From an uncultured Puniceicoccaceae bacterium (lineage in GTDB: Bacteria > Verrucomicrobiota > Verrucomicrobiia > Opitutales > Coraliomargaritaceae): a stretch of DNA of 64,000 nt. A program made the position numbers and the translations under genes. Shown here piece after piece: positions 1 through 64,000 of the stretch. The first letter of the stretch is position 1. Each line of letters starts with the position of its first letter. The notes beneath the pieces are model-generated. The model saw only the letters and a list, made by a program, of their open reading frames with translations. It was not told the origin of the DNA and ran no database searches. The stretch is taken from positions 25-64,024 of the forward strand of contig CAJQOS010000025.1 in NCBI GenBank assembly GCA_905479975.1. Direction: 5' to 3'.

Positions 1-57
1 GACGCCGATTATCGTTCTGAATTGTTTCTTCTGAGGCTGTTTTTTTGTAGTTTTCAT
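1..57 (-). CDS. 5' end of a gene running off the left edge (possible signal peptide)
   Basis: ATG at 57 reads MKTTKKQPQKKQFRTIIGV, open to the edge; basic stretch followed by the start of a hydrophobic stretch. Confidence 0.5.
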   Translation of the reverse strand, partial: MKTTKKQPQKKQFRTIIGV

Positions 58-109
58 AAGCAGACAAGATCACAGGTCGCTGGCGCGACCTCAAACCTTC
101 TCATCCTAT

Positions 110-715
110 CTGCGCTACGTCGCAGTCGATTTCAGAGGCCGCGTCTGCGATACCATCGCGAGTTTCCTCAGCGTCAGCGCCGAAGGGAAGCTCGGGACCT
201 TTTTCTCCGGCGTCGCACTGCTCGCTTGTGCCTTGCTCCTCGGGATCATCGCTTACGCGAAATCCCGGGAGCGTGAGCGTCACAGGACACTCTGGGCCCT
301 ACTGTCACTTATCTTCCTCTACATCGCGTTCGATGAAATGATCCAAGTGCATGAGGTATTCGGGCCGCCCCTCGGCACCGCACTGGGAGCCAAGGGCTTA
401 CTGCGCGGATGGGCGGTTCCTGGCATGATCGCCACTGCACTCGTGGGACTCGCCTATCTACGATTCCTGATCGACCTCCCGAGGCGATCACGCTTCCTTT
501 TCGTCGTTGCTGGCGCGGTTTACGTCTTCGGTGCACTGGGAATGGAACTCGTCGGAAACTGGTATACAACCGATAGACCGCAGGACCTCAGCTACGGGAT
601 CATTGCAACGATCGAGGAGATCTTCGAGATGGGCGGGATCGTCGTCTTTGTATACGCCCTCCTCGACCATCTGGAGCGAACCCTCAGCCAAGGCGTGCAC
701 GTCTCCTTTCGATGA
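110..715 (+). pseudogene. Multi-pass membrane protein, probably 5'-truncated or with an uncertain start
   Basis: The frame of ORF 233..715 is open back to a TGA at 32-34 and reads ...SYLRYVAVDF...LSVSAEGKLGTFFSGVALLACALLLG..., with several TM helices and FDEMIQVHE / IEEIFEMGG motifs. There is no in-frame ATG upstream of 233. Confidence 0.45.
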
Positions 716-1033
716 CTGTTTGTTGTGCGCCATCGCATACCAATCACTAAAGGGATTACGCCCAACTAATAACACAGATTAGAGACAGTTAAAACCCGCG
801 GTATCAACGCAACGAAAAGCTGCGCGTGGACATCGAAGAGCATACCCCCACGATCAATCTGTAAGAATCGGCCCGTTTATATAGAGCATCCGGTTGCAAA
901 GATACTTTTCTTATTTTATTTAGAGGCAGCACATTACGTTAGTTCGACGATTTCGTAATATAAGCGGATCAGTCGGCATTGAAGCATCAGCTATCGTTTT
1001 CTAGGTAGTACCCTCAACAAGGAGATCTAAGCC

Positions 1034-4000
1034 ATGACTAAAATAATACCCCGCGTCCACCCGGCCACCATATTCCGACTCATCATAACAATAATAGTGG
1101 GAACCCTGACCGCGACGTTCATAAATGCCGGCACTCTGGTGAGCGCCGGCGGGCAGTGGAAAGTCAGGCAAGTCAACACCTTCATTAGCCCAACCAGCAT
1201 CGACATCGCAGAAGATGTCCTATTGGGGTTTTCCAATTCGGCCGAGGCCTGCCAAGTCGTCGACCATATCGATTTTGGGGAACACGGCAAGTTCTCCGAA
1301 AACCAACCTTTTCCCGGGCTCATTAATGGCGAGGATTCCTTCGTGGTCGAAGCCATAGCAAACATTCATGTCACCACTCCAGGCAACATCACCTTTGGCC
1401 TCGTGTCGGACCACACCGCCCGTCTAAGTATTGACGGCGTCGAGCTAGTCACAAAGGCAACGAGCCTCACCAGCTTCGGAACCGTCAACCTCGTCGCAGG
1501 CACGCATTCCGTTCGTGTGGTTTATTACGAAACCACTGGCGACCAAGAACTGGAGATATTCATCGCCACGGAGCTCGGGACCTTCACGGAGATAGGGGCA
1601 ACCACCTTCGAGCTATTGGATGCCTCAGGTAGCTACGCGCCCACCAGTATTACACCGCCCCAAATGAGCTTCCCCGCAAATGCGGTCGCCAGCGCGGTCG
1701 TCGCGGAAATGGCTCCCGTTGGCGGCACCGGCAGCAGCTACACATTTAAAATTGGATATGCCTTGGACTCCTCTCCAACGGAGCTCATCTCTGCAGCGAC
1801 GACATGGACCTACCTCGATGACGGCACAGAGCCGGCTACAGACTGGACAGAAGCGGCATTTGACGATGCCGCATGGAGTACTGGCACAGCACCGCTAGGC
1901 TATGGAGATCCTGCCCCCACGACTGCCATCGAAATGGGCCCCAAGGAAAGCACCCGCCACCCCACTTATTACTTTCGCAAGCAATGCACTCTCCCCGCAG
2001 GTGAACTCGCACGCGTCGATGCCCTACGTATAAGGCTCCAACGCGACGATGGAGCGATCATCTATTTAAACGAAGTGGAAGTGCTGCGAACTGGCATGGC
2101 CGAAGGCGCTGTAGATTACACGACGCTCGCCAATCAAACCACAACCGGTGCAATGGAGACCACCTTCTTCGAATTTGAAATCGATCCGGCGGCACTCGTC
2201 GAAGGCGAAAATGTGATCGCAGTCGAAGTGCATCAAGCGAACCTCGTCAGCTCCGATCTCATTTTCGACATGGTTCTAGAATACGACCGACGGACGAATA
2301 TCAACGGAGATGAGCAATATTTCGCGATTGATGGCAATCAACTCATCTTAGCTCAAGATGCGGCCTCAATTCCGGCGCTCGAGGGCAATGAATTAAACCT
2401 CAATATCCGTGTAACCGACGAATGCGGCGCCAGCTTTGAAGCCGCATTCATCCCAACAGTGACCGCCGCGCAAAGCGTACTGCCTACCGACATCGCCCTC
2501 GACAATAGCAACGTGCCCGAGACCGCTAGCATCGGCACCATCGTCGGATTGTTCTCTGCCACGGACACTGATAGCAGTGGCGCCCATGCATTTACATTAG
2601 TCCTGAATGAAACTTATCCCGATAATTCATACTTCTCCATCACTGGTTCGCAATTGCGGACTGCCGACGCCCTCGACCCCGCGAGCTACGAGATCGGCGT
2701 GCAAGCAACCGATCCAACAGGCAATACCTTTACGGAATCCTTAACCGTCACCGTCGACCCAGTAGACTCACTCATCACACTATCGCCGAATACCTTACCA
2801 GTTAACGCCCTCGCGCACAGTGCAGTCGGCACGCTCGACACGACCGACGCATTCGCAACGAGTCACAGCTATCGCCTGATTTCCCCACTAGCTCCGACAC
2901 CGACCACATTAATCAGTTTTGGCGACACTTGGAAATACCTCGACGACGGCAGCAATCAGGGCGCCGCCTGGACTGCTCTCACATTTGACGATAGCGCGTG
3001 GGTTGCAGGGGCGGCACCACTGGGCTATGGAGACCACGATGGAGCATCTCCCACCACCACGGTGAGTTTCGGCCTCGACGCAGACAACAAATATGCCACC
3101 ACCTATTTCCGCAAGAGCTTTAGCATCACTGACCCGAATGTGGTGGACTCGCTGGAGTTTGAGATCGCGGTCGACGACGGAGCAGTCTTCTACCTCAACG
3201 GCATCGAACTCATCCCCCACGTTCGTGCGAACGACGTTGATTCCTTCGACGACTACACCGGCGAAGGCGACGGCGGAGAAGGCAACCACGTATCACTCCT
3301 GCTCAATACTACAATCAACCAAATCCTGCGAGCTGGCACCAACGTGCTCTCTGTCGAAGTGCACCAGACCGCTGCGAATAGCAGTGACATCTGGCTAGAC
3401 ATGAGCCTACAAGCACACCTCAGAGCATCAGGCACGGATGCAGATCACTTCTACATCAGCGGCGATCAAGTCTTCCTCAATAAAGCGGCCGGCGTCTCCC
3501 CACTCCTAAACGGGGTCGCCTTCACGCTCAACGTCGAATCAACGAATGAATTTGACGAAGGCATCACCGACACCGTCGTCATCACCATCGATGACTCTGC
3601 GACCAATACGGCAACTGACATCCAACTTAGCAACGACACGATGGCCGAGAAATCACCAGCATTGACCATCATCGGCGAGCTTACGGCGGCGCTGATCGAC
3701 AGTGGTGCATTCACATATTCACTACCGATCGATGCGAGTTACCCAGACAATAGCCAGTTCATGGCTGCAGGCGGTCAACTCGTCACCACGACCTCTCTCG
3801 ACTATGACGATGGTGCAACACGCTCGATACTGATCCGCTCGACAGGCAACACCGGCGCATACATAGAAGAAGCCTTCACCATCAACGTGAACCTCGTCCA
3901 GCAAGCTCCAACACTGATCACGCTCTCGAATCGCAGCTTCGCCTATGACGATGACAGCGGCACCACCATCGGCCTGCTCGATGCCGTGGATGAAAACGAA

Positions 4001-5119
4001 GCAGAGCTACACACCTTCATCCCATGGCCCGAGCAGCTCGGCACGCCAATCATCACCAATGGATCGACTTGGAAATATCTCGACGATGGATCCGATCAGG
4101 GCACTGCATGGACCGCGCCATTATTTGACGACACCGGTTGGCCCAGCGGCAGCGCAGAGCTTGGTTATGGGGATGGAGATGAAGCCACCGTCGTCGGCTT
4201 TATCGATACGGATACAGAAACACCCGACATCCAAAAAAATGCAACGACCTACTTCCGGCACACCTTCGATATCCCGAGTCTAAATGGAATCAACGGCGCG
4301 CGAGTTCATGTAACCCTTGATGACGCCGTTGCCGTCTATCTGAACGGCACTGAAATCTACCGATCTGCCAACTTAGCCGCAGCCGCCCTCTATGATGACT
4401 ACGCCAGCAGCGGAGTCACAGACGATACCATCGAGACATTCGTAATCGCAGACGGCCTGCTACTGCAGGGATCCAATACACTTGCAGTCGAGGTTCACCA
4501 ATGGAGTGCAACCAGTTCGGATGTGAGTTTCGACCTACTGCTACAACCCATCGAGACGAACCCCTACGCCTCATATTTTACGATCAATGAAAATGCACTC
4601 GTTACGAATGTCGATTTCTTAACTACCAGCGTCACACCTCCACATATATTTGAAATACCAATCGTGGCAGAAGACCCAGGCGGAAATATGATCCAACAAA
4701 CATTTAGCATTGCGATGAGCACACCGTCCTACGACACCGACTTCGACGGGCTCCTCGACGACTGGGAAATCACCCATTTCGGCGATCTCAGTGCAAACTC
4801 AACTGACAATGCCGACAACGACCGAGACACAAACGAACAGGAACAGACTGCCGGAACCGATCCAAACGACCCAGCGGACTTCCTACACATCACGTCCATC
4901 AACATCGTCGGCGGCATGCCCAGAATCGAATGGGAAGGCGTCCAAGGGCCGAGCTACAGCATCTACTACCGCAACGACTTAAGCAGTGGCACGTGGCTGC
5001 TACTGGAAGACAGCATCACCACAGAAACCCCCGACACGCTCACTAAAGATGATCCGGAAGTCCCACTCCCCAGCAAGCGCTTCTATCTGCTGGAAGCTCA
5101 AGCAGCGCCTCTGCCTTAG
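1034..5119 (+). CDS. Large secreted surface protein: PA14-like domain, cadherin-like repeats, three jelly-roll carbohydrate-binding-like modules, acidic Ca-binding-like C-terminal module
   Basis: 1361 aa; AAGGAG RBS at 1019-1024; N-terminal hydrophobic signal; three WxYLDDG...LGYG...YFR...DD(G/A)xxxYLN repeats; PTDIxLxN...VG cadherin-like starts; DTDFDGLLDDWE...AGTDP tail. Confidence 0.85.
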   Translation: MTKIIPRVHPATIFRLIITIIVGTLTATFINAGTLVSAGGQWKVRQVNTFISPTSIDIAEDVLLGFSNSAEACQVVDHIDFGEHGKFSENQPFPGLINGEDSFVVEAIANIHVTTPGNITFGLVSDHTARLSIDGVELVTKATSLTSFGTVNLVAGTHSVRVVYYETTGDQELEIFIATELGTFTEIGATTFELLDASGSYAPTSITPPQMSFPANAVASAVVAEMAPVGGTGSSYTFKIGYALDSSPTELISAATTWTYLDDGTEPATDWTEAAFDDAAWSTGTAPLGYGDPAPTTAIEMGPKESTRHPTYYFRKQCTLPAGELARVDALRIRLQRDDGAIIYLNEVEVLRTGMAEGAVDYTTLANQTTTGAMETTFFEFEIDPAALVEGENVIAVEVHQANLVSSDLIFDMVLEYDRRTNINGDEQYFAIDGNQLILAQDAASIPALEGNELNLNIRVTDECGASFEAAFIPTVTAAQSVLPTDIALDNSNVPETASIGTIVGLFSATDTDSSGAHAFTLVLNETYPDNSYFSITGSQLRTADALDPASYEIGVQATDPTGNTFTESLTVTVDPVDSLITLSPNTLPVNALAHSAVGTLDTTDAFATSHSYRLISPLAPTPTTLISFGDTWKYLDDGSNQGAAWTALTFDDSAWVAGAAPLGYGDHDGASPTTTVSFGLDADNKYATTYFRKSFSITDPNVVDSLEFEIAVDDGAVFYLNGIELIPHVRANDVDSFDDYTGEGDGGEGNHVSLLLNTTINQILRAGTNVLSVEVHQTAANSSDIWLDMSLQAHLRASGTDADHFYISGDQVFLNKAAGVSPLLNGVAFTLNVESTNEFDEGITDTVVITIDDSATNTATDIQLSNDTMAEKSPALTIIGELTAALIDSGAFTYSLPIDASYPDNSQFMAAGGQLVTTTSLDYDDGATRSILIRSTGNTGAYIEEAFTINVNLVQQAPTLITLSNRSFAYDDDSGTTIGLLDAVDENEAELHTFIPWPEQLGTPIITNGSTWKYLDDGSDQGTAWTAPLFDDTGWPSGSAELGYGDGDEATVVGFIDTDTETPDIQKNATTYFRHTFDIPSLNGINGARVHVTLDDAVAVYLNGTEIYRSANLAAAALYDDYASSGVTDDTIETFVIADGLLLQGSNTLAVEVHQWSATSSDVSFDLLLQPIETNPYASYFTINENALVTNVDFLTTSVTPPHIFEIPIVAEDPGGNMIQQTFSIAMSTPSYDTDFDGLLDDWEITHFGDLSANSTDNADNDRDTNEQEQTAGTDPNDPADFLHITSINIVGGMPRIEWEGVQGPSYSIYYRNDLSSGTWLLLEDSITTETPDTLTKDDPEVPLPSKRFYLLEAQAAPLP

Positions 5120-5143
5120 GCAGCATCTGCCGGATACCGGGGA

Positions 5144-6157
5144 TCAGTTGATGGCAGTCCTAAATTTAAAAAATGTGGAGCTGACATCAGGATCAACGTA
5201 GGCCAGCCCGACCGACCAAACTCCCAATCCCTCATAAGTCGAGGCAGTGACCTCGATTCGACGATCCGAACAGACCCATTGCTGATCAACAAATACAATA
5301 CCAACCGTTTCCCATGTTTTTAGATCTTCGGAGACCTCCAGAGAATAATTAAGTAGCGAGTCGTTGCCGCGCAACTGAACTGTCAACTCAGTTCGACGAG
5401 CAGTCGCCCCGGGCTCAACAGAAACAGAGACTCGACCGATTGCAGGTGGTAACTGAAACGCATACTCCTCCAGATTACTACGGCCGTTGCCATTGGAATC
5501 GAGATACTTCGTCTCTTCTAAGCTACCATCAGCCACCCGATGAATCGATTCCGCCCAATCTGAAAAACCAGAGTAAGCATTAAATCCTCCAAATTGAGCC
5601 ATCAACTGAAGGTTCTCAGCTACCACAGATTCAGCGGGATGGATTCGGTTCGTAAAAACCGAAAACGCATCTCCGGACGTCTGCGCCTGCAGACTTCCGC
5701 TATCGCCCTCAAAATAGAGAGGGAGAACCGTAAAATAACTATCATCGGTCGGCAAGCCATTCTCGAACGTATTCGTATCCCAAGCAACCAGAAACAGTGC
5801 TTCGCCTGCCACGACCCCAAACAGTTCTTGTTCATCAATCAACAGATCCGGGATCGCTGTATTCAGAAGGTAGCCGGAGTAAAATTCGCAACTACTCGCA
5901 AGCACACAATTCACACTCGTGCCTTCACTCAAAACAGTCCCGGGGGTGACGAGATCGATGGGAGCATCCGGTACAAAGGTCTCAAAATCGATTAACTCTC
6001 CCACACGCACAGAGAGCAACACCGCGCAACCAGAGTCACGGTCAAGAACGCTTCCAGATTTGCCGGTAAAGTTAGTCAGCCCACCGCCCCAGTCTAGTCC
6101 CGCATAAGCGACGGAAGAGTAGAAGGATAACAATAGAATAAGTATGTTTCTGTTCAT
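5144..6157 (-). CDS. Secreted hypothetical protein with a Verrucomicrobia-type C-terminal module
   Basis: 337 aa; signal peptide MNRNILILLLSFYSSVAYA; DSNGNGRSNLEEYAF and YSLEVSEDLKTW motifs. Confidence 0.75.
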   Translation of the reverse strand: MNRNILILLLSFYSSVAYAGLDWGGGLTNFTGKSGSVLDRDSGCAVLLSVRVGELIDFETFVPDAPIDLVTPGTVLSEGTSVNCVLASSCEFYSGYLLNTAIPDLLIDEQELFGVVAGEALFLVAWDTNTFENGLPTDDSYFTVLPLYFEGDSGSLQAQTSGDAFSVFTNRIHPAESVVAENLQLMAQFGGFNAYSGFSDWAESIHRVADGSLEETKYLDSNGNGRSNLEEYAFQLPPAIGRVSVSVEPGATARRTELTVQLRGNDSLLNYSLEVSEDLKTWETVGIVFVDQQWVCSDRRIEVTASTYEGLGVWSVGLAYVDPDVSSTFFKFRTAIN

Positions 6158-6200
6158 ATTAGTAAATGTGCTAAATCGTGTAAATTACATGCGTATGCCC

Positions 6201-7202
6201 CTACTTTACAGGACTCCAAAAATACGTATCTCCTGAATTGAATACAACAAAGCCATCGCCCGGTTGAAATTCAGAGGGGGCACTAAATTCACCGGTCGTA
6301 TCATCCAGGTAAAAGCCCTCACCGAACTGACCGGTTTCCGTATCATACGCCAAAACCTGATCTCCATCTTGCAGAGACGAACCAGCACGAAAGCCACTCT
6401 CCTTAAGTCCCAGGTTCCCAAGCTGAAAGGCGGTGTCACCCTCGAAGCGCTTGTTATAATGGGAAGAAACAAAATTGTATCCGGGGTATAATGGAACATT
6501 AAGTGGCGCGTCAAAAACAATACCTTGAATCCGGATGTCCACAGTTACATCGGTGCGCGGATCAAGAACCAGAAAACTAGTCCCCGGAAGAATTGCAGTC
6601 TCACCGGCATAAACAAGCCCCCCCTCTTCAGCACTGGTCCATCCGACATGTTCAGTGATCGTCGCATTTGACAGCCAGAATTTCTTAAATTCACGTCCAT
6701 CGTAGAAATGTACCTGCATCGCCTTCAGATCAATCGCACCTGCGGGTAAAAAGGTACCATCTTCAGGAAAGATCTCATTCAGTGTGTAGAGTGCATGGAC
6801 CGAGAATGATTCATTGCCCTCAAGCTCACTCAACCTCCCGGCAAAACCATCCTCCACGACCTCCACAGTCCTGCCCTCAGCACTCGATGCTCCCAGAAAA
6901 AACCATGCGCCCGCAGAACTGCCCTCAGTCACCCGCAGAATATAAGTAAACTGATCATCGATTACTGAAAAAGCCCCTGCCGTATCCTGAAAGACAGACA
7001 AATCGAGATCGACACCATCCAAACGGCCACGAGCCATCGCCCCCTTGAGGAAAGGCACACTCACAAGTTGTGATCGCGATCCAGCTTCGGATATCCGTAA
7101 TTGATGTGTCCCGGTGCGGCCAAGCTCGACACGAGCGCCACTCAGAGTGGACAAACTGAAACTCAGCGCAATCAGACTAAAAACTGTAATTTTATGTATC
7201 AT
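6201..7202 (-). CDS. Secreted protein, TIGR02597-like (Verrucomicrobia paralogous family)
   Basis: 333 aa; signal peptide; pattern LVSVPF...G...YILRVTEGSSAGAWF...YTLNEIFP resembles TIGR02597 proteins from recall. The CDS is secure; the family call is tentative. Confidence 0.55.
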   Translation of the reverse strand: MIHKITVFSLIALSFSLSTLSGARVELGRTGTHQLRISEAGSRSQLVSVPFLKGAMARGRLDGVDLDLSVFQDTAGAFSVIDDQFTYILRVTEGSSAGAWFFLGASSAEGRTVEVVEDGFAGRLSELEGNESFSVHALYTLNEIFPEDGTFLPAGAIDLKAMQVHFYDGREFKKFWLSNATITEHVGWTSAEEGGLVYAGETAILPGTSFLVLDPRTDVTVDIRIQGIVFDAPLNVPLYPGYNFVSSHYNKRFEGDTAFQLGNLGLKESGFRAGSSLQDGDQVLAYDTETGQFGEGFYLDDTTGEFSAPSEFQPGDGFVVFNSGDTYFWSPVK

Positions 7203-7221
7203 GATTCAAGAAGTCCCGTTT

Positions 7222-9483
7222 TTACTGATTAATCGCTTGGACACGATATTGCCTTTTGTGAATGACATTCCCGGCACTCGGATCCACCCAGACCATCTGC
7301 CCTCCACTTCCTAGCAAGGTTTCGCTCGTTACGAATGTTTTCCAATTATCATCACTATACTCGATCTCATAGGAACGGTCGCTCACACTAGTCCAAGAAA
7401 CCCCTAGGACTGGCTTCAGCTCCAACAGATCAGTCGCATCGGACGGATCCGTGCCTGCGACCCACTCGTCATAATTACTAACCCCATCGCCATCGAAGTC
7501 TTCATCTTCGCCGCCATTCGCAACATCGGTGCCTCCAAAGTATTGGATCTCCCATTCGTCGGGCAGGTTGTCGGCATCGGCCTCCGGCTCTGTTGGCGTA
7601 CTATATTCACGAATGGTGAAATTAGAGACTGTATGGCTTCCTGTTGCAGCGACGACCGCGAGGGTATCAAGGCTTGAGACACCGCTCTGGGTTGTGCGGA
7701 ATGCATAATTGTTGGCTAATAGAATCTCGGGCCCAGCCTCTTCCGCGACATATACGCTATATGTATGCGAAGGTATGTCCCCTACGATTCTAAAGTGATA
7801 ACTATTTCCGGCTGTGTAATTGACCACACTGTCTGCGTTATACACCCCCCCATTTCTTACATTGATTTCCCCTGCTTCACTAAAGCCTACGATCACTGCT
7901 AGATCATCCCATGCTGCAGCATTACCCAATGAAAGCCCCGTGGTACCATTCATGTTCGATACGTTCGGCACCACGTCATATTCCGCGCTAAACTGTCCGG
8001 CCTGCAACTCGATGCTTCTATTCTGCCACTGAGTGGTACTGAGCAATCCATCTGTTGCGGGCGGTTCAACTGGCGGTGTGACTGGGCCAGTTCCGACACC
8101 CTCCATATCGGCAAACATGAAGAGTAGGCTTGGGACCGAGGCGCTTGTGCCACCCCATGGTGGGCCGTATGAACCAGCGCCAGCGATGCTTGTAGAGTAA
8201 GCGACAGAGGTTGGGTTCTCGCGGCGATACGCCTTGCGGATTCGTTCGTCATCCCAGTAACGATTGGCAATTGGAGCAAAGTTAATATCGACGACCCAGT
8301 AATAGTTACTTTCTTCGTCGGTATTATCAATGCGATTTGCGGTGGTAATAGAACCCGAGTCAAGATACCAGAGCTTAATATTTTCGATTAGATCGAGGTG
8401 TGTATCGACAGCTAGCTTGAGAGTTTTCGCTGGCTCGGTTGTACACTCAGTTCCCCAGATGCCATCGGTAGTCGAGTAGTTATACAGACTGGGGTCACCA
8501 TCAAGGCGAAGCGCCTCTGCGATCCATGTTGCTGTTTCCAGGTTGCTGCCATTATAGGTAAGGCCACGCATTTGTCTCGTTGAGTCATTGCGCTCAAACT
8601 CACCGACAGAGCCGTCGGGGTAGACGCTGAAGCGTATCCACTCTTCAACGTACAGCTTGCCGCGATCCTTCAGAACTGGGTCATTGAGGAACACACCAGC
8701 GAGGCCAAAAAACTGCACTCCGATGGCTTTTCGGTTATTGTAATAGCGGGCGACGCCAGCGATTTGATTATGTAATACGCCGCTGGCATCCTTATAGGCG
8801 TACCCTGAGGTAAAACCCTCGCCACCTGGCAGCGCTTTATAGCCTAAACCTGTGGTGTAGTCACGGTCGTAGCGGTTATTAAAATTAAAACCAACCTCGG
8901 TGTTTATGGAGTGCTCTATCGCATAAGCCCAATCGGAAATCCATGCGTTAAAGGTGGTACGCTCGCCAGCTGAAAACGAATCTTTAACAAAGTCGGCGGT
9001 TATTAACATGCGCGTCATCCAGCCAGGATTCCACCAGTTTCCGCTATCTGTTTTTAAATAGCGAGTCGGAGATATTTGCATACCAACGCCATCCTCGCCT
9101 GCGCGGGTAGCGTGCCACATCAACTCGTCTTTAATGACGGTTGCTAGAGCAGCGTCCTCCTTGACTAACGCATAGAATGCCGCGTCTAGCATCTTTATAT
9201 GCTCAGTAATTGCGAAACCGTTGTCTTGGATATCTACCCAAGTCTGGCGTCTGTCTGCCTGCGGGTTTGATGCGAACGTGTTTTTATTGGCCACGATGCG
9301 ACTCCACTCGCCTGGTATGAGTGGATCAAAGGCGTCGCCGGCTGACTTATAAGGTCCGTTGACAGAACGATCGCGCCAGACCTGTAAATGATCTTCATTC
9401 CATAAGATGCCGCCCCCGAATAGAGCGTTTGACAACACGGTGACGGAGAAGACGAATACGAGTACTTTATTCTTTAAAACCAT
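7222..9483 (-). CDS. Secreted alginate-lyase-like (alpha/alpha toroid) protein with a lectin-like domain and an acidic C-terminal module
   Basis: Probable ATG at 9483 (ORF track 9492); signal peptide; YNNR...DG..GEFER...TYN layout like the PF05426 lyase family; beta-rich domain WQNRSIE...TYSVYV; DADNLPDEWE...DFDGDGVSNYDEWVAGTDP tail. Confidence 0.65.
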   Translation of the reverse strand: MVLKNKVLVFVFSVTVLSNALFGGGILWNEDHLQVWRDRSVNGPYKSAGDAFDPLIPGEWSRIVANKNTFASNPQADRRQTWVDIQDNGFAITEHIKMLDAAFYALVKEDAALATVIKDELMWHATRAGEDGVGMQISPTRYLKTDSGNWWNPGWMTRMLITADFVKDSFSAGERTTFNAWISDWAYAIEHSINTEVGFNFNNRYDRDYTTGLGYKALPGGEGFTSGYAYKDASGVLHNQIAGVARYYNNRKAIGVQFFGLAGVFLNDPVLKDRGKLYVEEWIRFSVYPDGSVGEFERNDSTRQMRGLTYNGSNLETATWIAEALRLDGDPSLYNYSTTDGIWGTECTTEPAKTLKLAVDTHLDLIENIKLWYLDSGSITTANRIDNTDEESNYYWVVDINFAPIANRYWDDERIRKAYRRENPTSVAYSTSIAGAGSYGPPWGGTSASVPSLLFMFADMEGVGTGPVTPPVEPPATDGLLSTTQWQNRSIELQAGQFSAEYDVVPNVSNMNGTTGLSLGNAAAWDDLAVIVGFSEAGEINVRNGGVYNADSVVNYTAGNSYHFRIVGDIPSHTYSVYVAEEAGPEILLANNYAFRTTQSGVSSLDTLAVVAATGSHTVSNFTIREYSTPTEPEADADNLPDEWEIQYFGGTDVANGGEDEDFDGDGVSNYDEWVAGTDPSDATDLLELKPVLGVSWTSVSDRSYEIEYSDDNWKTFVTSETLLGSGGQMVWVDPSAGNVIHKRQYRVQAINQ

Positions 9484-9821
9484 GAAGCACATATGCGGGG
9501 TGCAAGCACCTCCCGTAAAGAGCCAACACGCCCCTCAAGGTTCTTTTACATGCTGTTAATCAACACTTAACAACGCATTTACTCTGCATAGGAATTACCC
9601 CCCAGTAGCAGCTGATTGATCCACTTCAGCCGCCGGAAAAAACGTATTACATCGGAGGAAAAGTCAGCCAGTAGTTACAACAGTATAGCACGAGGCCTCG
9701 CTTGAACCCGATCGACTTATATAAAAATTTGTGCCGCTGGCGACAACTCGCGGTCAGGGTCCGCGCAGAGAGTCATTGCGGCCCCCCTGCGCGCAGTTCA
9801 GGGACTTATTGAAACACCTAA

Positions 9822-9958
9822 TGGTCCAGCCGACAACAAGCCCAGTGATCTCCCCGAAGACGGGGATTCAGAGGCCTGCCCTGCTCCTGTTACAGGACTG
9901 CAGGGCGGACATTGTGCCAGTTCGCTGCCGTGCACGATGACTATTGAACGGCTTCAGG
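9822..9958 (-). mobile_element. Possible orphan IS110-family non-coding end (no transposase)
   Basis: GC-rich, hairpin-rich segment abutting a truncated gene. CGAACTGGCAC...CCGCCC and TGGGCTTGTTGTCGGCTGGACCA resemble, from recall only, leaders upstream of IS110 transposases. Confidence 0.35.
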
Positions 9959-10012
9959 CCCCGAACCATGAAATGGGTTACAACAAAATGCCGATATTAA
10001 AACTTTCTTCAT
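9959..10012 (-). pseudogene. 5' remnant of a GT4 glycosyltransferase
   Basis: ATG at 10012 reads MKKVLISAFCCNPFHGS, matching the ISA(F/Y)AC..xxGSE N-terminal motif (compare AISAFACSENRGSE in 13648..14949); similarity then ends abruptly. Confidence 0.7.
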
Positions 10013-10098
10013 ACATAGAATTCGTGGAGTGAAATAATTACTGCGACAAATGAGAGTCCTGAAAAACTATATATTCTAAAAATTCCGACGACATTTAA

Positions 10099-10136
10099 GC
10101 ATAATAATGGATCCCTAGTTGGATTCATTATTATGC
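10099..10136. repeat. AT-rich inverted repeat with 16-bp arms
   Basis: GCATAATAATGGATCC-ctagtt-GGATTCATTATTATGC; 15/16 arm complementarity. Confidence 0.85.
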
Positions 10137-10185
10137 CGTGATACATTCTTAATTACAGCGATCCATTAATAAGTCCTAGCACAAC

Positions 10186-10389
10186 TCATCGGCAGGACTG
10201 GCAGATTAACTCCCGATAGGCCGATTCGACTGCATGATACGTATCACTCTGGACATCCCCCAAAGTGATCGCCGTGTCTTTCGCAACGTCGCGCCTCAAT
10301 GTCATACCCTCCGCCAAACCTACGGGCAAGAACCCGCCATTCAGAACTTCGATGCGGTTTCCGTAAACACCATAGGTGCGGAAGCCACC
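10186..10389 (-). pseudogene. 3' remnant (SAF domain) of an oxidoreductase paralogous to 16232..17521
   Basis: Reads GGFRTYG...LPVGLAEG...RDVAK...ITLGDVQSD...VESAYRELICQSCR*. By hand, 30 of 61 residues are identical, ungapped, to the C-terminus of the intact gene. The frame is closed by an upstream TAA, with no in-frame ATG between that stop and the conserved stretch. Confidence 0.9.
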
Positions 10390-10537
10390 CCCGAGCCTCC
10401 TGGACTGTTTGCATTAATAACAAAAAACATCAGCTATAACTAACGAAAGACCAACCACTGACGACACCACTAACCGCATCCATTTAACACAGACTTAACG
10501 AGTAACCCAAACGCATTTCCGTGAAGATAGAGGAAAA

Positions 10538-11242
10538 TCAAATTACAGCAAAACTCACTTTTCCTTTTGGCCGAAATACACCCACAGATGCCTGAGGCCA
10601 GTAATTCCTGTAATGCCAATTCAATTCTGAACACCATTCTTTCGCGATATTCTGCTCCCCCTCTCGATCAATATCATCCAATAAAACCGCAAAATCTTCC
10701 ATCAAACGAGTCTTTAGAAATTCCCCAGCAGGAGTGCGAACATCCGGTCGAGCCAGACACGAAACTGGCGCATCGACTAGAGCCAAATCAAATTTCTTAG
10801 ATCCAACTGATTCCTCAAGCTTTCCCAGTGAATACCAGTTGTCCGTTAATGTGTCTTCGATAGGAACATGAACCTGCGTAACGACCTCATCAAGTCCCTC
10901 ATGTTTCAAATACGAAGCAACCAGATCCATCCATTGCCGATCCTGTTCAACTGAAATAAAAGACCCACCTTTATCCTTAAGAATGCGTGCGATATGTAAG
11001 GTCGAAATACCCGCCCCAAACTCGATAACCTCCCTGCGCTGATTGATGATTATCTCATTAATTATTAGACGAATTGATGTTGGCGAAATAGATGAATTCG
11101 TCCACGGAAAATAATTGGCGTTTAAGAGTTTCGAAATGTGAATTAAAGACAAAATTTCGTTTCGGCGAAATTCTGCAAATTCATGCACCCGCAACCACTT
11201 GCTAAGAATAGGTATTTTCCTAATTGTATTTCTAATGATCAT
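10538..11242 (-). CDS. Class I SAM-dependent methyltransferase
   Basis: VIEFGAGISTL motif I, ISVEQD, FDLALVDAP, VLLDD; AT-rich coding sequence. Confidence 0.8.
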   Translation of the reverse strand: MIIRNTIRKIPILSKWLRVHEFAEFRRNEILSLIHISKLLNANYFPWTNSSISPTSIRLIINEIIINQRREVIEFGAGISTLHIARILKDKGGSFISVEQDRQWMDLVASYLKHEGLDEVVTQVHVPIEDTLTDNWYSLGKLEESVGSKKFDLALVDAPVSCLARPDVRTPAGEFLKTRLMEDFAVLLDDIDREGEQNIAKEWCSELNWHYRNYWPQASVGVFRPKGKVSFAVI

Positions 11243-11838
11243 ATAAATAAAACCGGTTGAATTTCACTATAACTGTGAAAAAAATATTTGAATAATACTT
11301 CCTCCGTGTCAACTTAACACAACAGAATACAAACTGTCCATTAATTTAGAATTACTCAATAGATTACTTCGTAATCTCGAATGGTTGGATCTGTTGGATC
11401 GCAAGTGAGATTCCCAAAAGAAAACACCCCATCCTTAGCAACATTATCCCTCAATGTCATGCATTCGGTTAGACCGATGGGCAACTAAACGCCCTCCAGA
11501 AACAGGATATGATACGACACACAGAAACAGTAGAGTGGTCCGTCCATCATTTCAACGTGTGGGATAGAGTACGGTCGCCAAAGGAGAACGTTGAATCTGA
11601 CACTTATGCAGGAGAACTTCCCACGCAAACAATTGCTGGTGTTTGTTCGCTAGAATACGGTTCACGGTGTAAATCCGGCATCGCACTGAGCCAATCCAAC
11701 GCATCCAGTGATTCTCCCCCAACAAAAGACTCCCCGAGACGAATAGTGCAAAATCAGGCAGCACACCATGTTTGATTAATAGAACTCTCATTTTTCATAA
11801 TAGTTTAATCTAGTTAGATAAATGCATAGCACTCGTCA

Positions 11839-12696
11839 TTACAATTTGTCAACTGGCTCGGATGTAGAAATACGAGCTGAATCTGCCTGACTAACACTGA
11901 TGCCTTTATGCCCACCTAACAGTTGCCCGATAAAAAAAAGCATAAAACGCGGATTATGCCATGTGTAGCGCCGCCAAAGTCGCTTCGGCTCCATCAGCAA
12001 ACGGAACAGCCATTCCAGCCCAATCCCTTGCAGCCATGCCGGCGCCTGCTTCACACGCCCCGCATGGAAGTCAAATGCCGCACCCACGCCAAGCATGGGC
12101 ATGTTCAAGCGTCCCCGATGTTTCGACATCCAGACCTCTTGCTTCGGGCAACCGATACCAACGAACAGGATTCGCGCGCCAGACTCAGCCAACTGCTCAG
12201 TATAAGTCGCATCTTCCTCAACGGTCAGCGGACGAAACGGCGGTGCAATCGCACAGCTGATCACCAGATTCGGAAGCCGCTCCGTCACCACCTCGACAAA
12301 CACTTTCAAGCTCTCCGGCGTACCACCATAGAACGCGATTGAGACACCTGCACGTTCCGCCGCCTCACAGACCTGCCAGGTTAAATCTGGGCCATACACT
12401 CGCTTGGCTGACTTTACTCCAAGCAACCTCAACGCCCATACCAAAGGAACGCCATCCGCGGTAATCAAATCGCTGGCATTGATAATCTCACGAAAATCCG
12501 GATCGTCCCACCCCTCCATTACCATATGTACATTTGACAGACAAACGTATCTCGATTCAACACGTTTCGCCCAACTCAAGACGCGCTCAGTAGCGTCCGC
12601 ATACGAGGTCGCATCTAGGCGCTGGCCGAGCACATACCTCTGCTCTAGCGGTGGATTCAGTGGCGCTGGTGACTGGTAATCTACTTGTACTTGCAT
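11839..12696 (-). CDS. wecG: WecB/TagA/CpsF family glycosyltransferase (GT26)
   Basis: NVHMV, ADGVPLVWA, RVYGPDL, FVGIGCPKQE, GVGAAFDF, RAPxW-like KQAPAW, GLEWLFRLLMEPKRLWRRY. Confidence 0.9.
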   Translation of the reverse strand: MQVQVDYQSPAPLNPPLEQRYVLGQRLDATSYADATERVLSWAKRVESRYVCLSNVHMVMEGWDDPDFREIINASDLITADGVPLVWALRLLGVKSAKRVYGPDLTWQVCEAAERAGVSIAFYGGTPESLKVFVEVVTERLPNLVISCAIAPPFRPLTVEEDATYTEQLAESGARILFVGIGCPKQEVWMSKHRGRLNMPMLGVGAAFDFHAGRVKQAPAWLQGIGLEWLFRLLMEPKRLWRRYTWHNPRFMLFFIGQLLGGHKGISVSQADSARISTSEPVDKL

Positions 12697-12745
12697 CTCG
12701 ATTTAAACAGTTCTATGAATTCGACGCTCAGTGTGCATGGCAGGA

Positions 12746-13651
12746 TCAAAACAGCGCGCGCGCTTTACGAGACAACCAACGTAGTCGAACAGGAAAAGAT
12801 TTACTATGGGTTCCATCTTCGAACCAGTGGTCGATCTTCGGGTCGATCGCCAATGCTTGCGGGTGACAGAGCGGGAAACTTTGCTCGCTCGCAGCCACTT
12901 CCAACCCGGCAAAATGTGCGGTCTGCGTACCCTCGTCATTAAAGCCGATATTTTCTGTCAGATTCAATCGGGGAATAATCACACATCCAGAATGCTTCCA
13001 GATTGTGAGTAGAAAACGGTAGGCCCAAGTATCCCTGCGGTTTCGATCTACCTGACCAAACATCCATGTCCAATAAAGACGCGCCCGAAGATTCTTAAAA
13101 ACTCGGCAACAAATTGAATCCCAGTTTTTTTTATCCCGCCACCCGCTGATCGTTGGATCGAAATGATCCCAGGCGCGTTTCCATGTGGCCCACCCCCAGC
13201 ATTCAAAGTAATTTGAAAAACCATAATCGTCATCTATGACAAGTGGCTTAGGCCGCCGATGATGCCCCGAGATGGCAAATACCTCGGAGGAGTCAGCATA
13301 CCGCGTCAGTAACTCTTCGCAGAAACGAAAGAAAGAGGGGGTGGGAATAACATCGTCCTCAACGATAATGCCAGCCCCGCAATCGTCTAAAAACCAAGTA
13401 ATTCCACCGGAGACACTCCGAAAGCAGCCTAAATTATCATCGCGATAGAGCCGTTTCACCTCACATTCCCATGGAAGATTCTCCAACAAGACACGCACCT
13501 CTGCGACCTTCTCGGCCTCGCCGGGGTGATCGGCGCGCGGACCGTCACAAAGCAACCAGACACGCTTCGGCGCAACAGGCTTCAACGCCTCGATCTGCCT
13601 GCGCGTGCTTTGCGGACGATTAAAATGGATGAGTAAAACTGGTGTGTTCAC
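12746..13651 (-). CDS. GT-A fold nucleotide-diphospho-sugar transferase (HlpA-like)
   Basis: PVLLIHFNRP, CDGPR, NLGC...SGGITWF, IIVEDD, WGWATWKRAW, PRLNLTENIGF. Confidence 0.8.
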   Translation of the reverse strand: MNTPVLLIHFNRPQSTRRQIEALKPVAPKRVWLLCDGPRADHPGEAEKVAEVRVLLENLPWECEVKRLYRDDNLGCFRSVSGGITWFLDDCGAGIIVEDDVIPTPSFFRFCEELLTRYADSSEVFAISGHHRRPKPLVIDDDYGFSNYFECWGWATWKRAWDHFDPTISGWRDKKNWDSICCRVFKNLRARLYWTWMFGQVDRNRRDTWAYRFLLTIWKHSGCVIIPRLNLTENIGFNDEGTQTAHFAGLEVAASEQSFPLCHPQALAIDPKIDHWFEDGTHSKSFPVRLRWLSRKARALF

Positions 13652-14949
13652 AACGCGGCTCCATTCTTTGCAGCAAAAACTTTGTCTTCAACGCCTAGGC
13701 ACTTACGGACCCGATAAAGTGCATCGATCTCCTCGGCAATCGACTGGATAACCGCCTCGCAGCTCTTGCCTTCGGTCTGGATGCAGATATCTCCCTCGGT
13801 CATTACGTCATTTAACCCCGAAAAATCCAGAGCCAGTAGTCGCATGCCGTGTAGCTTGGCTTCCATCGGTGCATAGCCACCTTCACCATGCAGGGTTGGA
13901 AAGACGAAAAGATCGTGTGCTAAAAAATAGAAAGAGAGGTCACAGCGGGGCACCGTCTTGGGATCGACAAAGACCACGTTCAGTCCTTTCTCTTCAACAT
14001 AATCCTCGTAAAGCCGTCGGGCGGGTCCATCCCCCATGATAGTAAAAGTATACCGCACATCTTCAGGCAAACACGACAAGGCACGCAGGATTATTATCAC
14101 GCCCTTCCATTCCAACAACTTTCCCGTGTAGAAGAGCTTCAGAACATCAGGGTCAATCAATACCTGACTGCGCGCTTCATCCAATTTGAAATCATTCACG
14201 TCCACGCAGAGAAAGTCCTTTTTAACGATACATTTCTTGCGCGCGAATTCAGGCATAATTGCCTTCGTCGTGGCATTCCCCACATGTATCTGACTCGCCC
14301 TGTAAAGTGTCAGCAAGACGAATGGATCCAAAAAAGATAGGCGTTGCACAAACATCCTTAGAGATTCTTTCAATCTCGCTAGAGGCGAAAAGAAGCAGCG
14401 AAACCGATGCGGGAATCCACCCCCACCAGTGATCGGATCCAGGTGTAGTTTCTTCGAAAAATACCAAAGGAAAGAAGGCCAACGATAGGACCCGTAAGTG
14501 CTTTTGATCCCCAGATCAAAAGTGTTCCTACGAAACCTGCGGCGCATGTGAAAAAACAAACGAAACTCCCAGACATAAGCATACAACTGATAGCCCATCC
14601 CCGGTATCGTTTTAAGGAAGAAATCGACGCTTTTGGAAAAATCAACCAAGTGCACAACCACGTTGTCCAAACCGTGTTTCTGAACCTGTGCCTCAATGTA
14701 CGGATTCACAGTTGCTGAGGTGAACAGATAAACCTCAGTCGAACGCGCTGCATAGTCCTTCAGGCATTTCCAGCCCAGTTCATGCTCGCTGCCTCTATTT
14801 TCACTGCAAGCAAAAGCTGAAATTGCTGTAGCTATAGGATGTTTCTCCAATTCGGGGTCAAATCTGTTTTCACTCAAGGTTGCCGCGCTAGCCTTAACGG
14901 TTGCCCTCCCTTCGCGGGCTGTAGTCAACTGAGACACATTGGAGTTCAT
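13648..14949 (-). CDS. GT4 family glycosyltransferase
   Basis: ISAFACSENRGSEHELGW, YTGKLLEWKG, MGDGP, FVFPTLHGEGG...MEA. The start is uncertain: ATG at 14949 or TTG at 15006. Confidence 0.85.
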   Translation of the reverse strand: MNSNVSQLTTAREGRATVKASAATLSENRFDPELEKHPIATAISAFACSENRGSEHELGWKCLKDYAARSTEVYLFTSATVNPYIEAQVQKHGLDNVVVHLVDFSKSVDFFLKTIPGMGYQLYAYVWEFRLFFHMRRRFRRNTFDLGIKSTYGSYRWPSFLWYFSKKLHLDPITGGGGFPHRFRCFFSPLARLKESLRMFVQRLSFLDPFVLLTLYRASQIHVGNATTKAIMPEFARKKCIVKKDFLCVDVNDFKLDEARSQVLIDPDVLKLFYTGKLLEWKGVIIILRALSCLPEDVRYTFTIMGDGPARRLYEDYVEEKGLNVVFVDPKTVPRCDLSFYFLAHDLFVFPTLHGEGGYAPMEAKLHGMRLLALDFSGLNDVMTEGDICIQTEGKSCEAVIQSIAEEIDALYRVRKCLGVEDKVFAAKNGAAL

Positions 14950-14995
14950 ATATACTCTTAGATGAAGGTCGTTTTCTAAATCACGCCGAGATAAC

Positions 14996-16114
14996 TCACT
15001 TAACAAACTCTAAGTATTTCGACATGATTCGACTAGAAAGGTTGCGAATACAGAAATGTGTATTCGCTGTTTCCAAAGAATTTGAGCGTAACTTCAACCT
15101 AAGGGATTCATCCATGCAAAGGCTCATTAACTCGGCCAATTCACCAACATCCCCTGTGGTGAAGTGATAGCCATTTCTTCCGTATTCTATCTGGTCAGAG
15201 CATCCCTCACAATTCGTTCGGATCGGAACGACGCCACAAGCCATCGCCTCTACAACAACCATGGGAAACCCCTCAACCGAAGATGGCAACAAAAGTGAAT
15301 CCGAAGCCCACAGAGTCAAACGAGGTTCTTGAAAACCAAGTAAGTGAACGGAGTCACCCAATCCATGTTTGGCAATGAAGGCTTTCATGTCTGCCTCCAT
15401 CGGACCTTTTCCTGCAAAAATCAAATGCAATTCCCTGTCAGGCAGACGATTTCGAAGCTTTAGGAACGCATTGAGAGAATCAAACGGTCTTTTCACTTCA
15501 GCCAGCCTACCCAACTGTATAAAAACAATCGCAGCATGAGGCAGTCCTAGCACGGCTCTCGCACCCTGTTTTTCAGTGGAGCTGGGTGCTTTGAAATAAT
15601 CCAGATCAACTCCAGTCAAAACCTTCTGAACTTGATCAGGTCGAATCATGTATTCATTCAGGTATTCACGCTCTATTTCAGTTGATATTGCGAAATATGT
15701 TCTAGCAAGGATACGACTGAGTCCCTTCGAAAAAATAAGTTTACTCCATCGATTTCGATTCGAAGATCCATCCCTCCCCAAGTGCGAAGTGCCAAAAACC
15801 GGTATTCCTGTAAGCCAACCGACTGGAGAAACTCGCTTCAAACAGTGTAATTCGTGTACATGAATTACATCAATTTCCTCACGTAAGATTAATTCACGTA
15901 ACTCAAGAATCGATTTCAAGGAGCAGTTATCCATACTGTGATTAGTGAGTACCACTTCACAATAAGAACTGACTAATGATTCCATCGATGAATCAGGTAA
16001 ATCAATAGAATGTGCAAACAAAACAACCTCACAGTCTAATGATTGAGCTAAACGCGAGCAGTAAACGGCGAGCCCGTTCTCATTTAGACAATTTATAAAA
16101 AATCCAACTTTCAT
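14996..16114 (-). CDS. GT4 family glycosyltransferase
   Basis: VIHVH, TGVDL, QLGRLAEVKR, AGKGP, LLPSSVEGFPMVVVEAMACG. Confidence 0.9.
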   Translation of the reverse strand: MKVGFFINCLNENGLAVYCSRLAQSLDCEVVLFAHSIDLPDSSMESLVSSYCEVVLTNHSMDNCSLKSILELRELILREEIDVIHVHELHCLKRVSPVGWLTGIPVFGTSHLGRDGSSNRNRWSKLIFSKGLSRILARTYFAISTEIEREYLNEYMIRPDQVQKVLTGVDLDYFKAPSSTEKQGARAVLGLPHAAIVFIQLGRLAEVKRPFDSLNAFLKLRNRLPDRELHLIFAGKGPMEADMKAFIAKHGLGDSVHLLGFQEPRLTLWASDSLLLPSSVEGFPMVVVEAMACGVVPIRTNCEGCSDQIEYGRNGYHFTTGDVGELAELMSLCMDESLRLKLRSNSLETANTHFCIRNLSSRIMSKYLEFVK

Positions 16115-16231
16115 AAATGTTTCAATTATATGTAAGGTGACATGTGCCTTTCTTAATCGCGCATTAAGGCTAATACTATGACGTGATACATCCTCAACTG
16201 CAAGCGGCCCATTGATTAATCCGAGGGCAAC

Positions 16232-17521
16232 TCATAGGTAGGATAGAGAGGTTAACTCCCGATAGGCCAACTCGACTCCAAAAGGCTTATCATTCTGGAC
16301 ATCCCCCCAAGTGATCGGCTTGCCTTTAGGGATATCTCGCAAGATCATTTTCCCTGCGGCCAGTCCTACCGGAAGTAACTCTTCGCTACGCATGATCGGA
16401 CTGTTTTCACATTCTCCATAGTATGCGAAGCCACCAAGTCCATCTAGAATGTCACCCGCCTTGAGATCCTTCTTCGCGATTGCAACGACCTCCACCTTGA
16501 ACGCATCCAATGCGTCAACGGTTCCGTCAGAAAAGTCCACCAAGCGAACGATGGAGAACGGAAGTTCGAAAAACAACAAGTGATAAGGAACGTAGAAACT
16601 ATAGAGCGGACCTTTACCGAGCTTCCCATAGTCAAGAAAATGCCGTGAGACTAGATCGTCCGTAGTCGCATACACAAAGACCCCAGGACCAGGCTGGGCA
16701 CCGACCACCATCTCGACAATCCCACCAAGCGCCTTGAGTTGATCGAGATCATAGCGATCTGTCAGAGCATCAATGTGCTCACTCGACTCGATCGCAAGCA
16801 TCCCGCGGCGAGCGACTTGCATTCCTGTCGCATTGGCGATGCAAGCTTGTTCAAGTGCGACCTTAGTGCCGTCGGCAAAACTAGTCACCATATTGACACT
16901 GAGTCCGCACTGCTCCGCAAAGCCTTTCTGCGTATCCGGGTTGCGATCGTGGTCGAGCATCCCCTTGATGTTGCCGCATACCAGCGGCGTAAACCCCATC
17001 GATCTGACATGACGATATAGATTCAGAGTGACTCCGGGTTGATCACCATCTCCGAGCGTATAGCGTACACCCGCCTGCGCAGCCTTCTGCTGCAAATAAG
17101 GACCGATGGTGGCATCGATCTCAGCATTAAACGTCACCACATGCTTACCAGCTGCAAAGGATTTTAATATGACGTCAAACGCAAACTCAATTGCCCCCGT
17201 CATTTCAACGATCACGTCGATACATGCCGCATCGATCAATACGTGCGCAGACTCAGTCACCACTGCTCGACTTCGACGAATCGCATCATCCACTTGACTG
17301 GCAGTGCTTGCAGACAGCACACCCTCGACCCCAGCAGTTTGGTAGGCCTGATGCGCACGCGCTACTGTGCGGTTATAAATCGCGGCAATCCGCATACCAG
17401 GGATGTAACGCTCGATCTGATTGACGAGACCAATGGCCATCTCGCCAGCGCCGATCAAACCGACCTGTATCGGCGTCCCTGCGGCTTCACGCTCACTTAA
17501 TTTCTGATCAACAATTATCAT
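16232..17521 (-). CDS. Homoserine-dehydrogenase-like NAD(P)-dependent oxidoreductase with a C-terminal SAF domain
   Basis: ATG at 17521 (MIIVDQ...); VGLIGAGEM Rossmann motif; NAEIDATIGP, GDGDQPG, SFADGTK; C-terminal AIAKKDLKAGDILDGLGGF...LPVGLA. Confidence 0.9.
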   Translation of the reverse strand: MIIVDQKLSEREAAGTPIQVGLIGAGEMAIGLVNQIERYIPGMRIAAIYNRTVARAHQAYQTAGVEGVLSASTASQVDDAIRRSRAVVTESAHVLIDAACIDVIVEMTGAIEFAFDVILKSFAAGKHVVTFNAEIDATIGPYLQQKAAQAGVRYTLGDGDQPGVTLNLYRHVRSMGFTPLVCGNIKGMLDHDRNPDTQKGFAEQCGLSVNMVTSFADGTKVALEQACIANATGMQVARRGMLAIESSEHIDALTDRYDLDQLKALGGIVEMVVGAQPGPGVFVYATTDDLVSRHFLDYGKLGKGPLYSFYVPYHLLFFELPFSIVRLVDFSDGTVDALDAFKVEVVAIAKKDLKAGDILDGLGGFAYYGECENSPIMRSEELLPVGLAAGKMILRDIPKGKPITWGDVQNDKPFGVELAYRELTSLSYL

Positions 17522-17552
17522 CTTTTTTATTTTAGTAGCTGGGTTGCTGCAA

Positions 17553-18104
17553 TTATTGAAAATATGGTGCTTGCAGCACCTCGAAGAGTGGCCATGCAGC
17601 ATCTTTCTCAGAAATAACTTCGACCGGAAGCGGCCATTTAATATCAAACCGAGAATCATTATAGCGCACGCCTGCTTCTAGTTCGGGAGTATAAAACTCA
17701 CTGACCATATAGAGTGCCTCCGTCTCATCCACCAAAGTCATAAAGCCATGCGCGAAGCCGCGCGGCACAAAAAGCATCTTCAGATTATCAGCAGTCAACT
17801 TCACTCCGTAGTGTTGCAAATAGGTCGAGGAACTGGGCCGTAGATCGATAATGACATCATACAGAGCTCCGCGCACACAGCGCAGTAATTTAGTCTCCAT
17901 GGCAGGGGCTTGTTGAAAATGCATGCCACGCAGTGTCCCAGCCTTCTGACTGAACGAAACATTACTCTGCACCACGTTCGACTCAATGCCATGCGACTCA
18001 AATTCATTTCGACAAAATGCACGGGCAAAATAGCCACGATCATCACCACGTGCTTCTAGCTCAATGAGCCATGCATCCTGAAGGGGGATTCTTTCAAATT
18101 TCAT
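17553..18104 (-). CDS. rfbC: RmlC-like NDP-4-keto-6-deoxysugar (3,5-)epimerase
   Basis: DDRGYFAR, QSNVSFS, GTLRGMHFQ, DLRPSS, VPRGFAHGF, ISEKD. Confidence 0.9.
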   Translation of the reverse strand: MKFERIPLQDAWLIELEARGDDRGYFARAFCRNEFESHGIESNVVQSNVSFSQKAGTLRGMHFQQAPAMETKLLRCVRGALYDVIIDLRPSSSTYLQHYGVKLTADNLKMLFVPRGFAHGFMTLVDETEALYMVSEFYTPELEAGVRYNDSRFDIKWPLPVEVISEKDAAWPLFEVLQAPYFQ

Positions 18105-19200
18105 TGTAAAATAGCTCTGTGTATTCGTGGATCTGTGACTGCGTCTTCAACAAGGGTGTCGCCTCACCGTCGTGCACCGACCGATACCAATCCACGGTAT
18201 GCGTAATCGCACGATCAAAGTCCCACACGGGCTTCCAACTCAATAAACGTTCCGCCTTATCGATCGCCAGGTTGAGTAAGTTCGCTTCATGCGGCGGATG
18301 CGGATCGGCATCCGCCTGCCAAGCCCCCGGCCAGAGAGCTAGCACCTGCTCGACCAATTCACTCACGGCACGATTGTCATCGGGATCTGGGCCGAAATTG
18401 AAGCCAGAGCAGACTTCTACCCTTCGCGCATTGCCCTTCGCCTCGGCCATACCTAACGCCAACAGAAGATAGCCCCCTAAAGGTTCTAGCACATGCTGCC
18501 ATGGACGTGTGGCTCCGACATTACGAACGTGAATCGCCTGCCCCTGCGCGAGTGTCCGCATACAGTCGGGCACGATTCGATCCAAGGCCCAGTCACCGCC
18601 ACCTATCACATTCCCAGCACGTGCCGATGCGAGCGATATCTGATGCGTGCTTCCATATTTATCCGGATCAAAAAAAGAACGACGATACGAAGCGATCACC
18701 AACTCTGCCGCACCTTTACTGGCACTATACGGATCATGCCCACCCATCGGATCATCTTCACGGTAAGGCTCCAACCGTTCGCGGTTCTCGTAGCACTTGT
18801 CCGTCGTAATCATGACCGCCTCGCAGCGCTTCGTTAATTGACGAATCCCTTCCATCAAATGAATCGTGCCCATTATATTCGTCGAAAAAGTCTCCACAGG
18901 AGACTCGTAGGAATAGCGAACCAGCGGTTGTGCGGCCAAATGAAAGACGATATCAGGTTGCGCGCCTTTCACTAGGTGGACCAATTGCTCAGCTTCGCAA
19001 ATATCCAAGATGTGATGCTCCATTCGACTCGCTAAATCAAGCTGGTCAAAAAGTGACGGCGTCGTATTTGGCTCTAAGCTGACTCCAACAAGGTCTACTC
19101 CAAGGCTCAAGAGCCATTCGCTCATCCAAGCACCCTTGAAACCAGTATGCCCGGTCAGTAACACCCGCTTTCCTTTATAATAAGATTCTAGTTTATTCAT
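18094..19200 (-). CDS. rfbG: CDP-glucose 4,6-dehydratase
   Basis: ATG at 19200; LLTGHTGFKGAW, HLAAQPLVRYSY, TTDKCYEN, DPYSASKG, RAGNVIGGGDW, RPWQHVLEPL. Confidence 0.95.
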   Translation of the reverse strand: MNKLESYYKGKRVLLTGHTGFKGAWMSEWLLSLGVDLVGVSLEPNTTPSLFDQLDLASRMEHHILDICEAEQLVHLVKGAQPDIVFHLAAQPLVRYSYESPVETFSTNIMGTIHLMEGIRQLTKRCEAVMITTDKCYENRERLEPYREDDPMGGHDPYSASKGAAELVIASYRRSFFDPDKYGSTHQISLASARAGNVIGGGDWALDRIVPDCMRTLAQGQAIHVRNVGATRPWQHVLEPLGGYLLLALGMAEAKGNARRVEVCSGFNFGPDPDDNRAVSELVEQVLALWPGAWQADADPHPPHEANLLNLAIDKAERLLSWKPVWDFDRAITHTVDWYRSVHDGEATPLLKTQSQIHEYTELFYNEI

Positions 19201-19216
19201 CTTTGACCAATGCCCC

Positions 19217-19993
19217 TTACGCCCAGACCTTCCATGGTGCCTTGCCGGACTTCCAGAGCTCTTCAAGAACCATTTTGTCACGCAACGTATCCATCGGCTG
19301 CCAGAAGCCATCGTGGCGATACGCAGCCATTTGACCTTCTCTCGCGAGGTCTCGCATAGGAGATTTCTCCCATGGCTCCGAATCCGAGGGGATGTAATCG
19401 ATCACCTTTGGCTCGAGGATAAAAAAGCCACCATTAATCCAAGCACCATCCCCTTGTGGCTTCTCGACAAAATCACAAATTTTCTTTTCATCGGGGCCTA
19501 GCGCGAATGCACCAAACCGCCCGGGAGGCTTGATTGCGGTCAATGTCGCCAGACAGTCCTGCTCATGATGGTATTTGATTGATTCTGTAATATTTACGTC
19601 CGACACACCATCGCCATAGGTCATGCAGAATGTTTCGTCATCAAGATACTTGCGGATCCGGCGTAGACGCCCCCCCGTCATGCTCGTGAGCCCCGTATCA
19701 ACACAAGTCACCTTCCACGGTTCGGCCGTGTGATGATGCACCTCCATGCTGTTGTTCTGCAAATCGAAGGTTACATCTGCATTCGCAAGAAAAGAGTCTG
19801 CAAAATACTGCTTGATTATGAAACTCTTGTATCCGCAAGCGACCACGAAATCAGTTATCCCATGGTGCGCATATATTTTCATAATATGCCAGAGAATCGG
19901 TTGCGCTCCAATCTCAACCATAGGCTTCGGACGAACCGAACTCTCCTCACTAATGCGCGTCCCGTATCCACCTGCTAAAATCACTGCTTTCAT
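19217..19993 (-). CDS. rfbF: Glucose-1-phosphate cytidylyltransferase
   Basis: [17 protein letters not shown]...[32 protein letters not shown]. Confidence 0.97.
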
Positions 19994-20215
19994 TTGTATG
20001 CTCGTAAGGATTTGATTCGACGAATTTATAAAGTTACTAAATAACGATTGCTAATAAGCCCTCTTGACTTAATTATAATGCGCGATTCTTGCAAACGACT
20101 TCCCCATAAAAATGACAACTCAGTCGCCCCATGGACGAGGCCTAGCTTCCGAATAAATTACTGCTTTTCTTTTCATACGCGCAGCCTCGGGCCCCTAATA
20201 CGCGACTAACACACA

Positions 20216-21049
20216 TCATCTGGTAAATATTCGTCGATAAGTCGCCAGCCAGGCCAATGGCCAGGTTGCACCACCGTGTTTATTGAGGAAGTAGGCCCAT
20301 TCCTTCAACGGCAGCCCCTTCGGTGTATTCACCCGCTTGTACCTTTCCCTTAGGGTTACCGATTCATACCAGGCACTCACCGGTGGATTGCGACTGCACT
20401 CGCCATGAAAACCGCACCCGACCAACACCGCGACACCAGCACGAACAGCACGAAGGCCATAGTCATAATCACCCATAGAATGAGAAAAGCGCTCATCGAT
20501 TCCTCCCAGAACATTCGCGGCAGTATTTGAGATCAATACAATATTCCCATTCATCGTATGGCATGCTTGCACTTTGGATTGAGGATGTAGGCGTTTAAAT
20601 TTCCCGGCATGCCACGAGGACGCAGCGATTAGCCCGCCATACGTGCATTCCCCCGAATCGGGATCTCGAGTAGATCCCACCACAATCCTCCCCTGCAAAC
20701 TCTCAGTAACTTCGGCGTCTTGAATCAGAGAAGATAGAGCATTCGGGTAGAGTATAGTATCATCATTCAGCCAAAGATAGTAATCAGCACCTCGATCGCA
20801 TGCTTCTTTAAAAGCTGCAGCCATACCTCGGTTCCAATACAGCAATCCATTTCCCCTTAAAACGGTGACGGATCCCTTAAACGCATCCGCAACTGCCCCT
20901 GCAGTGCCATCTTCGCTGCCGTCATCCATCAGCACAGCACTTAAATCCACATTCTGCCCCTGAATGAAAAATGACCTCAAGGCGCGAAGCGTTTGCTCTC
21001 GACGGTTGAAAGCGGTCAGCACCGCACATATTTTGAGTGGTGTATTCAT
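20216..21049 (-). CDS. GT2 family glycosyltransferase
   Basis: [34 protein letters not shown]. Confidence 0.9.
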
Positions 21050-22365
21050 ATGTTGGCGTTCACGGTATCGGAATCTCTCAACCAGGCGATTGCCGAGCCT
21101 AGAAAAATAGCCTGTATATAATCAGATCCATACACGAGATAATAAACTAGCTGAGATGCGATTATCACTGCCATACACAGCAAAATCGGATGCGCAGCCT
21201 CATCCTTTTTAGCATGCTGGAGCAGTCCACGAAAGAGGATTCCATATAGTGCGATAAGCGCCAATAAACCGAGTGCACCACCCCGCAAGAGCGTCTGTAC
21301 GTAGAAATTGTGTGGCGACTCAGTGCGCGCTACCGGAACACCATCACTCGTTAGAGTGATACGATCATATCCGGTTCCAAAAGGATTTCCAATCAGCACC
21401 TCACGGACCGAATCCATCTGCTCGCCTGTCAACAAGCCAATCCATCCCTGGACTCGCCAAGAAAAAGTGCTAGTGCCAGCGCCAGCGCTGGTATCAAGAG
21501 AGCTTGAGACAGCCTCTTCATAGGAATCCGACAACGCTTCAAATATAGTCGCGCCGAAAAGAACCGTGCACAATCCGCCAAAGACCACCGTACCGATCAC
21601 TCCCCACTTGATCAGCGCACTCCTCAAAGAGGGCAAAAGCCATAAAACAAGAGCAAATGAGGTGATCATCACCACCCAGACGCTTCGATGCTGGAGGACG
21701 ATCAGTAAGGGAAAGAGCGTCACTAAAAATGGAATGGAATATGGATGCAAGTCCCCGCGACTATGTATGAAGATGGCAATCAACAGCACTTGAAGTATGA
21801 ACAGTGTGTGCGCCGCATCGATAGGGCGCCCTCCTCCGCGTGAGAAATCGCCATCCATAAAACCGATGATGGCGATCACGGTTAGACAAGACACCCCAAA
21901 TAAAAACAGTTTTTCGACATTCATCCAGACCCTCGCGATATTGAGCGATGCAACGTATGTGGCTGTACAGATTATATAGAAGTAGCCCCTGAATTCGTTG
22001 GTCGCCGCTTGCAGACCGAATTCTCGGACTCCGAGTATATAATTCAAACCAACAGCACTCGACCACAGTAACAGAATCAAAAGCACCACATCCTTCCGTC
22101 CAAAACCATCGCGCAAGCGAAAAAAAACAAATGGAAAAGCTAGACAGAGGAGGATGGGGGCGACCACGTCGATTGCGTTGATGGAGATTCCACCCAAATT
22201 AACAGCAGGCAATAGCCCCGAATCAAATAAGCTTGAAGCGACAAAAATCAGGACAAGCACCCAGAGCAACAAGATCGGCCTATTTTCGAGGATCCGAACC
22301 ACTGGGATAACCAGCAAAGCTCCCAAACATGCCAAGACGAATAATATGACTAGATAAATTAACAT
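21046..22365 (-). CDS. wzy: O-antigen polymerase/ligase family protein (Wzy)
   Basis: About 10-12 TM segments; [33 protein letters not shown] Wzy_C-type motif. Confidence 0.8.
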
Positions 22366-22428
22366 TTCCCTAATGTCCTAGATGTCGTTTCCAGCACCAA
22401 AAAACCAACTGATCCCTGCAGTTGCAAA

Positions 22429-23616
22429 TCAGTTCACGAACCGCTGCGACATACTTTTCTGTGATCGTATTTCCTCGTACCCATCAAGGTATCTGCTGGC
22501 GACAGCTGACATTTGAAAGTTCTCTTTCGCATATGCATGCCCCGCGTTTGAAAATCGCTGCCAAGCGGATTCTTCAGTTAGTAGTGAAGTCATGCCAACG
22601 GCGATCGAATCAGCATCACCCACATCAACCAGCAAGCCTGCTCGCCCCTCGTCGAGCACCCAAGGCACCGCCCCGCTACGCACTCCACCAATAACCGGCA
22701 CCCCCTTTGCCATGGCCTCGATGAGAACCATGCCAAAAGATTCCTCATGCGAAGGATGCACCAACAAGCTAGCCTCGCTGAGGTGAGCCTGAGCTTCCGA
22801 GTAGTCCATGTCGCCGAGAAAATCGACACGTTCATCAAGCTGGCGTTCGATTGCCCATCGATGACCTTCACCACCTTTTTCGGAGCCAGAGCCGATCAAC
22901 TGAAGACGTACATTAGGTTGTGTTATCCGAACTTGGTTAAACGCCTGCAGCAGAGAGGGTAGGTTTTTCCGCTTAAAGAAGCCACGGTTAATGGCCACGA
23001 CTGTTCTCGATTCGTCCCGCCCTTTCCACTGGGCAACCGGATTGAACGACTCACTGGGGATCCCATTTGGTATAAGATCGACGGAATTAAAGGTCCAATG
23101 CTCGATCATCTGTTTCACGTAGGGTGAATTCACGCTAAAGTGCTTTCCCTTCAAGTAGACCGCTGCCGCCATCGAAAAACGAATCAGTCGATAGGCGTCG
23201 GGCATTTGCCACAGAATCGCCGGAGCCCAATCACGCACGCTAATCAGGGCGTCCTTATCTATACTCAATGCCGCCAGCGCGAACTCATAGGTCCAATGCG
23301 CGTTGAGTATATCACAAGGCTCATTTTCCAACGCTGACCTAAGGTCCGCACGTTCCAATTTAAAAAAGTCTCGAGCGCGATGGCTCTGGCGATAGCGTCC
23401 TAGGCGAATTTTTAAAGCTCCAAAATCCCATGCCGCGGGTTCACTGATTTGTGAACTCAAACCGAACACAACGACTTCGTGCCCTGCCGCCAGAAAAGCA
23501 GCGACCAGCATCGAGTTCATTGGAATTCCATATGCCGCAGGTAATACGTCTTTATCCAAGTCCAACGTTTCCGCGAGCAAAGCGGTATCAATCGGGCCTA
23601 CAAATCCTATTTTCAT
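22429..23616 (-). CDS. GT4 family glycosyltransferase
   Basis: [39 protein letters not shown]. Confidence 0.9.
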
Positions 23617-23640
23617 CTTATCTGTTCTCGTGCACTGATG

Positions 23641-25197
23641 TTAGCGAGTGGTTTGCACCGCGCTGGGCAGCAATGGGAATCGTCCGATTGCCTTGAAGAT
23701 CTGAGCTTTGAAGCCCGGCAGGAAAAATAGCACCAGCAAGCCGAACGGGATGGCCGCGCAGGCCGTGTAGAGCAGGAAACGGGGCCAGCTATCGACTACA
23801 AACAAAGTGGCCGCCAGATAGATCGGCCCGAGTAACAGCGCCAGCGGCGCCCATTGCCACAGCAACGGACTCAGTGCCTGGGCGATCAAAACACCCTTGC
23901 GGCGGAAAATATAGATGTACCGAAACTGCGCCAGCAAGCCCGCGATGATGATTGCCAAGGGCACGCCGAGCAGACCAACGGCATAGATACCCAAAACAAT
24001 GAGAAAAATGCGGACTGTTTGTTCAAAAAACTGGGTAAATCCTATCGCGCGAATTTCTCCCATTGAAACGCCCAAACCGACAAACAGACTGTTGCGAACT
24101 TGAATAAAGGATGCCAATGCGGCGAGACAGGTAAACAGCTGCCCGGCAAACTGCGTCTCAGATAACCAAATCGCGATAAAGCCATGATTGAAAAAAGCAT
24201 ACAACGAGACGCCCACCCCTGATGCGACGAAATAGCCACGGGCTAATTGTGCCAAGGTCTGACATCGGCGTTCGTTGCCAACTTCGGGATCACTAAAATA
24301 GTGACTACACGCGCCATAGAGCCCCGACAGAGCATGGTTAATAAAGCTCTGCAGCATCTGCACCACACGCAGCGTTACCGTGAAGGCGACGGTCGCCTCT
24401 GGGCCGATCGCGCGGGTAATCAGAACGGCTGGCAAATTTTGCGCCAACTGGCCGCTCGCTTTGGCCGCCAAGATAGCGGGTGTCATCGACATGTAATCCT
24501 TGAAAATGACTGCAGACCAGCAATTGCGCTGCCCTAGCGAGCGTAGAATCAGTAGCGTATGCATCAGGTTGATCACGAATGGCACGAGCGTGCGCAAGAG
24601 CGCACCCACGACCAAGGCCCAGAGGCCCAGCTCAAATACAACCAACGCCAACAGGATGCCAACCAAACTCACCAAGTCGCCTAAAGTCTGCGCGAAAACT
24701 GGAATATGATTCCGCTGCAGGGCGGATGCAAAATTGCGCATAAAGTCGTTTGCAAAATGAACTATCGACGCAATCGCGGTCGCATAATAGCAGTGGATAA
24801 TAATCCGCTGAAAGACTTGATCGACCTCCAACAAATTGAATATAAAAAATCCAACTGCCAGAATGACGATCGAAAATAACGTCAGAACCCCGACCATGAC
24901 AACCGCACCATGCCAGAAATATAGGGTCACTGGGGCGAACTCCTTACGCCCAAAAGCAGCCGCACACCTCTGAAGCGTGACTACCGAAACGCCCACATCG
25001 ACCATTGAAATCAATGCTAGAACACCACCCGTTGCTAACCAAAAACCATACAGTCGATCTCCCAAATAGTGCAAATAAAGAGGGATCATGAGCAAGCCCT
25101 GAACGATAAGAATCAGATTACTCAGCCATCCGCCAGTGATATGCCAGATGACTGCTTTTTTGCGTTCAGCGCGCAAGCTAAAGTCGATTTCTCTCAT
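23641..25197 (-). CDS. wzx: Polysaccharide flippase (Wzx/MATE-like)
   Basis: About 12-14 TM segments; PLYLHYLGDRLYGFW...DVG N-terminal flippase motif. Confidence 0.8.
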   Translation of the reverse strand: MREIDFSLRAERKKAVIWHITGGWLSNLILIVQGLLMIPLYLHYLGDRLYGFWLATGGVLALISMVDVGVSVVTLQRCAAAFGRKEFAPVTLYFWHGAVVMVGVLTLFSIVILAVGFFIFNLLEVDQVFQRIIIHCYYATAIASIVHFANDFMRNFASALQRNHIPVFAQTLGDLVSLVGILLALVVFELGLWALVVGALLRTLVPFVINLMHTLLILRSLGQRNCWSAVIFKDYMSMTPAILAAKASGQLAQNLPAVLITRAIGPEATVAFTVTLRVVQMLQSFINHALSGLYGACSHYFSDPEVGNERRCQTLAQLARGYFVASGVGVSLYAFFNHGFIAIWLSETQFAGQLFTCLAALASFIQVRNSLFVGLGVSMGEIRAIGFTQFFEQTVRIFLIVLGIYAVGLLGVPLAIIIAGLLAQFRYIYIFRRKGVLIAQALSPLLWQWAPLALLLGPIYLAATLFVVDSWPRFLLYTACAAIPFGLLVLFFLPGFKAQIFKAIGRFPLLPSAVQTTR

Positions 25198-25385
25198 AAT
25201 TACTCTGAACTTTTAAAGCTGAGCCGACAGCCATGCTGCCGCCATTGGTTAGTCTGCGAACCAGAACAAAACCTTTGTTGTTTGAAAAACGCTTCGTGAC
25301 ATTTTCAAAACGATCGAATAGCGAATGCTTCCAAATGGAAGCACCCTATGTGTTAGGACAGAGGCGCTTGAAGCGCTGCATTTGC

Positions 25386-27614
25386 TTAAGAAGCCTGGTC
25401 ATAATATCCCTTATATTTCTTGCGATTCTTCTCATAGCCAGCCCCATAATGGTTCCGACTATGGTTTCCGTAGCCCACTGCAGCGGGAACATTCTTGATC
25501 CCATTAAAAACAACCCCAAGCACCGCTGCATTCGTATGCTCCATTAGACTGATTGAATTACGTACCTTGGATCGGGTTGCATGATACTGACGAGCGACAA
25601 ACACGCAGGTATCCGCATATTCAGCGACCAACGTTGCATCGGAAAAAAGACCCACTGGCGCGGTATCATAAATCACAACATCATACTTCGCCTTCAAACG
25701 TTCAAACAGTTTTGCGACTTTTCGATCCCCCAGCACTTCAGTCGCGTGACTGCTAGTGCCACCGCTTGGAAGCAGTGACAGGTTACCATTAATGGCAACA
25801 ATCCCCAACAACATTGCCAATTCCTTGTCCCCGGTCGGATCGTCCAGATGCACCGCTTCTTTGTACCAGGAGAGTAGGCCGAGATCGTTATTCTTTTCAA
25901 ACGCCGATTGTAGAGTTGAGCGCCTCAAATCACAATCAACCAGAAGCACCTTGTAACCATGCGATGAAAAGATGCCGGCAAGATTACTCGAGACCACCGA
26001 CTTACCTTCGCTCGGCAAGGAACTAGTGACCAGAATCGATAGCGTCTCTTCACCCAAATTGTTTTTTAGCCGTAAGTTCGTGTAGATCAAACGAAACGAT
26101 TCGACCAAATCCTCATCGTTGCGCAAGACCGCCTGCGAAAGTTCCCGAATGTCCTTTTTGGGAAAGAATCGCAAGTCCCCGAGTAAAGGTTTTCCAGAGT
26201 AAAACTCGATATCAGAAAAACTGCTCAGGCGATTATCCAGTAATTCAATTCCAAGTGGAACCCCGACCAGAAAAACACCTCCCAAAAAAAGAGCTCCCGC
26301 AAGAACCTGCACTCGGGAAAGTGCATTGGACGTGCTAGGTAATCGCGCCCGATTCAAAACACGCACATTGTTCAAATCAATCTTCTGTGCGATATTCGTC
26401 TCATTGTAACGCGTCGAGAGCAAGTCGAGCATACGATGTAAGTTTTCCACGCTTCGCTCCTGACGCTTGTAAACCAGCAAAGACCGTTCGGTATCCAAGA
26501 CCGCTTGCTCGGCCTGACTCGTCTTCTGATCAAGAATGCTTAACTCGAAGCGAATTGCGGAGCATTCACTCTCGACCTGTTTACAGGCATGCTCGACCGA
26601 GAGAGCTAGGGCGGCGGATACCGATTGCTGTGAGGCCTCGTTTTCCAGAACCCTTGGATGACGCTTCAGATAGGTTGCGTCCAAGGCCTGACGCTCACGC
26701 TTCAACTCATTGAGCTGATTATAGATTGAGTTAATATTAGTTAGCCCCCCGATGAACGGAATCTCCAGCAAGCGATCGAGATCATTCTGCGCCTTCTCAA
26801 TCTGCTCCACCCGGCTTTCCGCTTCTAGCAAGCGGATACTCGCATTGGTTTCAGCATCGCTCAATCGGCGCAAGCGCTCAACCACGATTCCTTTATCCTG
26901 CTGTAAGGTAAACAGATTATGCTCCCAGCGAAATTCTTGCAGCTCCGTCTCTGCCTCTTCCAGTTCGTCGCGCAACAGCTTGACTTGCCGGCCAAGAAAG
27001 TCAGATGCCTCGCTGGTGGAGGTGCTTCTCAAGCTTGCAATGTAGTTAATAAATCCATCCACGTAAGCATTGGCCAATCTTTGCGCCATAGCCGCATTCG
27101 GGTGGCTGATGACCAAACGGATCAACTGCGATCCGTCATCTTCGCCGCGGTCGACAGTCAGTGCGTACTTCATCATCAATCCCGCTGAATCGGGCTCCTC
27201 TGCATCGATCGGACGCTCACTCTCAGGGACGACATAGGGCATTAGGAAGTCCTGTAGTTCCTCTGCGCTCAATGAATCGACTACCGCCTCGGCAAGTTCG
27301 CGGGTTTTAAGCCGCTGCACATAGGTATTCATGTAGGTATTCAACAGGTTGACGTTCGTCACGCGGGTATCATCGTCCCTGCGGATATCCATCATATTCT
27401 TGCTATTCAACTCGACGATCATCGATGCTTGAGCCTCATAAACGTCCTCTCTCGATACAACCGCGTAAATAAATAATAAGGCGAATGCAGCCCCGGCAAA
27501 AAAACCCGTCTTCCACCGATTGCGGATAATATAGAGTATATCAATCAGACTGATTAATTTGGCATTTGCATCCGCTTCAAAACCAGGACGTTTGTTTTTT
27601 TTGCGCTTAGCCAT
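25386..27614 (-). CDS. wzc: Polysaccharide co-polymerase/tyrosine autokinase (Wzc/GumC)
   Basis: Two TMs flanking a coiled-coil periplasmic region; Walker A SSLPSEGKS; LVDCDLRR; YDTAP; Tyr-rich tail YGNH..HYGAGY..KYKGYY. Confidence 0.93.
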   Translation of the reverse strand: MAKRKKNKRPGFEADANAKLISLIDILYIIRNRWKTGFFAGAAFALLFIYAVVSREDVYEAQASMIVELNSKNMMDIRRDDDTRVTNVNLLNTYMNTYVQRLKTRELAEAVVDSLSAEELQDFLMPYVVPESERPIDAEEPDSAGLMMKYALTVDRGEDDGSQLIRLVISHPNAAMAQRLANAYVDGFINYIASLRSTSTSEASDFLGRQVKLLRDELEEAETELQEFRWEHNLFTLQQDKGIVVERLRRLSDAETNASIRLLEAESRVEQIEKAQNDLDRLLEIPFIGGLTNINSIYNQLNELKRERQALDATYLKRHPRVLENEASQQSVSAALALSVEHACKQVESECSAIRFELSILDQKTSQAEQAVLDTERSLLVYKRQERSVENLHRMLDLLSTRYNETNIAQKIDLNNVRVLNRARLPSTSNALSRVQVLAGALFLGGVFLVGVPLGIELLDNRLSSFSDIEFYSGKPLLGDLRFFPKKDIRELSQAVLRNDEDLVESFRLIYTNLRLKNNLGEETLSILVTSSLPSEGKSVVSSNLAGIFSSHGYKVLLVDCDLRRSTLQSAFEKNNDLGLLSWYKEAVHLDDPTGDKELAMLLGIVAINGNLSLLPSGGTSSHATEVLGDRKVAKLFERLKAKYDVVIYDTAPVGLFSDATLVAEYADTCVFVARQYHATRSKVRNSISLMEHTNAAVLGVVFNGIKNVPAAVGYGNHSRNHYGAGYEKNRKKYKGYYDQAS

Positions 27615-27635
27615 ACAATAGAGACATCTGATCGA

Positions 27636-28331
27636 TTAAAAGACACGTCGGGGCACAAAAATCACGTCATCGGGGTACACTAAGAAACCAGACTTCGGGG
27701 CACTACTCCCCTTTGATTTCAATATCTTGTCTACGTTTACGACTGCTCTGCCGCTCGAACCCGCAACGGCAGCAGCACGTGTGACGTTCACTTCGGTGGT
27801 CTTCGCAGTGCCGGTAAAACCGCCGGCCCCCGCAATCGCGATTTGAACCGGGATGCCGTTGCGCCCCGGTGGAATTTCAATCGATCCCGGCGACTCGACC
27901 TCGCCCAATACGGTGACTACCTTTGAGGCAAACTCTTTGATGCTGATCGTTATAATCGGATTACGCAGATACTGCTGTTCCACAAAAGATCTTTCGATTT
28001 TTTGTGCCGCGGCGGAAACCGTCAACCCACCCACTGGGACTTCACCGATAAGCGGAACCGAAAGCATGCCTTTGTCTGAAATACGCTGCTCGCTGTCTAA
28101 GTCTTTTTCGCCGTAAACAGTGACTTTCAACAAGTCAAACGGGGACAGCTTATAAACGACCTCTTTTTCCCGATGAACCTCGGGCTGAGCCCTGAAGGTT
28201 CGTGACGACCGCTCAGCCCCCTGAATGCACGTCAGAGTCCCCAGGAACAAACACACCAAGGCAGCCCATAGCCAGCATTGCCTACAACATCGACGCTGAA
28301 AAGCGCTTTGATATTCGGTAACGGTGTCCAT
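27636..28331 (-). CDS. wza: Polysaccharide biosynthesis/export protein (Wza-like, SLBB)
   Basis: YKLSPFDLLKVTVYGEKDL, G.LSVPLIGEV, VLGEVESPG, IAGAGG, PDDVIFVP. Confidence 0.9.
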   Translation of the reverse strand: MDTVTEYQSAFQRRCCRQCWLWAALVCLFLGTLTCIQGAERSSRTFRAQPEVHREKEVVYKLSPFDLLKVTVYGEKDLDSEQRISDKGMLSVPLIGEVPVGGLTVSAAAQKIERSFVEQQYLRNPIITISIKEFASKVVTVLGEVESPGSIEIPPGRNGIPVQIAIAGAGGFTGTAKTTEVNVTRAAAVAGSSGRAVVNVDKILKSKGSSAPKSGFLVYPDDVIFVPRRVF

Positions 28332-28343
28332 GGGATTGAAAGG

Positions 28344-29546
28344 TCAAAATAGATAAGAAATCGAAATTTTAGCCGACAGCACGTCGTAGGTTGAGCGATC
28401 TTCACTTGAATCACGATCAGCATACCTCAAGCCGCCTTCAATCTCAAGCTGATCCGTGATTAGTGTATAGACACTACCAATGTCTACCGTGTATTGATCA
28501 TCGTCTCGATCATTCGAGTATTTCACATCCTCATAGCCCAAGCCTGCCAACGCGCGAATTTTATCTGAGAACTGGTGCTCGACACCCACTTCGACGAAAA
28601 ACGTCTCCTTGGACACGTCATCAATTGTCGTATCAAACCCATTACCTGCCGACAATTCTACTGTGGTCAAATCCGAAGCCACCCAGCTCAACAGCGATTC
28701 CATGAAAAATTGAGTTTCGTCGTCATAAGAGGCATCATCGAATTGACGCTCTTGCCCACCCACACGAATCTCAACGGTCACGGACGGAGCCACTTGCCCC
28801 ACCGCCGCGAGATAGACTGCATGGTCGGTGCTGTCAGCCTCTGGCTCTGTTGTGTCACTGCTCACATCCGTATCCGTGTAGCGGTAACCGATACCATAGC
28901 TCAGGTCTTCACTATAATCATAATAGAACTCGACCGGCACCTCGATCCGTTCCACATCGTCATAACCCGAGCTCTGCGACTGTTTATCAAGATACTCAAC
29001 ACCACTACGTAGGAAAGTCCGATCAGACACATAATAGCGCCCGATTGCGCTCAAATCGATTTCTTCGGTTTGTGTAATATCCTGCACCGAGTCGTTCGGC
29101 GAAGTACGCTCGTTGTAGCCGCCTGCCAAACGCACATCGTAGCGCTTTTTTTCATCGTAATCCCCGTACGGAAAATCAATCACAACACGACTTTTGATGT
29201 CCTCCGCGTCATTATCGTCGAAATCATCGAATCGAATAACATTCACCCCCGCATGCGCTTCTACCCGAACAGTTCCTTGATCAAAACGGTACCGTAGCCG
29301 CGGCAGTAACTGAAAGATCGTGTCCTCCTCTTCATCACTATTGCGGAAGATATTAGAAGAATGCGTCAGACTACTCTGAACATCCACGGCAACAGCCCCA
29401 TAATTGCCGAGTGCCAGCTCTGATGCCTGCAATGGCGCAGAGCTACTCAAAAACACCGCGACTCCAAAAATCGAAGCACATATTAAAGAGATATCTCTAC
29501 CTCTAGTTCCAAAATCCGCCTTCATTTGTCTAGTTTGTTTGATCAT
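28344..29546 (-). CDS. Outer-membrane beta-barrel protein associated with EPS export
   Basis: Signal peptide, amphipathic beta strands, C-terminal Phe (ISISYLF); first gene of the operon. The start is uncertain (29525, 29546 or 29582). Confidence 0.75.
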   Translation of the reverse strand: MIKQTRQMKADFGTRGRDISLICASIFGVAVFLSSSAPLQASELALGNYGAVAVDVQSSLTHSSNIFRNSDEEEDTIFQLLPRLRYRFDQGTVRVEAHAGVNVIRFDDFDDNDAEDIKSRVVIDFPYGDYDEKKRYDVRLAGGYNERTSPNDSVQDITQTEEIDLSAIGRYYVSDRTFLRSGVEYLDKQSQSSGYDDVERIEVPVEFYYDYSEDLSYGIGYRYTDTDVSSDTTEPEADSTDHAVYLAAVGQVAPSVTVEIRVGGQERQFDDASYDDETQFFMESLLSWVASDLTTVELSAGNGFDTTIDDVSKETFFVEVGVEHQFSDKIRALAGLGYEDVKYSNDRDDDQYTVDIGSVYTLITDQLEIEGGLRYADRDSSEDRSTYDVLSAKISISYLF

Positions 29547-29965
29547 ATTCTCTTTGCTTCTATTATGTGAATTCGGCCGCACCGATCATAGAAAAACAAG
29601 GAACTCATAGATCAAGAGTTCTCCTAGAACCGCCTCTGCCTGTTAGTTAGTTTAGCTGAAAGATTAAAAAAAAGGACTTAAACAGCAAGCGCAAACACCA
29701 CACATCTAACCAAATATCATAATTCAATCGCCAAAAAGAAACGTGCCGATCAATAACCACTATCAATTGGAACGTATAAACGCCACACGCACGTTAGTGG
29801 AACTTAGAATGCCCCGATAGCCCTCCAGCATGATGCCGACGCGGTTCAACGACCTTTTTAAAGGCAACAAAACAAACCTGCGCAGCCTCCGTCCCCAAAA
29901 ACCCGCAACTCTTGACCAAAACAGCCTTTACCTCCGAAAAGGATTCTGGAAACGTGCTCTCAATT

Positions 29966-31252
29966 ATGGCCGATACATCTAAGCTTTCTATTCTCGTCGT
30001 AGGTTCCGGAGGACGCGAACACGCCCTCGTGCAAATGTGCCTAAAGAGCCCGCTCACTGAACGCGTCATTGCCACACCGGGCAACGGCGGCATGGCATCC
30101 GAAGTCGATTGCTACAATGTAGGCGTCGAAGACATTGAAGGCATCGTCAAGCTTGCGCAGGACAACAACATCGGCCTCGTCGTCGTTGGCCCTGAAGTGC
30201 CACTCAGCATGGGTCTCGTTGATGCCCTTCAAGACGTCGGCATTCCAGCCTACGGCCCCAACGCACAAGGCGCGCAACTCGAATCCAGCAAAGTCTTCTG
30301 CAAAGACTTCTTCGCCCGCCACAACATCCCGACTGCGGAATACGGCAGCTTCACCGAAGTCGCCCCCGCGCTTGAATATTTAGAAACTCACCCCGCACCG
30401 ATTGTCATCAAAGCCAGCGGCCTCGCCGCCGGTAAAGGTGTGATCATGGCCGAGACACAGGACGAGGCGATCGCCGCAGTGAAAGACATGCTCGAAGGCA
30501 ATGCCTTCGGCGAAAGCGGTCACGAGATCGTGATCGAAGAAACTCTTTACGGCGAAGAAGCCTCCATCCACGCCATCGTATCGGGCGACGACTTTGTCTG
30601 CCTGCCACCGAGCCAAGATCACAAGCGCGCTGGCGAAGGCGACACTGGCCTCAACACTGGCGGCATGGGCGCTTACACACCGACCAGCCGCGTCACACCA
30701 GAGATGCAGGCTCAGATCGAAGCCCAAGTCATCCGCCCCACTCTCGACGGATTCAAAGCGGACGGCATTCACTTCTGCGGCACACTTTACGCAGGACTGA
30801 TGCTCACTCCAAAGGGTGTGCGCGTCCTCGAATACAACGTCCGCTTCGGCGATCCGGAAACACAAGTCCTCCTGCCAATGGTCGCAGACGATCTAGTGCC
30901 AGTGCTCCTCGCCTCCGCAAAGGGCGAGCCACTGCCAAAGAAGCTCAACTTCCACCCCGGCGCAGCCATCGTGATCGTGCTCGCAGCAGGCGGCTATCCC
31001 GGCAGCTACCCGAAGGGCGACACCATCACTTTCCCTGAAGCCACACCAGAGCGCTCTGCAATCGTCCACGCCGGCACAAACCGCGCAGAGGACGGCACCA
31101 TCACTACCTGCGGTGGACGCGTGCTCGGCATCAGCGGCCAAGCACCGAGCTTACAAGCCGCAGCCGACCTCGCCTACAGCGTGTGCGATCAAGTCAACTT
31201 CGATGGCAAATACCTACGCCGCGACATTGGCCATAAAGAGCTCAACCGCTAA
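29966..31252 (+). CDS. purD: Phosphoribosylamine--glycine ligase
   Basis: ILVVGSGGREHAL, VGPEVPL, LESSK, KASGLAAGKGV, QDHKR, NTGGMGAY, EYNVRFGDPETQ. Confidence 0.98.
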   Translation: MADTSKLSILVVGSGGREHALVQMCLKSPLTERVIATPGNGGMASEVDCYNVGVEDIEGIVKLAQDNNIGLVVVGPEVPLSMGLVDALQDVGIPAYGPNAQGAQLESSKVFCKDFFARHNIPTAEYGSFTEVAPALEYLETHPAPIVIKASGLAAGKGVIMAETQDEAIAAVKDMLEGNAFGESGHEIVIEETLYGEEASIHAIVSGDDFVCLPPSQDHKRAGEGDTGLNTGGMGAYTPTSRVTPEMQAQIEAQVIRPTLDGFKADGIHFCGTLYAGLMLTPKGVRVLEYNVRFGDPETQVLLPMVADDLVPVLLASAKGEPLPKKLNFHPGAAIVIVLAAGGYPGSYPKGDTITFPEATPERSAIVHAGTNRAEDGTITTCGGRVLGISGQAPSLQAAADLAYSVCDQVNFDGKYLRRDIGHKELNR

Positions 31253-31266
31253 GCCTTCGCCAAACC

Positions 31267-32172
31267 ATGATGACCGTTCAACAATACCTCAGCACAACGG
31301 TCGTCTGTGTTACCGCAGCATGCTCTCAAGCGCATGGGATTGACGAAGCGTTATTCCCTGACTTGAACACACATAGCGACGAGGCCATTCGCCTACATGG
31401 CCTCGCCCAACTGTATCCTGGCCGCGTCCTGTTTGAAGCACCGCAACTGACTTCGACCACAGAGAGCCGAGTCGCCACCCGCGTGGAAGATCTACCACGC
31501 GAGATCAAATACATCCGCCTCTACCGTCTCGACGAGGCACAATCGGTGCTCGAAGCGTTCCAAGCACACCACGCACTGATCCTTGATTTTCGTTTCTTAA
31601 AGTCCAAGCAAACCGCGATCCACCTATTCGATGCCTTTGCCACCACTGGCTGGACTCAAGGATTAACCACCGTCGGCACAGTGCCCGAGGGCCTGATCCA
31701 AACCAAACTCAACAACTCATACACACTGCGCGACACCCCCGTCATCGTGTTGTGCAACCGCGAAACAGCCGGCCCCTTCGAGGCCGTCTTACACAGACTC
31801 CAACAAAACGGGTCTATCATCGCCGTAGGCGAATCCACCACAGGCCACACCGGATTCTACGAAAAAACAGAACCGAACGCCTGGATTCTCAACGGGGAAA
31901 TTCGCCCCGACCGCGACACATCACTCGTTGGCAGCGGATTTCAGCCACGTATACAGATCGCAATCAACGCCGAGCAAAACTACCTCACTTATCATCTCTA
32001 CGAGGCCGGCACTGACATTACTCTACTCCTGAGACAAGAGAACCAGAACAAAGCGCATAGTGACGAGTCGCTTGATGATAAAAATGCCCCCATCGAGACA
32101 GATCAGATCCTGCAACGCGGAGTCGATATCATAGCCGCCCTTCAAACCCTACAGCAGCAACCCGAACTCTAA
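31267..32172 (+). CDS. Secreted S41-peptidase-like domain protein
   Basis: Signal peptide; YIRLY, LILDFR, VIVLCNRETAGPFE, AVGESTTG, GSGFQP, D..LQRG. Confidence 0.6.
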   Translation: MMTVQQYLSTTVVCVTAACSQAHGIDEALFPDLNTHSDEAIRLHGLAQLYPGRVLFEAPQLTSTTESRVATRVEDLPREIKYIRLYRLDEAQSVLEAFQAHHALILDFRFLKSKQTAIHLFDAFATTGWTQGLTTVGTVPEGLIQTKLNNSYTLRDTPVIVLCNRETAGPFEAVLHRLQQNGSIIAVGESTTGHTGFYEKTEPNAWILNGEIRPDRDTSLVGSGFQPRIQIAINAEQNYLTYHLYEAGTDITLLLRQENQNKAHSDESLDDKNAPIETDQILQRGVDIIAALQTLQQQPEL

Positions 32173-32232
32173 TCACATGCACAGGCAAAAGTGTTGTCCC
32201 GACCAACAAAACTAGCCTAGTATCCCGACCCA

Positions 32233-32715
32233 ATGGCTCAAGACCGCAACCTCATCCTCACGATCTGCACAGGCAATGTCTGCCGCAGCCCGATGGCAGA
32301 AAAGCTTCTGCAACACGCACTCGCGGCTGAAGATTCGCCGATAAAAGAACTGACCGTCGAATCCGCAGGTGTCGCCGCCGGATATGGCGAGCCCGCCTCA
32401 AGCAACTCAGTCGCAGCGCTCAAAAAGGTAAAGATCGACCTGACACAGCACAAGAGCCAGCCCGTCACGCAAGCTCTGCTCGACCGCGCCTTCCTAGTCC
32501 TAGGCATGACCGATTCACACCTCGACATCCTCGAACACTACCACACCGGCCTGCCCGAGCGTATGCACCTCTTTCGCGAATTCATGGAACCAGACGAAGA
32601 TGAGCAAATCCCCGATCCTTACGGTCAAAACTTTGATGCCTATCAAGCGTGCCTCGATTCGATGATCGAAGCGATTCCCTCCATTGTCGCTTACCTGAGA
32701 AAAGAATACAAATAG
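32233..32715 (+). CDS. Low-molecular-weight protein tyrosine/arginine phosphatase
   Basis: CTGNVCRSPMAE P-loop, SAG, IPDPYG. Confidence 0.93.
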   Translation: MAQDRNLILTICTGNVCRSPMAEKLLQHALAAEDSPIKELTVESAGVAAGYGEPASSNSVAALKKVKIDLTQHKSQPVTQALLDRAFLVLGMTDSHLDILEHYHTGLPERMHLFREFMEPDEDEQIPDPYGQNFDAYQACLDSMIEAIPSIVAYLRKEYK

Positions 32716-32728
32716 CCACGCCACCCAC

Positions 32729-33091
32729 ATGCCCTCCGATATTGCAAAGCTCACAAAGGCGATCCTCGCCTTCCGCGACGAACGCGACTGGAAGCAGTTT
32801 CACAACCCCAAAGATCTAGCCACCGCACTCTCGATCGAGGCCTCTGAGCTACAAGAAATCTTTCTCTGGAAAAACGGGGCAGAAATCGACGAAACCATCC
32901 AATCCAAGCGCCAACACCTTGAGCACGAAGTCGCCGACATCGCCGCTTACCTATTGCTACTCTGCAACGAACTCGACATCGATCTAGAGTCAGCCGTGCT
33001 CAACAAAATAGAGCACAACAAAGCGAAATACCCCGCCGACCAAGTCCGAGGAAACTCCAAGAAATACGACGAGTATCACGCGAAGGACTGA
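32729..33091 (+). CDS. MazG-like nucleotide pyrophosphohydrolase
   Basis: FRDERDWKQFHNPKDLATALSIEASELQE, EVADI, KIEHNKAKYP. Confidence 0.9.
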   Translation: MPSDIAKLTKAILAFRDERDWKQFHNPKDLATALSIEASELQEIFLWKNGAEIDETIQSKRQHLEHEVADIAAYLLLLCNELDIDLESAVLNKIEHNKAKYPADQVRGNSKKYDEYHAKD

Positions 33092-33526
33092 CTAAGCATC
33101 GTCAAAGACATCCCGAATGCCTTTGCGCCGCAAATCCCGCCAGATAAAGAACCCAACCATCGTGCCGACGGGGAACATGCACCAATTCAGCACGATCACT
33201 CTGAAAACAAAATGCCACGAATGAGTTCGCTGGCAATCACGCCCAGCCTGAATCGTCAACAGGCCAACTACCCACCCCAGAAAAACCTGAGCTGCGACAT
33301 AAACCGAGAGGAGCGCTTGAACGACATAAAATCCAGATACATTCAAAAACGCAAAGATGCTAGACTCACCAAATAGAGCGATCGTGGGGCTGATGAGTAT
33401 GACCAACATGCTAATGATTGAAAACAGGAGGTGAAAGACCCCCAGCACCATTAGCAACAATGCCCCATCTTTCAGATGCTCATGTTCATCGGAATGCGGG
33501 CCAAGATGTGAATTCATCACGTGCAT
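33092..33526 (-). CDS. Hypothetical membrane protein
   Basis: 144 aa with 3 hydrophobic segments; MFPVGTMVG motif. Confidence 0.65.
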   Translation of the reverse strand: MHVMNSHLGPHSDEHEHLKDGALLLMVLGVFHLLFSIISMLVILISPTIALFGESSIFAFLNVSGFYVVQALLSVYVAAQVFLGWVVGLLTIQAGRDCQRTHSWHFVFRVIVLNWCMFPVGTMVGFFIWRDLRRKGIRDVFDDA

Positions 33527-33754
33527 GATACACGTAACTTAACACAAAAACTCGCAGATGGACACTCCGCGAGGCCGAAACACAGCCCCGCGCTTTCGAA
33601 ATGGTTGGGAATCGTCCCGACATCCCAAAGGACAGTTCACCCCTTCAGAATGTGAGATAAGTAATTCCCCTCGCCCGAAAAGCCCGAAAAGGCTTGAAGC
33701 CAGCGATTTGCGGGGCAAATTACTCCGCTTTTCCAAATTTACGCAGATTTTAAT

Positions 33755-34855
33755 ATGAAAACACTCAAATTCGCAGTTCTCCCCGGTGATGGTATCGGCC
33801 CTGAAGTCATGGAAGTCGCCCTCGACGTCCTTAAAGCCACTGGCGACAAGTTCGGCTTCGCGCTCGATTACGCACATGCCGACATCGGCGGTATCGCGAT
33901 CGACAACCAAGGCGTGGCATTCCCAGACAGCACCAAAGAACTCTGCGAAAAATCGGAAGCGATTTTGTTCGGCTCCGTCGGTGGTCCAAAGTGGGAATGT
34001 CTCCCACCTAAAGAGCAGCCAGAGCGCGCGGCTCTCCTCCCGATCCGCAAGGCTTTCTCACTCTACGCGAACGTGCGCCCGGGTCTCCTTTACCCGCAAT
34101 TGACGGAAGCGTCGCCCCTCAAGGACAACCGTATCCCGAACGGCATCGACATCGTCTGCATCCGCGAGCTCACAGGTGGCATCTACTTTGGTCAGCCGAA
34201 GTCAACCACCACGCTTGAAAACGGCGAAGAGCAAGCGATCGACACGATGGTTTACAAGACCAGCGAGATTGAGCGCATCGCTCAGGTCGCAATCGACACA
34301 GCGAAAGCACGCGGCGGCAGTGTTTGCTCAGTCGATAAGGCCAACGTCCTGGAAACATCGGTTCTCTGGCGCAAAGTGGTCACTGAGTATTTCGCTAAGA
34401 ATGCTCCAGAGATCAAATTGAGCCACATGTATGTCGACAACGCTGCGATGCAGTTGGCGCGCGACCCGAACCAGTTCGACGTGCTCTTCACCGAAAACAT
34501 GTTCGGCGACATTCTTTCCGACGAAATGGGCGTCATCTGTGGCTCTCTCGGCATGCTTGCGTCTGCCAGCCTCGGCGCAGAGAAGAACAGCCTCGGCTTC
34601 CCATTCGGTCTGTATGAGCCATCCGGGGGCACCGCACCCGACATCGCCGGTCAAAGCATCGCCAACCCATGCGCGCAGATCCTTTCTGGCGCGATGATGC
34701 TCCGCTACAGCTTCGGCGAGAACGAAGCCGCAGCCGCAATCGAAGCCGCAGTCGAGAAAGCCGTCACTGGCGGCACACGCACCGGCGACATCGCCTTCGG
34801 CCTAGACTCCGTCGGCACCAAAGAAATGGCAGCTGCCGTGCTCGCGAATCTGTAA
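33755..34855 (+). CDS. leuB: 3-isopropylmalate dehydrogenase
   Basis: LPGDGIGPEV, GSVGGPKW, RELTGGIYFG, VDKANVL, NMFGDILSDE, EPSGGTAPDIAG. Confidence 0.98.
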   Translation: MKTLKFAVLPGDGIGPEVMEVALDVLKATGDKFGFALDYAHADIGGIAIDNQGVAFPDSTKELCEKSEAILFGSVGGPKWECLPPKEQPERAALLPIRKAFSLYANVRPGLLYPQLTEASPLKDNRIPNGIDIVCIRELTGGIYFGQPKSTTTLENGEEQAIDTMVYKTSEIERIAQVAIDTAKARGGSVCSVDKANVLETSVLWRKVVTEYFAKNAPEIKLSHMYVDNAAMQLARDPNQFDVLFTENMFGDILSDEMGVICGSLGMLASASLGAEKNSLGFPFGLYEPSGGTAPDIAGQSIANPCAQILSGAMMLRYSFGENEAAAAIEAAVEKAVTGGTRTGDIAFGLDSVGTKEMAAAVLANL

Positions 34856-34864
34856 CACGAAGCT

Positions 34865-35308
34865 TTTTTAACCGCTGATACACGCAGATGAACGCAGATC
34901 AGACGAATTTCCTCTATTCAGAAGAGACACATGCAATCATAGCTTGCTCGTTTGAAGTGCTCAATGAAATCGGGAACGGCCTTCATGAGAAGATTTACGA
35001 GAATGCTCTTGTAGTCGAATTTGGACTACGAGGCATTCCCGTTTCACAACAGCCCGCATACGATGTTAATTACAAATCTGTAGTCGTGGGAAAATTTATC
35101 CCCGACCTAATCAACTACGAAAAAATTGTAGTTGATACAAAGACCATCGACAAAATCACCGAACACGAACGAGGTAAGATGCTCAATTATCTGAGCATCA
35201 CCGGGCTAAAAGTCGGTCTCATCATAAATTTCAAATATGCAAAATTAGAGTGGTTACGCGTCGCTCTTAGATAATCTGCGTCCATCCGCGTTCATCTGCG
35301 GTTAAAAA
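34865..35308 (+). mobile_element. GxxExxY gene cassette bounded by 35-bp imperfect inverted repeats
   Basis: Left arm 34865-34899 and right arm 35274-35308 are 30/35 identical as inverted repeats; each arm holds three 10-bp units (consensus GAACGCAGAT). Mobility itself is inferred. Confidence 0.6.
34888..35274 (+). CDS. GxxExxY protein (PD-(D/E)xK nuclease-like fold)
   Basis: GLHEKIY motif; IPDL...VDTK; 128 aa. Confidence 0.93.
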   Translation: MNADQTNFLYSEETHAIIACSFEVLNEIGNGLHEKIYENALVVEFGLRGIPVSQQPAYDVNYKSVVVGKFIPDLINYEKIVVDTKTIDKITEHERGKMLNYLSITGLKVGLIINFKYAKLEWLRVALR

Positions 35309-35322
35309 TATCAATTACCATC

Positions 35323-38007
35323 ATGACCTCCTCCGAAATCCGCAAATCCTTCCTCGACTTCTTTGCTTCGAAGCAACACACGATCGTGCCATCGGCTTCG
35401 ATCATGCCGAGCTCGCCGAACTTGCTCTTCACCAATGCGGGGATGAACCAGTTCGTGCCCTACTTCCTCGGTGAGCGTGATGCGCCTTACTCTCGTGCGA
35501 CCGATACACAGAAGTGCATCCGTGCGGGTGGTAAGCATAACGACCTCGAGGACGTCGGCTTCGACACCTACCACCACACATTCTTCGAAATGTTGGGCAA
35601 CTGGTCGTTCGGTGATTACTTCAAGAAAGAAGCGATTGAGTGGAGCTGGGAACTGTTGACGAAGGTCTGGGGCTTCCCTGCCAACCGTCTCTACGCGTCG
35701 GTCTATAGCCCGAGCGAAGGTGATCCTTCTGAGTTCGACCAAGAAGCCTACGACCTATGGAAGGCGATCTTCGAAGCCGAAGGCCTCGATCCGAAGGTGC
35801 ACATCATTAACGGCAATAAGGCAGACAACTTCTGGATGATGGGCGAAACCGGCCCCTGTGGCCCGTGCTCCGAGCTGCACATCGACCTGACTGAAGCAGG
35901 CGACTCGCAGGGCGAACTCGTCAATGCCGATTCCCCGTGGTGTATCGAGATCTGGAATCTCGTCTTCATGCAGTTTAATGCGAACGAAGACGGCACCTTC
36001 TCGCCGCTCGCGGCGCAACACGTCGACACTGGCATGGGCTTCGAGCGTGTGGCTGGCATCCTCGCAACCACCAAGGGCTTTACCGATTTCAGCAATCCTC
36101 CGAGCAACTATAATAGCGACCTGTTTGGCCGTATTTTCGAGAATCTCTCTCGTCACTGCGACCACACTTACAGCTACACGATGCCGGAAGATCGCGACAG
36201 CATGACCGAGTTGGAGCAGAAAGACTGCGCCTTCCGCGTGCTCGCCGACCACATCCGCACCCTTTCGTTCTCGATTGCGGACGGCATCTTGCCAGGCAAC
36301 GAAGGCCGCAACTATGTGCTGCGTCGCATCCTTCGCCGCGCAGTCATGTTCGGCAAGCGCCTCGAACTGCCTGCTGGTTTCTTCTCGAAGCTCGTGCCAG
36401 TCGTGGTGCGCTTGATGTCTGAGCAATTCCCAGAGCTCTACAAGCAAGAGACTGTTATCATTAAGGTGATCTCCTCCGAGGAGACCGCATTCAACAAGAC
36501 GATCGACCGCGGCCTGCAACTCTTTGAAAAGCTCGCAACCAATGGTGCCATAACAGGACGCGAAGCGTTCACACTGTATGATACTTACGGCTTCCCGCTC
36601 GACCTAACCGAACTACTCGGACGTGAGCGTGGACTCGTGATCGACACCGCAGGCTTCAACAAGTGCATGGAGGAGCAACGCGAACGCGGCCGTGCGTCTC
36701 AAAAAAAGACAGTCATCCGCGCACAAGATGCATCCGACGTCGAGCCCACTGAATTCATTGGCTTCGATGAAGCAAATCTGACCGACTGCGAAGTCACTTT
36801 GAAAGAAGTGCAAGTCGACGAAGACGGCAGCTGCTGGGCGATCTTCGACAAGACCCCCTTCTACCCAGAAATGGGTGGACAGATCGGTGACCTCGGCATG
36901 GTCGAAGGCCCGAAGATGTCCTTCCTTGTCACCGACACGCAAAAAGATGCCAACGGCCAAATCATTCATCGCCTCGAGATGAATAAAGATGCAACCGCTG
37001 CAATTGCTCCCGAAGCACTGCCGAGCGACATCAAAGTAAAAGCCAGCGTCTATCTAAAACGCCGTCGTAACATTCAGCGTCATCACAGCGCCACTCACAT
37101 TATTAACTGGGCGCTGCGCTCCGTGCTCGGCGATCACATTCGCCAGGCTGGCTCACTCGTTACTAAGAAGCGCCTACGCTTCGACTTCGCCCACTACGAA
37201 GCAATTTCCAGCGACCAGCTCAAGCAGATCGAAGAGATGGTGAACTTGGCAGTCATCGAAAACGCGCCCGTCAAGTGGTATGAAATCCCGTTCGATGAAA
37301 AGCCGGACGACGTCATGGCTGTCTTCGGCGAGAAATACGGCGCCACCGTCCGCGTCGTCGACATCGGTGGCTTTGCCAAAGAACTGTGCGGTGGCACACA
37401 CGTCAGCTCCACCGGTGAGATCGGCTTGATCAAGATAGTTTCCGAAAGTGGCATCGCTGCTGGCACTCGCCGCATCGAAGCGGTCTGCGGCACTTCAGCC
37501 GCAGCGCTCATGGGCGAAACCTTCGACCAGCTGCATGGCCTAGCCAACAAGCTCAAGTGCAAGCCGGCCGACATCGACGAAAAACTCGAAGCCATGGTTG
37601 CGCAACGCAAGGAGCTCGAAAAAGAGATCAAGTCCCTGCAACAGAAAGCATCCGCAGGCCAAGCCAACGAGCTCATCTCCAAGGCAACTGATATTGCTGA
37701 GGGCATCAAAGCGTTAATCGTCACGGTGGACGCGCCAAATCCAAATGAGATGAAGAACATGGCAACCGCACTCGGCCAAAAGCTGGGTGAAAGTGTCGTC
37801 GTGCTCGCCGCCGAATTCGGTGAAAAGCTCAGCGTCACCGCAGTGGTATCACCTAAGGCAATCGAAGCTGGTTACAAGGCAGGCGACATCGTCCGCGACC
37901 TCACTGGCAAGCTCGGCGGCAAAGGTGGCGGCAAGCCGAACTTCGCAATGGGCGGCGCACCGAATAACGGCAAGCTCAAGGAAGTGATAGGCAACTACTC
38001 GCTGTAG
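35323..38007 (+). CDS. alaS: Alanine--tRNA ligase
   Basis: EIRKSFLDFF, LLFTNAGMNQF, HTFFEMLGNWSFGDYFK, DTGMGFER, ELCGGTHV, GKGGGK. Confidence 0.99.
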   Translation: MTSSEIRKSFLDFFASKQHTIVPSASIMPSSPNLLFTNAGMNQFVPYFLGERDAPYSRATDTQKCIRAGGKHNDLEDVGFDTYHHTFFEMLGNWSFGDYFKKEAIEWSWELLTKVWGFPANRLYASVYSPSEGDPSEFDQEAYDLWKAIFEAEGLDPKVHIINGNKADNFWMMGETGPCGPCSELHIDLTEAGDSQGELVNADSPWCIEIWNLVFMQFNANEDGTFSPLAAQHVDTGMGFERVAGILATTKGFTDFSNPPSNYNSDLFGRIFENLSRHCDHTYSYTMPEDRDSMTELEQKDCAFRVLADHIRTLSFSIADGILPGNEGRNYVLRRILRRAVMFGKRLELPAGFFSKLVPVVVRLMSEQFPELYKQETVIIKVISSEETAFNKTIDRGLQLFEKLATNGAITGREAFTLYDTYGFPLDLTELLGRERGLVIDTAGFNKCMEEQRERGRASQKKTVIRAQDASDVEPTEFIGFDEANLTDCEVTLKEVQVDEDGSCWAIFDKTPFYPEMGGQIGDLGMVEGPKMSFLVTDTQKDANGQIIHRLEMNKDATAAIAPEALPSDIKVKASVYLKRRRNIQRHHSATHIINWALRSVLGDHIRQAGSLVTKKRLRFDFAHYEAISSDQLKQIEEMVNLAVIENAPVKWYEIPFDEKPDDVMAVFGEKYGATVRVVDIGGFAKELCGGTHVSSTGEIGLIKIVSESGIAAGTRRIEAVCGTSAAALMGETFDQLHGLANKLKCKPADIDEKLEAMVAQRKELEKEIKSLQQKASAGQANELISKATDIAEGIKALIVTVDAPNPNEMKNMATALGQKLGESVVVLAAEFGEKLSVTAVVSPKAIEAGYKAGDIVRDLTGKLGGKGGGKPNFAMGGAPNNGKLKEVIGNYSL

Positions 38008-38028
38008 TCGAAACACACATGCTATCTC

Positions 38029-38060
38029 AAAAAGATCCATCAACCGGTGGATCTTTTTTT
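38029..38060 (+). terminator. Intrinsic, likely bidirectional terminator
   Basis: AAAAAGATCCATC-aacc-GGTGGATCTTTTTTT between converging alaS and nudix genes. Confidence 0.85.
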
Positions 38061-38122
38061 GTGCGTGATTCGGCACAAATCGAAACCGCTTCGCGGATTC
38101 CGCTACACTCAATAGCAACACA

Positions 38123-38704
38123 TTATTGTCGCTTCAACGATCGCTCCATCAACTGATAATACAGCAGCCCCGTGAGCGCGAGCGCATGGCCGATCTGGCA
38201 GTCCTTCGCCCACTGAAAGACTTCCGCTTCAGGCACCACGCGAATCTCGATCTCTTCATGCTCATCCCAATCGGTGCCAGCGTGATGCGGCTCGACGTTA
38301 TCAGCAAATACGATATGGCACTGGTTATTCAGAATCGCTGGGTTCGGGTTACAATGACCGATCAGGCGACCGCTCTCTGCGACATAGCCGGTCTCTTCCT
38401 GCAATTCACGAAGCCCTGCTGTGACCGGATCTTCGCCAGCGTCAATAATGCCACCGGGAAATTCCCACGACAATGTATCGGTGCCCCAACGAAACTGGCG
38501 CACTAGAATCAATTCACCCGCGCGGGTGCGTGCGACCACGATCACCCAGTCACGTGAGTCAATATAGTAGAACTCGCCCTCGTTACCCTTCGTGGGATGC
38601 CGATAACGGCGCGCGCGTAGGTCCCACACGCGGCAAGCCGAGAGCAATTTATCGTCCAATAAATCCCAAGTCGCCGGCGCACCGCTCTCGGTGTGGTCGG
38701 ACAT
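38123..38704 (-). CDS. NUDIX hydrolase (ADP-ribose pyrophosphatase-like)
   Basis: Nudix box [24 protein letters not shown]; LVRQFR. Confidence 0.92.
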
Positions 38705-39318
38705 TATTTCGCAGGGATGTTAATCGTCTGCCCAATCGCCAAACGGCGTGGGTCTGCGTTCGGATTCGCATCGAGAATCGCTTGAACCGAGACGCCATGC
38801 TTCGTGGCAATCTTGCCAAAGTTATCTCCAGCGGCGATCACGTAAGTGGTGGCCTCGCCCGGTGCGGCAGCTGGCGCGACTTCGGTTGCTGGTGCGTCTG
38901 CATCTGGCGTGGTGCTCGCGACCTGAGGTGCGGGTGCTGCGCGAAATCCTGCCGCGGCAAATTCATTGAGCGTCTCTGCGGTCTTCACGATTTGGTCGCG
39001 ATTCACTTTGAGCTCGGCAGCGAGCTTCTTCACTGCCTGTTCTCCTTGAGAGCTGTAAACACGCAGGCGGCTGATCGTCTTCTCCTGTTCTGCGACTTGC
39101 GCGTCAAGTTCGGCAAGCTGCGTATCAAAGCCATTGATGATCTTCTCGATCTTCGCTGAGCTCGATGCACTCTCGGAGAGTGTCTCATCGAGCGGGTTGA
39201 GGCGTTGATTCGCAGTCAGACCGAAATAGAGGCCTGCGCCGCCGAGAACGATACCGAACACTGCGAGTGCAACGGGGACCATATTACTAGGAGATTGAAG
39301 TGCGTCGTCGTCTTCCAT
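38704..39318 (-). CDS. Membrane-anchored coiled-coil protein with a C-terminal LysM domain
   Basis: N-terminal TM; [28 protein letters not shown]...[10 protein letters not shown]. Confidence 0.9.
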
Positions 39319-39408
39319 AAATTGAGGACGCTAAGACATTTAATGAACTGTGCAAGCAAGGGATACGCGAGGTTGCCACTTAAAGAAAATGCTTCCAACT
39401 TAGCGACA

Positions 39409-40101
39409 ATGCCGAACCAACCCGAACCAACAAAGCGTCTTTTCCGCATCCTACTACTGCTATTTATATCCGCAGCCGTTGGAGCATCCGTGCTTTACTA
39501 TGCGTGGAGTGCGCATCCGAACATCGAATATTGGCTCGAACTCGGGCGTGAAGGGCAAACCTACCTGTCCGAGCATCCGCTACTACTCATCCTCGCACTC
39601 GCAACGCTCCCCGGCATGGGCGTCCCACTCACGCCACTGCTACTCCTATTTGGCATCGTCATGGGGCCTCGCTTCGGCATGCCCACCACCTGCCTCATCG
39701 GCATTGCCACGATGAGCGTGTGCACCACATGGACCTACCTACTCGCCGCAGGCCCGTTGCGCGAATTCTTGAAAAATCGTCTACTTAAGAAATGGAAATT
39801 GCCGGAGCTATCCGATCAAAGTGCGCTACGCTTGGGGCTCATCATTCGCATTACCCCCGGCATCCCCTACCCGCTGCAAAATGTCGCACTCGGCGTCATG
39901 GGCATGCGCTTTAAGCCTTATTTAATCGTCTCTCTGCCCATTCAAAGCCTCTACACCATCGCGCTGATCGTCACTGGCGGCGCACTCTTCGAAGGCAATG
40001 CAGGCATCGCCTTAACTGGTGTACTACTGCTGATTGCCATCGTGTTGGCGACCCGCATGCTACGCAACCGCTCGAACACACAGACCAGCCATGTTGGATA
40101 A
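39409..40101 (+). CDS. VTT/DedA (TVP38/TMEM64) family membrane protein
   Basis: ATG at 39409; multiple TMs; IIRITPGIPYPLQN. Confidence 0.8.
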   Translation: MPNQPEPTKRLFRILLLLFISAAVGASVLYYAWSAHPNIEYWLELGREGQTYLSEHPLLLILALATLPGMGVPLTPLLLLFGIVMGPRFGMPTTCLIGIATMSVCTTWTYLLAAGPLREFLKNRLLKKWKLPELSDQSALRLGLIIRITPGIPYPLQNVALGVMGMRFKPYLIVSLPIQSLYTIALIVTGGALFEGNAGIALTGVLLLIAIVLATRMLRNRSNTQTSHVG

Positions 40102-41437
40102 TCTCATCAATCCCGCCGCTGAGCAGGTATTAAAAGTCACCGAGCTCACGCGCCAGATCAAGGCGCAGTTGGAAGGCCGCTTCACTCAACTCTGGGTGCA
40201 AGGCGAAGTCTCCAACCTCAGGCGGCAAAGTTCGGGGCATGTCTATTTCTCACTCAAAGACGCGGGCAGCCAGCTCCCCTGCGTGCTATTCGCCCGCGAT
40301 GCCGCTCAACAAGGATTTCAGTTAGAAAACGGCATGGAAGTGCTACTGTTCGGCAGCCTGTCCGTCTATGCGCCCCATGGTCGCTATCAGTTGATCGCCA
40401 AAATGACCGTCCAAAGCGGGCAAGGACGGCTGCAAATGGAGCTGGAGCGCCTCAAAAAGAAACTCGCCGCCGCAGGCCTGTTTGAAAAAGAGCGCAAGCA
40501 ACCGCTACCAACTCTGCCAATGCGTATCGCCGTGGTGACTTCCCCCACAGGCGCTGCGGTGCGTGACTTCCTGCGCATTCTTCGACGCCGCAATTATAAG
40601 GGCGAAGTCGTGATCTTTCCCGCACGCGTGCAAGGCAAAGGCGCGGAAAAAGAAGTCGCCGCGATGCTCGAATATGCCGGTGCGAGTCAAAATTTCGACC
40701 TCGTCGTGATCACCCGCGGCGGTGGAAGCATTGAAGACCTCTGGGCCTTTAACGAGGAAGTGCTCGCGCGCGCCGTCGCCGCCTGTCCGCTGCCCGTGAT
40801 TTCCGCAGTCGGGCACGAGATCGACACCGTGCTGACTGACTACGTCGCCGATAAGCGTGCCGAGACGCCTTCCGCTGCCGCAGAATTGATCTCCTCACTC
40901 GCGATCGAAGCTGAGCAGCGCCTAGAACAAGCTCAAAGCAACCTATTGTATTGGATCGAGACTGGCATCGCCACCCGCCGTCAAAGCCTGGACGCACTCC
41001 AAGCCAAGATGCACATTATCGCTCCCGAGCGTCAGGTCGAAATGCTCGGCATGAAGCTCGACGACCTTGAGAACCGACTCAGCCAATCTCTACAGACACG
41101 CCTGACTCGCGAGCGCACAAAGCTCGCCCAACAGTCACAACGCCTCGCCGAGCACCACCCCCGCATCAAAATCAGTCTAGCACGCCAAGCGCTCGAAAAC
41201 CTCGACCGGCGTTTGAGCCGAGCTGCGCAAGTGGACACACATACAAAAAACGAGCACCTCCTGCATTTACAGAAACGCCTAGAGAACAGCAGCTTAAACG
41301 CCACACTTCGCCGCGGATTCGCCGTACTCCAAACCACCGATGGGGCAATCATCAGCAGTGCTCAAAGCGGGCAAGAAGAGAACCAGCTCACCGCTCGCTT
41401 AAACGACGGCGACCTCACCTTAAAGGTGCTCAAATAA
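40091..41437 (+). CDS. xseA: Exodeoxyribonuclease VII large subunit
   Basis: VQGEVSN, SGHVYFSLKD, VTSPTGAAVRD, ITRGGGSIEDLWAFN, SAVGHEID, ETPSAAAE. Confidence 0.97.
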   Translation: MLDNLINPAAEQVLKVTELTRQIKAQLEGRFTQLWVQGEVSNLRRQSSGHVYFSLKDAGSQLPCVLFARDAAQQGFQLENGMEVLLFGSLSVYAPHGRYQLIAKMTVQSGQGRLQMELERLKKKLAAAGLFEKERKQPLPTLPMRIAVVTSPTGAAVRDFLRILRRRNYKGEVVIFPARVQGKGAEKEVAAMLEYAGASQNFDLVVITRGGGSIEDLWAFNEEVLARAVAACPLPVISAVGHEIDTVLTDYVADKRAETPSAAAELISSLAIEAEQRLEQAQSNLLYWIETGIATRRQSLDALQAKMHIIAPERQVEMLGMKLDDLENRLSQSLQTRLTRERTKLAQQSQRLAEHHPRIKISLARQALENLDRRLSRAAQVDTHTKNEHLLHLQKRLENSSLNATLRRGFAVLQTTDGAIISSAQSGQEENQLTARLNDGDLTLKVLK

Positions 41438-41594
41438 TAAGGTTCATCGGTCCGAAGAACTCACAGTGCTACGAACAACACGTTTTAAAGGAACCAACAC
41501 CAGAACCGCAGGTCTCGAGTGCGTGAACGCGTTCAATTTATTAAAATTCTGAATTTATTTTGGAACCTTTTAAATGAGGCGCGTTCTAAACCAG

Positions 41595-41680
41595 CATAGG
41601 TTGGTTTTTTTCATTAAGTTAGTTAGGGTTAGTAAGTAGGCTCGGCTCCTTTCATTAGGGGTCGAGCCTCAACTTTTTTA
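41595..41680 (+). ncRNA. Candidate small RNA or stand-alone terminator hairpin
   Basis: G/T-rich run GTTAGTTAGGGTTAGTAAGT, then a 13-bp stem AGGCTCGGCTCCT-ttcatt-AGGGGTCGAGCCT and a T-tract, about 200 nt after the xseA stop. Confidence 0.35.
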
Positions 41681-41816
41681 AGACAAAGTGGCTACGACCA
41701 CGTTCCCCCGCTGATTCACGGAAGATCGTAAAGAATCTCCTAAAAAATCAGGCGCTCAAAAAAACGATGTAAATTCAGTTTACCTAGTAAAAACGAGCCG
41801 CTAACGTCCCCCGCTT

Positions 41817-42701
41817 ATGACTGAAGAATCCGGGGAGCCCAAACCGAACAAATTGAAACTATCTAGCTTGAGAAATCAGCCGGACAAGCAACAAAGTGCT
41901 CTCGAACCGAAAGATAGCACACCCGTATCCTCGACGGTAGCACCAAAAACAGATTCCAAAGTAACTCTAAGAACTGCCAGCACACAAGCGACACCGACGC
42001 CCATTGCGGCCAAACCTGTAGCCGAGCCGACTCCGCCACCACAGGCAAAGCAGCCAGCCCCCAAGGCGACACCGCCACCACTGGTAAGAAAATCGCCTCT
42101 CAGCATCAGCAACAGTGCGCCCACATCGGCAGAACAACCAGCCAGCCCCATCCCGTCGCCGCCGCCCAAAGACGATCCACTCGGCAGCATTATGATCGTT
42201 GCCGCCCTACTCTTGATACTAGCCGCAGCAGCAGGCGGCATCTGGTATCTCTTCCAAAGCGATCAATCCGAACCCACCGAAGAAGCGGCTCCACAAGAGG
42301 CCTCCCCGGCCAATCCTATCGAACGCACCAAAGCCGTGATCGACAAAGTGTCGGATCGCACCCTCGACCCAGTGCTCGAGCCTCAGTCAGCTCCACCCCC
42401 CGAAGCCACTGCCGCACTGGAAACTCCACCCCCCGAAGCCACTGCCGCACTGGAAACTCCTGAGCCTGCCGCAGGTGCAGCCCCGACCAGAGATCTCAAA
42501 GAAACCGTCTCACAATACCTCCAACACGCCCATATCGAAGGCGTCCGAACCGGCGCACGCGCACGCATCAGGCTCAATGGCGAGAATTACAATATAAATG
42601 ACACTGTCGATGCCACCACAGGGTTAATATTCATCGGCACACGCGACCAAAAACTACGATTTAAAGACAGCAACGGAATTGTATATCATAAAAGCTTCTG
42701 A
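41817..42701 (+). CDS. Pro-rich single-TM protein with a small C-terminal beta domain (GspB-like architecture)
   Basis: Low-complexity P/A/T region, TM IMIVAALLLILAAAAGGIWYLF, C-terminal HIEGVRTG...RIRLNGENY. Confidence 0.7.
   Translation: MTEESGEPKPNKLKLSSLRNQPDKQQSALEPKDSTPVSSTVAPKTDSKVTLRTASTQATPTPIAAKPVAEPTPPPQAKQPAPKATPPPLVRKSPLSISNSAPTSAEQPASPIPSPPPKDDPLGSIMIVAALLLILAAAAGGIWYLFQSDQSEPTEEAAPQEASPANPIERTKAVIDKVSDRTLDPVLEPQSAPPPEATAALETPPPEATAALETPEPAAGAAPTRDLKETVSQYLQHAHIEGVRTGARARIRLNGENYNINDTVDATTGLIFIGTRDQKLRFKDSNGIVYHKSF
42391..42460 (+). repeat. Perfect 33-bp tandem duplication (PPPEATAALET x2)
   Basis: CTCCACCCCCCGAAGCCACTGCCGCACTGGAAA at 42391-42423 and 42424-42456, followed by CTCC. 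Confidence 0.95.
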
Positions 42702-42740
42702 TTGCACTCTGCTCAAAATTCATTTCTTATGCCTACAAAT

Positions 42741-43133
42741 ATGAAAGCGAAAGCAACAATCCTCTCTCTTCTAACACTCACAGTAGTCCTCTTTTCCGGC
42801 TGCACGACCCCTGTCGCAATCGATCCGATGACAGGGCAACAGCAGACTGCGAAATACCAAAGCGGCTACTTTTACGCACCAATTGCTGCTGATACAAACG
42901 ACGTCTTCATGACCGCGATCAGCGCAATTGATGACATGGGCCTCCTTCGCACAGGCGAACTTCACAAAAAGAACTACATCAAGATCTACGCTCGTCAAGT
43001 CGGCGACAAAGAAGTGGTCGTGCGGATCAAGCAAATCGCAGCAGGCGAATCTGAAATCCGCATTCGTGTCGGCAATTTGGGCGACCTCCCACAATCGCAA
43101 ATCATCTACGCGAAAATTCGCGATGCGATGTAA
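42741..43133 (+). CDS. DUF3568-like lipoprotein
   Basis: Lipobox LFSGC; C-terminal EIRIRVGNLGD...S..I motif. The start may be 42729. Confidence 0.7.
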   Translation: MKAKATILSLLTLTVVLFSGCTTPVAIDPMTGQQQTAKYQSGYFYAPIAADTNDVFMTAISAIDDMGLLRTGELHKKNYIKIYARQVGDKEVVVRIKQIAAGESEIRIRVGNLGDLPQSQIIYAKIRDAM

Positions 43134-43153
43134 TTGACCGCCAAAACCTCCCC

Positions 43154-43187
43154 AAACCGCCTTTCCACTTGGATCGGCGGTTTTTTT
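43154..43187 (+). terminator. Intrinsic terminator
   Basis: AAACCGCC...GGCGGTTTTTTT after the lipoprotein gene. Confidence 0.75.
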
Positions 43188-43236
43188 ATGTTTTTATTCA
43201 ACGTCTCCGAAATCAAATCCCACACACTATTCTAAT

Positions 43237-44223
43237 ATGAATGCTCCATTTACCATTATAGGCGTCGGCAGCCCCATCGTCGATGCAATCGCCCAAGTCG
43301 AAAACAGCTTCATCAAACAAATCGATGGCGATAAAGGCGGCATGGTGCTCGTCGATGCCACAGGGATTCACACACTCCTCGAAGCACTCCCCGATCAACC
43401 GCTGAAAGCTCCCGGCGGCTCAGCAGGCAACACCCTCTTTACGCTCGCACGCATGGGCAACCAAACCAGCTTTCTGGGCAAAACAGGCAACTGCTCCGAA
43501 GGTAAATTCTATCGCGATCAATTCGCCCAACTCGGCGGCGACTGCTCGCGCTTCAAAATCGGCGATGTGCCCAACGGTCAATGCGTCTCACTCGTCACTC
43601 CCGATGGCGAACGCACCATGCGCACCAATCTCGGTGCTGCGATGACGCTCGCCCCCGAAGAAATCTCTGCCGCCGACTTTGCTGGCTGCAACCACGCACA
43701 CATCGAAGGCTACCTGCTCTTTAATGAAGCGCTCATGATGCGCGTGCTCGAATCCGCCAAAGAAGCGGGCTGCACCATCAGCCTCGACCTTGCCTCTTTC
43801 GAAGTGGTGAATGCCACGATTGCAATCCTTCCAGACATTCTGAGGGACTACGTCGATATCGTCTTTGCCAATGAAGAAGAAGCAGCAGCCTTCACCGGCA
43901 TCAAAGACGACACCCCGGCAATGGCCAAAAAGCTCGCCGGATATTGCGATATCGCCGCCGTCAAAGTCGGCGCGCACGGCTCCTATATCGCCCACGCAGG
44001 CACGATCACCAAAATCGAGCCCATGCACGCCGCCAAAGTCATCGATACCACTGGCGCCGGCGATCTCTGGGCCGCTGGATTCCTACATGGTTGGTCGCAA
44101 CAGCAGTCGCTCTACAAAGCCGCAAAGGCGGGCTCCATTCTCGGTGCCGCAGTCGTGCAAGTCCAAGGCAGCGTGCTACCGCCGCATGTCTGGGACGATG
44201 TCATGAGCGCAATTCAAGCGTAG
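43237..44223 (+). CDS. PfkB family (adenosine kinase-like) sugar/nucleoside kinase
   Basis: [37 protein letters not shown]. Confidence 0.93.
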
Positions 44224-44262
44224 CCTATCTCAAATTCCACTTCTCAAGTTTCAGCTCTCCGA

Positions 44263-45534
44263 ATGGACACCGATCAAATCACCACTCTCATCGAAGACAT
44301 TGCCAAGCGCGCACGCGCCGCATCGCTCGACCTCGCCACACTCTCTACCGAAGCGAAAAACCGTTTCCTTGAGCGACTCGCACAACAGCTAGTCGAGCAA
44401 ACCGATGCGATCATCGAGGCCAATGCACTCGATCTGGAAGCCGCCAAAGCAATGGAGCTATCCGGCCCCATGCTGGAGCGCCTCAGCTTAACAGCCGAGC
44501 GTATCGCTGCCATGGCCGAAGGCGTGCAACAAGTCGCCACACTGCCCGATCCCGTCGGTGCAGAGATCGAGCGCCTCTCCCCCCCAAAAGGCTTTGACCT
44601 ACGCAAGATCCGCGTGCCCATGGGCGTGATCGGCATCATTTACGAGTCGCGTCCCAACGTTACGGTCGACTGCGCGATCCTGTGCCTCAAATCCGGCAAC
44701 GCCTCGATCCTACGCGGCGGCAAGGAAGCCTTTCACAGTAACATGAAATTGGCCGAGATCATTCGCGCCGCGCTCAACGCATCCGGGATCAACGAAGACG
44801 CGGTGCAAGTCATCCCCACAACTGATCGGTGGGCGCTCAGTGTCTTGCTCAAACAAGACGACACCATTCACTGCATCATTCCACGCGGCGGCGAAAGCCT
44901 CATCCGCTTCACTGTGGAGAATAGCCGCATCCCAGTGATCAAGCACTACACTGGTGTGTGCTCGATCTACGTCGATGCCGCCGCAGATCCTGAAAAAGCC
45001 GAATCCATTTTAATCAACGCCAAGTGCCAGCGTCCCAGCGTCTGCAACGCAGCCGAAAATCTGATCGTGCATCAAGACGCCACGGCACAGCTACCGCGCC
45101 TCGCCAAAGCCCTGCACGACAATGGCGTCGAACTACGCGTAGAGGAAAAGGCCAAAGCCATCCTATCTGGCACCGGACTGCCGCTCGTGGATGCCACAGC
45201 CGAAGACTTTGCAACCGAATATACCGATCTGATCATTTCGATCGCAGTCGTAGCCGATACCAAGGATGCCGTCGAGTTGATCAACAACAACGGCTCAGGC
45301 CATAGCGACGCGATCATCACTGAAGATGCCGACGCCGCTCGTTTGTTCCTAGCCGGTGTGGATGCCTCCACTGTGTATCACAACGCCTCCACCCGTTTCA
45401 CCGATGGCTTCGAATTCGGCCTAGGCGCCGAAATCGGTATTTCAACCGATCGTTTACACGCCCGCGGCCCAATGGGTCTCAACGAGCTCTGCACGTATAA
45501 GTATGTGATCCACGGCAACGGTGAAATTCGGTAG
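44263..45534 (+). CDS. proA: Gamma-glutamyl phosphate reductase
   Basis: [54 protein letters not shown]. Confidence 0.97.
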
Positions 45535-45568
45535 GACAGTTTCTTAAAAGTGATACAGGCCCCCACTC

Positions 45569-46402
45569 TCACTCCGTGCGCAGCACGGCGTTCAATTCCG
45601 CACAAAACGCCTCCGTGCCAGCGAGATACGGGCAAAAGTCCGCCTGCGGATGAAAGCATTTCAACGGAAATGGGCTCTCCTCTAAAAACTCAAAGCTCAC
45701 ACCTGCCCCAGCACACAGCGCATAGGCCGCGGCGATGTCCCAGACCTTTACCCTAAAGTCCACCACGCCCGTCAAATACCCCGTTGCCACATACGCGGCA
45801 CTCAACGCCCCACTGCCGAGACAGCGCACACGGTATTTCTCCAACAGTGATTTCAGCCGATCCAGCAAGTCACCATCCATAGGAAAATGTAGCCCCAACA
45901 TGGTTTGCGCATCTGCTGCCATGCGGTCGCGATTCACCTTCTTTTGATTGCGCAGCACCCCAAACCCTGCGCCGCCTTCAAGTAGCGCCTGCGTGCTATA
46001 ATCATAGACGAAACCATAGACCGGCACGCCCTGGTGCAACAGCGCCAGCGAGATCGCGCAGACCGGAAAGCCCAGCGCAAAATTATTGGTGCCGTCAACC
46101 GGGTCGATCACCCACGCGAAATCCGCCTCCAAATCCAGGACTTCGTCCAACGGGCTCGCCTCTTCACTGCAATAGTCATCCTGCGCGAAATCACGCCGCA
46201 ACGCCGCAAACAAATTTTCAGAGATCGCAAAATCCGCAAACGTCACCCGCGTGTCGTCCTCCTTCCACTCACTGGCGACCTGCCCGAACTGACGACCGAA
46301 AAACGCCATCTGCTCCTTCACCGCAACGCGCCCCGCATTGATACGATGCCGCAACTGCACATCAAATTGCGCCTGAGCCTGCCGGTTAAGTGATTTCTTC
46401 AT
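45569..46402 (-). CDS. Inositol monophosphatase family protein
   Basis: VTFAD, SEE, WVIDPVDGTNNF, GSGALS, WDIAA. Confidence 0.9.
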   Translation of the reverse strand: MKKSLNRQAQAQFDVQLRHRINAGRVAVKEQMAFFGRQFGQVASEWKEDDTRVTFADFAISENLFAALRRDFAQDDYCSEEASPLDEVLDLEADFAWVIDPVDGTNNFALGFPVCAISLALLHQGVPVYGFVYDYSTQALLEGGAGFGVLRNQKKVNRDRMAADAQTMLGLHFPMDGDLLDRLKSLLEKYRVRCLGSGALSAAYVATGYLTGVVDFRVKVWDIAAAYALCAGAGVSFEFLEESPFPLKCFHPQADFCPYLAGTEAFCAELNAVLRTE

Positions 46403-46470
46403 ATCCAATAGCAATCAGTCTGCGCCGCCTGAACGACAAGCGCAAACCGCGGGATCATTTTAGAGAACAC

Positions 46471-47841
46471 CTACGGACGCCCGCGCCCGAATCCACGAAA
46501 CGGACGGCCAGCGCGCTTCTGCTTGGCCGCTCTGCCACCTTCTGCACCTTTCTTTGATTTCGGCTTTTCTTCGCGGCCCTTAGGCGCACGCTTCGCTGCC
46601 GAACGCACACCTCGTGCTGGACGTCGCTCTCCCGGAACCTCTGGCAGCGCGATACCTTCGCGGTGCAGCGCTTCAATCGCTTCATCGTGAAAGTCGTGCT
46701 CCCTAATGGTCGGAATCGTTTGCTTAATGAGGCGTTCTATCCCCTTAAAACGAGACACATCCTGCTCAATCTCTGAGCAAAAACTAAGCGAACGGCCACT
46801 CTCCCCCGCACGCGCTGTGCGGCCGATACGGTGCACATAATTCTCCGAATCCATCGGCAGATCATAATTAATCACCAGCCCAATGTTCTTCACATCGATG
46901 CCACGCGCTGCCACATCCGTCGCAACCAGCACTGGCGTTTCGCCAAGTTTAAAGCGTCGTAGCGCATCTTCACGCGCCGCCTGCGTGCGGTCGCCATGAA
47001 TCGTATCCGAGCGAATCCCGTCGCGATTCAAATGCGTCGCAATCAATCGCGCGTCACGCTTCGTGCGTGTAAAAATCAGGCACAGCTCTTCTTTCTTTTC
47101 GAAATACTGACTATGCAAGAGATCCAACAACAACGCGGGTTTATCACGAAGCCGCACAAACAGCACCGACTGATCAATCTTCTCCGCCGTCGTGCCCTCC
47201 GGATCGATACGAATGCGCTCGGGATCGTTTAACAAGCCCTCAGCCAATTTACCAACTCCCTTTGCCATCGTTGCAGAAAACAACAAGGTCTGCCGTTCCT
47301 TCGGGGTATCGCTCACGATCTCACGCAGGTCATCGATAAAACCCATCGCCAACATACGATCCGCCTCATCCAGCACCAAGCACTCCACGCCACTTAAATT
47401 CGCGTGCCCTTGCTTCATCAAATCCAGTAAGCGCCCAGTCGTCGCCACCAAGATATCCAAGCCAAAATACAGCTCCTTCGTCTGTGGCGTCTGCGACACA
47501 CCCCCATAGATCATCGCGATCTTCAGGTCCAAATGCTTGCCATACGTGCGAAAACTCTCCGTCACCTGCACCGCCAACTCACGCGTCGGCACCAAAATCA
47601 AATTACGCACCCCCCGTCGAAACGGCTTACGCCCCTGCGTCGCAATACGATTCAACATCGGCAGCGCAAAAGCCGCCGTCTTCCCCGTCCCTGTCTGCGC
47701 GCAGGCCAACAGATCACGCCCCTCCAGCAGCAAAGGAATCGCCAGCGCCTGGATAGGCGACGGCTCGGTATATTCCTGCTCCTCCAATGCACGCTGGATC
47801 GGTTCAATTAAGGGCAGGTCTTTAAAATGTGTTTTGCTCAT
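46471..47841 (-). CDS. DEAD-box RNA helicase (RhlE-like)
   Basis: Q-motif, AQTGTGKT, PTRELA, LDEADRML, FSAT, ATDVAARGID, HRIGRTARAG; basic tail. Confidence 0.96.
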   Translation of the reverse strand: MSKTHFKDLPLIEPIQRALEEQEYTEPSPIQALAIPLLLEGRDLLACAQTGTGKTAAFALPMLNRIATQGRKPFRRGVRNLILVPTRELAVQVTESFRTYGKHLDLKIAMIYGGVSQTPQTKELYFGLDILVATTGRLLDLMKQGHANLSGVECLVLDEADRMLAMGFIDDLREIVSDTPKERQTLLFSATMAKGVGKLAEGLLNDPERIRIDPEGTTAEKIDQSVLFVRLRDKPALLLDLLHSQYFEKKEELCLIFTRTKRDARLIATHLNRDGIRSDTIHGDRTQAAREDALRRFKLGETPVLVATDVAARGIDVKNIGLVINYDLPMDSENYVHRIGRTARAGESGRSLSFCSEIEQDVSRFKGIERLIKQTIPTIREHDFHDEAIEALHREGIALPEVPGERRPARGVRSAAKRAPKGREEKPKSKKGAEGGRAAKQKRAGRPFRGFGRGRP

Positions 47842-47939
47842 AGCTTAGGTGAATCCAAGCGACCGTATGCAAAAAGCGCTCCGTATCGACAAGAAAGCAC
47901 CGCAACTGGTTGATTGCGAAGCAATCCAGGTCTGGACAC

Positions 47940-47972
47940 AAAAAAGCCCTGACTCGTTTGAGACAGGGCTTT
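47940..47972 (-). terminator. Intrinsic terminator after tRNA-Phe
   Basis: AAAGCCCTG...CAGGGCTTT stem; the A-run at 47940-47945 gives a U-tract on the minus strand. Confidence 0.8.
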
Positions 47973-47976
47973 CTTC

Positions 47977-48055
<79 letters not shown>

Positions 48056-48073
48056 TCACTTGAGAAAGGCGGC

Positions 48074-48102
48074 ATTAAGTGAGTCGGCTTGGCACTCGTC
48101 AA
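48074..48102 (-). promoter_or_regulatory. Possible sigma70 promoter for tRNA-Phe
   Basis: TTGACG-N17-CTTAAT on the minus strand just upstream of the tRNA; the -10 box is imperfect. Confidence 0.35.
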
Positions 48103-48257
48103 CCGGTTTTTTACATTTTTTGAAAAAACTGCATTTTCCCTTAAAAACAGCTGTTTCAAGGAAAATTCAAACAAGTGTTTGTCTTTCTCAAAATTGCTCA
48201 CCTAATACATCGACAGTGCCACCAACTACGGCACCACGACTGAAACACTGCAGCATC

Positions 48258-49397
48258 ATGGTAAAAAAAATAATCTTCGCACTTTGCATCTTTGCAGGCC
48301 TCGCACTGGCCTTGCTGTTCATACTCGGCACGAAGAAAGATTCCTTCGACGCAATGGCGGAAGCTGGCAAGCTGATGGGGCCGATGCCTGAGAGCGTTGC
48401 GACCTTCACTGCAGAGCGCCAGTCTTGGATTGATAGCGTGCAAGCGATTGGCTCGATCGACCCCGTGCAAGGGGTGCGCCTGGATGCAGAAGTCGCGGGT
48501 GTCGTGAGTGCCCTCAATTTCAAAAACGGCCAAGACGTCGAAGCAGGCGATGTTCTTGTCCAACTCGACATCACCGTCGAAGCAGCACTGCTCAACTCGA
48601 ATAAGGCCTCGGCAAACCTGGCCAAAATCGAACTCGACCGAGCGAAACGTCTGCGCGGCACAGATTCGATCGCCCAATCGCAACTGGATCGCGCCCAAGC
48701 CGATTTCGACAAAGCCACCGCGCAGATGCAAAATCTCGAAGCCATCATTGAGCGCAAAACCATCCGCGCTCCTTTCAGCGGCCGCACGGGCATCCGCCAA
48801 ATCAACCTCGGCCAATACCTGTCACAAGGTGCCCCGATCGTCACACTACAATCTTACGATCAAGTCTTCGTTAACTTCACTCTGCCCCAGCAAGCCATCG
48901 CACGAATCAAAACCGGCATGCAGGTCACCTTGCAAAGCGACGTCTATCCCGACCTGCTCTTCGAAGGCGTCCTCACCGCAATCAGTCCGCAGATCGACCC
49001 GACCACACGCACCGTAAAGCTCCAAGGCACTCTGGAAAATGCGGACGAACTCCTCCGCCCAGGACTCTTCGTAAAAGTCACCGTCACACTGCCAAAGAAA
49101 AACGACGTGCTCGTCGTGCCCGCGACTTCCATTGTATATGCGCCCTACGGAAACTCGATTTTCAAGGTCGTCGCTGAAACCGACGAGGCGACCGGCGCTG
49201 CGACCACGATAGTCAAGCAGTCCTTCATTCGAACTGGCAAGCATATGGGCGATTTCGTCAGCGTCATCGAAGGCATTGAAGAAGGCGACGAGGTCGTCTC
49301 CGCCGGCGCATTCAAATTGCGCAACGGCATGCCAGTCACGATTCACAATGAAATGGCTCCTAAACCGGAACTCGCCCCCAATCCGAAGAACTCCTAA
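48258..49397 (+). CDS. RND efflux periplasmic adaptor (MexH/MexV-like)
   Basis: ATG at 48258; GSIDPVQGV, GQDVEAGDVLVQLD, IRAPFSGRTG, IDPTTRT, LRPGLFV. Confidence 0.93.
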   Translation: MVKKIIFALCIFAGLALALLFILGTKKDSFDAMAEAGKLMGPMPESVATFTAERQSWIDSVQAIGSIDPVQGVRLDAEVAGVVSALNFKNGQDVEAGDVLVQLDITVEAALLNSNKASANLAKIELDRAKRLRGTDSIAQSQLDRAQADFDKATAQMQNLEAIIERKTIRAPFSGRTGIRQINLGQYLSQGAPIVTLQSYDQVFVNFTLPQQAIARIKTGMQVTLQSDVYPDLLFEGVLTAISPQIDPTTRTVKLQGTLENADELLRPGLFVKVTVTLPKKNDVLVVPATSIVYAPYGNSIFKVVAETDEATGAATTIVKQSFIRTGKHMGDFVSVIEGIEEGDEVVSAGAFKLRNGMPVTIHNEMAPKPELAPNPKNS

Positions 49398-49437
49398 TCG
49401 GCTGCGTTGATCCGGCTTAAACAGAGACCACTCTAGA

Positions 49438-52400
49438 ATGAAGACTGCCTTTACCGATATATTCATCAAGCGTCCCGTGCTGGCGATCGTCGTCAGCATG
49501 GTGATTGTGATCGCGGGCTTACAGGCGATCTCCTCGCTCACCGTGCGCCAATACCCGCGCAACGAGAACGCCAAAGTCACGGTCACCACGATCTATACGG
49601 GCGCCGATGCCGACCTTGTGCGTGGCTTCATCACCACACCGATTGAGCGCGCCGTCGCCTCTGCAGATGGGATCAACTACATCGCCTCGCAAAGTGCACT
49701 CGGCATGTCCACCATCACGGTGCGACTGGAGCTCAACTACGACTCCACCAAAGCACTCGCCGAGATCAGCTCAAAGGTGGACCAAGTTCGCGGCGACCTA
49801 CCACCCGAGTCCGAAGTCCCCATCATTACAGTGGAGTCCGCCGAGAGCGAACGCGCCTCAGCTTACCTCTCATTCTCCTCCGACATTCTTGAGGCCAACG
49901 AAATCACCGACTATCTAGTCCGCGTCATTCAACCGCGCCTCACTTCTATTAAAGGCGTGCAAGAAGCCGAAATCCTCGGCGGCCGCACCTTTGCCATGCG
50001 CATCTGGCTCGAACCCGCACGCATGGCCGCGCTGGGCATCTACCCCGCACAAGTCCGCGAAGCCCTCGCCTCCAATAACTATCTCTCCGCAGTCGGCCAG
50101 ACCAAAGGCAACCTAGTCACGGTGAACCTCACCACCAATACCGACCTCAATACCGTCGAAGAGTTTGAGCAACTCGCGATCCTCAATCAGGGCGACACCA
50201 TCGTGCGCATCAAAGACATCGCCACGGTCGAACTCGGCGGCGATGACTACAGCTCCGAGGTGCGCTTCTCTGGTAAAAAGGCCGTCTTCGTGGGCATGCA
50301 TGTGCTGCCCAACGCCAACACCGTCGATGTGATCAAATCCGTGCGTGCAGAGCTCGACCTGATCAAGGGCGAACTCCCCGAAGGCATCGAGGCCGACATC
50401 GGCTACGACTCCACTATTTACATTGAAGAATCGATCATTGAGGTGGTGAAGACTCTCTCGGAAACCCTGATCATCGTGATGGTAGTCATCTTCCTGTTCA
50501 TGGGTCGCATCCGCACCGTGCTCGTGCCGATTATTACGATCCCGACCTCACTGATCGGCGCAGTCTTCCTCATGCAGCTGTTCGGATTTTCGATCAACTT
50601 GCTCACCCTCCTCGCCGTCGTGCTCTCAGTCGGCATCGTGGTGGACGACGCGATCATAGTGGTGGAAAATATTGAGCGCCACCTCGAAGCGGGCATGAAG
50701 CCGATCGAATCCGCCCTGCTTGGAGTGCGCGAACTCATCGGACCAGTCATCGCCACCACCCTCGTGCTGATCGCAGTCTATTTACCCATCGCCTTCCAAG
50801 GCGGCCTCACCGGTTCACTCTTCCGCGAATTCGCCCTCACGCTCTGCGGCGCGGTTATTATATCCACCATCGTGGCACTCACGCTCAGTCCGATGATTTC
50901 TTCGAAGCTACTGAGCAGCGGCGAACACACAGGCCTCGCACTGATCATTAACAACGGCTTCGACCGACTCAGAAAATCCTACGGCGGCATCCTCCGCACT
51001 GCACTACAGACCCGTTGGGTCATCTACATCTGCTGGATCATTCTCACCCTGATGTGCGTGCCGATGTTTGTGCTCTCGCCCAAAGAGCTCGCTCCGACTG
51101 AGGATCAAGGCGTGATATTCGGCATCGTCGATGCACCCGCCAACTATGCAATCGAGGAGACCTCACGCTTCACCGAAAAAGCCAACGATGTGTTTTTCAG
51201 TTTCCCAGAAACTGCTTACAGCTTTCAGCTCACCTTCCCCAACGGCGGATTCAGCGGCATGATCCTCAGCCCATGGAGCGAACGCGAACGCACCGTCTTT
51301 GACATCCTCCCCGAAGCACAGATGGGCCTCGGCGCAATTCCCGGCGTGCGACTGTTCCCCGTCACACCTGCAGCACTACCAGGTGGCAGCGACTTCCCGA
51401 TCGACTTCATCATCGCATCCACTGCTGAGCCCGCAGAAATCCTCAAATTCGTTGAGCAAATCCACGCCAAAGCACTCGAAAGCGGTCGCTTCGCCTTCCC
51501 TCCAATCATCGACACCAAGATCGACCAGCCACAGACCAAATTCGTGATCGACCATGATATGGTCAGCTCACTCGGGCTTGATCAACGTGCCATCGGTGCC
51601 GACCTCGGCTCACTCGTCGGCGGCGGTTACGTCAACCGCTTCAACATCGATGGACGCAGCTATAAAGTGATCCCGCAAATTCGACGCGCCGGTCGCCTCA
51701 ATGCAGATCAACTACAAGACATCTACATCAAAGGCCCCGAAGACAAACTCATCCAACTAAGCACCGTCGCCACACTCGAAGACAGCGTGCAACCACGCTC
51801 GCTCAATCGCTTCCAGCAATTCAACGCCGTTAAAATGAGCGGTGTTTACATGGGTCCACTCGACGAAGGCCTCAAGTTCCTCGAAGACGCCGCCGCAGAG
51901 ATCCTACCCGATGGCTACCGGATCGATTACGACGGCGAATCACGCCAACTACGCACCGAAGGCAACAAATTCCTGCCCGCCTTCTGCCTCGCGCTCGTGC
52001 TCATCTTTATGGCACTCGCCGCACAATTTAATAGCTTCCGCGACCCATTTATCATTCTGCTCGGCTCCGTGCCACTTGCGATGTTTGGCGCTTTGATCTT
52101 CACCTTCCTAAAGATGATGAGCCCCAACGTGCCATTCTTCACCGATGGTTGGACCACCACGCTCAACATTTACTCACAGGTCGGACTCGTCACACTCGTC
52201 GGCCTCGTCGCGAAGAACGGCATCTTGATTGTAGAATTTGCCAACGAACTACAGCGCGAAGGTAAAACGAAACTAGACGCGATTCAGGAAGCCAGCGAAG
52301 TGCGCCTGCGCCCGATTTTGATGACCACCGTCGCCACGGTGGCAGGTCACTTCCCACTGACGATGGTCACCGGAGCCGGCGCGGAAGCACGTAACTCGAT

Positions 52401-52524
52401 CGGTCTCGTGCTGGTCGGCGGCATGACAATCGGCACGCTCTTTACATTACTCTTCCTTCCGTCGATCTACATGCTCATCGCCAAAGATCGAAAGAGTGGA
52501 GCGACGGGGATCGAGATCGCGTAA
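49438..52524 (+). CDS. RND efflux permease (MexI/MexW-like, AcrB superfamily)
   Basis: FIKRPVLA, RQYP, GIVVDDAIIVVENI, KNGILIVEFA, RLRPILMT; 1028 aa. Confidence 0.96.
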   Translation: MKTAFTDIFIKRPVLAIVVSMVIVIAGLQAISSLTVRQYPRNENAKVTVTTIYTGADADLVRGFITTPIERAVASADGINYIASQSALGMSTITVRLELNYDSTKALAEISSKVDQVRGDLPPESEVPIITVESAESERASAYLSFSSDILEANEITDYLVRVIQPRLTSIKGVQEAEILGGRTFAMRIWLEPARMAALGIYPAQVREALASNNYLSAVGQTKGNLVTVNLTTNTDLNTVEEFEQLAILNQGDTIVRIKDIATVELGGDDYSSEVRFSGKKAVFVGMHVLPNANTVDVIKSVRAELDLIKGELPEGIEADIGYDSTIYIEESIIEVVKTLSETLIIVMVVIFLFMGRIRTVLVPIITIPTSLIGAVFLMQLFGFSINLLTLLAVVLSVGIVVDDAIIVVENIERHLEAGMKPIESALLGVRELIGPVIATTLVLIAVYLPIAFQGGLTGSLFREFALTLCGAVIISTIVALTLSPMISSKLLSSGEHTGLALIINNGFDRLRKSYGGILRTALQTRWVIYICWIILTLMCVPMFVLSPKELAPTEDQGVIFGIVDAPANYAIEETSRFTEKANDVFFSFPETAYSFQLTFPNGGFSGMILSPWSERERTVFDILPEAQMGLGAIPGVRLFPVTPAALPGGSDFPIDFIIASTAEPAEILKFVEQIHAKALESGRFAFPPIIDTKIDQPQTKFVIDHDMVSSLGLDQRAIGADLGSLVGGGYVNRFNIDGRSYKVIPQIRRAGRLNADQLQDIYIKGPEDKLIQLSTVATLEDSVQPRSLNRFQQFNAVKMSGVYMGPLDEGLKFLEDAAAEILPDGYRIDYDGESRQLRTEGNKFLPAFCLALVLIFMALAAQFNSFRDPFIILLGSVPLAMFGALIFTFLKMMSPNVPFFTDGWTTTLNIYSQVGLVTLVGLVAKNGILIVEFANELQREGKTKLDAIQEASEVRLRPILMTTVATVAGHFPLTMVTGAGAEARNSIGLVLVGGMTIGTLFTLLFLPSIYMLIAKDRKSGATGIEIA

Positions 52525-52990
52525 GCGAGAGATCAGCCAGCTAAGAAATAATAGGACTAAATTTAATTATCAGTCTTAACTACTAAGGAACGTCTAGGAG
52601 CTTCATAATAAAGCATAGAACGTAGACACCACTCGCTCGAGACCAGCGTAAGCCACACAGGCTCACGCGCGCGATATATGACAATGCCGCATTACTGGCA
52701 GTAATGCGCCGCACAACTCAGGTGTGGGTGCACGCTGTGAAGCTGCAACCATTTGAGTATTGATAAACTCAATCAGTTCAATCGCGAGAGAGTCGGCGAG
52801 ACAATATGAAGGACGCCACCAAACATCTAGACTCTAAATTTCTTTCTCTTTTTAAGAAAAACCACACGAATAAGTAATTTTATAATTAGAACTAAGTTCT
52901 TTCTTTTTTCATGAGTGAGGAACTTAGCCTACCAAACGATAACACATGCCATTTAAATTACTTAAAAATAAACAGTTAATCACTTAATAC

Positions 52991-53014
52991 AAGTAAAAGT
53001 AAAAGTAAAAGTAA
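52991..53014 (+). repeat. Hexamer tandem repeat (AAGTAA)x4
   Basis: Read directly; lies in the AT-rich spacer about 300 bp upstream of the pilin cassette. Confidence 0.9.
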
Positions 53015-53308
53015 TAAATTGTAAATCACTAATTAAAAGGAACTTATGTGTCATACACAATAAATAACTATAAAAACCAAAGCAAAAATCACATCGCAAA
53101 TAACAAACATAATAAATATTTACGTAAGTTTTCATGTAAAAAATAAATAAATACCACGACTAAATTTGAATCGTCTTGACCAAACGAATAACCTGAAAGT
53201 TAACTAAAGTTACGCCACGTCTAAAACACATTAACTTTAACGGATGATTCAACACTCGAGCAACGACTCCATTATTTTTTTTAATGCTATCAACCTCGAT
53301 TCTTTGCG

Positions 53309-53866
53309 ATGACTGCAAACAGAATGAAACATACCACAAACAATCATGGCTTCAGCCTCGTCGAAGTCATGATCGCCATGGCGGTCTTCAGCATCACCGC
53401 TGGTGGACTCGCCTCAAGTGCACTACTGACGAGTCGGATCGCGCATTCAAACATCTACAGAAATACCGCTTTCACAGTCGCCCAAGGTTACGCCGAGCAA
53501 ATAAAAAGCATTCAATACATGACTATTGAAAAGGCATTGATAGATCCTGAGACGTATAGCATCCCAACAAAGGGCCTGACCCAAGATGCAACCGGATCAA
53601 TGGAATTCAACGATCCCCTCATATTCGGCGAACGTATCGGGAAAGAAGTCGTGATCGACATCGAAGAAGTGGCAGATGGCTCTTATCGGCCGAAAAAAAT
53701 GATGATGTGGATAACAACAAACGGCCGCAATCTAATCACGGAATCAGATGAAGCTAAAGCGATCGAGATCACCCTCTCCTTCGACTGGACTAGTGCCAAT
53801 TTTGGTAAAGAGGAAACACAACATGACAGTATCCGCATCGTAAAAACAGACATCACAGAATTCTAA
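53309..53866 (+). CDS. Prepilin-type N-terminal methylation protein (PilV-like)
   Basis: G|FSLVEVMIAMAVF class III signal with F+1/E+5. The start may be 53324. Confidence 0.88.
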   Translation: MTANRMKHTTNNHGFSLVEVMIAMAVFSITAGGLASSALLTSRIAHSNIYRNTAFTVAQGYAEQIKSIQYMTIEKALIDPETYSIPTKGLTQDATGSMEFNDPLIFGERIGKEVVIDIEEVADGSYRPKKMMMWITTNGRNLITESDEAKAIEITLSFDWTSANFGKEETQHDSIRIVKTDITEF

Positions 53867-53887
53867 ACTCAGACATCCCGAAGAGCT

Positions 53888-54517
53888 ATGAAGATCGATA
53901 AACATCTCCGTAAAAAGGGTTACTCCCTAGTCGAGGTCATCGTCGCACTGACAATTTCGGTGGCTGTCATCGGCGGAGTAATGTCGTTCTACATTCAATT
54001 CTATAAGGTTTCCTTCATCAACGAGCAGAAAAATAAAATAAACCACGACATGCGTCAACTAACGGGCGAGCTAACTAGAGCAGGCCGCCAAGCCAACGAC
54101 CATTTCATATATAAATCGATTTCAACAGCAGATCGAGACACTGCGAGCGATCGACTATTAACTGACTCTTCGGGCGACTTTCTACTTTTCATCTATAAAG
54201 ATAATTCAACCGAGGTAGAAATTAGTAAAATCATCGGTTATTTCCGTGAAAACAACGGTGATGACTTGGGGCCAGTTCGACGTTTTGAAAGGGACTTCTC
54301 CCCAGCCAGCAATCTACCAATGGAGTCGCTAATCCCAGCGCCTCAACAATTGAAAAATTCCCCGAAAGTTATAGAGTTATCGAAAGGGTTAGCTGATGGC
54401 CGACTCTTCTACAACTTCCTAGGGCGCAGTATTATAATTAACGGACAGATCTATCATGGTAACAATGCAAAGCGCGTTACCGAAACATATAACTTCACAA
54501 TTTCTCCACGTGGATAA
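53888..54517 (+). CDS. Prepilin-type N-terminal methylation protein (PilW-like)
   Basis: KKG|YSLVEVIVALTISVAVIGG with E+5. Confidence 0.88.
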   Translation: MKIDKHLRKKGYSLVEVIVALTISVAVIGGVMSFYIQFYKVSFINEQKNKINHDMRQLTGELTRAGRQANDHFIYKSISTADRDTASDRLLTDSSGDFLLFIYKDNSTEVEISKIIGYFRENNGDDLGPVRRFERDFSPASNLPMESLIPAPQQLKNSPKVIELSKGLADGRLFYNFLGRSIIINGQIYHGNNAKRVTETYNFTISPRG

Positions 54518-56750
54518 TCATTCTCAAACAATCGCTCAATACGCTCGTAATCAACAGACGAAAAACGGCTCGGCTCTGTTTGTCACGATCCTCTTCACCG
54601 CTGTCCTCAGTCTAGTCATTGCTTCGTTATTGAAATCAAGCATGACAGAAATGAGACTCAACAAAAGCCACTTCCTGCACCAGCAAGCCAGTAACAGCGC
54701 AGAATCGATGGTTGAATATGGATTCGCAGAGTTACAAAAACGAGGGACACGACAAACATCATTTACAGCCAACGAACTACGTGACGAGCCACTCTTAATC
54801 CCTTCCACAGCCAAAGAGTTCTACCTAGGTTCAAACGTCGTTTTTGAAGAGTTGGAACTTATCGGTGGCAAGGTCCCCTCTGGCGAGTGGCATTATATCG
54901 ACCCCAATGAACCCTCCAACCAAGAAGACCCTCAAAAAGGGAAAAGAGTCTTTGAGCGAAACGTCAAAGTCTATGGAAAAGGAGTTACTCAAGACCCTAG
55001 GCTAGGCAAGAAAGAGGTATATTGCTCTCAAGTATTATCCGTGCGCGATGCGCCATTATTCACTCATGCCATCTTCTACAACATGGACCTAGAATTCCAC
55101 CCTGGTCCTAGTATGGAAATACAGGGCCCAGTGCATTCAAATGGCGACATCTACCTACAAACAGCCAGTCAGTTACGCTTTCATTCAACCGTGATGACGC
55201 ACGGCGACTTTTTCCATGGCTACAAACCAACCGGAGGCACTCATGTTTCGAGTCACAAAGGTCAGGTTCTCATAAAAGATGCAGACGGTGACTGGAAGGA
55301 TGTCTACACTGGAGGCAGCCGAAGTAGTGACAGTAGCTATGTAGATAGTCACATGGGAGAGGATTGGAATGCTGCGGCCAAAGAACGCTGGGGAGGCAAT
55401 GTGGGATCTTCCACACATGAAGTGCCACAATTAAACCCCGTCGGCATCGGCAATTACATTCCCGACGATCCGGATACCAGCAGAGTGAACGAAAAGCACA
55501 ACCCCGCCTACGCTCTAATTGAGCCTCAGGTCCCCGATTCAAATTCGAACTATAAAGGAGATCAAATCCAGAAAGAACAGTTCTCCTACAAAGCAGGACT
55601 AGTTCTTAAAGTCGATAAAGTCGCCTCGCCGACATCCCCCCACGGATACGACTACGAACTAAGTGCCTACAACTACCACAGGGAGAGCCAACTCAATCCG
55701 AAAAGCCCTCCAAAAAAAAACAACAACGGCACACTGAAAACTCAGGATCTACCGCTCGACAAAATAGAAAAAAAGATGGGGCGACCGTTACTGACAGTGA
55801 ATCGCTATGCTGAGAGTGGGGGCGGCACCCCAATTGGAGGACTCTATGATCGCCGCCAAACGACAGGTATGGATATTATCGAATTGGACATGTCGATCCT
55901 CGCTGAGATGATTAATGATGGTGAAAAAAATGGAGAAAACCGTGACCCATGGAATGGACAATTTCATCTCAATCCAGGCAAGGCAATGGATTGGAATGGT
56001 GTGGTCTACGTAGAATTGCCCTACGACGCATCCAGCAGCTCTCGATCCGACAGTGTCATGCCAGCAGATCGGAATGTCGCTTTACGTATTTCCAACGCCG
56101 ATGTCGTGCCCAATCCTGATTTCGGAAAATCAAGTGGCTACGATGAAGGTTTCACACTGGCCACGAATGGCCAGTTATACGTGCAAGGACATTTCAATTC
56201 TGATGGTAATCCCTCGACTGGTAGTTCCACGAAAACTGACGATGGCAACACACACACGAGCAAAGAAGCAACTGCCGCTTTATATGCGGATTCCATTACC
56301 ATATTATCGAATTCATTTGACGACACTAGAACAAAACTAAGCCCCGGATACCGACAGGCAGAATACACCGAAGTTTCCGCAGCTCTAGTCACGGGGCTTC
56401 TCCCCACTGTCCCAAATGGATGGCAGCGTAGTGGCGGCGCGCATAACTTACCGCGATTCTTAGAAGGATGGATCGGTGTCGAATTCCGTTACCGCGGGTC
56501 ACTCGTCGCACTCTACGAGAGCGAGGCAGGCACCGCGCCAATGAGGGCGGGATATTGGGCATGGTATTATCCTCCAAAACGAAATTGGGGCTACAACCAA
56601 CTTTTTGCAGAAGGCATCTACCCTCCAGGCACTCCGAACACACGCGACTACCGTCGCACAAATTTCCAATACTTAACTGCCAACGAGTATGGCACCAAAG
56701 TAGAGGGCTTCGGTGGCGGCAGTCGCGGCCACAAACAAAGCAAACGATAA
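54510..56750 (+). CDS. Large PilX-like protein
   Basis: GTG at 54510 overlaps the previous stop; KNG|SALFVTILF (no E+5, PilX-type); A...AESMVEYG; large C-terminal domain. Confidence 0.82.
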   Translation: MDNHSQTIAQYARNQQTKNGSALFVTILFTAVLSLVIASLLKSSMTEMRLNKSHFLHQQASNSAESMVEYGFAELQKRGTRQTSFTANELRDEPLLIPSTAKEFYLGSNVVFEELELIGGKVPSGEWHYIDPNEPSNQEDPQKGKRVFERNVKVYGKGVTQDPRLGKKEVYCSQVLSVRDAPLFTHAIFYNMDLEFHPGPSMEIQGPVHSNGDIYLQTASQLRFHSTVMTHGDFFHGYKPTGGTHVSSHKGQVLIKDADGDWKDVYTGGSRSSDSSYVDSHMGEDWNAAAKERWGGNVGSSTHEVPQLNPVGIGNYIPDDPDTSRVNEKHNPAYALIEPQVPDSNSNYKGDQIQKEQFSYKAGLVLKVDKVASPTSPHGYDYELSAYNYHRESQLNPKSPPKKNNNGTLKTQDLPLDKIEKKMGRPLLTVNRYAESGGGTPIGGLYDRRQTTGMDIIELDMSILAEMINDGEKNGENRDPWNGQFHLNPGKAMDWNGVVYVELPYDASSSSRSDSVMPADRNVALRISNADVVPNPDFGKSSGYDEGFTLATNGQLYVQGHFNSDGNPSTGSSTKTDDGNTHTSKEATAALYADSITILSNSFDDTRTKLSPGYRQAEYTEVSAALVTGLLPTVPNGWQRSGGAHNLPRFLEGWIGVEFRYRGSLVALYESEAGTAPMRAGYWAWYYPPKRNWGYNQLFAEGIYPPGTPNTRDYRRTNFQYLTANEYGTKVEGFGGGSRGHKQSKR

Positions 56751-56756
56751 TTAACT

Positions 56757-57395
56757 ATGAAACATTGGCAACATTGGCACTGGGTAGTCATCTATGCCCT
56801 CATCGTGACTGCACCGAGTTCACAATCATTTGCATGGTCAAAATCCGACCATCTCAATTTCAACATTCAAAGTGAAAGCAAAACGATCGACAGCATCGAG
56901 AACGCATGGATCTCCCTTAATAGTCAGGCAATCTCATTGGATTGGTTCCAACTCGCCGACTGGGTAATCAGTCAAAACAGCAAGAAAGCAGCATCTGCTA
57001 TATTCGTCTATCGCACCATCCCCACACTGGAACTTCAATTAATCGTCTATCCTAAGGGCAGCTGGCTAAGCGACATGAAAGACGAATCGATTAGAAAATA
57101 CATCGAATCTTTACCTCAACAATTCCCTGACAGTGCAATCCAACTCACCAACCAGAATCAATACGAACCATCAGTAGGCAGCGTCCCATTTCTAGAAGGC
57201 ACGTTCAGAAAAGTGTTCTACACAGTGACACCAAAAACCCCAGGAACCTCACCATTCATGGTCAATGACTACTGGACTGTAACCCGAGACGGCATTCTAG
57301 CCATCGCACGCTACAGTGGGGAAAGCACCATCGTGACTAATATGAGTAGTGTCTTTGAACGAGAACTGGCTCAATTCCTCATCCAAGAACGGTAG
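56757..57395 (+). CDS. Hypothetical exported protein
   Basis: 212 aa, starts 6 bp after the PilX-like gene; N-terminal signal-like segment ending in SFA. Confidence 0.7.
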   Translation: MKHWQHWHWVVIYALIVTAPSSQSFAWSKSDHLNFNIQSESKTIDSIENAWISLNSQAISLDWFQLADWVISQNSKKAASAIFVYRTIPTLELQLIVYPKGSWLSDMKDESIRKYIESLPQQFPDSAIQLTNQNQYEPSVGSVPFLEGTFRKVFYTVTPKTPGTSPFMVNDYWTVTRDGILAIARYSGESTIVTNMSSVFERELAQFLIQER

Positions 57396-57445
57396 AGTGG
57401 CGCCTCCAACAGGACCAGCGCTTCCTGTAAAGCTCCTCCCTCGCC

Positions 57446-58279
57446 TTAAACCATCTCAAACACCACCGCCGTGGTATTATCCTTACCGTCGGTCTGCACC
57501 GCTTCAGTGACCAGCATCTCGGCAGGAGTGCCTTCGAGATGCGGCGCCGGATTACGAATGATCCGCTCCATACCGCGATTGAACAAGCCTTCGACCAGAC
57601 CATCCGAGCAAATTAAGAAGCGGTCGCCAGGCTCATAGCCAATAGCACCGAACTGTGGGCTGAGGTTTTGATTTTTACCGCCCAGCACTTGCTGCAGCGC
57701 ATTGCGCCCGGCATGGCTTCGCGCCGCCTTCTCATTCAACTGACCATCACGATGCAGCCAGCCCACATGCGTATGATCGTGGCTAACTTGGTTGATCCCG
57801 CCATCATTAGGTAGGTGGTAAATACGGCTATCGCCCACATGCGCGAAATAGAGCCAGCCTGGACGCACCCAGCAAAGACTGAGCGTCGCGCCCATGCCAC
57901 GCAACTCCTCATAGCAAAATCCCATATGGGTTAGCTCTCCGTGGATCTGCTCAAACAACTCACTCAATACGTCTTGAAAGCCGATCTCAATGCCCGAGGC
58001 CGCACTGCGAAAGCTCTGCGGAAATAGCTGTGTAATCTTATCAATCGCAATCCGACTCGCGAAGTCACCAGCATTCGCGCCGCCCATACCGTCGCTCACA
58101 GCGAAGACGAAATCGTTCGTTTTCAAGTCAGCCTCACCGTATTTCCCAAGCCGTTTAACGCCTTCCCCATCCACTGCGAGCAGTAGAAAAGAATCCTGAT
58201 TATCCTTACGAAAACGCCCTACGTCGGTCTGACCGAACCAGCGCACGAGCTGCCCTAAAGCTGATACTTCCTCTGCCAT
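57446..58279 (-). CDS. PP2C/PrpC-type protein Ser/Thr phosphatase
   Basis: ATG at 58279; GQTDVGRFRKDNQD, VSDGMGGANAG, GMGATL, HVGDSRIY, CSDGL, DNTT. Confidence 0.95.
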   Translation of the reverse strand: MAEEVSALGQLVRWFGQTDVGRFRKDNQDSFLLLAVDGEGVKRLGKYGEADLKTNDFVFAVSDGMGGANAGDFASRIAIDKITQLFPQSFRSAASGIEIGFQDVLSELFEQIHGELTHMGFCYEELRGMGATLSLCWVRPGWLYFAHVGDSRIYHLPNDGGINQVSHDHTHVGWLHRDGQLNEKAARSHAGRNALQQVLGGKNQNLSPQFGAIGYEPGDRFLICSDGLVEGLFNRGMERIIRNPAPHLEGTPAEMLVTEAVQTDGKDNTTAVVFEMV

Positions 58280-58280
58280 A

Positions 58281-58715
58281 TTATTTCTCCCACCCAGCAC
58301 GATCCGGGTTCGACTGTAGTTTCGGTGACGGCGGATAGCCTGGCACCAAAATCGTCGCAAATTCAAAATCAATGACACAAAAACGCCCCTGACGCGCATC
58401 GTAGGTGATATTACGCACCTCTGCATCATCATGACGCACGCCATATTGCTCCAGCTCAGTAAAGATCCGCTTTTTCTTATCGTCACTCACGTGATCCACT
58501 AATTTCCCACAGTTACTCGTGACCAAGTACAGCTTCGCATCATCCTTTTCTAAGACCTGTGGCACGAAGGTGCAGCCATGCTTCTGTAAAAAGTCCAACA
58601 CCCGCACTTCATTCTCGTAGCGCTCTGTGGCCTGTGGCCCCTTGAATGTTTTATGAACACGACCGTCATAGCCGATGTGGACGACTGCCCTCGCAGTATT
58701 TTTAGCCTCTTTCAT
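58281..58715 (-). CDS. Minimal kinase-like protein (RIO/APH-like fold)
   Basis: 144 aa; beta3 Lys (VHK), alphaC Glu (ENEVRVL), HDDAEVRN catalytic-loop-like, IDFE. Confidence 0.7.
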   Translation of the reverse strand: MKEAKNTARAVVHIGYDGRVHKTFKGPQATERYENEVRVLDFLQKHGCTFVPQVLEKDDAKLYLVTSNCGKLVDHVSDDKKKRIFTELEQYGVRHDDAEVRNITYDARQGRFCVIDFEFATILVPGYPPSPKLQSNPDRAGWEK

Positions 58716-58824
58716 CAATATAAGTGGTCAATTTGATCCACCCACCTCGCTGTTGGCAAGAACTCGTCCCCTTTTTCGGTCAATTTTATAAATTCGTGGG
58801 CAAAAAAACTTGCGAAGCATTCTC

Positions 58825-58840
58825 TGGCACGCATTTTGCT
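58825..58840 (+). promoter_or_regulatory. Sigma54 (-24/-12) promoter of the glutamine synthetase gene
   Basis: TGGCACG-CATT-TTGCT, an exact consensus match, about 95 bp upstream of the ATG. Confidence 0.85.
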
Positions 58841-58934
58841 AAATTCGCATGTCTCAAAAGATGAGGCCGATCCGTTCGCTCGCGTCCAAGGCTGCTTCAT
58901 CAATCAATTCAACGACAATTCATTCACAACACTT

Positions 58935-59963
<1,029 letters not shown>

Positions 59964-59983
59964 GTCACAGCACTTTTTCAATC

Positions 59984-60013
59984 AACGCCACTCCTCACGG
60001 AGTGGCGTTTTTT
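59984..60013 (+). terminator. Intrinsic terminator
   Basis: AACGCCACTCC-tcac-GGAGTGGCGTTTTTT. Confidence 0.9.
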
Positions 60014-60115
60014 TGTGCCCAAAATCTCAGGCATCCTAACCCCTCGAAAATAGATTAAGAGTAGGATTAAGACTCTGACCTGAATGGCACGAACTAAAGC
60101 ATCACATTGAAATAA

Positions 60116-60206
60116 CTGGGACCGGCTGCTTTAGCTGCCGTTTCTCTATAACTATCTACCACAAATAACTAGGGGTTCTGCGGGCAGCTAAAGCAGCCCA
60201 TACCAG
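60116..60206. repeat. REP-like inverted doublet (REPIN-like)
   Basis: GGCTGCTTTAGCTGCC (60124-60139) and its exact reverse complement (60183-60198); each arm is itself a small imperfect palindrome. Confidence 0.8.
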
Positions 60207-61601
60207 TTAGCCTTGATCTTCGTCAGAGCCTCTTACCTGAAACTCAGACGCAAAGCTCTGCTGCAAAATCTCACGGGCTTCCGCCCCTGCCACCCAGTCT
60301 TGCTTCGCCACACCGTAAATCAGCACTGGCTCAAACCAGCCGCCTCCGACGGCTTGATTCAATAAATCCTCTGCCGACAAACACGGACGCCCCGCATGTG
60401 CCTGCAACTCAAACGCAACTGGCCCGACACTGTGATACGAGCGATACACCAACTCGGTGCAGGCCAAACGATCCGCCGCCGCGAAATCAAAAATGAAATC
60501 GTAGAGCTTGCCCGCATGTGTCAGCCCACGCGACACCGCCTCCGCCCGCTCCGCATCGGGAATCCTCGGGCGTAGCACGGTGAACGAATCCACCTGTAAC
60601 GTATCTTCCGCCGGACGCAGCTTCACCCCATCCTTCTTGGCTTCCAGAAAACAGATCGATTCGCCGATCTCTGAATCCGCCGGCACTCCCAGTTCAGCGC
60701 GTTGCGTATTCGTCCCAATATAGAACGCCGCATGCGGCCAGAATCCTGGCAAAAACAGATTACTCATCGCATCGTCGTGCCGCATAATCAACACGTCGCC
60801 CGGCTCTAGAAATTCCAACAACCGCGCCCGCACCTCCGACGTCACACGCTTGCCCACGCCCAATGGCTTCACGAATGGCTGCTTCAACTCCGCCACGGCA
60901 CTACCACTGAGCTTCAACATCTGAAACATCGTCTTTCGCAGCCCCGAATGATTCCGTCGGATGAACGAATGTATCCGATACGCCAACCGAGTCTTCAAGA
61001 AATCACGACGTCGCGCCGACACCATGGCTTCCTCCGCCAGCAACAGCTCGACCACTGGCCCCAGCACCGCATCGCTTTTTAACGCCACGACCTCGGCTCG
61101 ATGCGCCTCATAGTAACGCGTCGCCTCAAAAAATCCCCACCAGCGTTTCCGTGAAGTGAGACTCTGATAAATTCGAGTAAAGATCTTCGCCTCCAGCCCG
61201 AAGCGCAGCTCTGGCTCGTCAAGCTTCGCCATCACGATCGGATGCTCTGTCGCCATCTCGACGATAAAATTCCCCGCCCGCATCAGTAAACAAGCCGCCG
61301 CATAGGCCACTATAAATTCAGACAAATTATCCGTGCCCTTCACCGAAAGTGTGCCGCCACTCACCTCACTCACACACTCCAGCAAACTCAAACGCAGCGC
61401 CAAATAGTGACTATACAACTCGCGCAGCCCCTCATCCTCATCCGGTAAAAAATACCCTCGCGCCTCAGCCGCAGTCAGCTGATCCAGATATTGCTCAATC
61501 GACGCACGATTTGGCAACGCCTCGGCAGCCGCCAGTAACATCGGAATGTGCGACGACACATCCACTTCCTTCAACGCGGCTCCCTCGGACTGATTCTGCA
61601 T
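60207..61601 (-). CDS. Permuted papain-like NlpC/P60 (YiiX/YebB-like) hydrolase with a long N-terminal helical region
   Basis: PGDVLIMRH, FWPHAAFYIG, YDFIFDF, LACTELVY (His before Cys). Confidence 0.85.
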   Translation of the reverse strand: MQNQSEGAALKEVDVSSHIPMLLAAAEALPNRASIEQYLDQLTAAEARGYFLPDEDEGLRELYSHYLALRLSLLECVSEVSGGTLSVKGTDNLSEFIVAYAAACLLMRAGNFIVEMATEHPIVMAKLDEPELRFGLEAKIFTRIYQSLTSRKRWWGFFEATRYYEAHRAEVVALKSDAVLGPVVELLLAEEAMVSARRRDFLKTRLAYRIHSFIRRNHSGLRKTMFQMLKLSGSAVAELKQPFVKPLGVGKRVTSEVRARLLEFLEPGDVLIMRHDDAMSNLFLPGFWPHAAFYIGTNTQRAELGVPADSEIGESICFLEAKKDGVKLRPAEDTLQVDSFTVLRPRIPDAERAEAVSRGLTHAGKLYDFIFDFAAADRLACTELVYRSYHSVGPVAFELQAHAGRPCLSAEDLLNQAVGGGWFEPVLIYGVAKQDWVAGAEAREILQQSFASEFQVRGSDEDQG

Positions 61602-61664
61602 GCCCTCATTAATAATCGGCCTAGAACGTAACGGTCAATCTCAAGTAGACACATCCTACACACT

Positions 61665-61749
61665 AGATGGGACACTCATGTCCCGCTAAATCTGAGGATC
61701 GTTACGAAAATCAACCGCATTGCAGATGGACAAGTGTGCCCATCCTCCT
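61665..61749. repeat. Degenerate REP-like inverted doublet
   Basis: GATGGGACACTCATGTCC versus the reverse complement of the right arm, GATGGGCACACTTGTCC. Confidence 0.5.
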
Positions 61750-61762
61750 AGCATTCTTAAAA

Positions 61763-64000
61763 TTGAATACACTGCAAAACATCGCCATTTCCGCCTCTGC
61801 CGGATCAGGTAAGACCTATACTCTTACGAATCGCTTCATCTATTTGTTGCACGCCTTCGAGCAACCCGAGCGCATCATCGCACTGACGTTTACCCGCACC
61901 GCTGCGGGCGAGTTCTTCCACAAGATCATCGAGAAACTCTGCGATGCCGCCGAAGATCCAAGCAAAGCCGCCGCACTCTCCAAGGAGCTCGCAATCACTG
62001 CTGATTGCGTGCGCTACCACCACCTGCTGCAATTGCTGATCCACAGCATGCATCGGCTCAACTTACAGACACTCGACAGCTTCTTCTTTCGTGTCGTCTC
62101 CGCCTTTGCCCTGGAACTCGGCCTCTCCGGCAGCCTCAACCTGCTCGACGAAAGCAGCGAGCCGCGCATGCGCAACGAAGTGCGCGACAGTATCGTGCAC
62201 CGCCCCGGCGAACTGACCACCGAGCTCAACGAATTTTGGCACGCATTCAAGCAAGCCACCTATGGCCAGGAAGCCCGCAGCATCGAGAAAGTTGTCTCCG
62301 ATTTTATCGAGCAACTCTACGCGCTCTTCCTCGACACACCCGATGCGAATCGCTGGGGCAATCCCCTACAAATCTGGCCGCAAGGCTGCCCGTGGCAAAC
62401 CAGCGCGCATCCCGACTGGGATCAACTCGCAAGCAACCTACTCGCAGCCCTGCCCGAGGATCTCGGCAAAGCACAGATCAACGATTTTAACTCTGCGGCC
62501 AACGCGATCCGTAACTACGGCGCCAACGAAAAGCTCAACGCCTTACTCACCAAAGCCCTCGCTGCCGCACCCGACATCCTCGCTGGCAGCGCCACCATCA
62601 AAGTCCGCAAAGAACTCCCACTGAGCGGAGCCCTCTGCGCTGCCCTCGCCGACTGCCTGCGCGCCATCGTCTGGCACCATCTCAAGCGCGCGCTGGAAAA
62701 CACCCAAGGTGTGCACCGCATCCTTCAGGCCTACCACGAAAATTACGATCGTATCGTGCGCCGCCCCGGTCGCCTCGCCTTTGCCGATCTCACGCATTTG
62801 CTCTCCCCCGATGCGGAGGGCTCGCCTATGGGCGTGGACGACGAACTGACGCGCCAGCTGATGGACTTCCGCCTCGACGGACAATTTGACCATTGGTTGT
62901 TCGACGAGTTTCAAGACACCAGCCGCCCACAATGGGAAGTCGTTGCCAACCTGATCGATGAGATCGTGCAAGATGGCTCTGGTGAGCGCTCCTTCTTCTA
63001 CGTAGGCGATACCAAGCAATGCCTCTACCTCTGGCGCAACAGCGACGACCGCCTCTTCCACGACATCCAGACACACTATAACTCCGGCGGCATCGAGCGC
63101 ATCGCTAAGCAACCGCTCTCGATGTCGTGGCGCTCTGCCCCCCCGATTCTGGATGCGGTCAACGAAGCCTTTAAGGACAACGCCCTGATCGGCGAAGTCT
63201 TCTCCACCGACGCAGCAGCACGCTGGGCGCGCGCATGGCAAACGCACGAAGCCTCGCCCGCCACCGAGAACTTGAGCGGATTCAGTTGCTGGATCGAAGC
63301 CAAGAAAAGCGACAGCCCCACCCGCAACGAACTGATCTTAAAAATCCTGCAAGACCTCAATCCGATCGAACGCGGGATGAGCGTCGGCGTGCTGGTGCGT
63401 AAGAATGCCGATGCCAACGAAGTGGCGGACTACCTGCGCGAAAACTGCAGCCTCCCGATCCATACCGGCTCAGCGATCAAACCCGCAGTCGACAATTCCG
63501 CTGGCGCTGCCCTGCTCGCACTGCTCAGCCTCGCCGCTCACCCGGGCGACAGACATGCACGCGGCTACCTCAACTTAATCGACGCCTCCACCGAGGGCGC
63601 ACCACTCGCGAAAGCCACCGAAGGACTGCGCACACGCCTACTCTCAGATAGTAATGAAAGCGCGGTGCGCTGGGCAGCCGAGCAAATCATCGAGCACTTA
63701 CCACAGGACGACACACGTCACCGCGAACGTCTCAACCGACTCATTGACAAAGCACGCTGCTTCGACAGCGAAGAGCGCCGCGACATCGACGGACTGATTC
63801 ACTTCCTGCGCAACAGCAGCAGTGGCGAATGCCACGCCGGCGAAGCCGTGATCATCGAAACGATCCACAAATCCAAAGGCCTCGAATACGACGTCGTAAT
63901 CCTCGTCAACGAAGACAAGACCTCGCGCAGCGAAACACGCATTAGCCCCCTGCTCGACCCGCAAGGCAAAGCCGACTGGATTATGGAGCCGATCAAGAAG
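61763..64000 (+). CDS. addA: AddA/RecB-like UvrD helicase (partial, runs off the right edge; absent from the ORF track)
   Basis: TTG start; ASAGSGKT, LTFTR, DEFQDTS, VGDTKQ..Y.WR, SWRS, TIHKSKGLEYDVV. Confidence 0.9.
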   Translation, partial: MNTLQNIAISASAGSGKTYTLTNRFIYLLHAFEQPERIIALTFTRTAAGEFFHKIIEKLCDAAEDPSKAAALSKELAITADCVRYHHLLQLLIHSMHRLNLQTLDSFFFRVVSAFALELGLSGSLNLLDESSEPRMRNEVRDSIVHRPGELTTELNEFWHAFKQATYGQEARSIEKVVSDFIEQLYALFLDTPDANRWGNPLQIWPQGCPWQTSAHPDWDQLASNLLAALPEDLGKAQINDFNSAANAIRNYGANEKLNALLTKALAAAPDILAGSATIKVRKELPLSGALCAALADCLRAIVWHHLKRALENTQGVHRILQAYHENYDRIVRRPGRLAFADLTHLLSPDAEGSPMGVDDELTRQLMDFRLDGQFDHWLFDEFQDTSRPQWEVVANLIDEIVQDGSGERSFFYVGDTKQCLYLWRNSDDRLFHDIQTHYNSGGIERIAKQPLSMSWRSAPPILDAVNEAFKDNALIGEVFSTDAAARWARAWQTHEASPATENLSGFSCWIEAKKSDSPTRNELILKILQDLNPIERGMSVGVLVRKNADANEVADYLRENCSLPIHTGSAIKPAVDNSAGAALLALLSLAAHPGDRHARGYLNLIDASTEGAPLAKATEGLRTRLLSDSNESAVRWAAEQIIEHLPQDDTRHRERLNRLIDKARCFDSEERRDIDGLIHFLRNSSSGECHAGEAVIIETIHKSKGLEYDVVILVNEDKTSRSETRISPLLDPQGKADWIMEPIKK

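Follow-up and report, generated by a model that had tools for sequence, protein, structure and literature searches.

Which enzyme carries out the last redox step in a CDP-hexose operon that has no SDR-type reductase of its own? The window analysed here, a stretch of 64,000 nt from a Puniceicoccaceae MAG (marine Verrucomicrobia), carries within an exopolysaccharide locus on its minus strand four closely packed genes, encoding RfbF, RfbG, an RmlC-type epimerase and a DRL_cat/SAF oxidoreductase in that order (Table 1). The intergenic gaps are 16, -4 and 31 nt, the rfbG stop codon overlapping the start of the RmlC-type gene (ATGA). All four genes had been named in the initial annotation and were found with profile scores above the cut-offs. 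The rfbG ORF was listed as 18094-19311, but its true start, read from the sequence, is the ATG at 19200 (MNKLESYYKGKRVLLTGHTGFKG); for the oxidoreductase, listed as 16232-17659, the true start is the ATG at 17521, which is invariant among homologues.

Table 1. Features of the operon and of its surroundings, in window coordinates
Feature	Coordinates	Strand	Evidence
rfbF, glucose-1-phosphate cytidylyltransferase, 258 aa	19217..19993	-	TIGR02623 equivalog, 430.4 bits vs cut-off 300; Pfam NTP_transferase
rfbG, CDP-glucose 4,6-dehydratase, 368 aa	18094..19200	-	TIGR02622 equivalog, 464.5 bits vs cut-off 278
RmlC-type NDP-4-keto-hexose 3,5-epimerase, 183 aa	17553..18104	-	TIGR01221, 174 bits vs 155.75; PF00908, 212 bits
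DLO1-family (DXR-II-like) NAD(P)H oxidoreductase with C-terminal SAF domain, 429 aa	16232..17521	-	PF21135 DRL_cat
Downstream genes: two GT4 glycosyltransferases, unassigned 301-aa ORF, WecG/TagA-type transferase, methyltransferase	10538..16114	-	Pfam, NCBIfam
Upstream genes of the same exopolysaccharide locus	20216..29582	-	Pfam
Start-less remnant, last ~65 codons of a second DLO1 gene	10195..10389	-	tblastn

Curated equivalog models show the identities of the enzymes for the first three steps. The RmlC-type epimerase has 3RYK as its best match among solved structures (E 9e-48) and retains the conserved catalytic His62 and Tyr132. In the pathway that we propose, the operon would supply the surrounding exopolysaccharide locus with an epimerised, CDP-linked 6-deoxyhexose made from glucose-1-phosphate. 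RfbF would form CDP-glucose, RfbG would convert it to CDP-4-keto-6-deoxy-D-glucose, and the RmlC-type cupin would epimerise C3 and/or C5, beside the keto group. The oxidoreductase, with NADPH, would then consume the 4-keto intermediate and so draw an unfavourable epimerase equilibrium forward. It would reduce the C4 carbonyl stereospecifically to give a CDP-6-deoxy-L-hexose; inversion at both centres would make this the 6-deoxy-L-talo or L-manno form, and 6-deoxygulose, mentioned in the initial annotation, is not a necessary product. The oxidoreductase, a member of the DLO1 family, would in this way be a non-SDR stand-in for a C4 reductase of the RmlD/HS41.18 type. Taken as a whole, with DLO1 as the C4 reductase, we see this pathway as evenly poised between being right and being wrong.

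The first three steps are those of the C. jejuni HS:41 pathway, in which an NADPH C4 reductase follows (PMC12369002). Both systems cluster a glucose-1-phosphate cytidylyltransferase, a CDP-glucose 4,6-dehydratase and an RmlC-type 3,5-epimerase (here all above cut-offs), in both an NADPH-dependent enzyme (proposed, in the window) removes the 4-keto group, and both supply a surface polysaccharide. However, the reductase of HS:41, 36.6 kDa in size and taken as SDR-type, carries the annotation nucleotide-sugar dehydratase, whereas the window encodes a DXR-II-like protein and no pyranose/furanose mutase. The window has no extended SDR besides RfbG, so the cluster lacks an SDR-type NADPH C4 reductase of the HS:41 kind. 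Among the ORFs called between 5.1 and 32 kb there is no rfbH/DegT-type protein, no rmlA, rmlB or rmlD and no second extended SDR, which bears out what the initial annotation had said of the cluster. A PF01041 protein, which a CDP-3,6-dideoxyhexose (ddh/rfbH) pathway would require, is absent from the window, the five matches in the MAG all lying on other contigs.

Genome-wide profile searches of the MAG (completeness 94.9%) extended this picture. Its single RmlC gene (PF00908) and its single DRL_cat gene are the operon copies, and the best RmlA, RmlB and RmlD scores anywhere in it (27.5, 127 and 163 bits) all lie below the curated cut-offs for a dTDP-L-rhamnose pathway. One RmlD-like gene does exist outside the operon, on contig C63, but at this sub-cut-off score. 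C4 might be reduced in trans by its product, or by another of the roughly 10 extended SDRs of the MAG, leaving to DLO1 a different redox step, at C3 or C2 for instance, or else one further oxidation or reduction once RmlD has acted. Gfo/Idh/MocA-type folds, which include NDP-sugar C3 ketoreductases, are indeed distant structural relatives of the DLO1 protein, and natural fusions of RmlD to DRL_cat domains (see below) suggest that both activities can serve one pathway. However, the RmlD-like gene sits between dnaE and hisC, and in 61 Puniceicoccaceae genomes it occurs in 58, compared with 11 for RmlC and 8 for the DLO1 protein; at least 47 genomes have it without any RmlC. Since it is near-universal regardless of RmlC and DLO1, it is not a dedicated partner of either. 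Nor does the locus contain a 3,4-ketoisomerase, 2,3-dehydratase or aminotransferase that could create another keto group, and no second SDR recurs among the 79 related loci described next. Reduction of C4 in trans is therefore improbable in our judgement.

The comparison set consisted of 79 loci from other genomes, with DLO1 proteins 51-58% identical to that of the window, from six phyla (Cyanobacteriota, Bacteroidota, Pseudomonadota, Deinococcota, Chloroflexota and, as Puniceicoccaceae relatives, Verrucomicrobiota). An RmlC-like gene lies directly upstream of DLO1 (same strand, ending no more than 500 bp away) in 61 of the 77 testable loci, and is adjacent in all six other Puniceicoccaceae genomes with a close DLO1 homologue. 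The expected co-occurrence with rfbF and rfbG was borne out for the first gene, found within 10 kb of DLO1 in 46 of the 53 loci whose flanks are complete, but only partly for the second. Nearly every locus has exactly one extended SDR, always of the C4-oxidising kind: 21 loci have RfbG, 31 have a relative of PDB 6VO6 beside an L-2-hydroxyglutarate oxidase gene (627 bits), and about 10 have a UXS/dehydratase-like protein. Because DLO1 is coupled to RmlC and rfbF, because each locus has a single, C4-oxidising SDR, and because the RmlD-like gene is near-universal, we infer that the DLO1 protein acts as the terminal redox enzyme on the CDP-4-keto sugar. The proposal that the SAF protein supplies the missing redox step thus gains support from gene context and comparative genomics. 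A C4 reductase is the most likely form of this role, although gene context does not discriminate between carbons, the stereochemistry and the cofactor are likewise deductions, and the exact reaction could be a plain C4 reduction or a reduction coupled to a rearrangement.

On the DLO1 tree the front-end SDR changes type at least 5-10 times, in places between Nostocales proteins that are sisters, and RmlC and DLO1 therefore form a module accepting any CDP-4-keto-hexose. Because many of the related loci have a non-dehydrating C4 dehydrogenase instead of RfbG, the conserved module is RmlC plus DLO1, and the "CDP-6-deoxy" module of the initial annotation is too narrow. We take PDB 6VO6 to be Cj1427. 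Cj1427 is a ketoglutarate-dependent C4 dehydrogenase that releases L-2-hydroxyglutarate (PMC10680097); in Cj1427-like loci, the L-2-hydroxyglutarate oxidase, which has no counterpart in C. jejuni, is predicted to recycle the co-substrate of a Cj1427-type ping-pong dehydrogenase. The C. jejuni heptose route (Cj1427/Cj1430/Cj1428; PMC10680097) likewise runs through C4 oxidation, RmlC-type epimerisation and C4 reduction, a logic that the loci with a Cj1427-like SDR mirror on CDP-glucose. The window differs from it in using a dehydratase, with loss at C6, in its nucleotide (CDP rather than GDP) and in its non-SDR terminal enzyme.

By its sequence, the oxidoreductase falls within the DXR-II (DRL) family, in its DLO1 branch. 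The protein has the Rossmann NAD(P)-binding domain (PF03447 NAD_binding_3, 32.9 bits), the DRL_cat domain (PF21135, 164 bits) and the SAF-like C-terminal domain (PF08666 SAF, 29.3 bits) that define DRL/DLO proteins, each above its cut-off; the homoserine dehydrogenase model NF004976 matches over the Rossmann domain only, at 43.9 bits against a cut-off of 205. With Brucella abortus DRL/DXR-II (3UPL, 3UPY; E 8.5e-64) it shares these three domains and the core motifs GDGDQPG, N-x-K, DGTK-x3-E and PYHL. A Foldseek search with its AF2 model (pLDDT 87.9) returned 3UPL/3UPY at E 3e-41 and a TM score of 0.90, the next fold lying below 0.5. An invariant Arg51 after strand 2 (NRT) suggests a preference for NADPH. 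The DLO1 clade was described by Carretero-Paulet et al. (2013) as having Leu, Ile or Val at DXR-II position 229, Ala or Ser at 121 and a hydrophobic residue at 250, and the published members include Coraliomargarita, Nostoc PCC 7120 and Coxiella (PMC3847144). The window protein shows this pattern, its Val221, Ala114 and Leu242 aligning with Thr229, Gly121 and His250 of 3UPY. The "orphan family" of the initial annotation is accordingly a named branch, but one for which we found no biochemical assignment or published function in the literature searched. ApnO, the D-apionate oxidoisomerase, was considered as a second characterised family member and rejected, since it has the KARI fold and is unrelated.

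Could the protein simply be a DXR-II, which serves the MEP pathway as an alternative DXP reductoisomerase and lies in a polysaccharide locus by chance? An identity of ~31-38% to Brucella DRL and the common three-domain fold would agree with this. However, the MAG already has a canonical Dxr (DXR-I; 446 bits vs cut-off 316), whereas a DXR-II typically supplies the MEP step where DXR-I is lacking, and the genomic context is one of sugar nucleotides and not of isoprenoids. Of the substrate anchors Lys191, Lys193 and Thr229, aligned with Asn184, Lys186 and Val221, only one is kept, and the signature residues carry the replacements reported for DLO1 (Lys191Asn, Thr229Val, His250Leu and Gly121Ala). 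Moreover, the tested DLO members did not complement a dxr mutant (PMC3847144), and the DLO1 gene is accessory among the Puniceicoccaceae, where it always adjoins RmlC. The protein is not a DXP reductoisomerase, and we attach next to no probability to this explanation.

A different matter is whether DLO1 has kept the chemistry of its relatives and changed the substrate. One may speculate that it is a sugar-nucleotide reductoisomerase, which like DXR-II would perform an alpha-ketol (or retro-aldol/aldol) rearrangement of an alpha-hydroxy-ketone and then reduce the aldehyde. [quoted passage not shown] Brucella DRL/DXR-II is by far the closest relative, and that the sole characterised and sole structurally close relative is a reductoisomerase argues against plain C4 reduction. 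As DXP and NDP-4-keto sugars are alike alpha-hydroxy-ketones, a change of the substrate-anchoring residues alone would suffice, and the altered residues (Lys191Asn, Thr229Val and His250Leu) include two reported fosmidomycin/phosphonate anchors, Lys191 and Thr229, as mapped by alignment to 3UPL/3UPY. The coupling to RmlC would also suit a reaction that requires an epimerised substrate (PMC9095892).

The RmlD fusions are relevant here as well. In at least 50 protein clusters a DRL_cat domain is fused to a canonical RmlD domain, which would be odd if both domains catalysed one reaction; the DLO activity thus presumably differs from that of RmlD and yields another product. The DRL_cat domains of these fusions are only ~30% identical to the window protein, and a metagenome scan for the genomic context of one fusion (P0193) returned distant relatives only. 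One argument against the reductoisomerase is that reports of streptose-type sugars cover very few organisms, whereas the genomes of at least 568 species have the module. In Streptomyces, moreover, an SDR (StrL) is thought to perform such chemistry. We regard the reductoisomerase as a tentative alternative, unlikely but worth pursuing.

In Coxiella burnetii, the DLO1 gene may be a neighbour of CBU1838, judging by arithmetic on accession numbers. C. burnetii encodes a DLO1 member (PMC3847144), while the synthase and the C4 oxidase of its DHHS pathway are yet to be assigned (PMC9095892). As proposed for the window, the routes to dTDP-dihydrostreptose and Coxiella DHHS (StrM/CBU1838 plus a synthase still to be identified; PMC9095892) hand a double-epimerised NDP-4-keto-hexose to an NADPH enzyme, but in Streptomyces this enzyme is believed to be an RmlD paralogue, and Coxiella works with dTDP, in contrast to the CDP of the window. 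DLO1 would be a candidate for the final enzyme of dihydrohydroxystreptose synthesis. If the reductoisomerase reading is true, it would identify the long-sought DHHS synthase of Coxiella, make streptose-type sugars widespread in environmental polysaccharides, the heterocyst envelope included, and explain the origin of DXR-II from a DLO ancestor by changes of substrate anchors only. We found no annotation for CBU1836 in the texts and supplements of the Coxiella papers.

In cyanobacteria, the retrieved Nostocales loci keep the published gene order of the Anabaena/Nostoc HEP island alr2825-alr2831 (PMC4390870): cytidylyltransferase, hypothetical, epimerase/dehydratase, two unknowns, rfbC, NAD(P)-dependent oxidoreductase, glycosyltransferases, hepC-like and hepA-like. 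Most of these loci use a Cj1427-like SDR and a flavoprotein, whereas the window is a non-cyanobacterial exopolysaccharide locus with RfbG. The sugars of the heterocyst envelope polysaccharide are reported to be only Glc, Man, Gal and Xyl. This composition, which holds none of the predicted products though the HEP island carries the module, speaks against our preferred explanation of DLO1 as a terminal C4 reductase.

The DLO1 branch has been without a function since its definition in 2013, and a terminal role in CDP-hexose synthesis would give it a testable substrate. A scan with a degenerate pattern, covering one genome for each species, confirmed at least 568 relatives, and a protein search gave more than 7,600 clusters at 90% identity. 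A terminal role would also mean that 6-deoxyhexose biosynthesis can end in a second way, without an SDR, and would tie alr2830/alr2831 of the HEP island to a defined chemical step. For the window itself, the gain in annotation is a proposed complete four-enzyme pathway and an exopolysaccharide with an unusual CDP-derived sugar.

Some smaller observations concern the operon and its neighbours. A scan of the operon for promoters and terminators gave nothing exceeding shuffled controls. An RmlC residue (Met123 in Coxiella CBU1838, Phe121 here) was considered as a tracker of C6 chemistry or front end, in a covariation test contrasting RfbG with the 6-OH-retaining dehydrogenase, and rejected, as Tyr/Phe follows phylogeny; the solved relatives of the RmlC-like protein listed at E <= 1e-20 include no CBU1838 entry code (7PA1, 7P7I and others). 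Upstream, the exopolysaccharide locus holds a GT2, a Wzy-like polymerase, a GT4, a 518-aa ORF to which no family was assigned, a Wzz/tyrosine-kinase-like protein, a Poly_export/SLBB protein and a beta-barrel porin. The downstream transferases and their neighbours would be the users of the operon's sugar. Beyond them lies the remnant of a second DLO1 gene, which is 48% identical to the intact protein over 65 aa (tblastn, E 2.7e-10).

The initial annotation had described a run of rfbF, rfbG, an RmlC-like epimerase gene and a gene for an oxidoreductase with a SAF domain, and the domain and family profile matches of all four products bear this out (see the table). The genes, from the MAG of an uncultured Puniceicoccaceae bacterium (Verrucomicrobiota), lie within a single exopolysaccharide locus and follow one another in that order with intergenic gaps of 16, -4 and 31 nt. 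No rfbH-type protein, rmlA, rmlB, rmlD or second extended SDR was found in the locus, and the earlier remark that rfbH, rmlABD and an SDR-type reductase are missing from the cluster holds as well.

Coordinates of the features discussed (positions in the window unless a locus or contig is named; L030 and L046 are loci of DLO1 relatives, G000:C63 is a contig of this MAG and L081 the locus of its RmlD-like gene)
Feature	Position	Strand	Remarks
Exopolysaccharide locus	~10.5-29.6 kb	minus	single locus
rfbF	19993-19217	minus	TIGR02623, 430 bits
rfbG	true start 19200, end 18094	minus	TIGR02622, 464 bits
RmlC-type epimerase	18104-17553	minus	TIGR01221, 174 bits; catalytic His and Tyr kept
429-aa oxidoreductase	true start 17521, end 16232	minus	DRL_cat, NAD_binding_3 and SAF domains
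Other locus products	same locus	minus	beta-barrel porin, Poly_export/SLBB protein, Wzz/tyrosine-kinase-like protein, several GT4 and GT2 glycosyltransferases, Wzy-like polymerase, WecG-type transferase, methyltransferase
DLO1 remnant	10195-10389	-	last ~65 codons, no start
Putative large surface protein	1034-5119	+	flanking; 1361 aa; PA14, cadherin and CBM-like domains
Two ORFs	5144-7202		no Pfam match
Putative large surface protein	7222-9492	-	flanking; 756 aa; weak, sub-threshold match to bacterial TSP3 repeat
RmlD-like SDR	G000:C63:11583-12536 (L081:7581-8537)	-	163 bits vs cut-off 224
SDR and L-2-hydroxyglutarate oxidase-like pair	L030:4104-6844		30 alike, e.g. L046:6860-9462

The oxidoreductase has a single close solved match, Brucella abortus DRL (DXR-II; E 8.5e-64), to which its AlphaFold model (pLDDT 87.9) aligns with a TM of 0.90; the next-best folds, Gfo/Idh/MocA enzymes and homoserine dehydrogenase, remain below 0.5. 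A homoserine dehydrogenase identity was rejected, as the score of 43.9 bits falls short of the cut-off (205). The residues that anchor fosmidomycin in DXR-II, Lys191, Lys193 and Thr229, correspond to Asn, Lys and Val in the window protein, and Gly121 and His250 to Ala and Leu. This is the residue pattern given by Carretero-Paulet et al. for the uncharacterised DLO1 clade, with Coraliomargarita akajimensis, Nostoc sp. PCC 7120 and Coxiella burnetii among its named members; the DLO proteins put to test fail to complement a dxr mutant (PMC3847144). Because of this pattern, the non-complementing DLO proteins and the ordinary Dxr that the MAG encodes, we rejected DXP reductoisomerase as the identity of the window protein. 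Our literature search found no publication giving DLO1 a function. C. akajimensis is a relative of this MAG. As a side observation, P0124, a 1276-aa protein from outside the window with N-terminal R3H and SUZ domains, contains a complete DLO-like region (residues 834-1267, 48% identical to the window protein); its gene may be eukaryotic, or the protein may be a fusion introduced by the gene model.

Relatives of DLO1 were found in at least 568 genomes, one per species, and gene context was studied in the best 80 of these loci with 10-kb flanks. This set includes the window's own contig; the other 79 loci belong to Cyanobacteriota, Bacteroidota, Pseudomonadota, Deinococcota and Chloroflexota, with DLO1 proteins 51-58% identical to that of the window. 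Among these other loci, drawn from the best 80 of at least 568, 61 of the 77 with sufficient upstream DNA have an RmlC-like gene that ends no more than 500 bp upstream of DLO1 in the same orientation, and 73 of the 77 have one anywhere in the locus; rfbF lies inside the flanks of 46 of the 53 full-flank loci. Among 61 sampled Puniceicoccaceae genomes, a DLO1 protein occurs in 8 and RmlC in 11, and the two genes adjoin in this MAG and in all six other family genomes with a close DLO1 homologue. At seven loci of Bacteroidota and Roseobacteraceae (L002, L004, L006, L007, L008, L009 and L010), the RmlC-like protein encoded upstream of DLO1 has Asn at the position of the catalytic residue Tyr132 of the window's epimerase; these proteins may be mono-epimerases or use an altered mechanism.

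rfbG is a variable part of the loci. Nearly always there is exactly one extended SDR per locus, again among the best 80 of at least 568, and it is of one of three kinds: RfbG (21 loci), a 342-aa SDR (31 loci) or a UXS/dehydratase-like SDR encoded immediately downstream of DLO1 (~10 loci); no second reductase-type SDR recurs among these loci. The closest solved relative of the 342-aa SDR is PDB 6VO6, which we take to be Cj1427. In 31 of 31 loci its gene is paired with one for a flavoprotein matching the L-2-hydroxyglutarate oxidase equivalog at ~627 bits, and the pair sits between rfbF and RmlC. Cj1427 oxidises C4 of GDP-heptose without dehydration and restores its bound NAD+ by converting 2-oxoglutarate to L-2-hydroxyglutarate (PMC10680097). 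A neighbouring oxidase that would return L-2-hydroxyglutarate to 2-oxoglutarate fits well with such chemistry, and the pair is predicted to provide this recycling for a non-dehydrating CDP-glucose C4 dehydrogenase. A C4 keto group is common to the action of all three kinds of SDR. A quick tree of the DLO1 proteins shows at least 5-10 changes in the type of front end, some of them separating sister sequences from Nostocales. What is conserved is thus the combination of RmlC and DLO1, which would take a CDP-4-keto-hexose whatever its source.

The closest characterised pathway, that of C. jejuni HS:41, leads from CDP-glucose through a 4,6-dehydratase and a 3,5-epimerase to an NADPH-dependent C4 reductase, a 36.6-kDa protein taken to be of the SDR type (PMC12369002). 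In the simplest reading, about which the gene context leaves us evenly divided, the DLO1 protein would stand in for this HS:41-type C4 reductase. DXR rearranges an alpha-hydroxy-ketone and then reduces the aldehyde that is formed. As a rather unlikely alternative, the DLO1 protein may retain this chemistry and apply it to an epimerised NDP-4-keto-hexose, which would formally be the dihydrostreptose synthase reaction. In its favour, the closest relative of the DLO1 protein, DXR-II, is a rearranging enzyme. Moreover, Coxiella encodes a DLO1 gene (PMC3847144), and its C4 oxidase and ring-contracting synthase for dihydrohydroxystreptose are, according to Cross et al., still unknown (PMC9095892).

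Against substitution for the C4 reductase, the initial annotation had set a canonical reductase encoded elsewhere. A candidate was indeed found, but it is not dedicated to the operon: the MAG (assembly completeness 94.9%), in which neither rmlA nor rmlB was found, carries one RmlD-like gene, flanked by dnaE and hisC, whose product scores below the cut-off. The same gene is present in 58 of the 61 Puniceicoccaceae genomes, against 11 with RmlC, and thus in at least 47 without any RmlC. Its conserved role cannot, therefore, be the reduction of the RmlC product, and it is no dedicated partner of the operon, although it could conceivably act as a helper.

RmlD and DLO domains also meet in single proteins. 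At least 50 clusters of fusion proteins of 668-729 aa (P0193, P0275, P0276 and P0333-P0375, all outside the window), from Omnitrophota, Sulfurovum and many metagenomes, combine a DRL_cat domain with a complete RmlD domain (275 bits) in which YxxxK is preserved; P0276 and P0366 are examples from the Omnitrophota and Sulfurovum MAGs. The clusters form two groups with a mutual identity of just 28-31%. Such fusions speak against a DLO activity identical to that of RmlD, an argument that would carry over only loosely to the window protein, to which the fused domains are ~30% identical. The DLO activity could have the opposite stereochemistry, perform a rearrangement or catalyse a further step.

The gene order of the Nostocales loci agrees with that reported for the HEP island in Anabaena PCC 7120. 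There, alr2825 (cytidylyltransferase), alr2826 (hypothetical protein), alr2827 (epimerase/dehydratase), alr2828 and alr2829 (unknown), alr2830 (rfbC) and alr2831 (NAD(P)-dependent oxidoreductase) are followed by glycosyltransferases, hepC and hepA (PMC4390870). The layouts with the SDR/oxidase pair include that of this island, at alr2826/alr2827, and the DLO1 entry NP_486871 (PMC3847144) is, by accession arithmetic, alr2831. Together with the Nostocales match, this places the RmlC and DLO1 module within an island needed for the heterocyst envelope polysaccharide. To our knowledge, no sugar that any of the readings predicts is among the reported constituents of this polysaccharide.

Downstream of the intact DLO1 gene, at a distance of ~6 kb, the window also holds the remnant of another. 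The remnant is 48% identical to the intact gene at the protein level (E 2.7e-10) and suggests an earlier cassette replacement in the locus.

Follow-up and report, generated by a model that had tools for sequence, protein, structure and literature searches.

A 444-bp cassette lies between leuB and alaS in the 64-kb window (the whole stretch of DNA analysed) and consists only of an arm, a gene and a second arm. This repeat–gene–repeat arrangement is a discrete, recurrent unit. As shown by comparing the arms with a protein tree, the word repeated in the arms follows the encoded protein and is clade-specific. We put at about 0.5 the probability that the cassette represents a nuclease partnered with its own repeats, like REP/REPIN–RAYT or NTS–Ssn, but differing from both in its enzyme and in the design of its repeats.

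Anatomy of the cassette and its protein

The features of the locus are as follows.

33755–34855: leuB, intact (TIGR00169, 465 bits)
34856..34864, plus strand: 9-nt spacer between the leuB stop and the left arm
34865..34899, plus strand: left arm, TTTTT and then three 10-nt units, AACCGCTGAT, ACACGCAGAT and GAACGCAGAT
34888..35274, plus strand: GxxExxY / PDDEXK_3 gene (128 aa), the sole long ORF between the arms
34978..34998, plus strand: codons of the GxxExxY motif (G31, E34, Y37; helix 2)
35101..35142, plus strand: codons of the PD...(D/E)xK catalytic signature (P72-D73 ... D83-T84-K85)
35274..35308, minus strand: right arm; on the minus strand TTTTT and then AACCGCAGAT, GAACGCGGAT and GGACGCAGAT
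35309..35322, plus strand: 14-nt spacer between the right arm and the alaS start codon
35323–38007: alaS, intact (TIGR00344, 880 bits)

The arms are 35 nt each, 30/35 (86%) complementary, and separated by 374 nt. The word (A)CGCNGAT is present in every left-arm unit. The 8-nt word repeated by the ~10-nt units in this cassette is ACGCNGAT, and the outermost unit reads AACC-GCNGAT. The 18-mer double unit occurs three times in the window, against 0.05 occurrences expected. The ATG (34888) lies in the third unit of the left arm, which encodes the start and the first four codons (MNAD), and the last A of the TAA stop (35272–35274) is the first base of the right arm. The sequence-only reading of this DNA had quoted the arms, their 30/35 identity and both gene ends exactly. 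Its statement that the cassette leaves leuB and alaS undisturbed and is more AT-rich than either agrees with the profile scores and with the composition: GC is 0.42 in the cassette, 0.58 in leuB and 0.56 in alaS, and GC3 is 0.45 against 0.70 in both neighbors.

The proposed TTAA target duplication was rejected. The TTAA belongs to the palindrome that ends the element (TTAACC...GGTTAA), and none of the copies examined has flanking direct repeats; the cassette flanks continue the palindrome (TTTTT...AAAAA). End types vary among related copies, GAACC...GGTTC being the most frequent, and TTAA is not general. An Rfam search gave no match in 34700–35450.

The 128-aa protein matched TIGR04256 GxxExxY (117.1 bits, cut-off 35) and PF13366 PDDEXK_3 (109.2 bits, cut-off 22) only, and neither HUH/Y1 nor GIY-YIG families. 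Two alignments were used, the narrower A1, which covers the protein's own subfamily, and the more diverse A2 (22–58% identity). Residues G31, E34, Y37, P72, D73, D83, T84, and K85 are invariant in A1; E34, Y37, D73, and K85 are so in A2, where G31 is nearly invariant. The AlphaFold2 model (mean pLDDT 85) has the order α-α-β-β-β-β-β-α-β-β, which is the minimal PD-(D/E)xK domain. Foldseek returned generic PD-(D/E)xK matches only (Cas4 SSO0001, lambda exonuclease, Hjc, tRNA-splicing endonuclease), the best of them weak (E ~2e-3 or weaker, TM 0.4–0.55). No solved structure was detected by a PDB sequence search with the protein, and the PADLOC anti-phage defence models gave 0 families at E <= 0.01.

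Comparison with the orthologues of two congeners (G011 and G020) yielded a dN/dS of ~0.11, which indicates that the protein is under purifying selection. The protein looks active, because E34, D73, D83, and K85 are invariant, dN/dS is low and the predicted fold is nuclease-like. Tandem two-domain fusions recur within the GxxExxY family, which suggests that the protein is probably a dimer. The family is very large: one phmmer query reaches 7,416 clusters at 50% identity. A survey of PD-(D/E)xK proteins lists the function of PDDEXK_3 as 'Unknown' (PMC3424549), and in the literature searched GxxExxY is rarely named and never with functional work. The sequence-only reading had likewise named a PD-(D/E)xK-like fold and no known function for GxxExxY proteins.

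Framing of the gene family and covariation of word and protein

The order set comprised 41 genomes from the order of the source bacterium, 33 of which carry GxxExxY genes, with 82 near-full-length loci. There are 1–11 copies per carrier genome (0–11 across congeners), many of them fragments or interrupted by stop codons. Inverted arrays framed 58/82 loci in a strict test, and about ten more were framed more weakly by eye (~68/82). The cross-phylum set was obtained by a pattern scan with one genome per species (alignment A1) and held 80 close homologues, all from the protein's own subfamily. The same architecture was found in 66/80 of these homologues (57–80% identity), which come from at least 10 phyla: Verrucomicrobiota, Planctomycetota, Lentisphaerota, Kiritimatiellota, Thermodesulfobacteriota, Pseudomonadota, Bacteroidota, Acidobacteriota, Binatota, and Hydrogenedentota. 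All 66 framed loci have AACC-CRCNRAT x3 arms. The arm design is (G/T)AACC-RC-N-R-AT followed by two RRA-CRCNRAT units, and the outer arm end AACC is kept across phyla. In one congener (G019), two paralogues align solely over the span bounded by the outer ends of their two arms, and no direct repeat lies beyond it; this span therefore defines the unit. A minority of GxxExxY genes sit between two complete hairpins instead of within one.

Framing by inverted arrays is thus the rule in both sets, and the arm–gene–arm unit that had been proposed from a single copy is discrete and recurrent. Arm copies without a gene would also be expected if a generic REP-like palindrome flanked an unrelated gene by chance. 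This reading is scarcely credible, since it is effectively refuted by framing in 71–83% of the 162 pooled loci, by the covariation of word and clade, and by the G019 paralogue limits. We found no description of the word-array framing of GxxExxY genes in the literature searched; the framed nuclease cassette is seemingly undescribed.

The GC content of the gene was below that of its flanks in 81/81 order-set loci and 66/67 cross-phylum loci, and it correlated with host GC (r = 0.62–0.76). This low GC may be regarded as a selfish-gene signature. The protein identity of 57–80% across phyla demonstrates horizontal spread; for comparison, alaS is just 66–74% identical among some congeners. Because the arms are conserved as well, it is the cassette as a whole that spreads.

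A maximum-likelihood tree was calculated for the 82 proteins, and the changes at each word position were counted by parsimony on 61 labelled tips, with shuffled labels as the control. A clade of 34 rows (100% support) has exclusively ...AG words with an 8–9-nt period. The clade of the 128-aa protein has ...AT words with a 10-nt period, and a third clade has mostly ...AAA words. The changes were as follows.

Word position 7 (last base): 4 changes; shuffled mean 26, minimum 17
Word position 5: 7 changes; shuffled mean 21
Word position 2: 11 changes; shuffled mean 20
Word position 4: 19 changes; shuffled mean 26.7

Such position-specific covariation is the pattern expected from recognition of the word by the encoded protein. 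The sequence-only reading had suggested that the protein recognises the decamer arrays; the arms and the protein do co-vary, and from this we infer recognition. Linkage by itself yields some word–protein correlation. With linkage alone, however, the positions would drift alike and the six units of one element would not stay the same. The period of the units depends on the clade (10 nt or 8–9 nt), which means that binding along a single face of B-DNA cannot explain all cases.

The arms also occur without the gene. The source genome (G000; 2.85 Mb, 117 contigs, 95% complete) has one GxxExxY gene, and the word of the cassette is arrayed at about eight further intergenic places.

C12:13597-13681, C36:537-608 and C105:19878-19952: gene-less hairpins with 12–25-nt loops
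C2, C4, C78 and C116: solo or partial arrays
C8:39300-39527: array pair enclosing a truncated Phd/YefM antitoxin ORF

An unbiased scan of this genome for any triple 7-mer at 10-nt spacing returned almost exclusively the word family of the cassette, along with a few arrays of sister words (CACGGAT, CGCTTAT, CACAAAA, and CGCGAAG). The strict triple-unit pattern gave 14 matches in the source genome versus one with the pattern read backwards, and 0–19 in relatives. Five congeners have orthologous hairpins at the C12 site. The 30-nt arm of these hairpins is 28–30/30 identical among genomes whose flanking genes have dS values of 0.7–1.0, and on this measure the array is conserved far beyond the neutral expectation. 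The few arm differences sit at the degenerate positions of the unit. Gene-less arrays located between convergent genes are conserved. In this respect the repeats are partly of the generic kind that had been set against the cassette idea: the arms exist apart from the gene elsewhere in the source genome.

The relation between arrays and the resident gene was not uniform. In G004, every strict array (11/11) has the same word as the gene resident there. G007 and G008 have CGCAGAT arrays at the C12 site, yet their leuB-site genes have CACGGAT and CACGAAT arms, respectively. The general rule that arrays track the word of the resident nuclease, which holds in G000 and G004, was therefore abandoned; the mismatch can be reconciled with it only if word positions 2, 4, and 5 are degenerate. 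In the source genome, the CGCTTAT, CACAAAA, and CGCGAAG arrays have no resident gene. Several hairpins of G004 and G001 lie inside a larger multi-copy repeat and are not independent insertions.

History of the leuB–alaS junction

The leuB–alaS junction is conserved across the order, and its content varies among the genomes compared.

G026: leuB and alaS 9 nt apart, an empty site
G013: 99 nt between leuB and alaS, no arms
G000, G011 and G020: CGCAGAT arms; the G011 and G020 proteins are 80% identical to that of G000
G004 and G007: CACGGAT arms
G008 and G021: CACGAAT arms
G019: CGCGAAT arms
G006: CGCGAAT arms, gene 5'-truncated
G009: G008-type element, most of the gene deleted between two 'caaca' repeats
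G033 (another family): a 39%-identical GxxExxY copy
G025: a gene-less ...AG-type hairpin
G003 and G012: a TIGR02436/PF05635 four-helix-bundle '23S rRNA IVS protein' gene with arms of a different word (TCGAAC-type)

Relatives thus supply an empty site of the kind that had been sought, in G026, and an armless 99-nt junction in G013. In G004, a CGCAGAT right-arm remnant lies directly outside the CACGGAT cassette. Between G000 and G011/G020, the nuclease gene has dS values of 0.94–0.98, matching those of the flanks (0.75–1.0). Between G000 and G021, which is the closest genome by flanks, the gene is saturated (dS 2.1, dN 0.31), as opposed to dS values of 0.32–0.44 for leuB and alaS. By synonymous divergence, both vertical descent and replacement have occurred. 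In AU tests, monophyly of the nine congener copies could not be rejected (p = 0.54), and neither could that of these copies together with the G033 copy (p = 0.48). Independent GxxExxY insertions at the junction are not claimed, as the tests are compatible with a single origin. The only clearly separate events are the ...AG-type hairpin of G025 and the IVS-protein cassettes. Because the tree is compatible with a single origin of the GxxExxY copies at the junction, we take the series to be a single old lineage of the cassette in which alleles were exchanged, copies decayed and other cassettes occasionally took their place, rather than repeated fresh insertions.

Candidate recent mobility was looked for in metagenomes. 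The identical protein was found at leuB–alaS on 23/23 contigs read, and the ten loci compared showed zero variation inside the element, so no movement is visible. The cassette is, by these comparisons, old and mostly vertically inherited; it moves rarely, and active mobility is not demonstrable. Of the tiny mobile or selfish cassette envisaged in the sequence-only reading, the horizontal spread, here through at least 10 phyla, is supported, and present-day movement is not. Fixation of the gene at its locus, which had been named as evidence against such a cassette, applies in part: GxxExxY is present at the junction in at least 10 congeners, compatibly with a single origin.

The replacements at the junction bear on a homing-endonuclease logic, according to which the target is an intact hairpin made of two closely spaced inverted arrays, a gene inserted into its own target protects it, and empty hairpins are cut and repaired from the filled copy, so that the gene would spread. 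Homing endonucleases of the PD-(D/E)xK type exist. The gene sits exactly in the 'loop' of arms that elsewhere enclose 12–25 nt, the diverged G021 allele lies between little-diverged flanks (2.1 vs 0.32–0.44), and an older CGCAGAT arm has left a remnant next to the CACGGAT cassette of G004. Nevertheless, we consider homing quite unlikely. The source genome combines its one gene with at least six unfilled hairpins or arrays of the cognate word, the C12-site hairpin is unfilled in five genomes, and a minority of the genes lie between two complete hairpins. It is the long life of unfilled cognate hairpins that weakens this explanation.

The same quiet history could be that of a domesticated gene. 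The arrays would then be operator- or iteron-like sites for autoregulation or local DNA organisation, there would be no mobility, and the small gene, being useful, would owe its wide distribution to ordinary horizontal transfer. The long vertical residence at leuB–alaS, the purifying selection, and the absence of recent movement are in line with this, and three words per arm resemble multimeric binding sites. The invariant catalytic residues favor cleavage over binding alone, however, and the many decayed copies, fragments, and pseudogenes in relatives, the persistent AT bias, and the range of 0–11 copies per congener genome fit a dispensable or selfish gene better. A purely regulatory role is therefore very unlikely in our estimate.

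Transcript, cassette class and known systems

Neither promoter-like nor terminator-like sites were found on the sense strand of 34600–35500. The cassette therefore appears to be placed for read-through transcription from leuB. The context of 58 non-redundant framed loci was inspected: of the 54 loci in which the upstream gene could be scored, 44 have it in the same orientation, and both neighbors are co-oriented in 30. The left arm starts at a median of ~13 nt past the upstream stop codon. In the predicted RNA fold, the arms pair with each other over the ATG in the MFE structure as well as in the centroid (−150 kcal/mol, z = −7.3). This fold closes the stem around the ORF that had been suggested from the sequence alone. 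In the ...AT clade, the AT at the end of the word and a spacer beginning with G form the start codon, and the arm encodes MNAD or MNTD.

A wobble signature of the sense RNA was not found. Besides 1,253 matches, the arms contain 41 mismatches of the G.U type, 71 of the A.C type, and 78 transversions; the bias is, if anything, opposite to that expected (41 vs 71), with the loci not being independent. At variable arm positions, in-register agreement was barely above out-of-register agreement (18 loci only).

A second protein family is framed in a like manner. Genes of TIGR02436 are common in these genomes (eight in G000), and inverted arrays of ~7-nt words frame 19 of the 29 loci tested in relatives, with arm words such as TTAGGAG, GGGACAAAG, and GTTGCTA. 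The Coxiella intervening sequence (IVS) has 428/444 nt, a 28-bp terminal stem, and one S23p ORF, and is excised by RNase III (PMC4990558). The framed TIGR02436 genes link the design to such published ORF-bearing 23S rRNA intervening sequences. The analogy with rRNA IVSs, drawn earlier for the stem, hence gains a concrete link in the IVS-protein cassettes that carry their own arms at leuB–alaS in G003 and G012. The framing of TIGR02436 genes also implies that the design is not unique to nucleases. The words nevertheless differ in kind between the protein families, which suggests that they are recognised by the cargo protein.

These observations raise the alternative of an RNA-level, IVS-like cassette. 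Its arms would form a long-range stem in the leuB–gxx–alaS transcript, RNase III would cut there, the cassette RNA would be released or destroyed and the flanks uncoupled, and the nuclease activity would be unrelated to the arms. The strongly predicted stem with the ATG inside it, the position of the cassettes in operons just past co-oriented genes and with no sense promoter-like site of their own, the same anatomy of the Coxiella IVS (PMC4990558), and the framed IVS-protein genes, including those at this junction, all speak for it. A stem, however, requires neither tandem words, nor a clade-specific word, nor the conserved AACC end. Moreover, the arm mismatches lack a sense-strand G.U preference, in-register matching at the variable positions barely exceeds out-of-register matching, and gene-less arrays are kept where two genes converge and there is no ORF to be looped out. 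This explanation appears unlikely.

A broader proposal can be advanced tentatively. GxxExxY nucleases and '23S rRNA IVS proteins' may be the cargo of a single general class, so far undescribed, of cassettes at operon junctions with protein-specific inverted tandem-word arrays, of which the classical ORF-bearing rRNA IVSs would be the rRNA-inserted members. The cargo would bind its own words, in DNA or in the transcript stem, and thereby drive the maintenance and rare copying of the cassette and its gene-less hairpins.

The repeat–nuclease partnership, to which we gave about even odds at the outset, would operate as follows. The protein, probably a dimer, would recognise the word units of its flanking arms and of the gene-less arrays and cut at or near them, the substrate being a hairpin, a cruciform, or a single-stranded form. 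The partnership would maintain the arrays and occasionally copy the arrays or the whole cassette. The gene would be transcribed by read-through from leuB, and pairing of the arms in the transcript would bury the start codon and keep nuclease expression low. The junction cassette itself is old and mostly vertically inherited, with alleles exchanged or replaced among congeners.

Several observations go against the partnership. Strict arrays in the source genome number just 14, not hundreds as for REPINs or NTS. The arrays do not strictly track the resident gene (G007, G008, and the G000 word types that lack a resident gene). A non-nuclease IVS-protein family is framed likewise, so the framing may serve another purpose than nuclease recognition. 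No movement is visible at leuB–alaS in the metagenome contigs.

The framing by clade-specific word arrays offers the first concrete experimental handle on the very large GxxExxY family. If the proteins are nucleases specific for sequence or structure, with words that depend on the clade, they would form the third independent repeat–nuclease partnership, after RAYT and Ssn, and a source of new specificities. The occurrence of IVS-protein and GxxExxY cassettes at one junction may explain the origin of ORF-bearing rRNA intervening sequences. In genome annotation, numerous spurious short ORFs, like the 'intergenic repeats' of Verrucomicrobiota, Planctomycetota, and other phyla, can be traced to these arms.

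Among known systems, the ORF-bearing 23S rRNA IVS of Coxiella and Leptospira resembles the cassette in size (~430–444 nt), in its terminal inverted repeats (28-bp stem) and one small ORF, in being AT-richer than its host and horizontally acquired, and in residing inside a transcript without harming the flanks (PMC4990558). It differs in being located in rRNA helices and removed by RNase III, whereas the cassette lies between leuB and alaS. Its cargo is S23p/PF05635, while here a PF13366 nuclease is carried and the arms are tandem words. With MITEs and minimal IS elements the cassette shares short terminal inverted repeats, gene-less derivatives, and internal deletions that retain the arms (as in the G009 copy); unlike these, it has no target-site duplication, transposase of a known class, or multi-copy burst. 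A homing endonuclease gene fills its cognate empty sites, whereas here unfilled cognate hairpins coexist with the gene in the source genome and persist in five genomes.

REP/REPIN–RAYT systems likewise combine a small, often single-copy nuclease-type gene with flanking inverted short repeats, disperse the flanking repeat as gene-less intergenic hairpin doublets, and show mostly vertical inheritance with gene–repeat co-evolution. However, RAYTs are HUH/Y1 enzymes (IS200/IS605-like), and the cassette gene belongs to PD-(D/E)xK (PF13366). REPs are single palindromes present in tens to hundreds of copies, in contrast to arms of three tandem word units with ~14 strict arrays in the source genome and 0–19 in relatives, and the cassette gene usually lies within one split hairpin. 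Ssn nucleases offer a published precedent for the partnership, their genes being flanked on both sides by hairpin repeats that the enzymes cut (PMC11893778). They, too, are small stand-alone nucleases found across phyla with flanking repeats and homologue-specific repeat variants (PMC11893778). Ssn proteins are of the GIY-YIG type (cd10448), to which the 128-aa protein has no match, and their repeats are single hairpins in hundreds of copies (PMC11893778). Cleavage of ssDNA and an effect on transformation have been demonstrated for Ssn (PMC11893778). Because enzyme class, repeat architecture, and copy numbers differ, the cassette is a member of neither the REPIN–RAYT nor the NTS–Ssn system.

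Arms around other genes

At leuB|alaS in two congeners (G003 and G012), inverted arrays of TCGAAC-type words enclose a gene of the TIGR02436/PF05635 family ("23S rRNA intervening-sequence protein"). Among relatives more widely, 19 of 29 TIGR02436 loci were framed by inverted arrays of ~7-nt words. The source genome, G000, carries eight TIGR02436 genes, such as C80:1113-1421 and C53:23769-24083. Outside the window, G000 also has a pair of arms that share the CGCAGAT word of the leuB|alaS cassette but enclose a different cargo.

L035:1885-2420 (G003:C211): TIGR02436/PF05635 gene at leuB|alaS, intact
L040:1885-2225 (G012:C117): TIGR02436/PF05635 gene at leuB|alaS, truncated
G000:C8:39300-39527: CGCAGAT-word arm pair around a 47-aa Phd/YefM antitoxin remnant

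The C8 arm pair lies between two ORFs of ~490 aa in the same orientation, whose counterparts in related contigs are gatA (Amidase) and gatB. In related metagenome contigs (L258-L260), the gatA/gatB junction contains an intact parE-phd pair, followed by one CACGAAT-type arm. Because the arms hold the antitoxin remnant in G000 and a single arm accompanies parE-phd in L258-L260, other cargo can come to be framed by arms.

Arrangement and neighborhood of the arrays

In L100 (G019:C1, ~2,543,000), one cassette is directly followed, downstream of its right arm, by another array that resembles a left arm and has the same ribosome-binding region; this suggests that cassettes are able to stand in tandem. 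In G007 (L036:1885-1935, G007:C17), leuB lacks its stop codon; its frame extends by nine codons and ends within the left arm of the cassette.

Two small sequences were found in or beside arrays. At two unrelated loci, a unit of the right arm contains an inserted ~34-nt sequence, TTCGCCCTTYGGTTGAGTGTCGCTKCGCTCGAAC; it looks as though a second tiny element targets the arrays. A short repeat, GCACAGATCGAAACCGCTTCGCGG.TCCGC.ACAC, directly adjoins decamer arrays at three loci.

G000:C78:9086-9165: TTCGCCCTTYGGTTGAGTGTCGCTKCGCTCGAAC insertion, first locus
L142 (G008:C43) and L140 (G011:C104): TTCGCCCTTYGGTTGAGTGTCGCTKCGCTCGAAC insertion, second locus, orthologous to the gene-less C12 hairpin of G000
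G000:C116:11940-11985, C3:16560-16600, C105:19975-20010: GCACAGATCGAAACCGCTTCGCGG.TCCGC.ACAC beside decamer arrays

L128, L129, L131 and L133 (G004), as well as L134 and L136 (G001), share an 82-nt CACRGAT hairpin whose 24-nt loop is fixed. The flanks of these copies are identical over at least 30 nt on each side; the hairpin therefore belongs to a larger multi-copy repeat rather than being an independent insertion.

Tandem GxxExxY fusions

Fusion of two GxxExxY domains in tandem within one ORF was recurrent.

L107 (G016:C3) and L109 (G029:C380): tandem GxxExxY fusions
P0140, P0186, P0202 and other family proteins: tandem GxxExxY fusions of 250-290 aa

Word arms were absent from both fusion loci looked at (n = 2). 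The fusions are perhaps domesticated derivatives, and their tandem architecture fits a dimeric enzyme.
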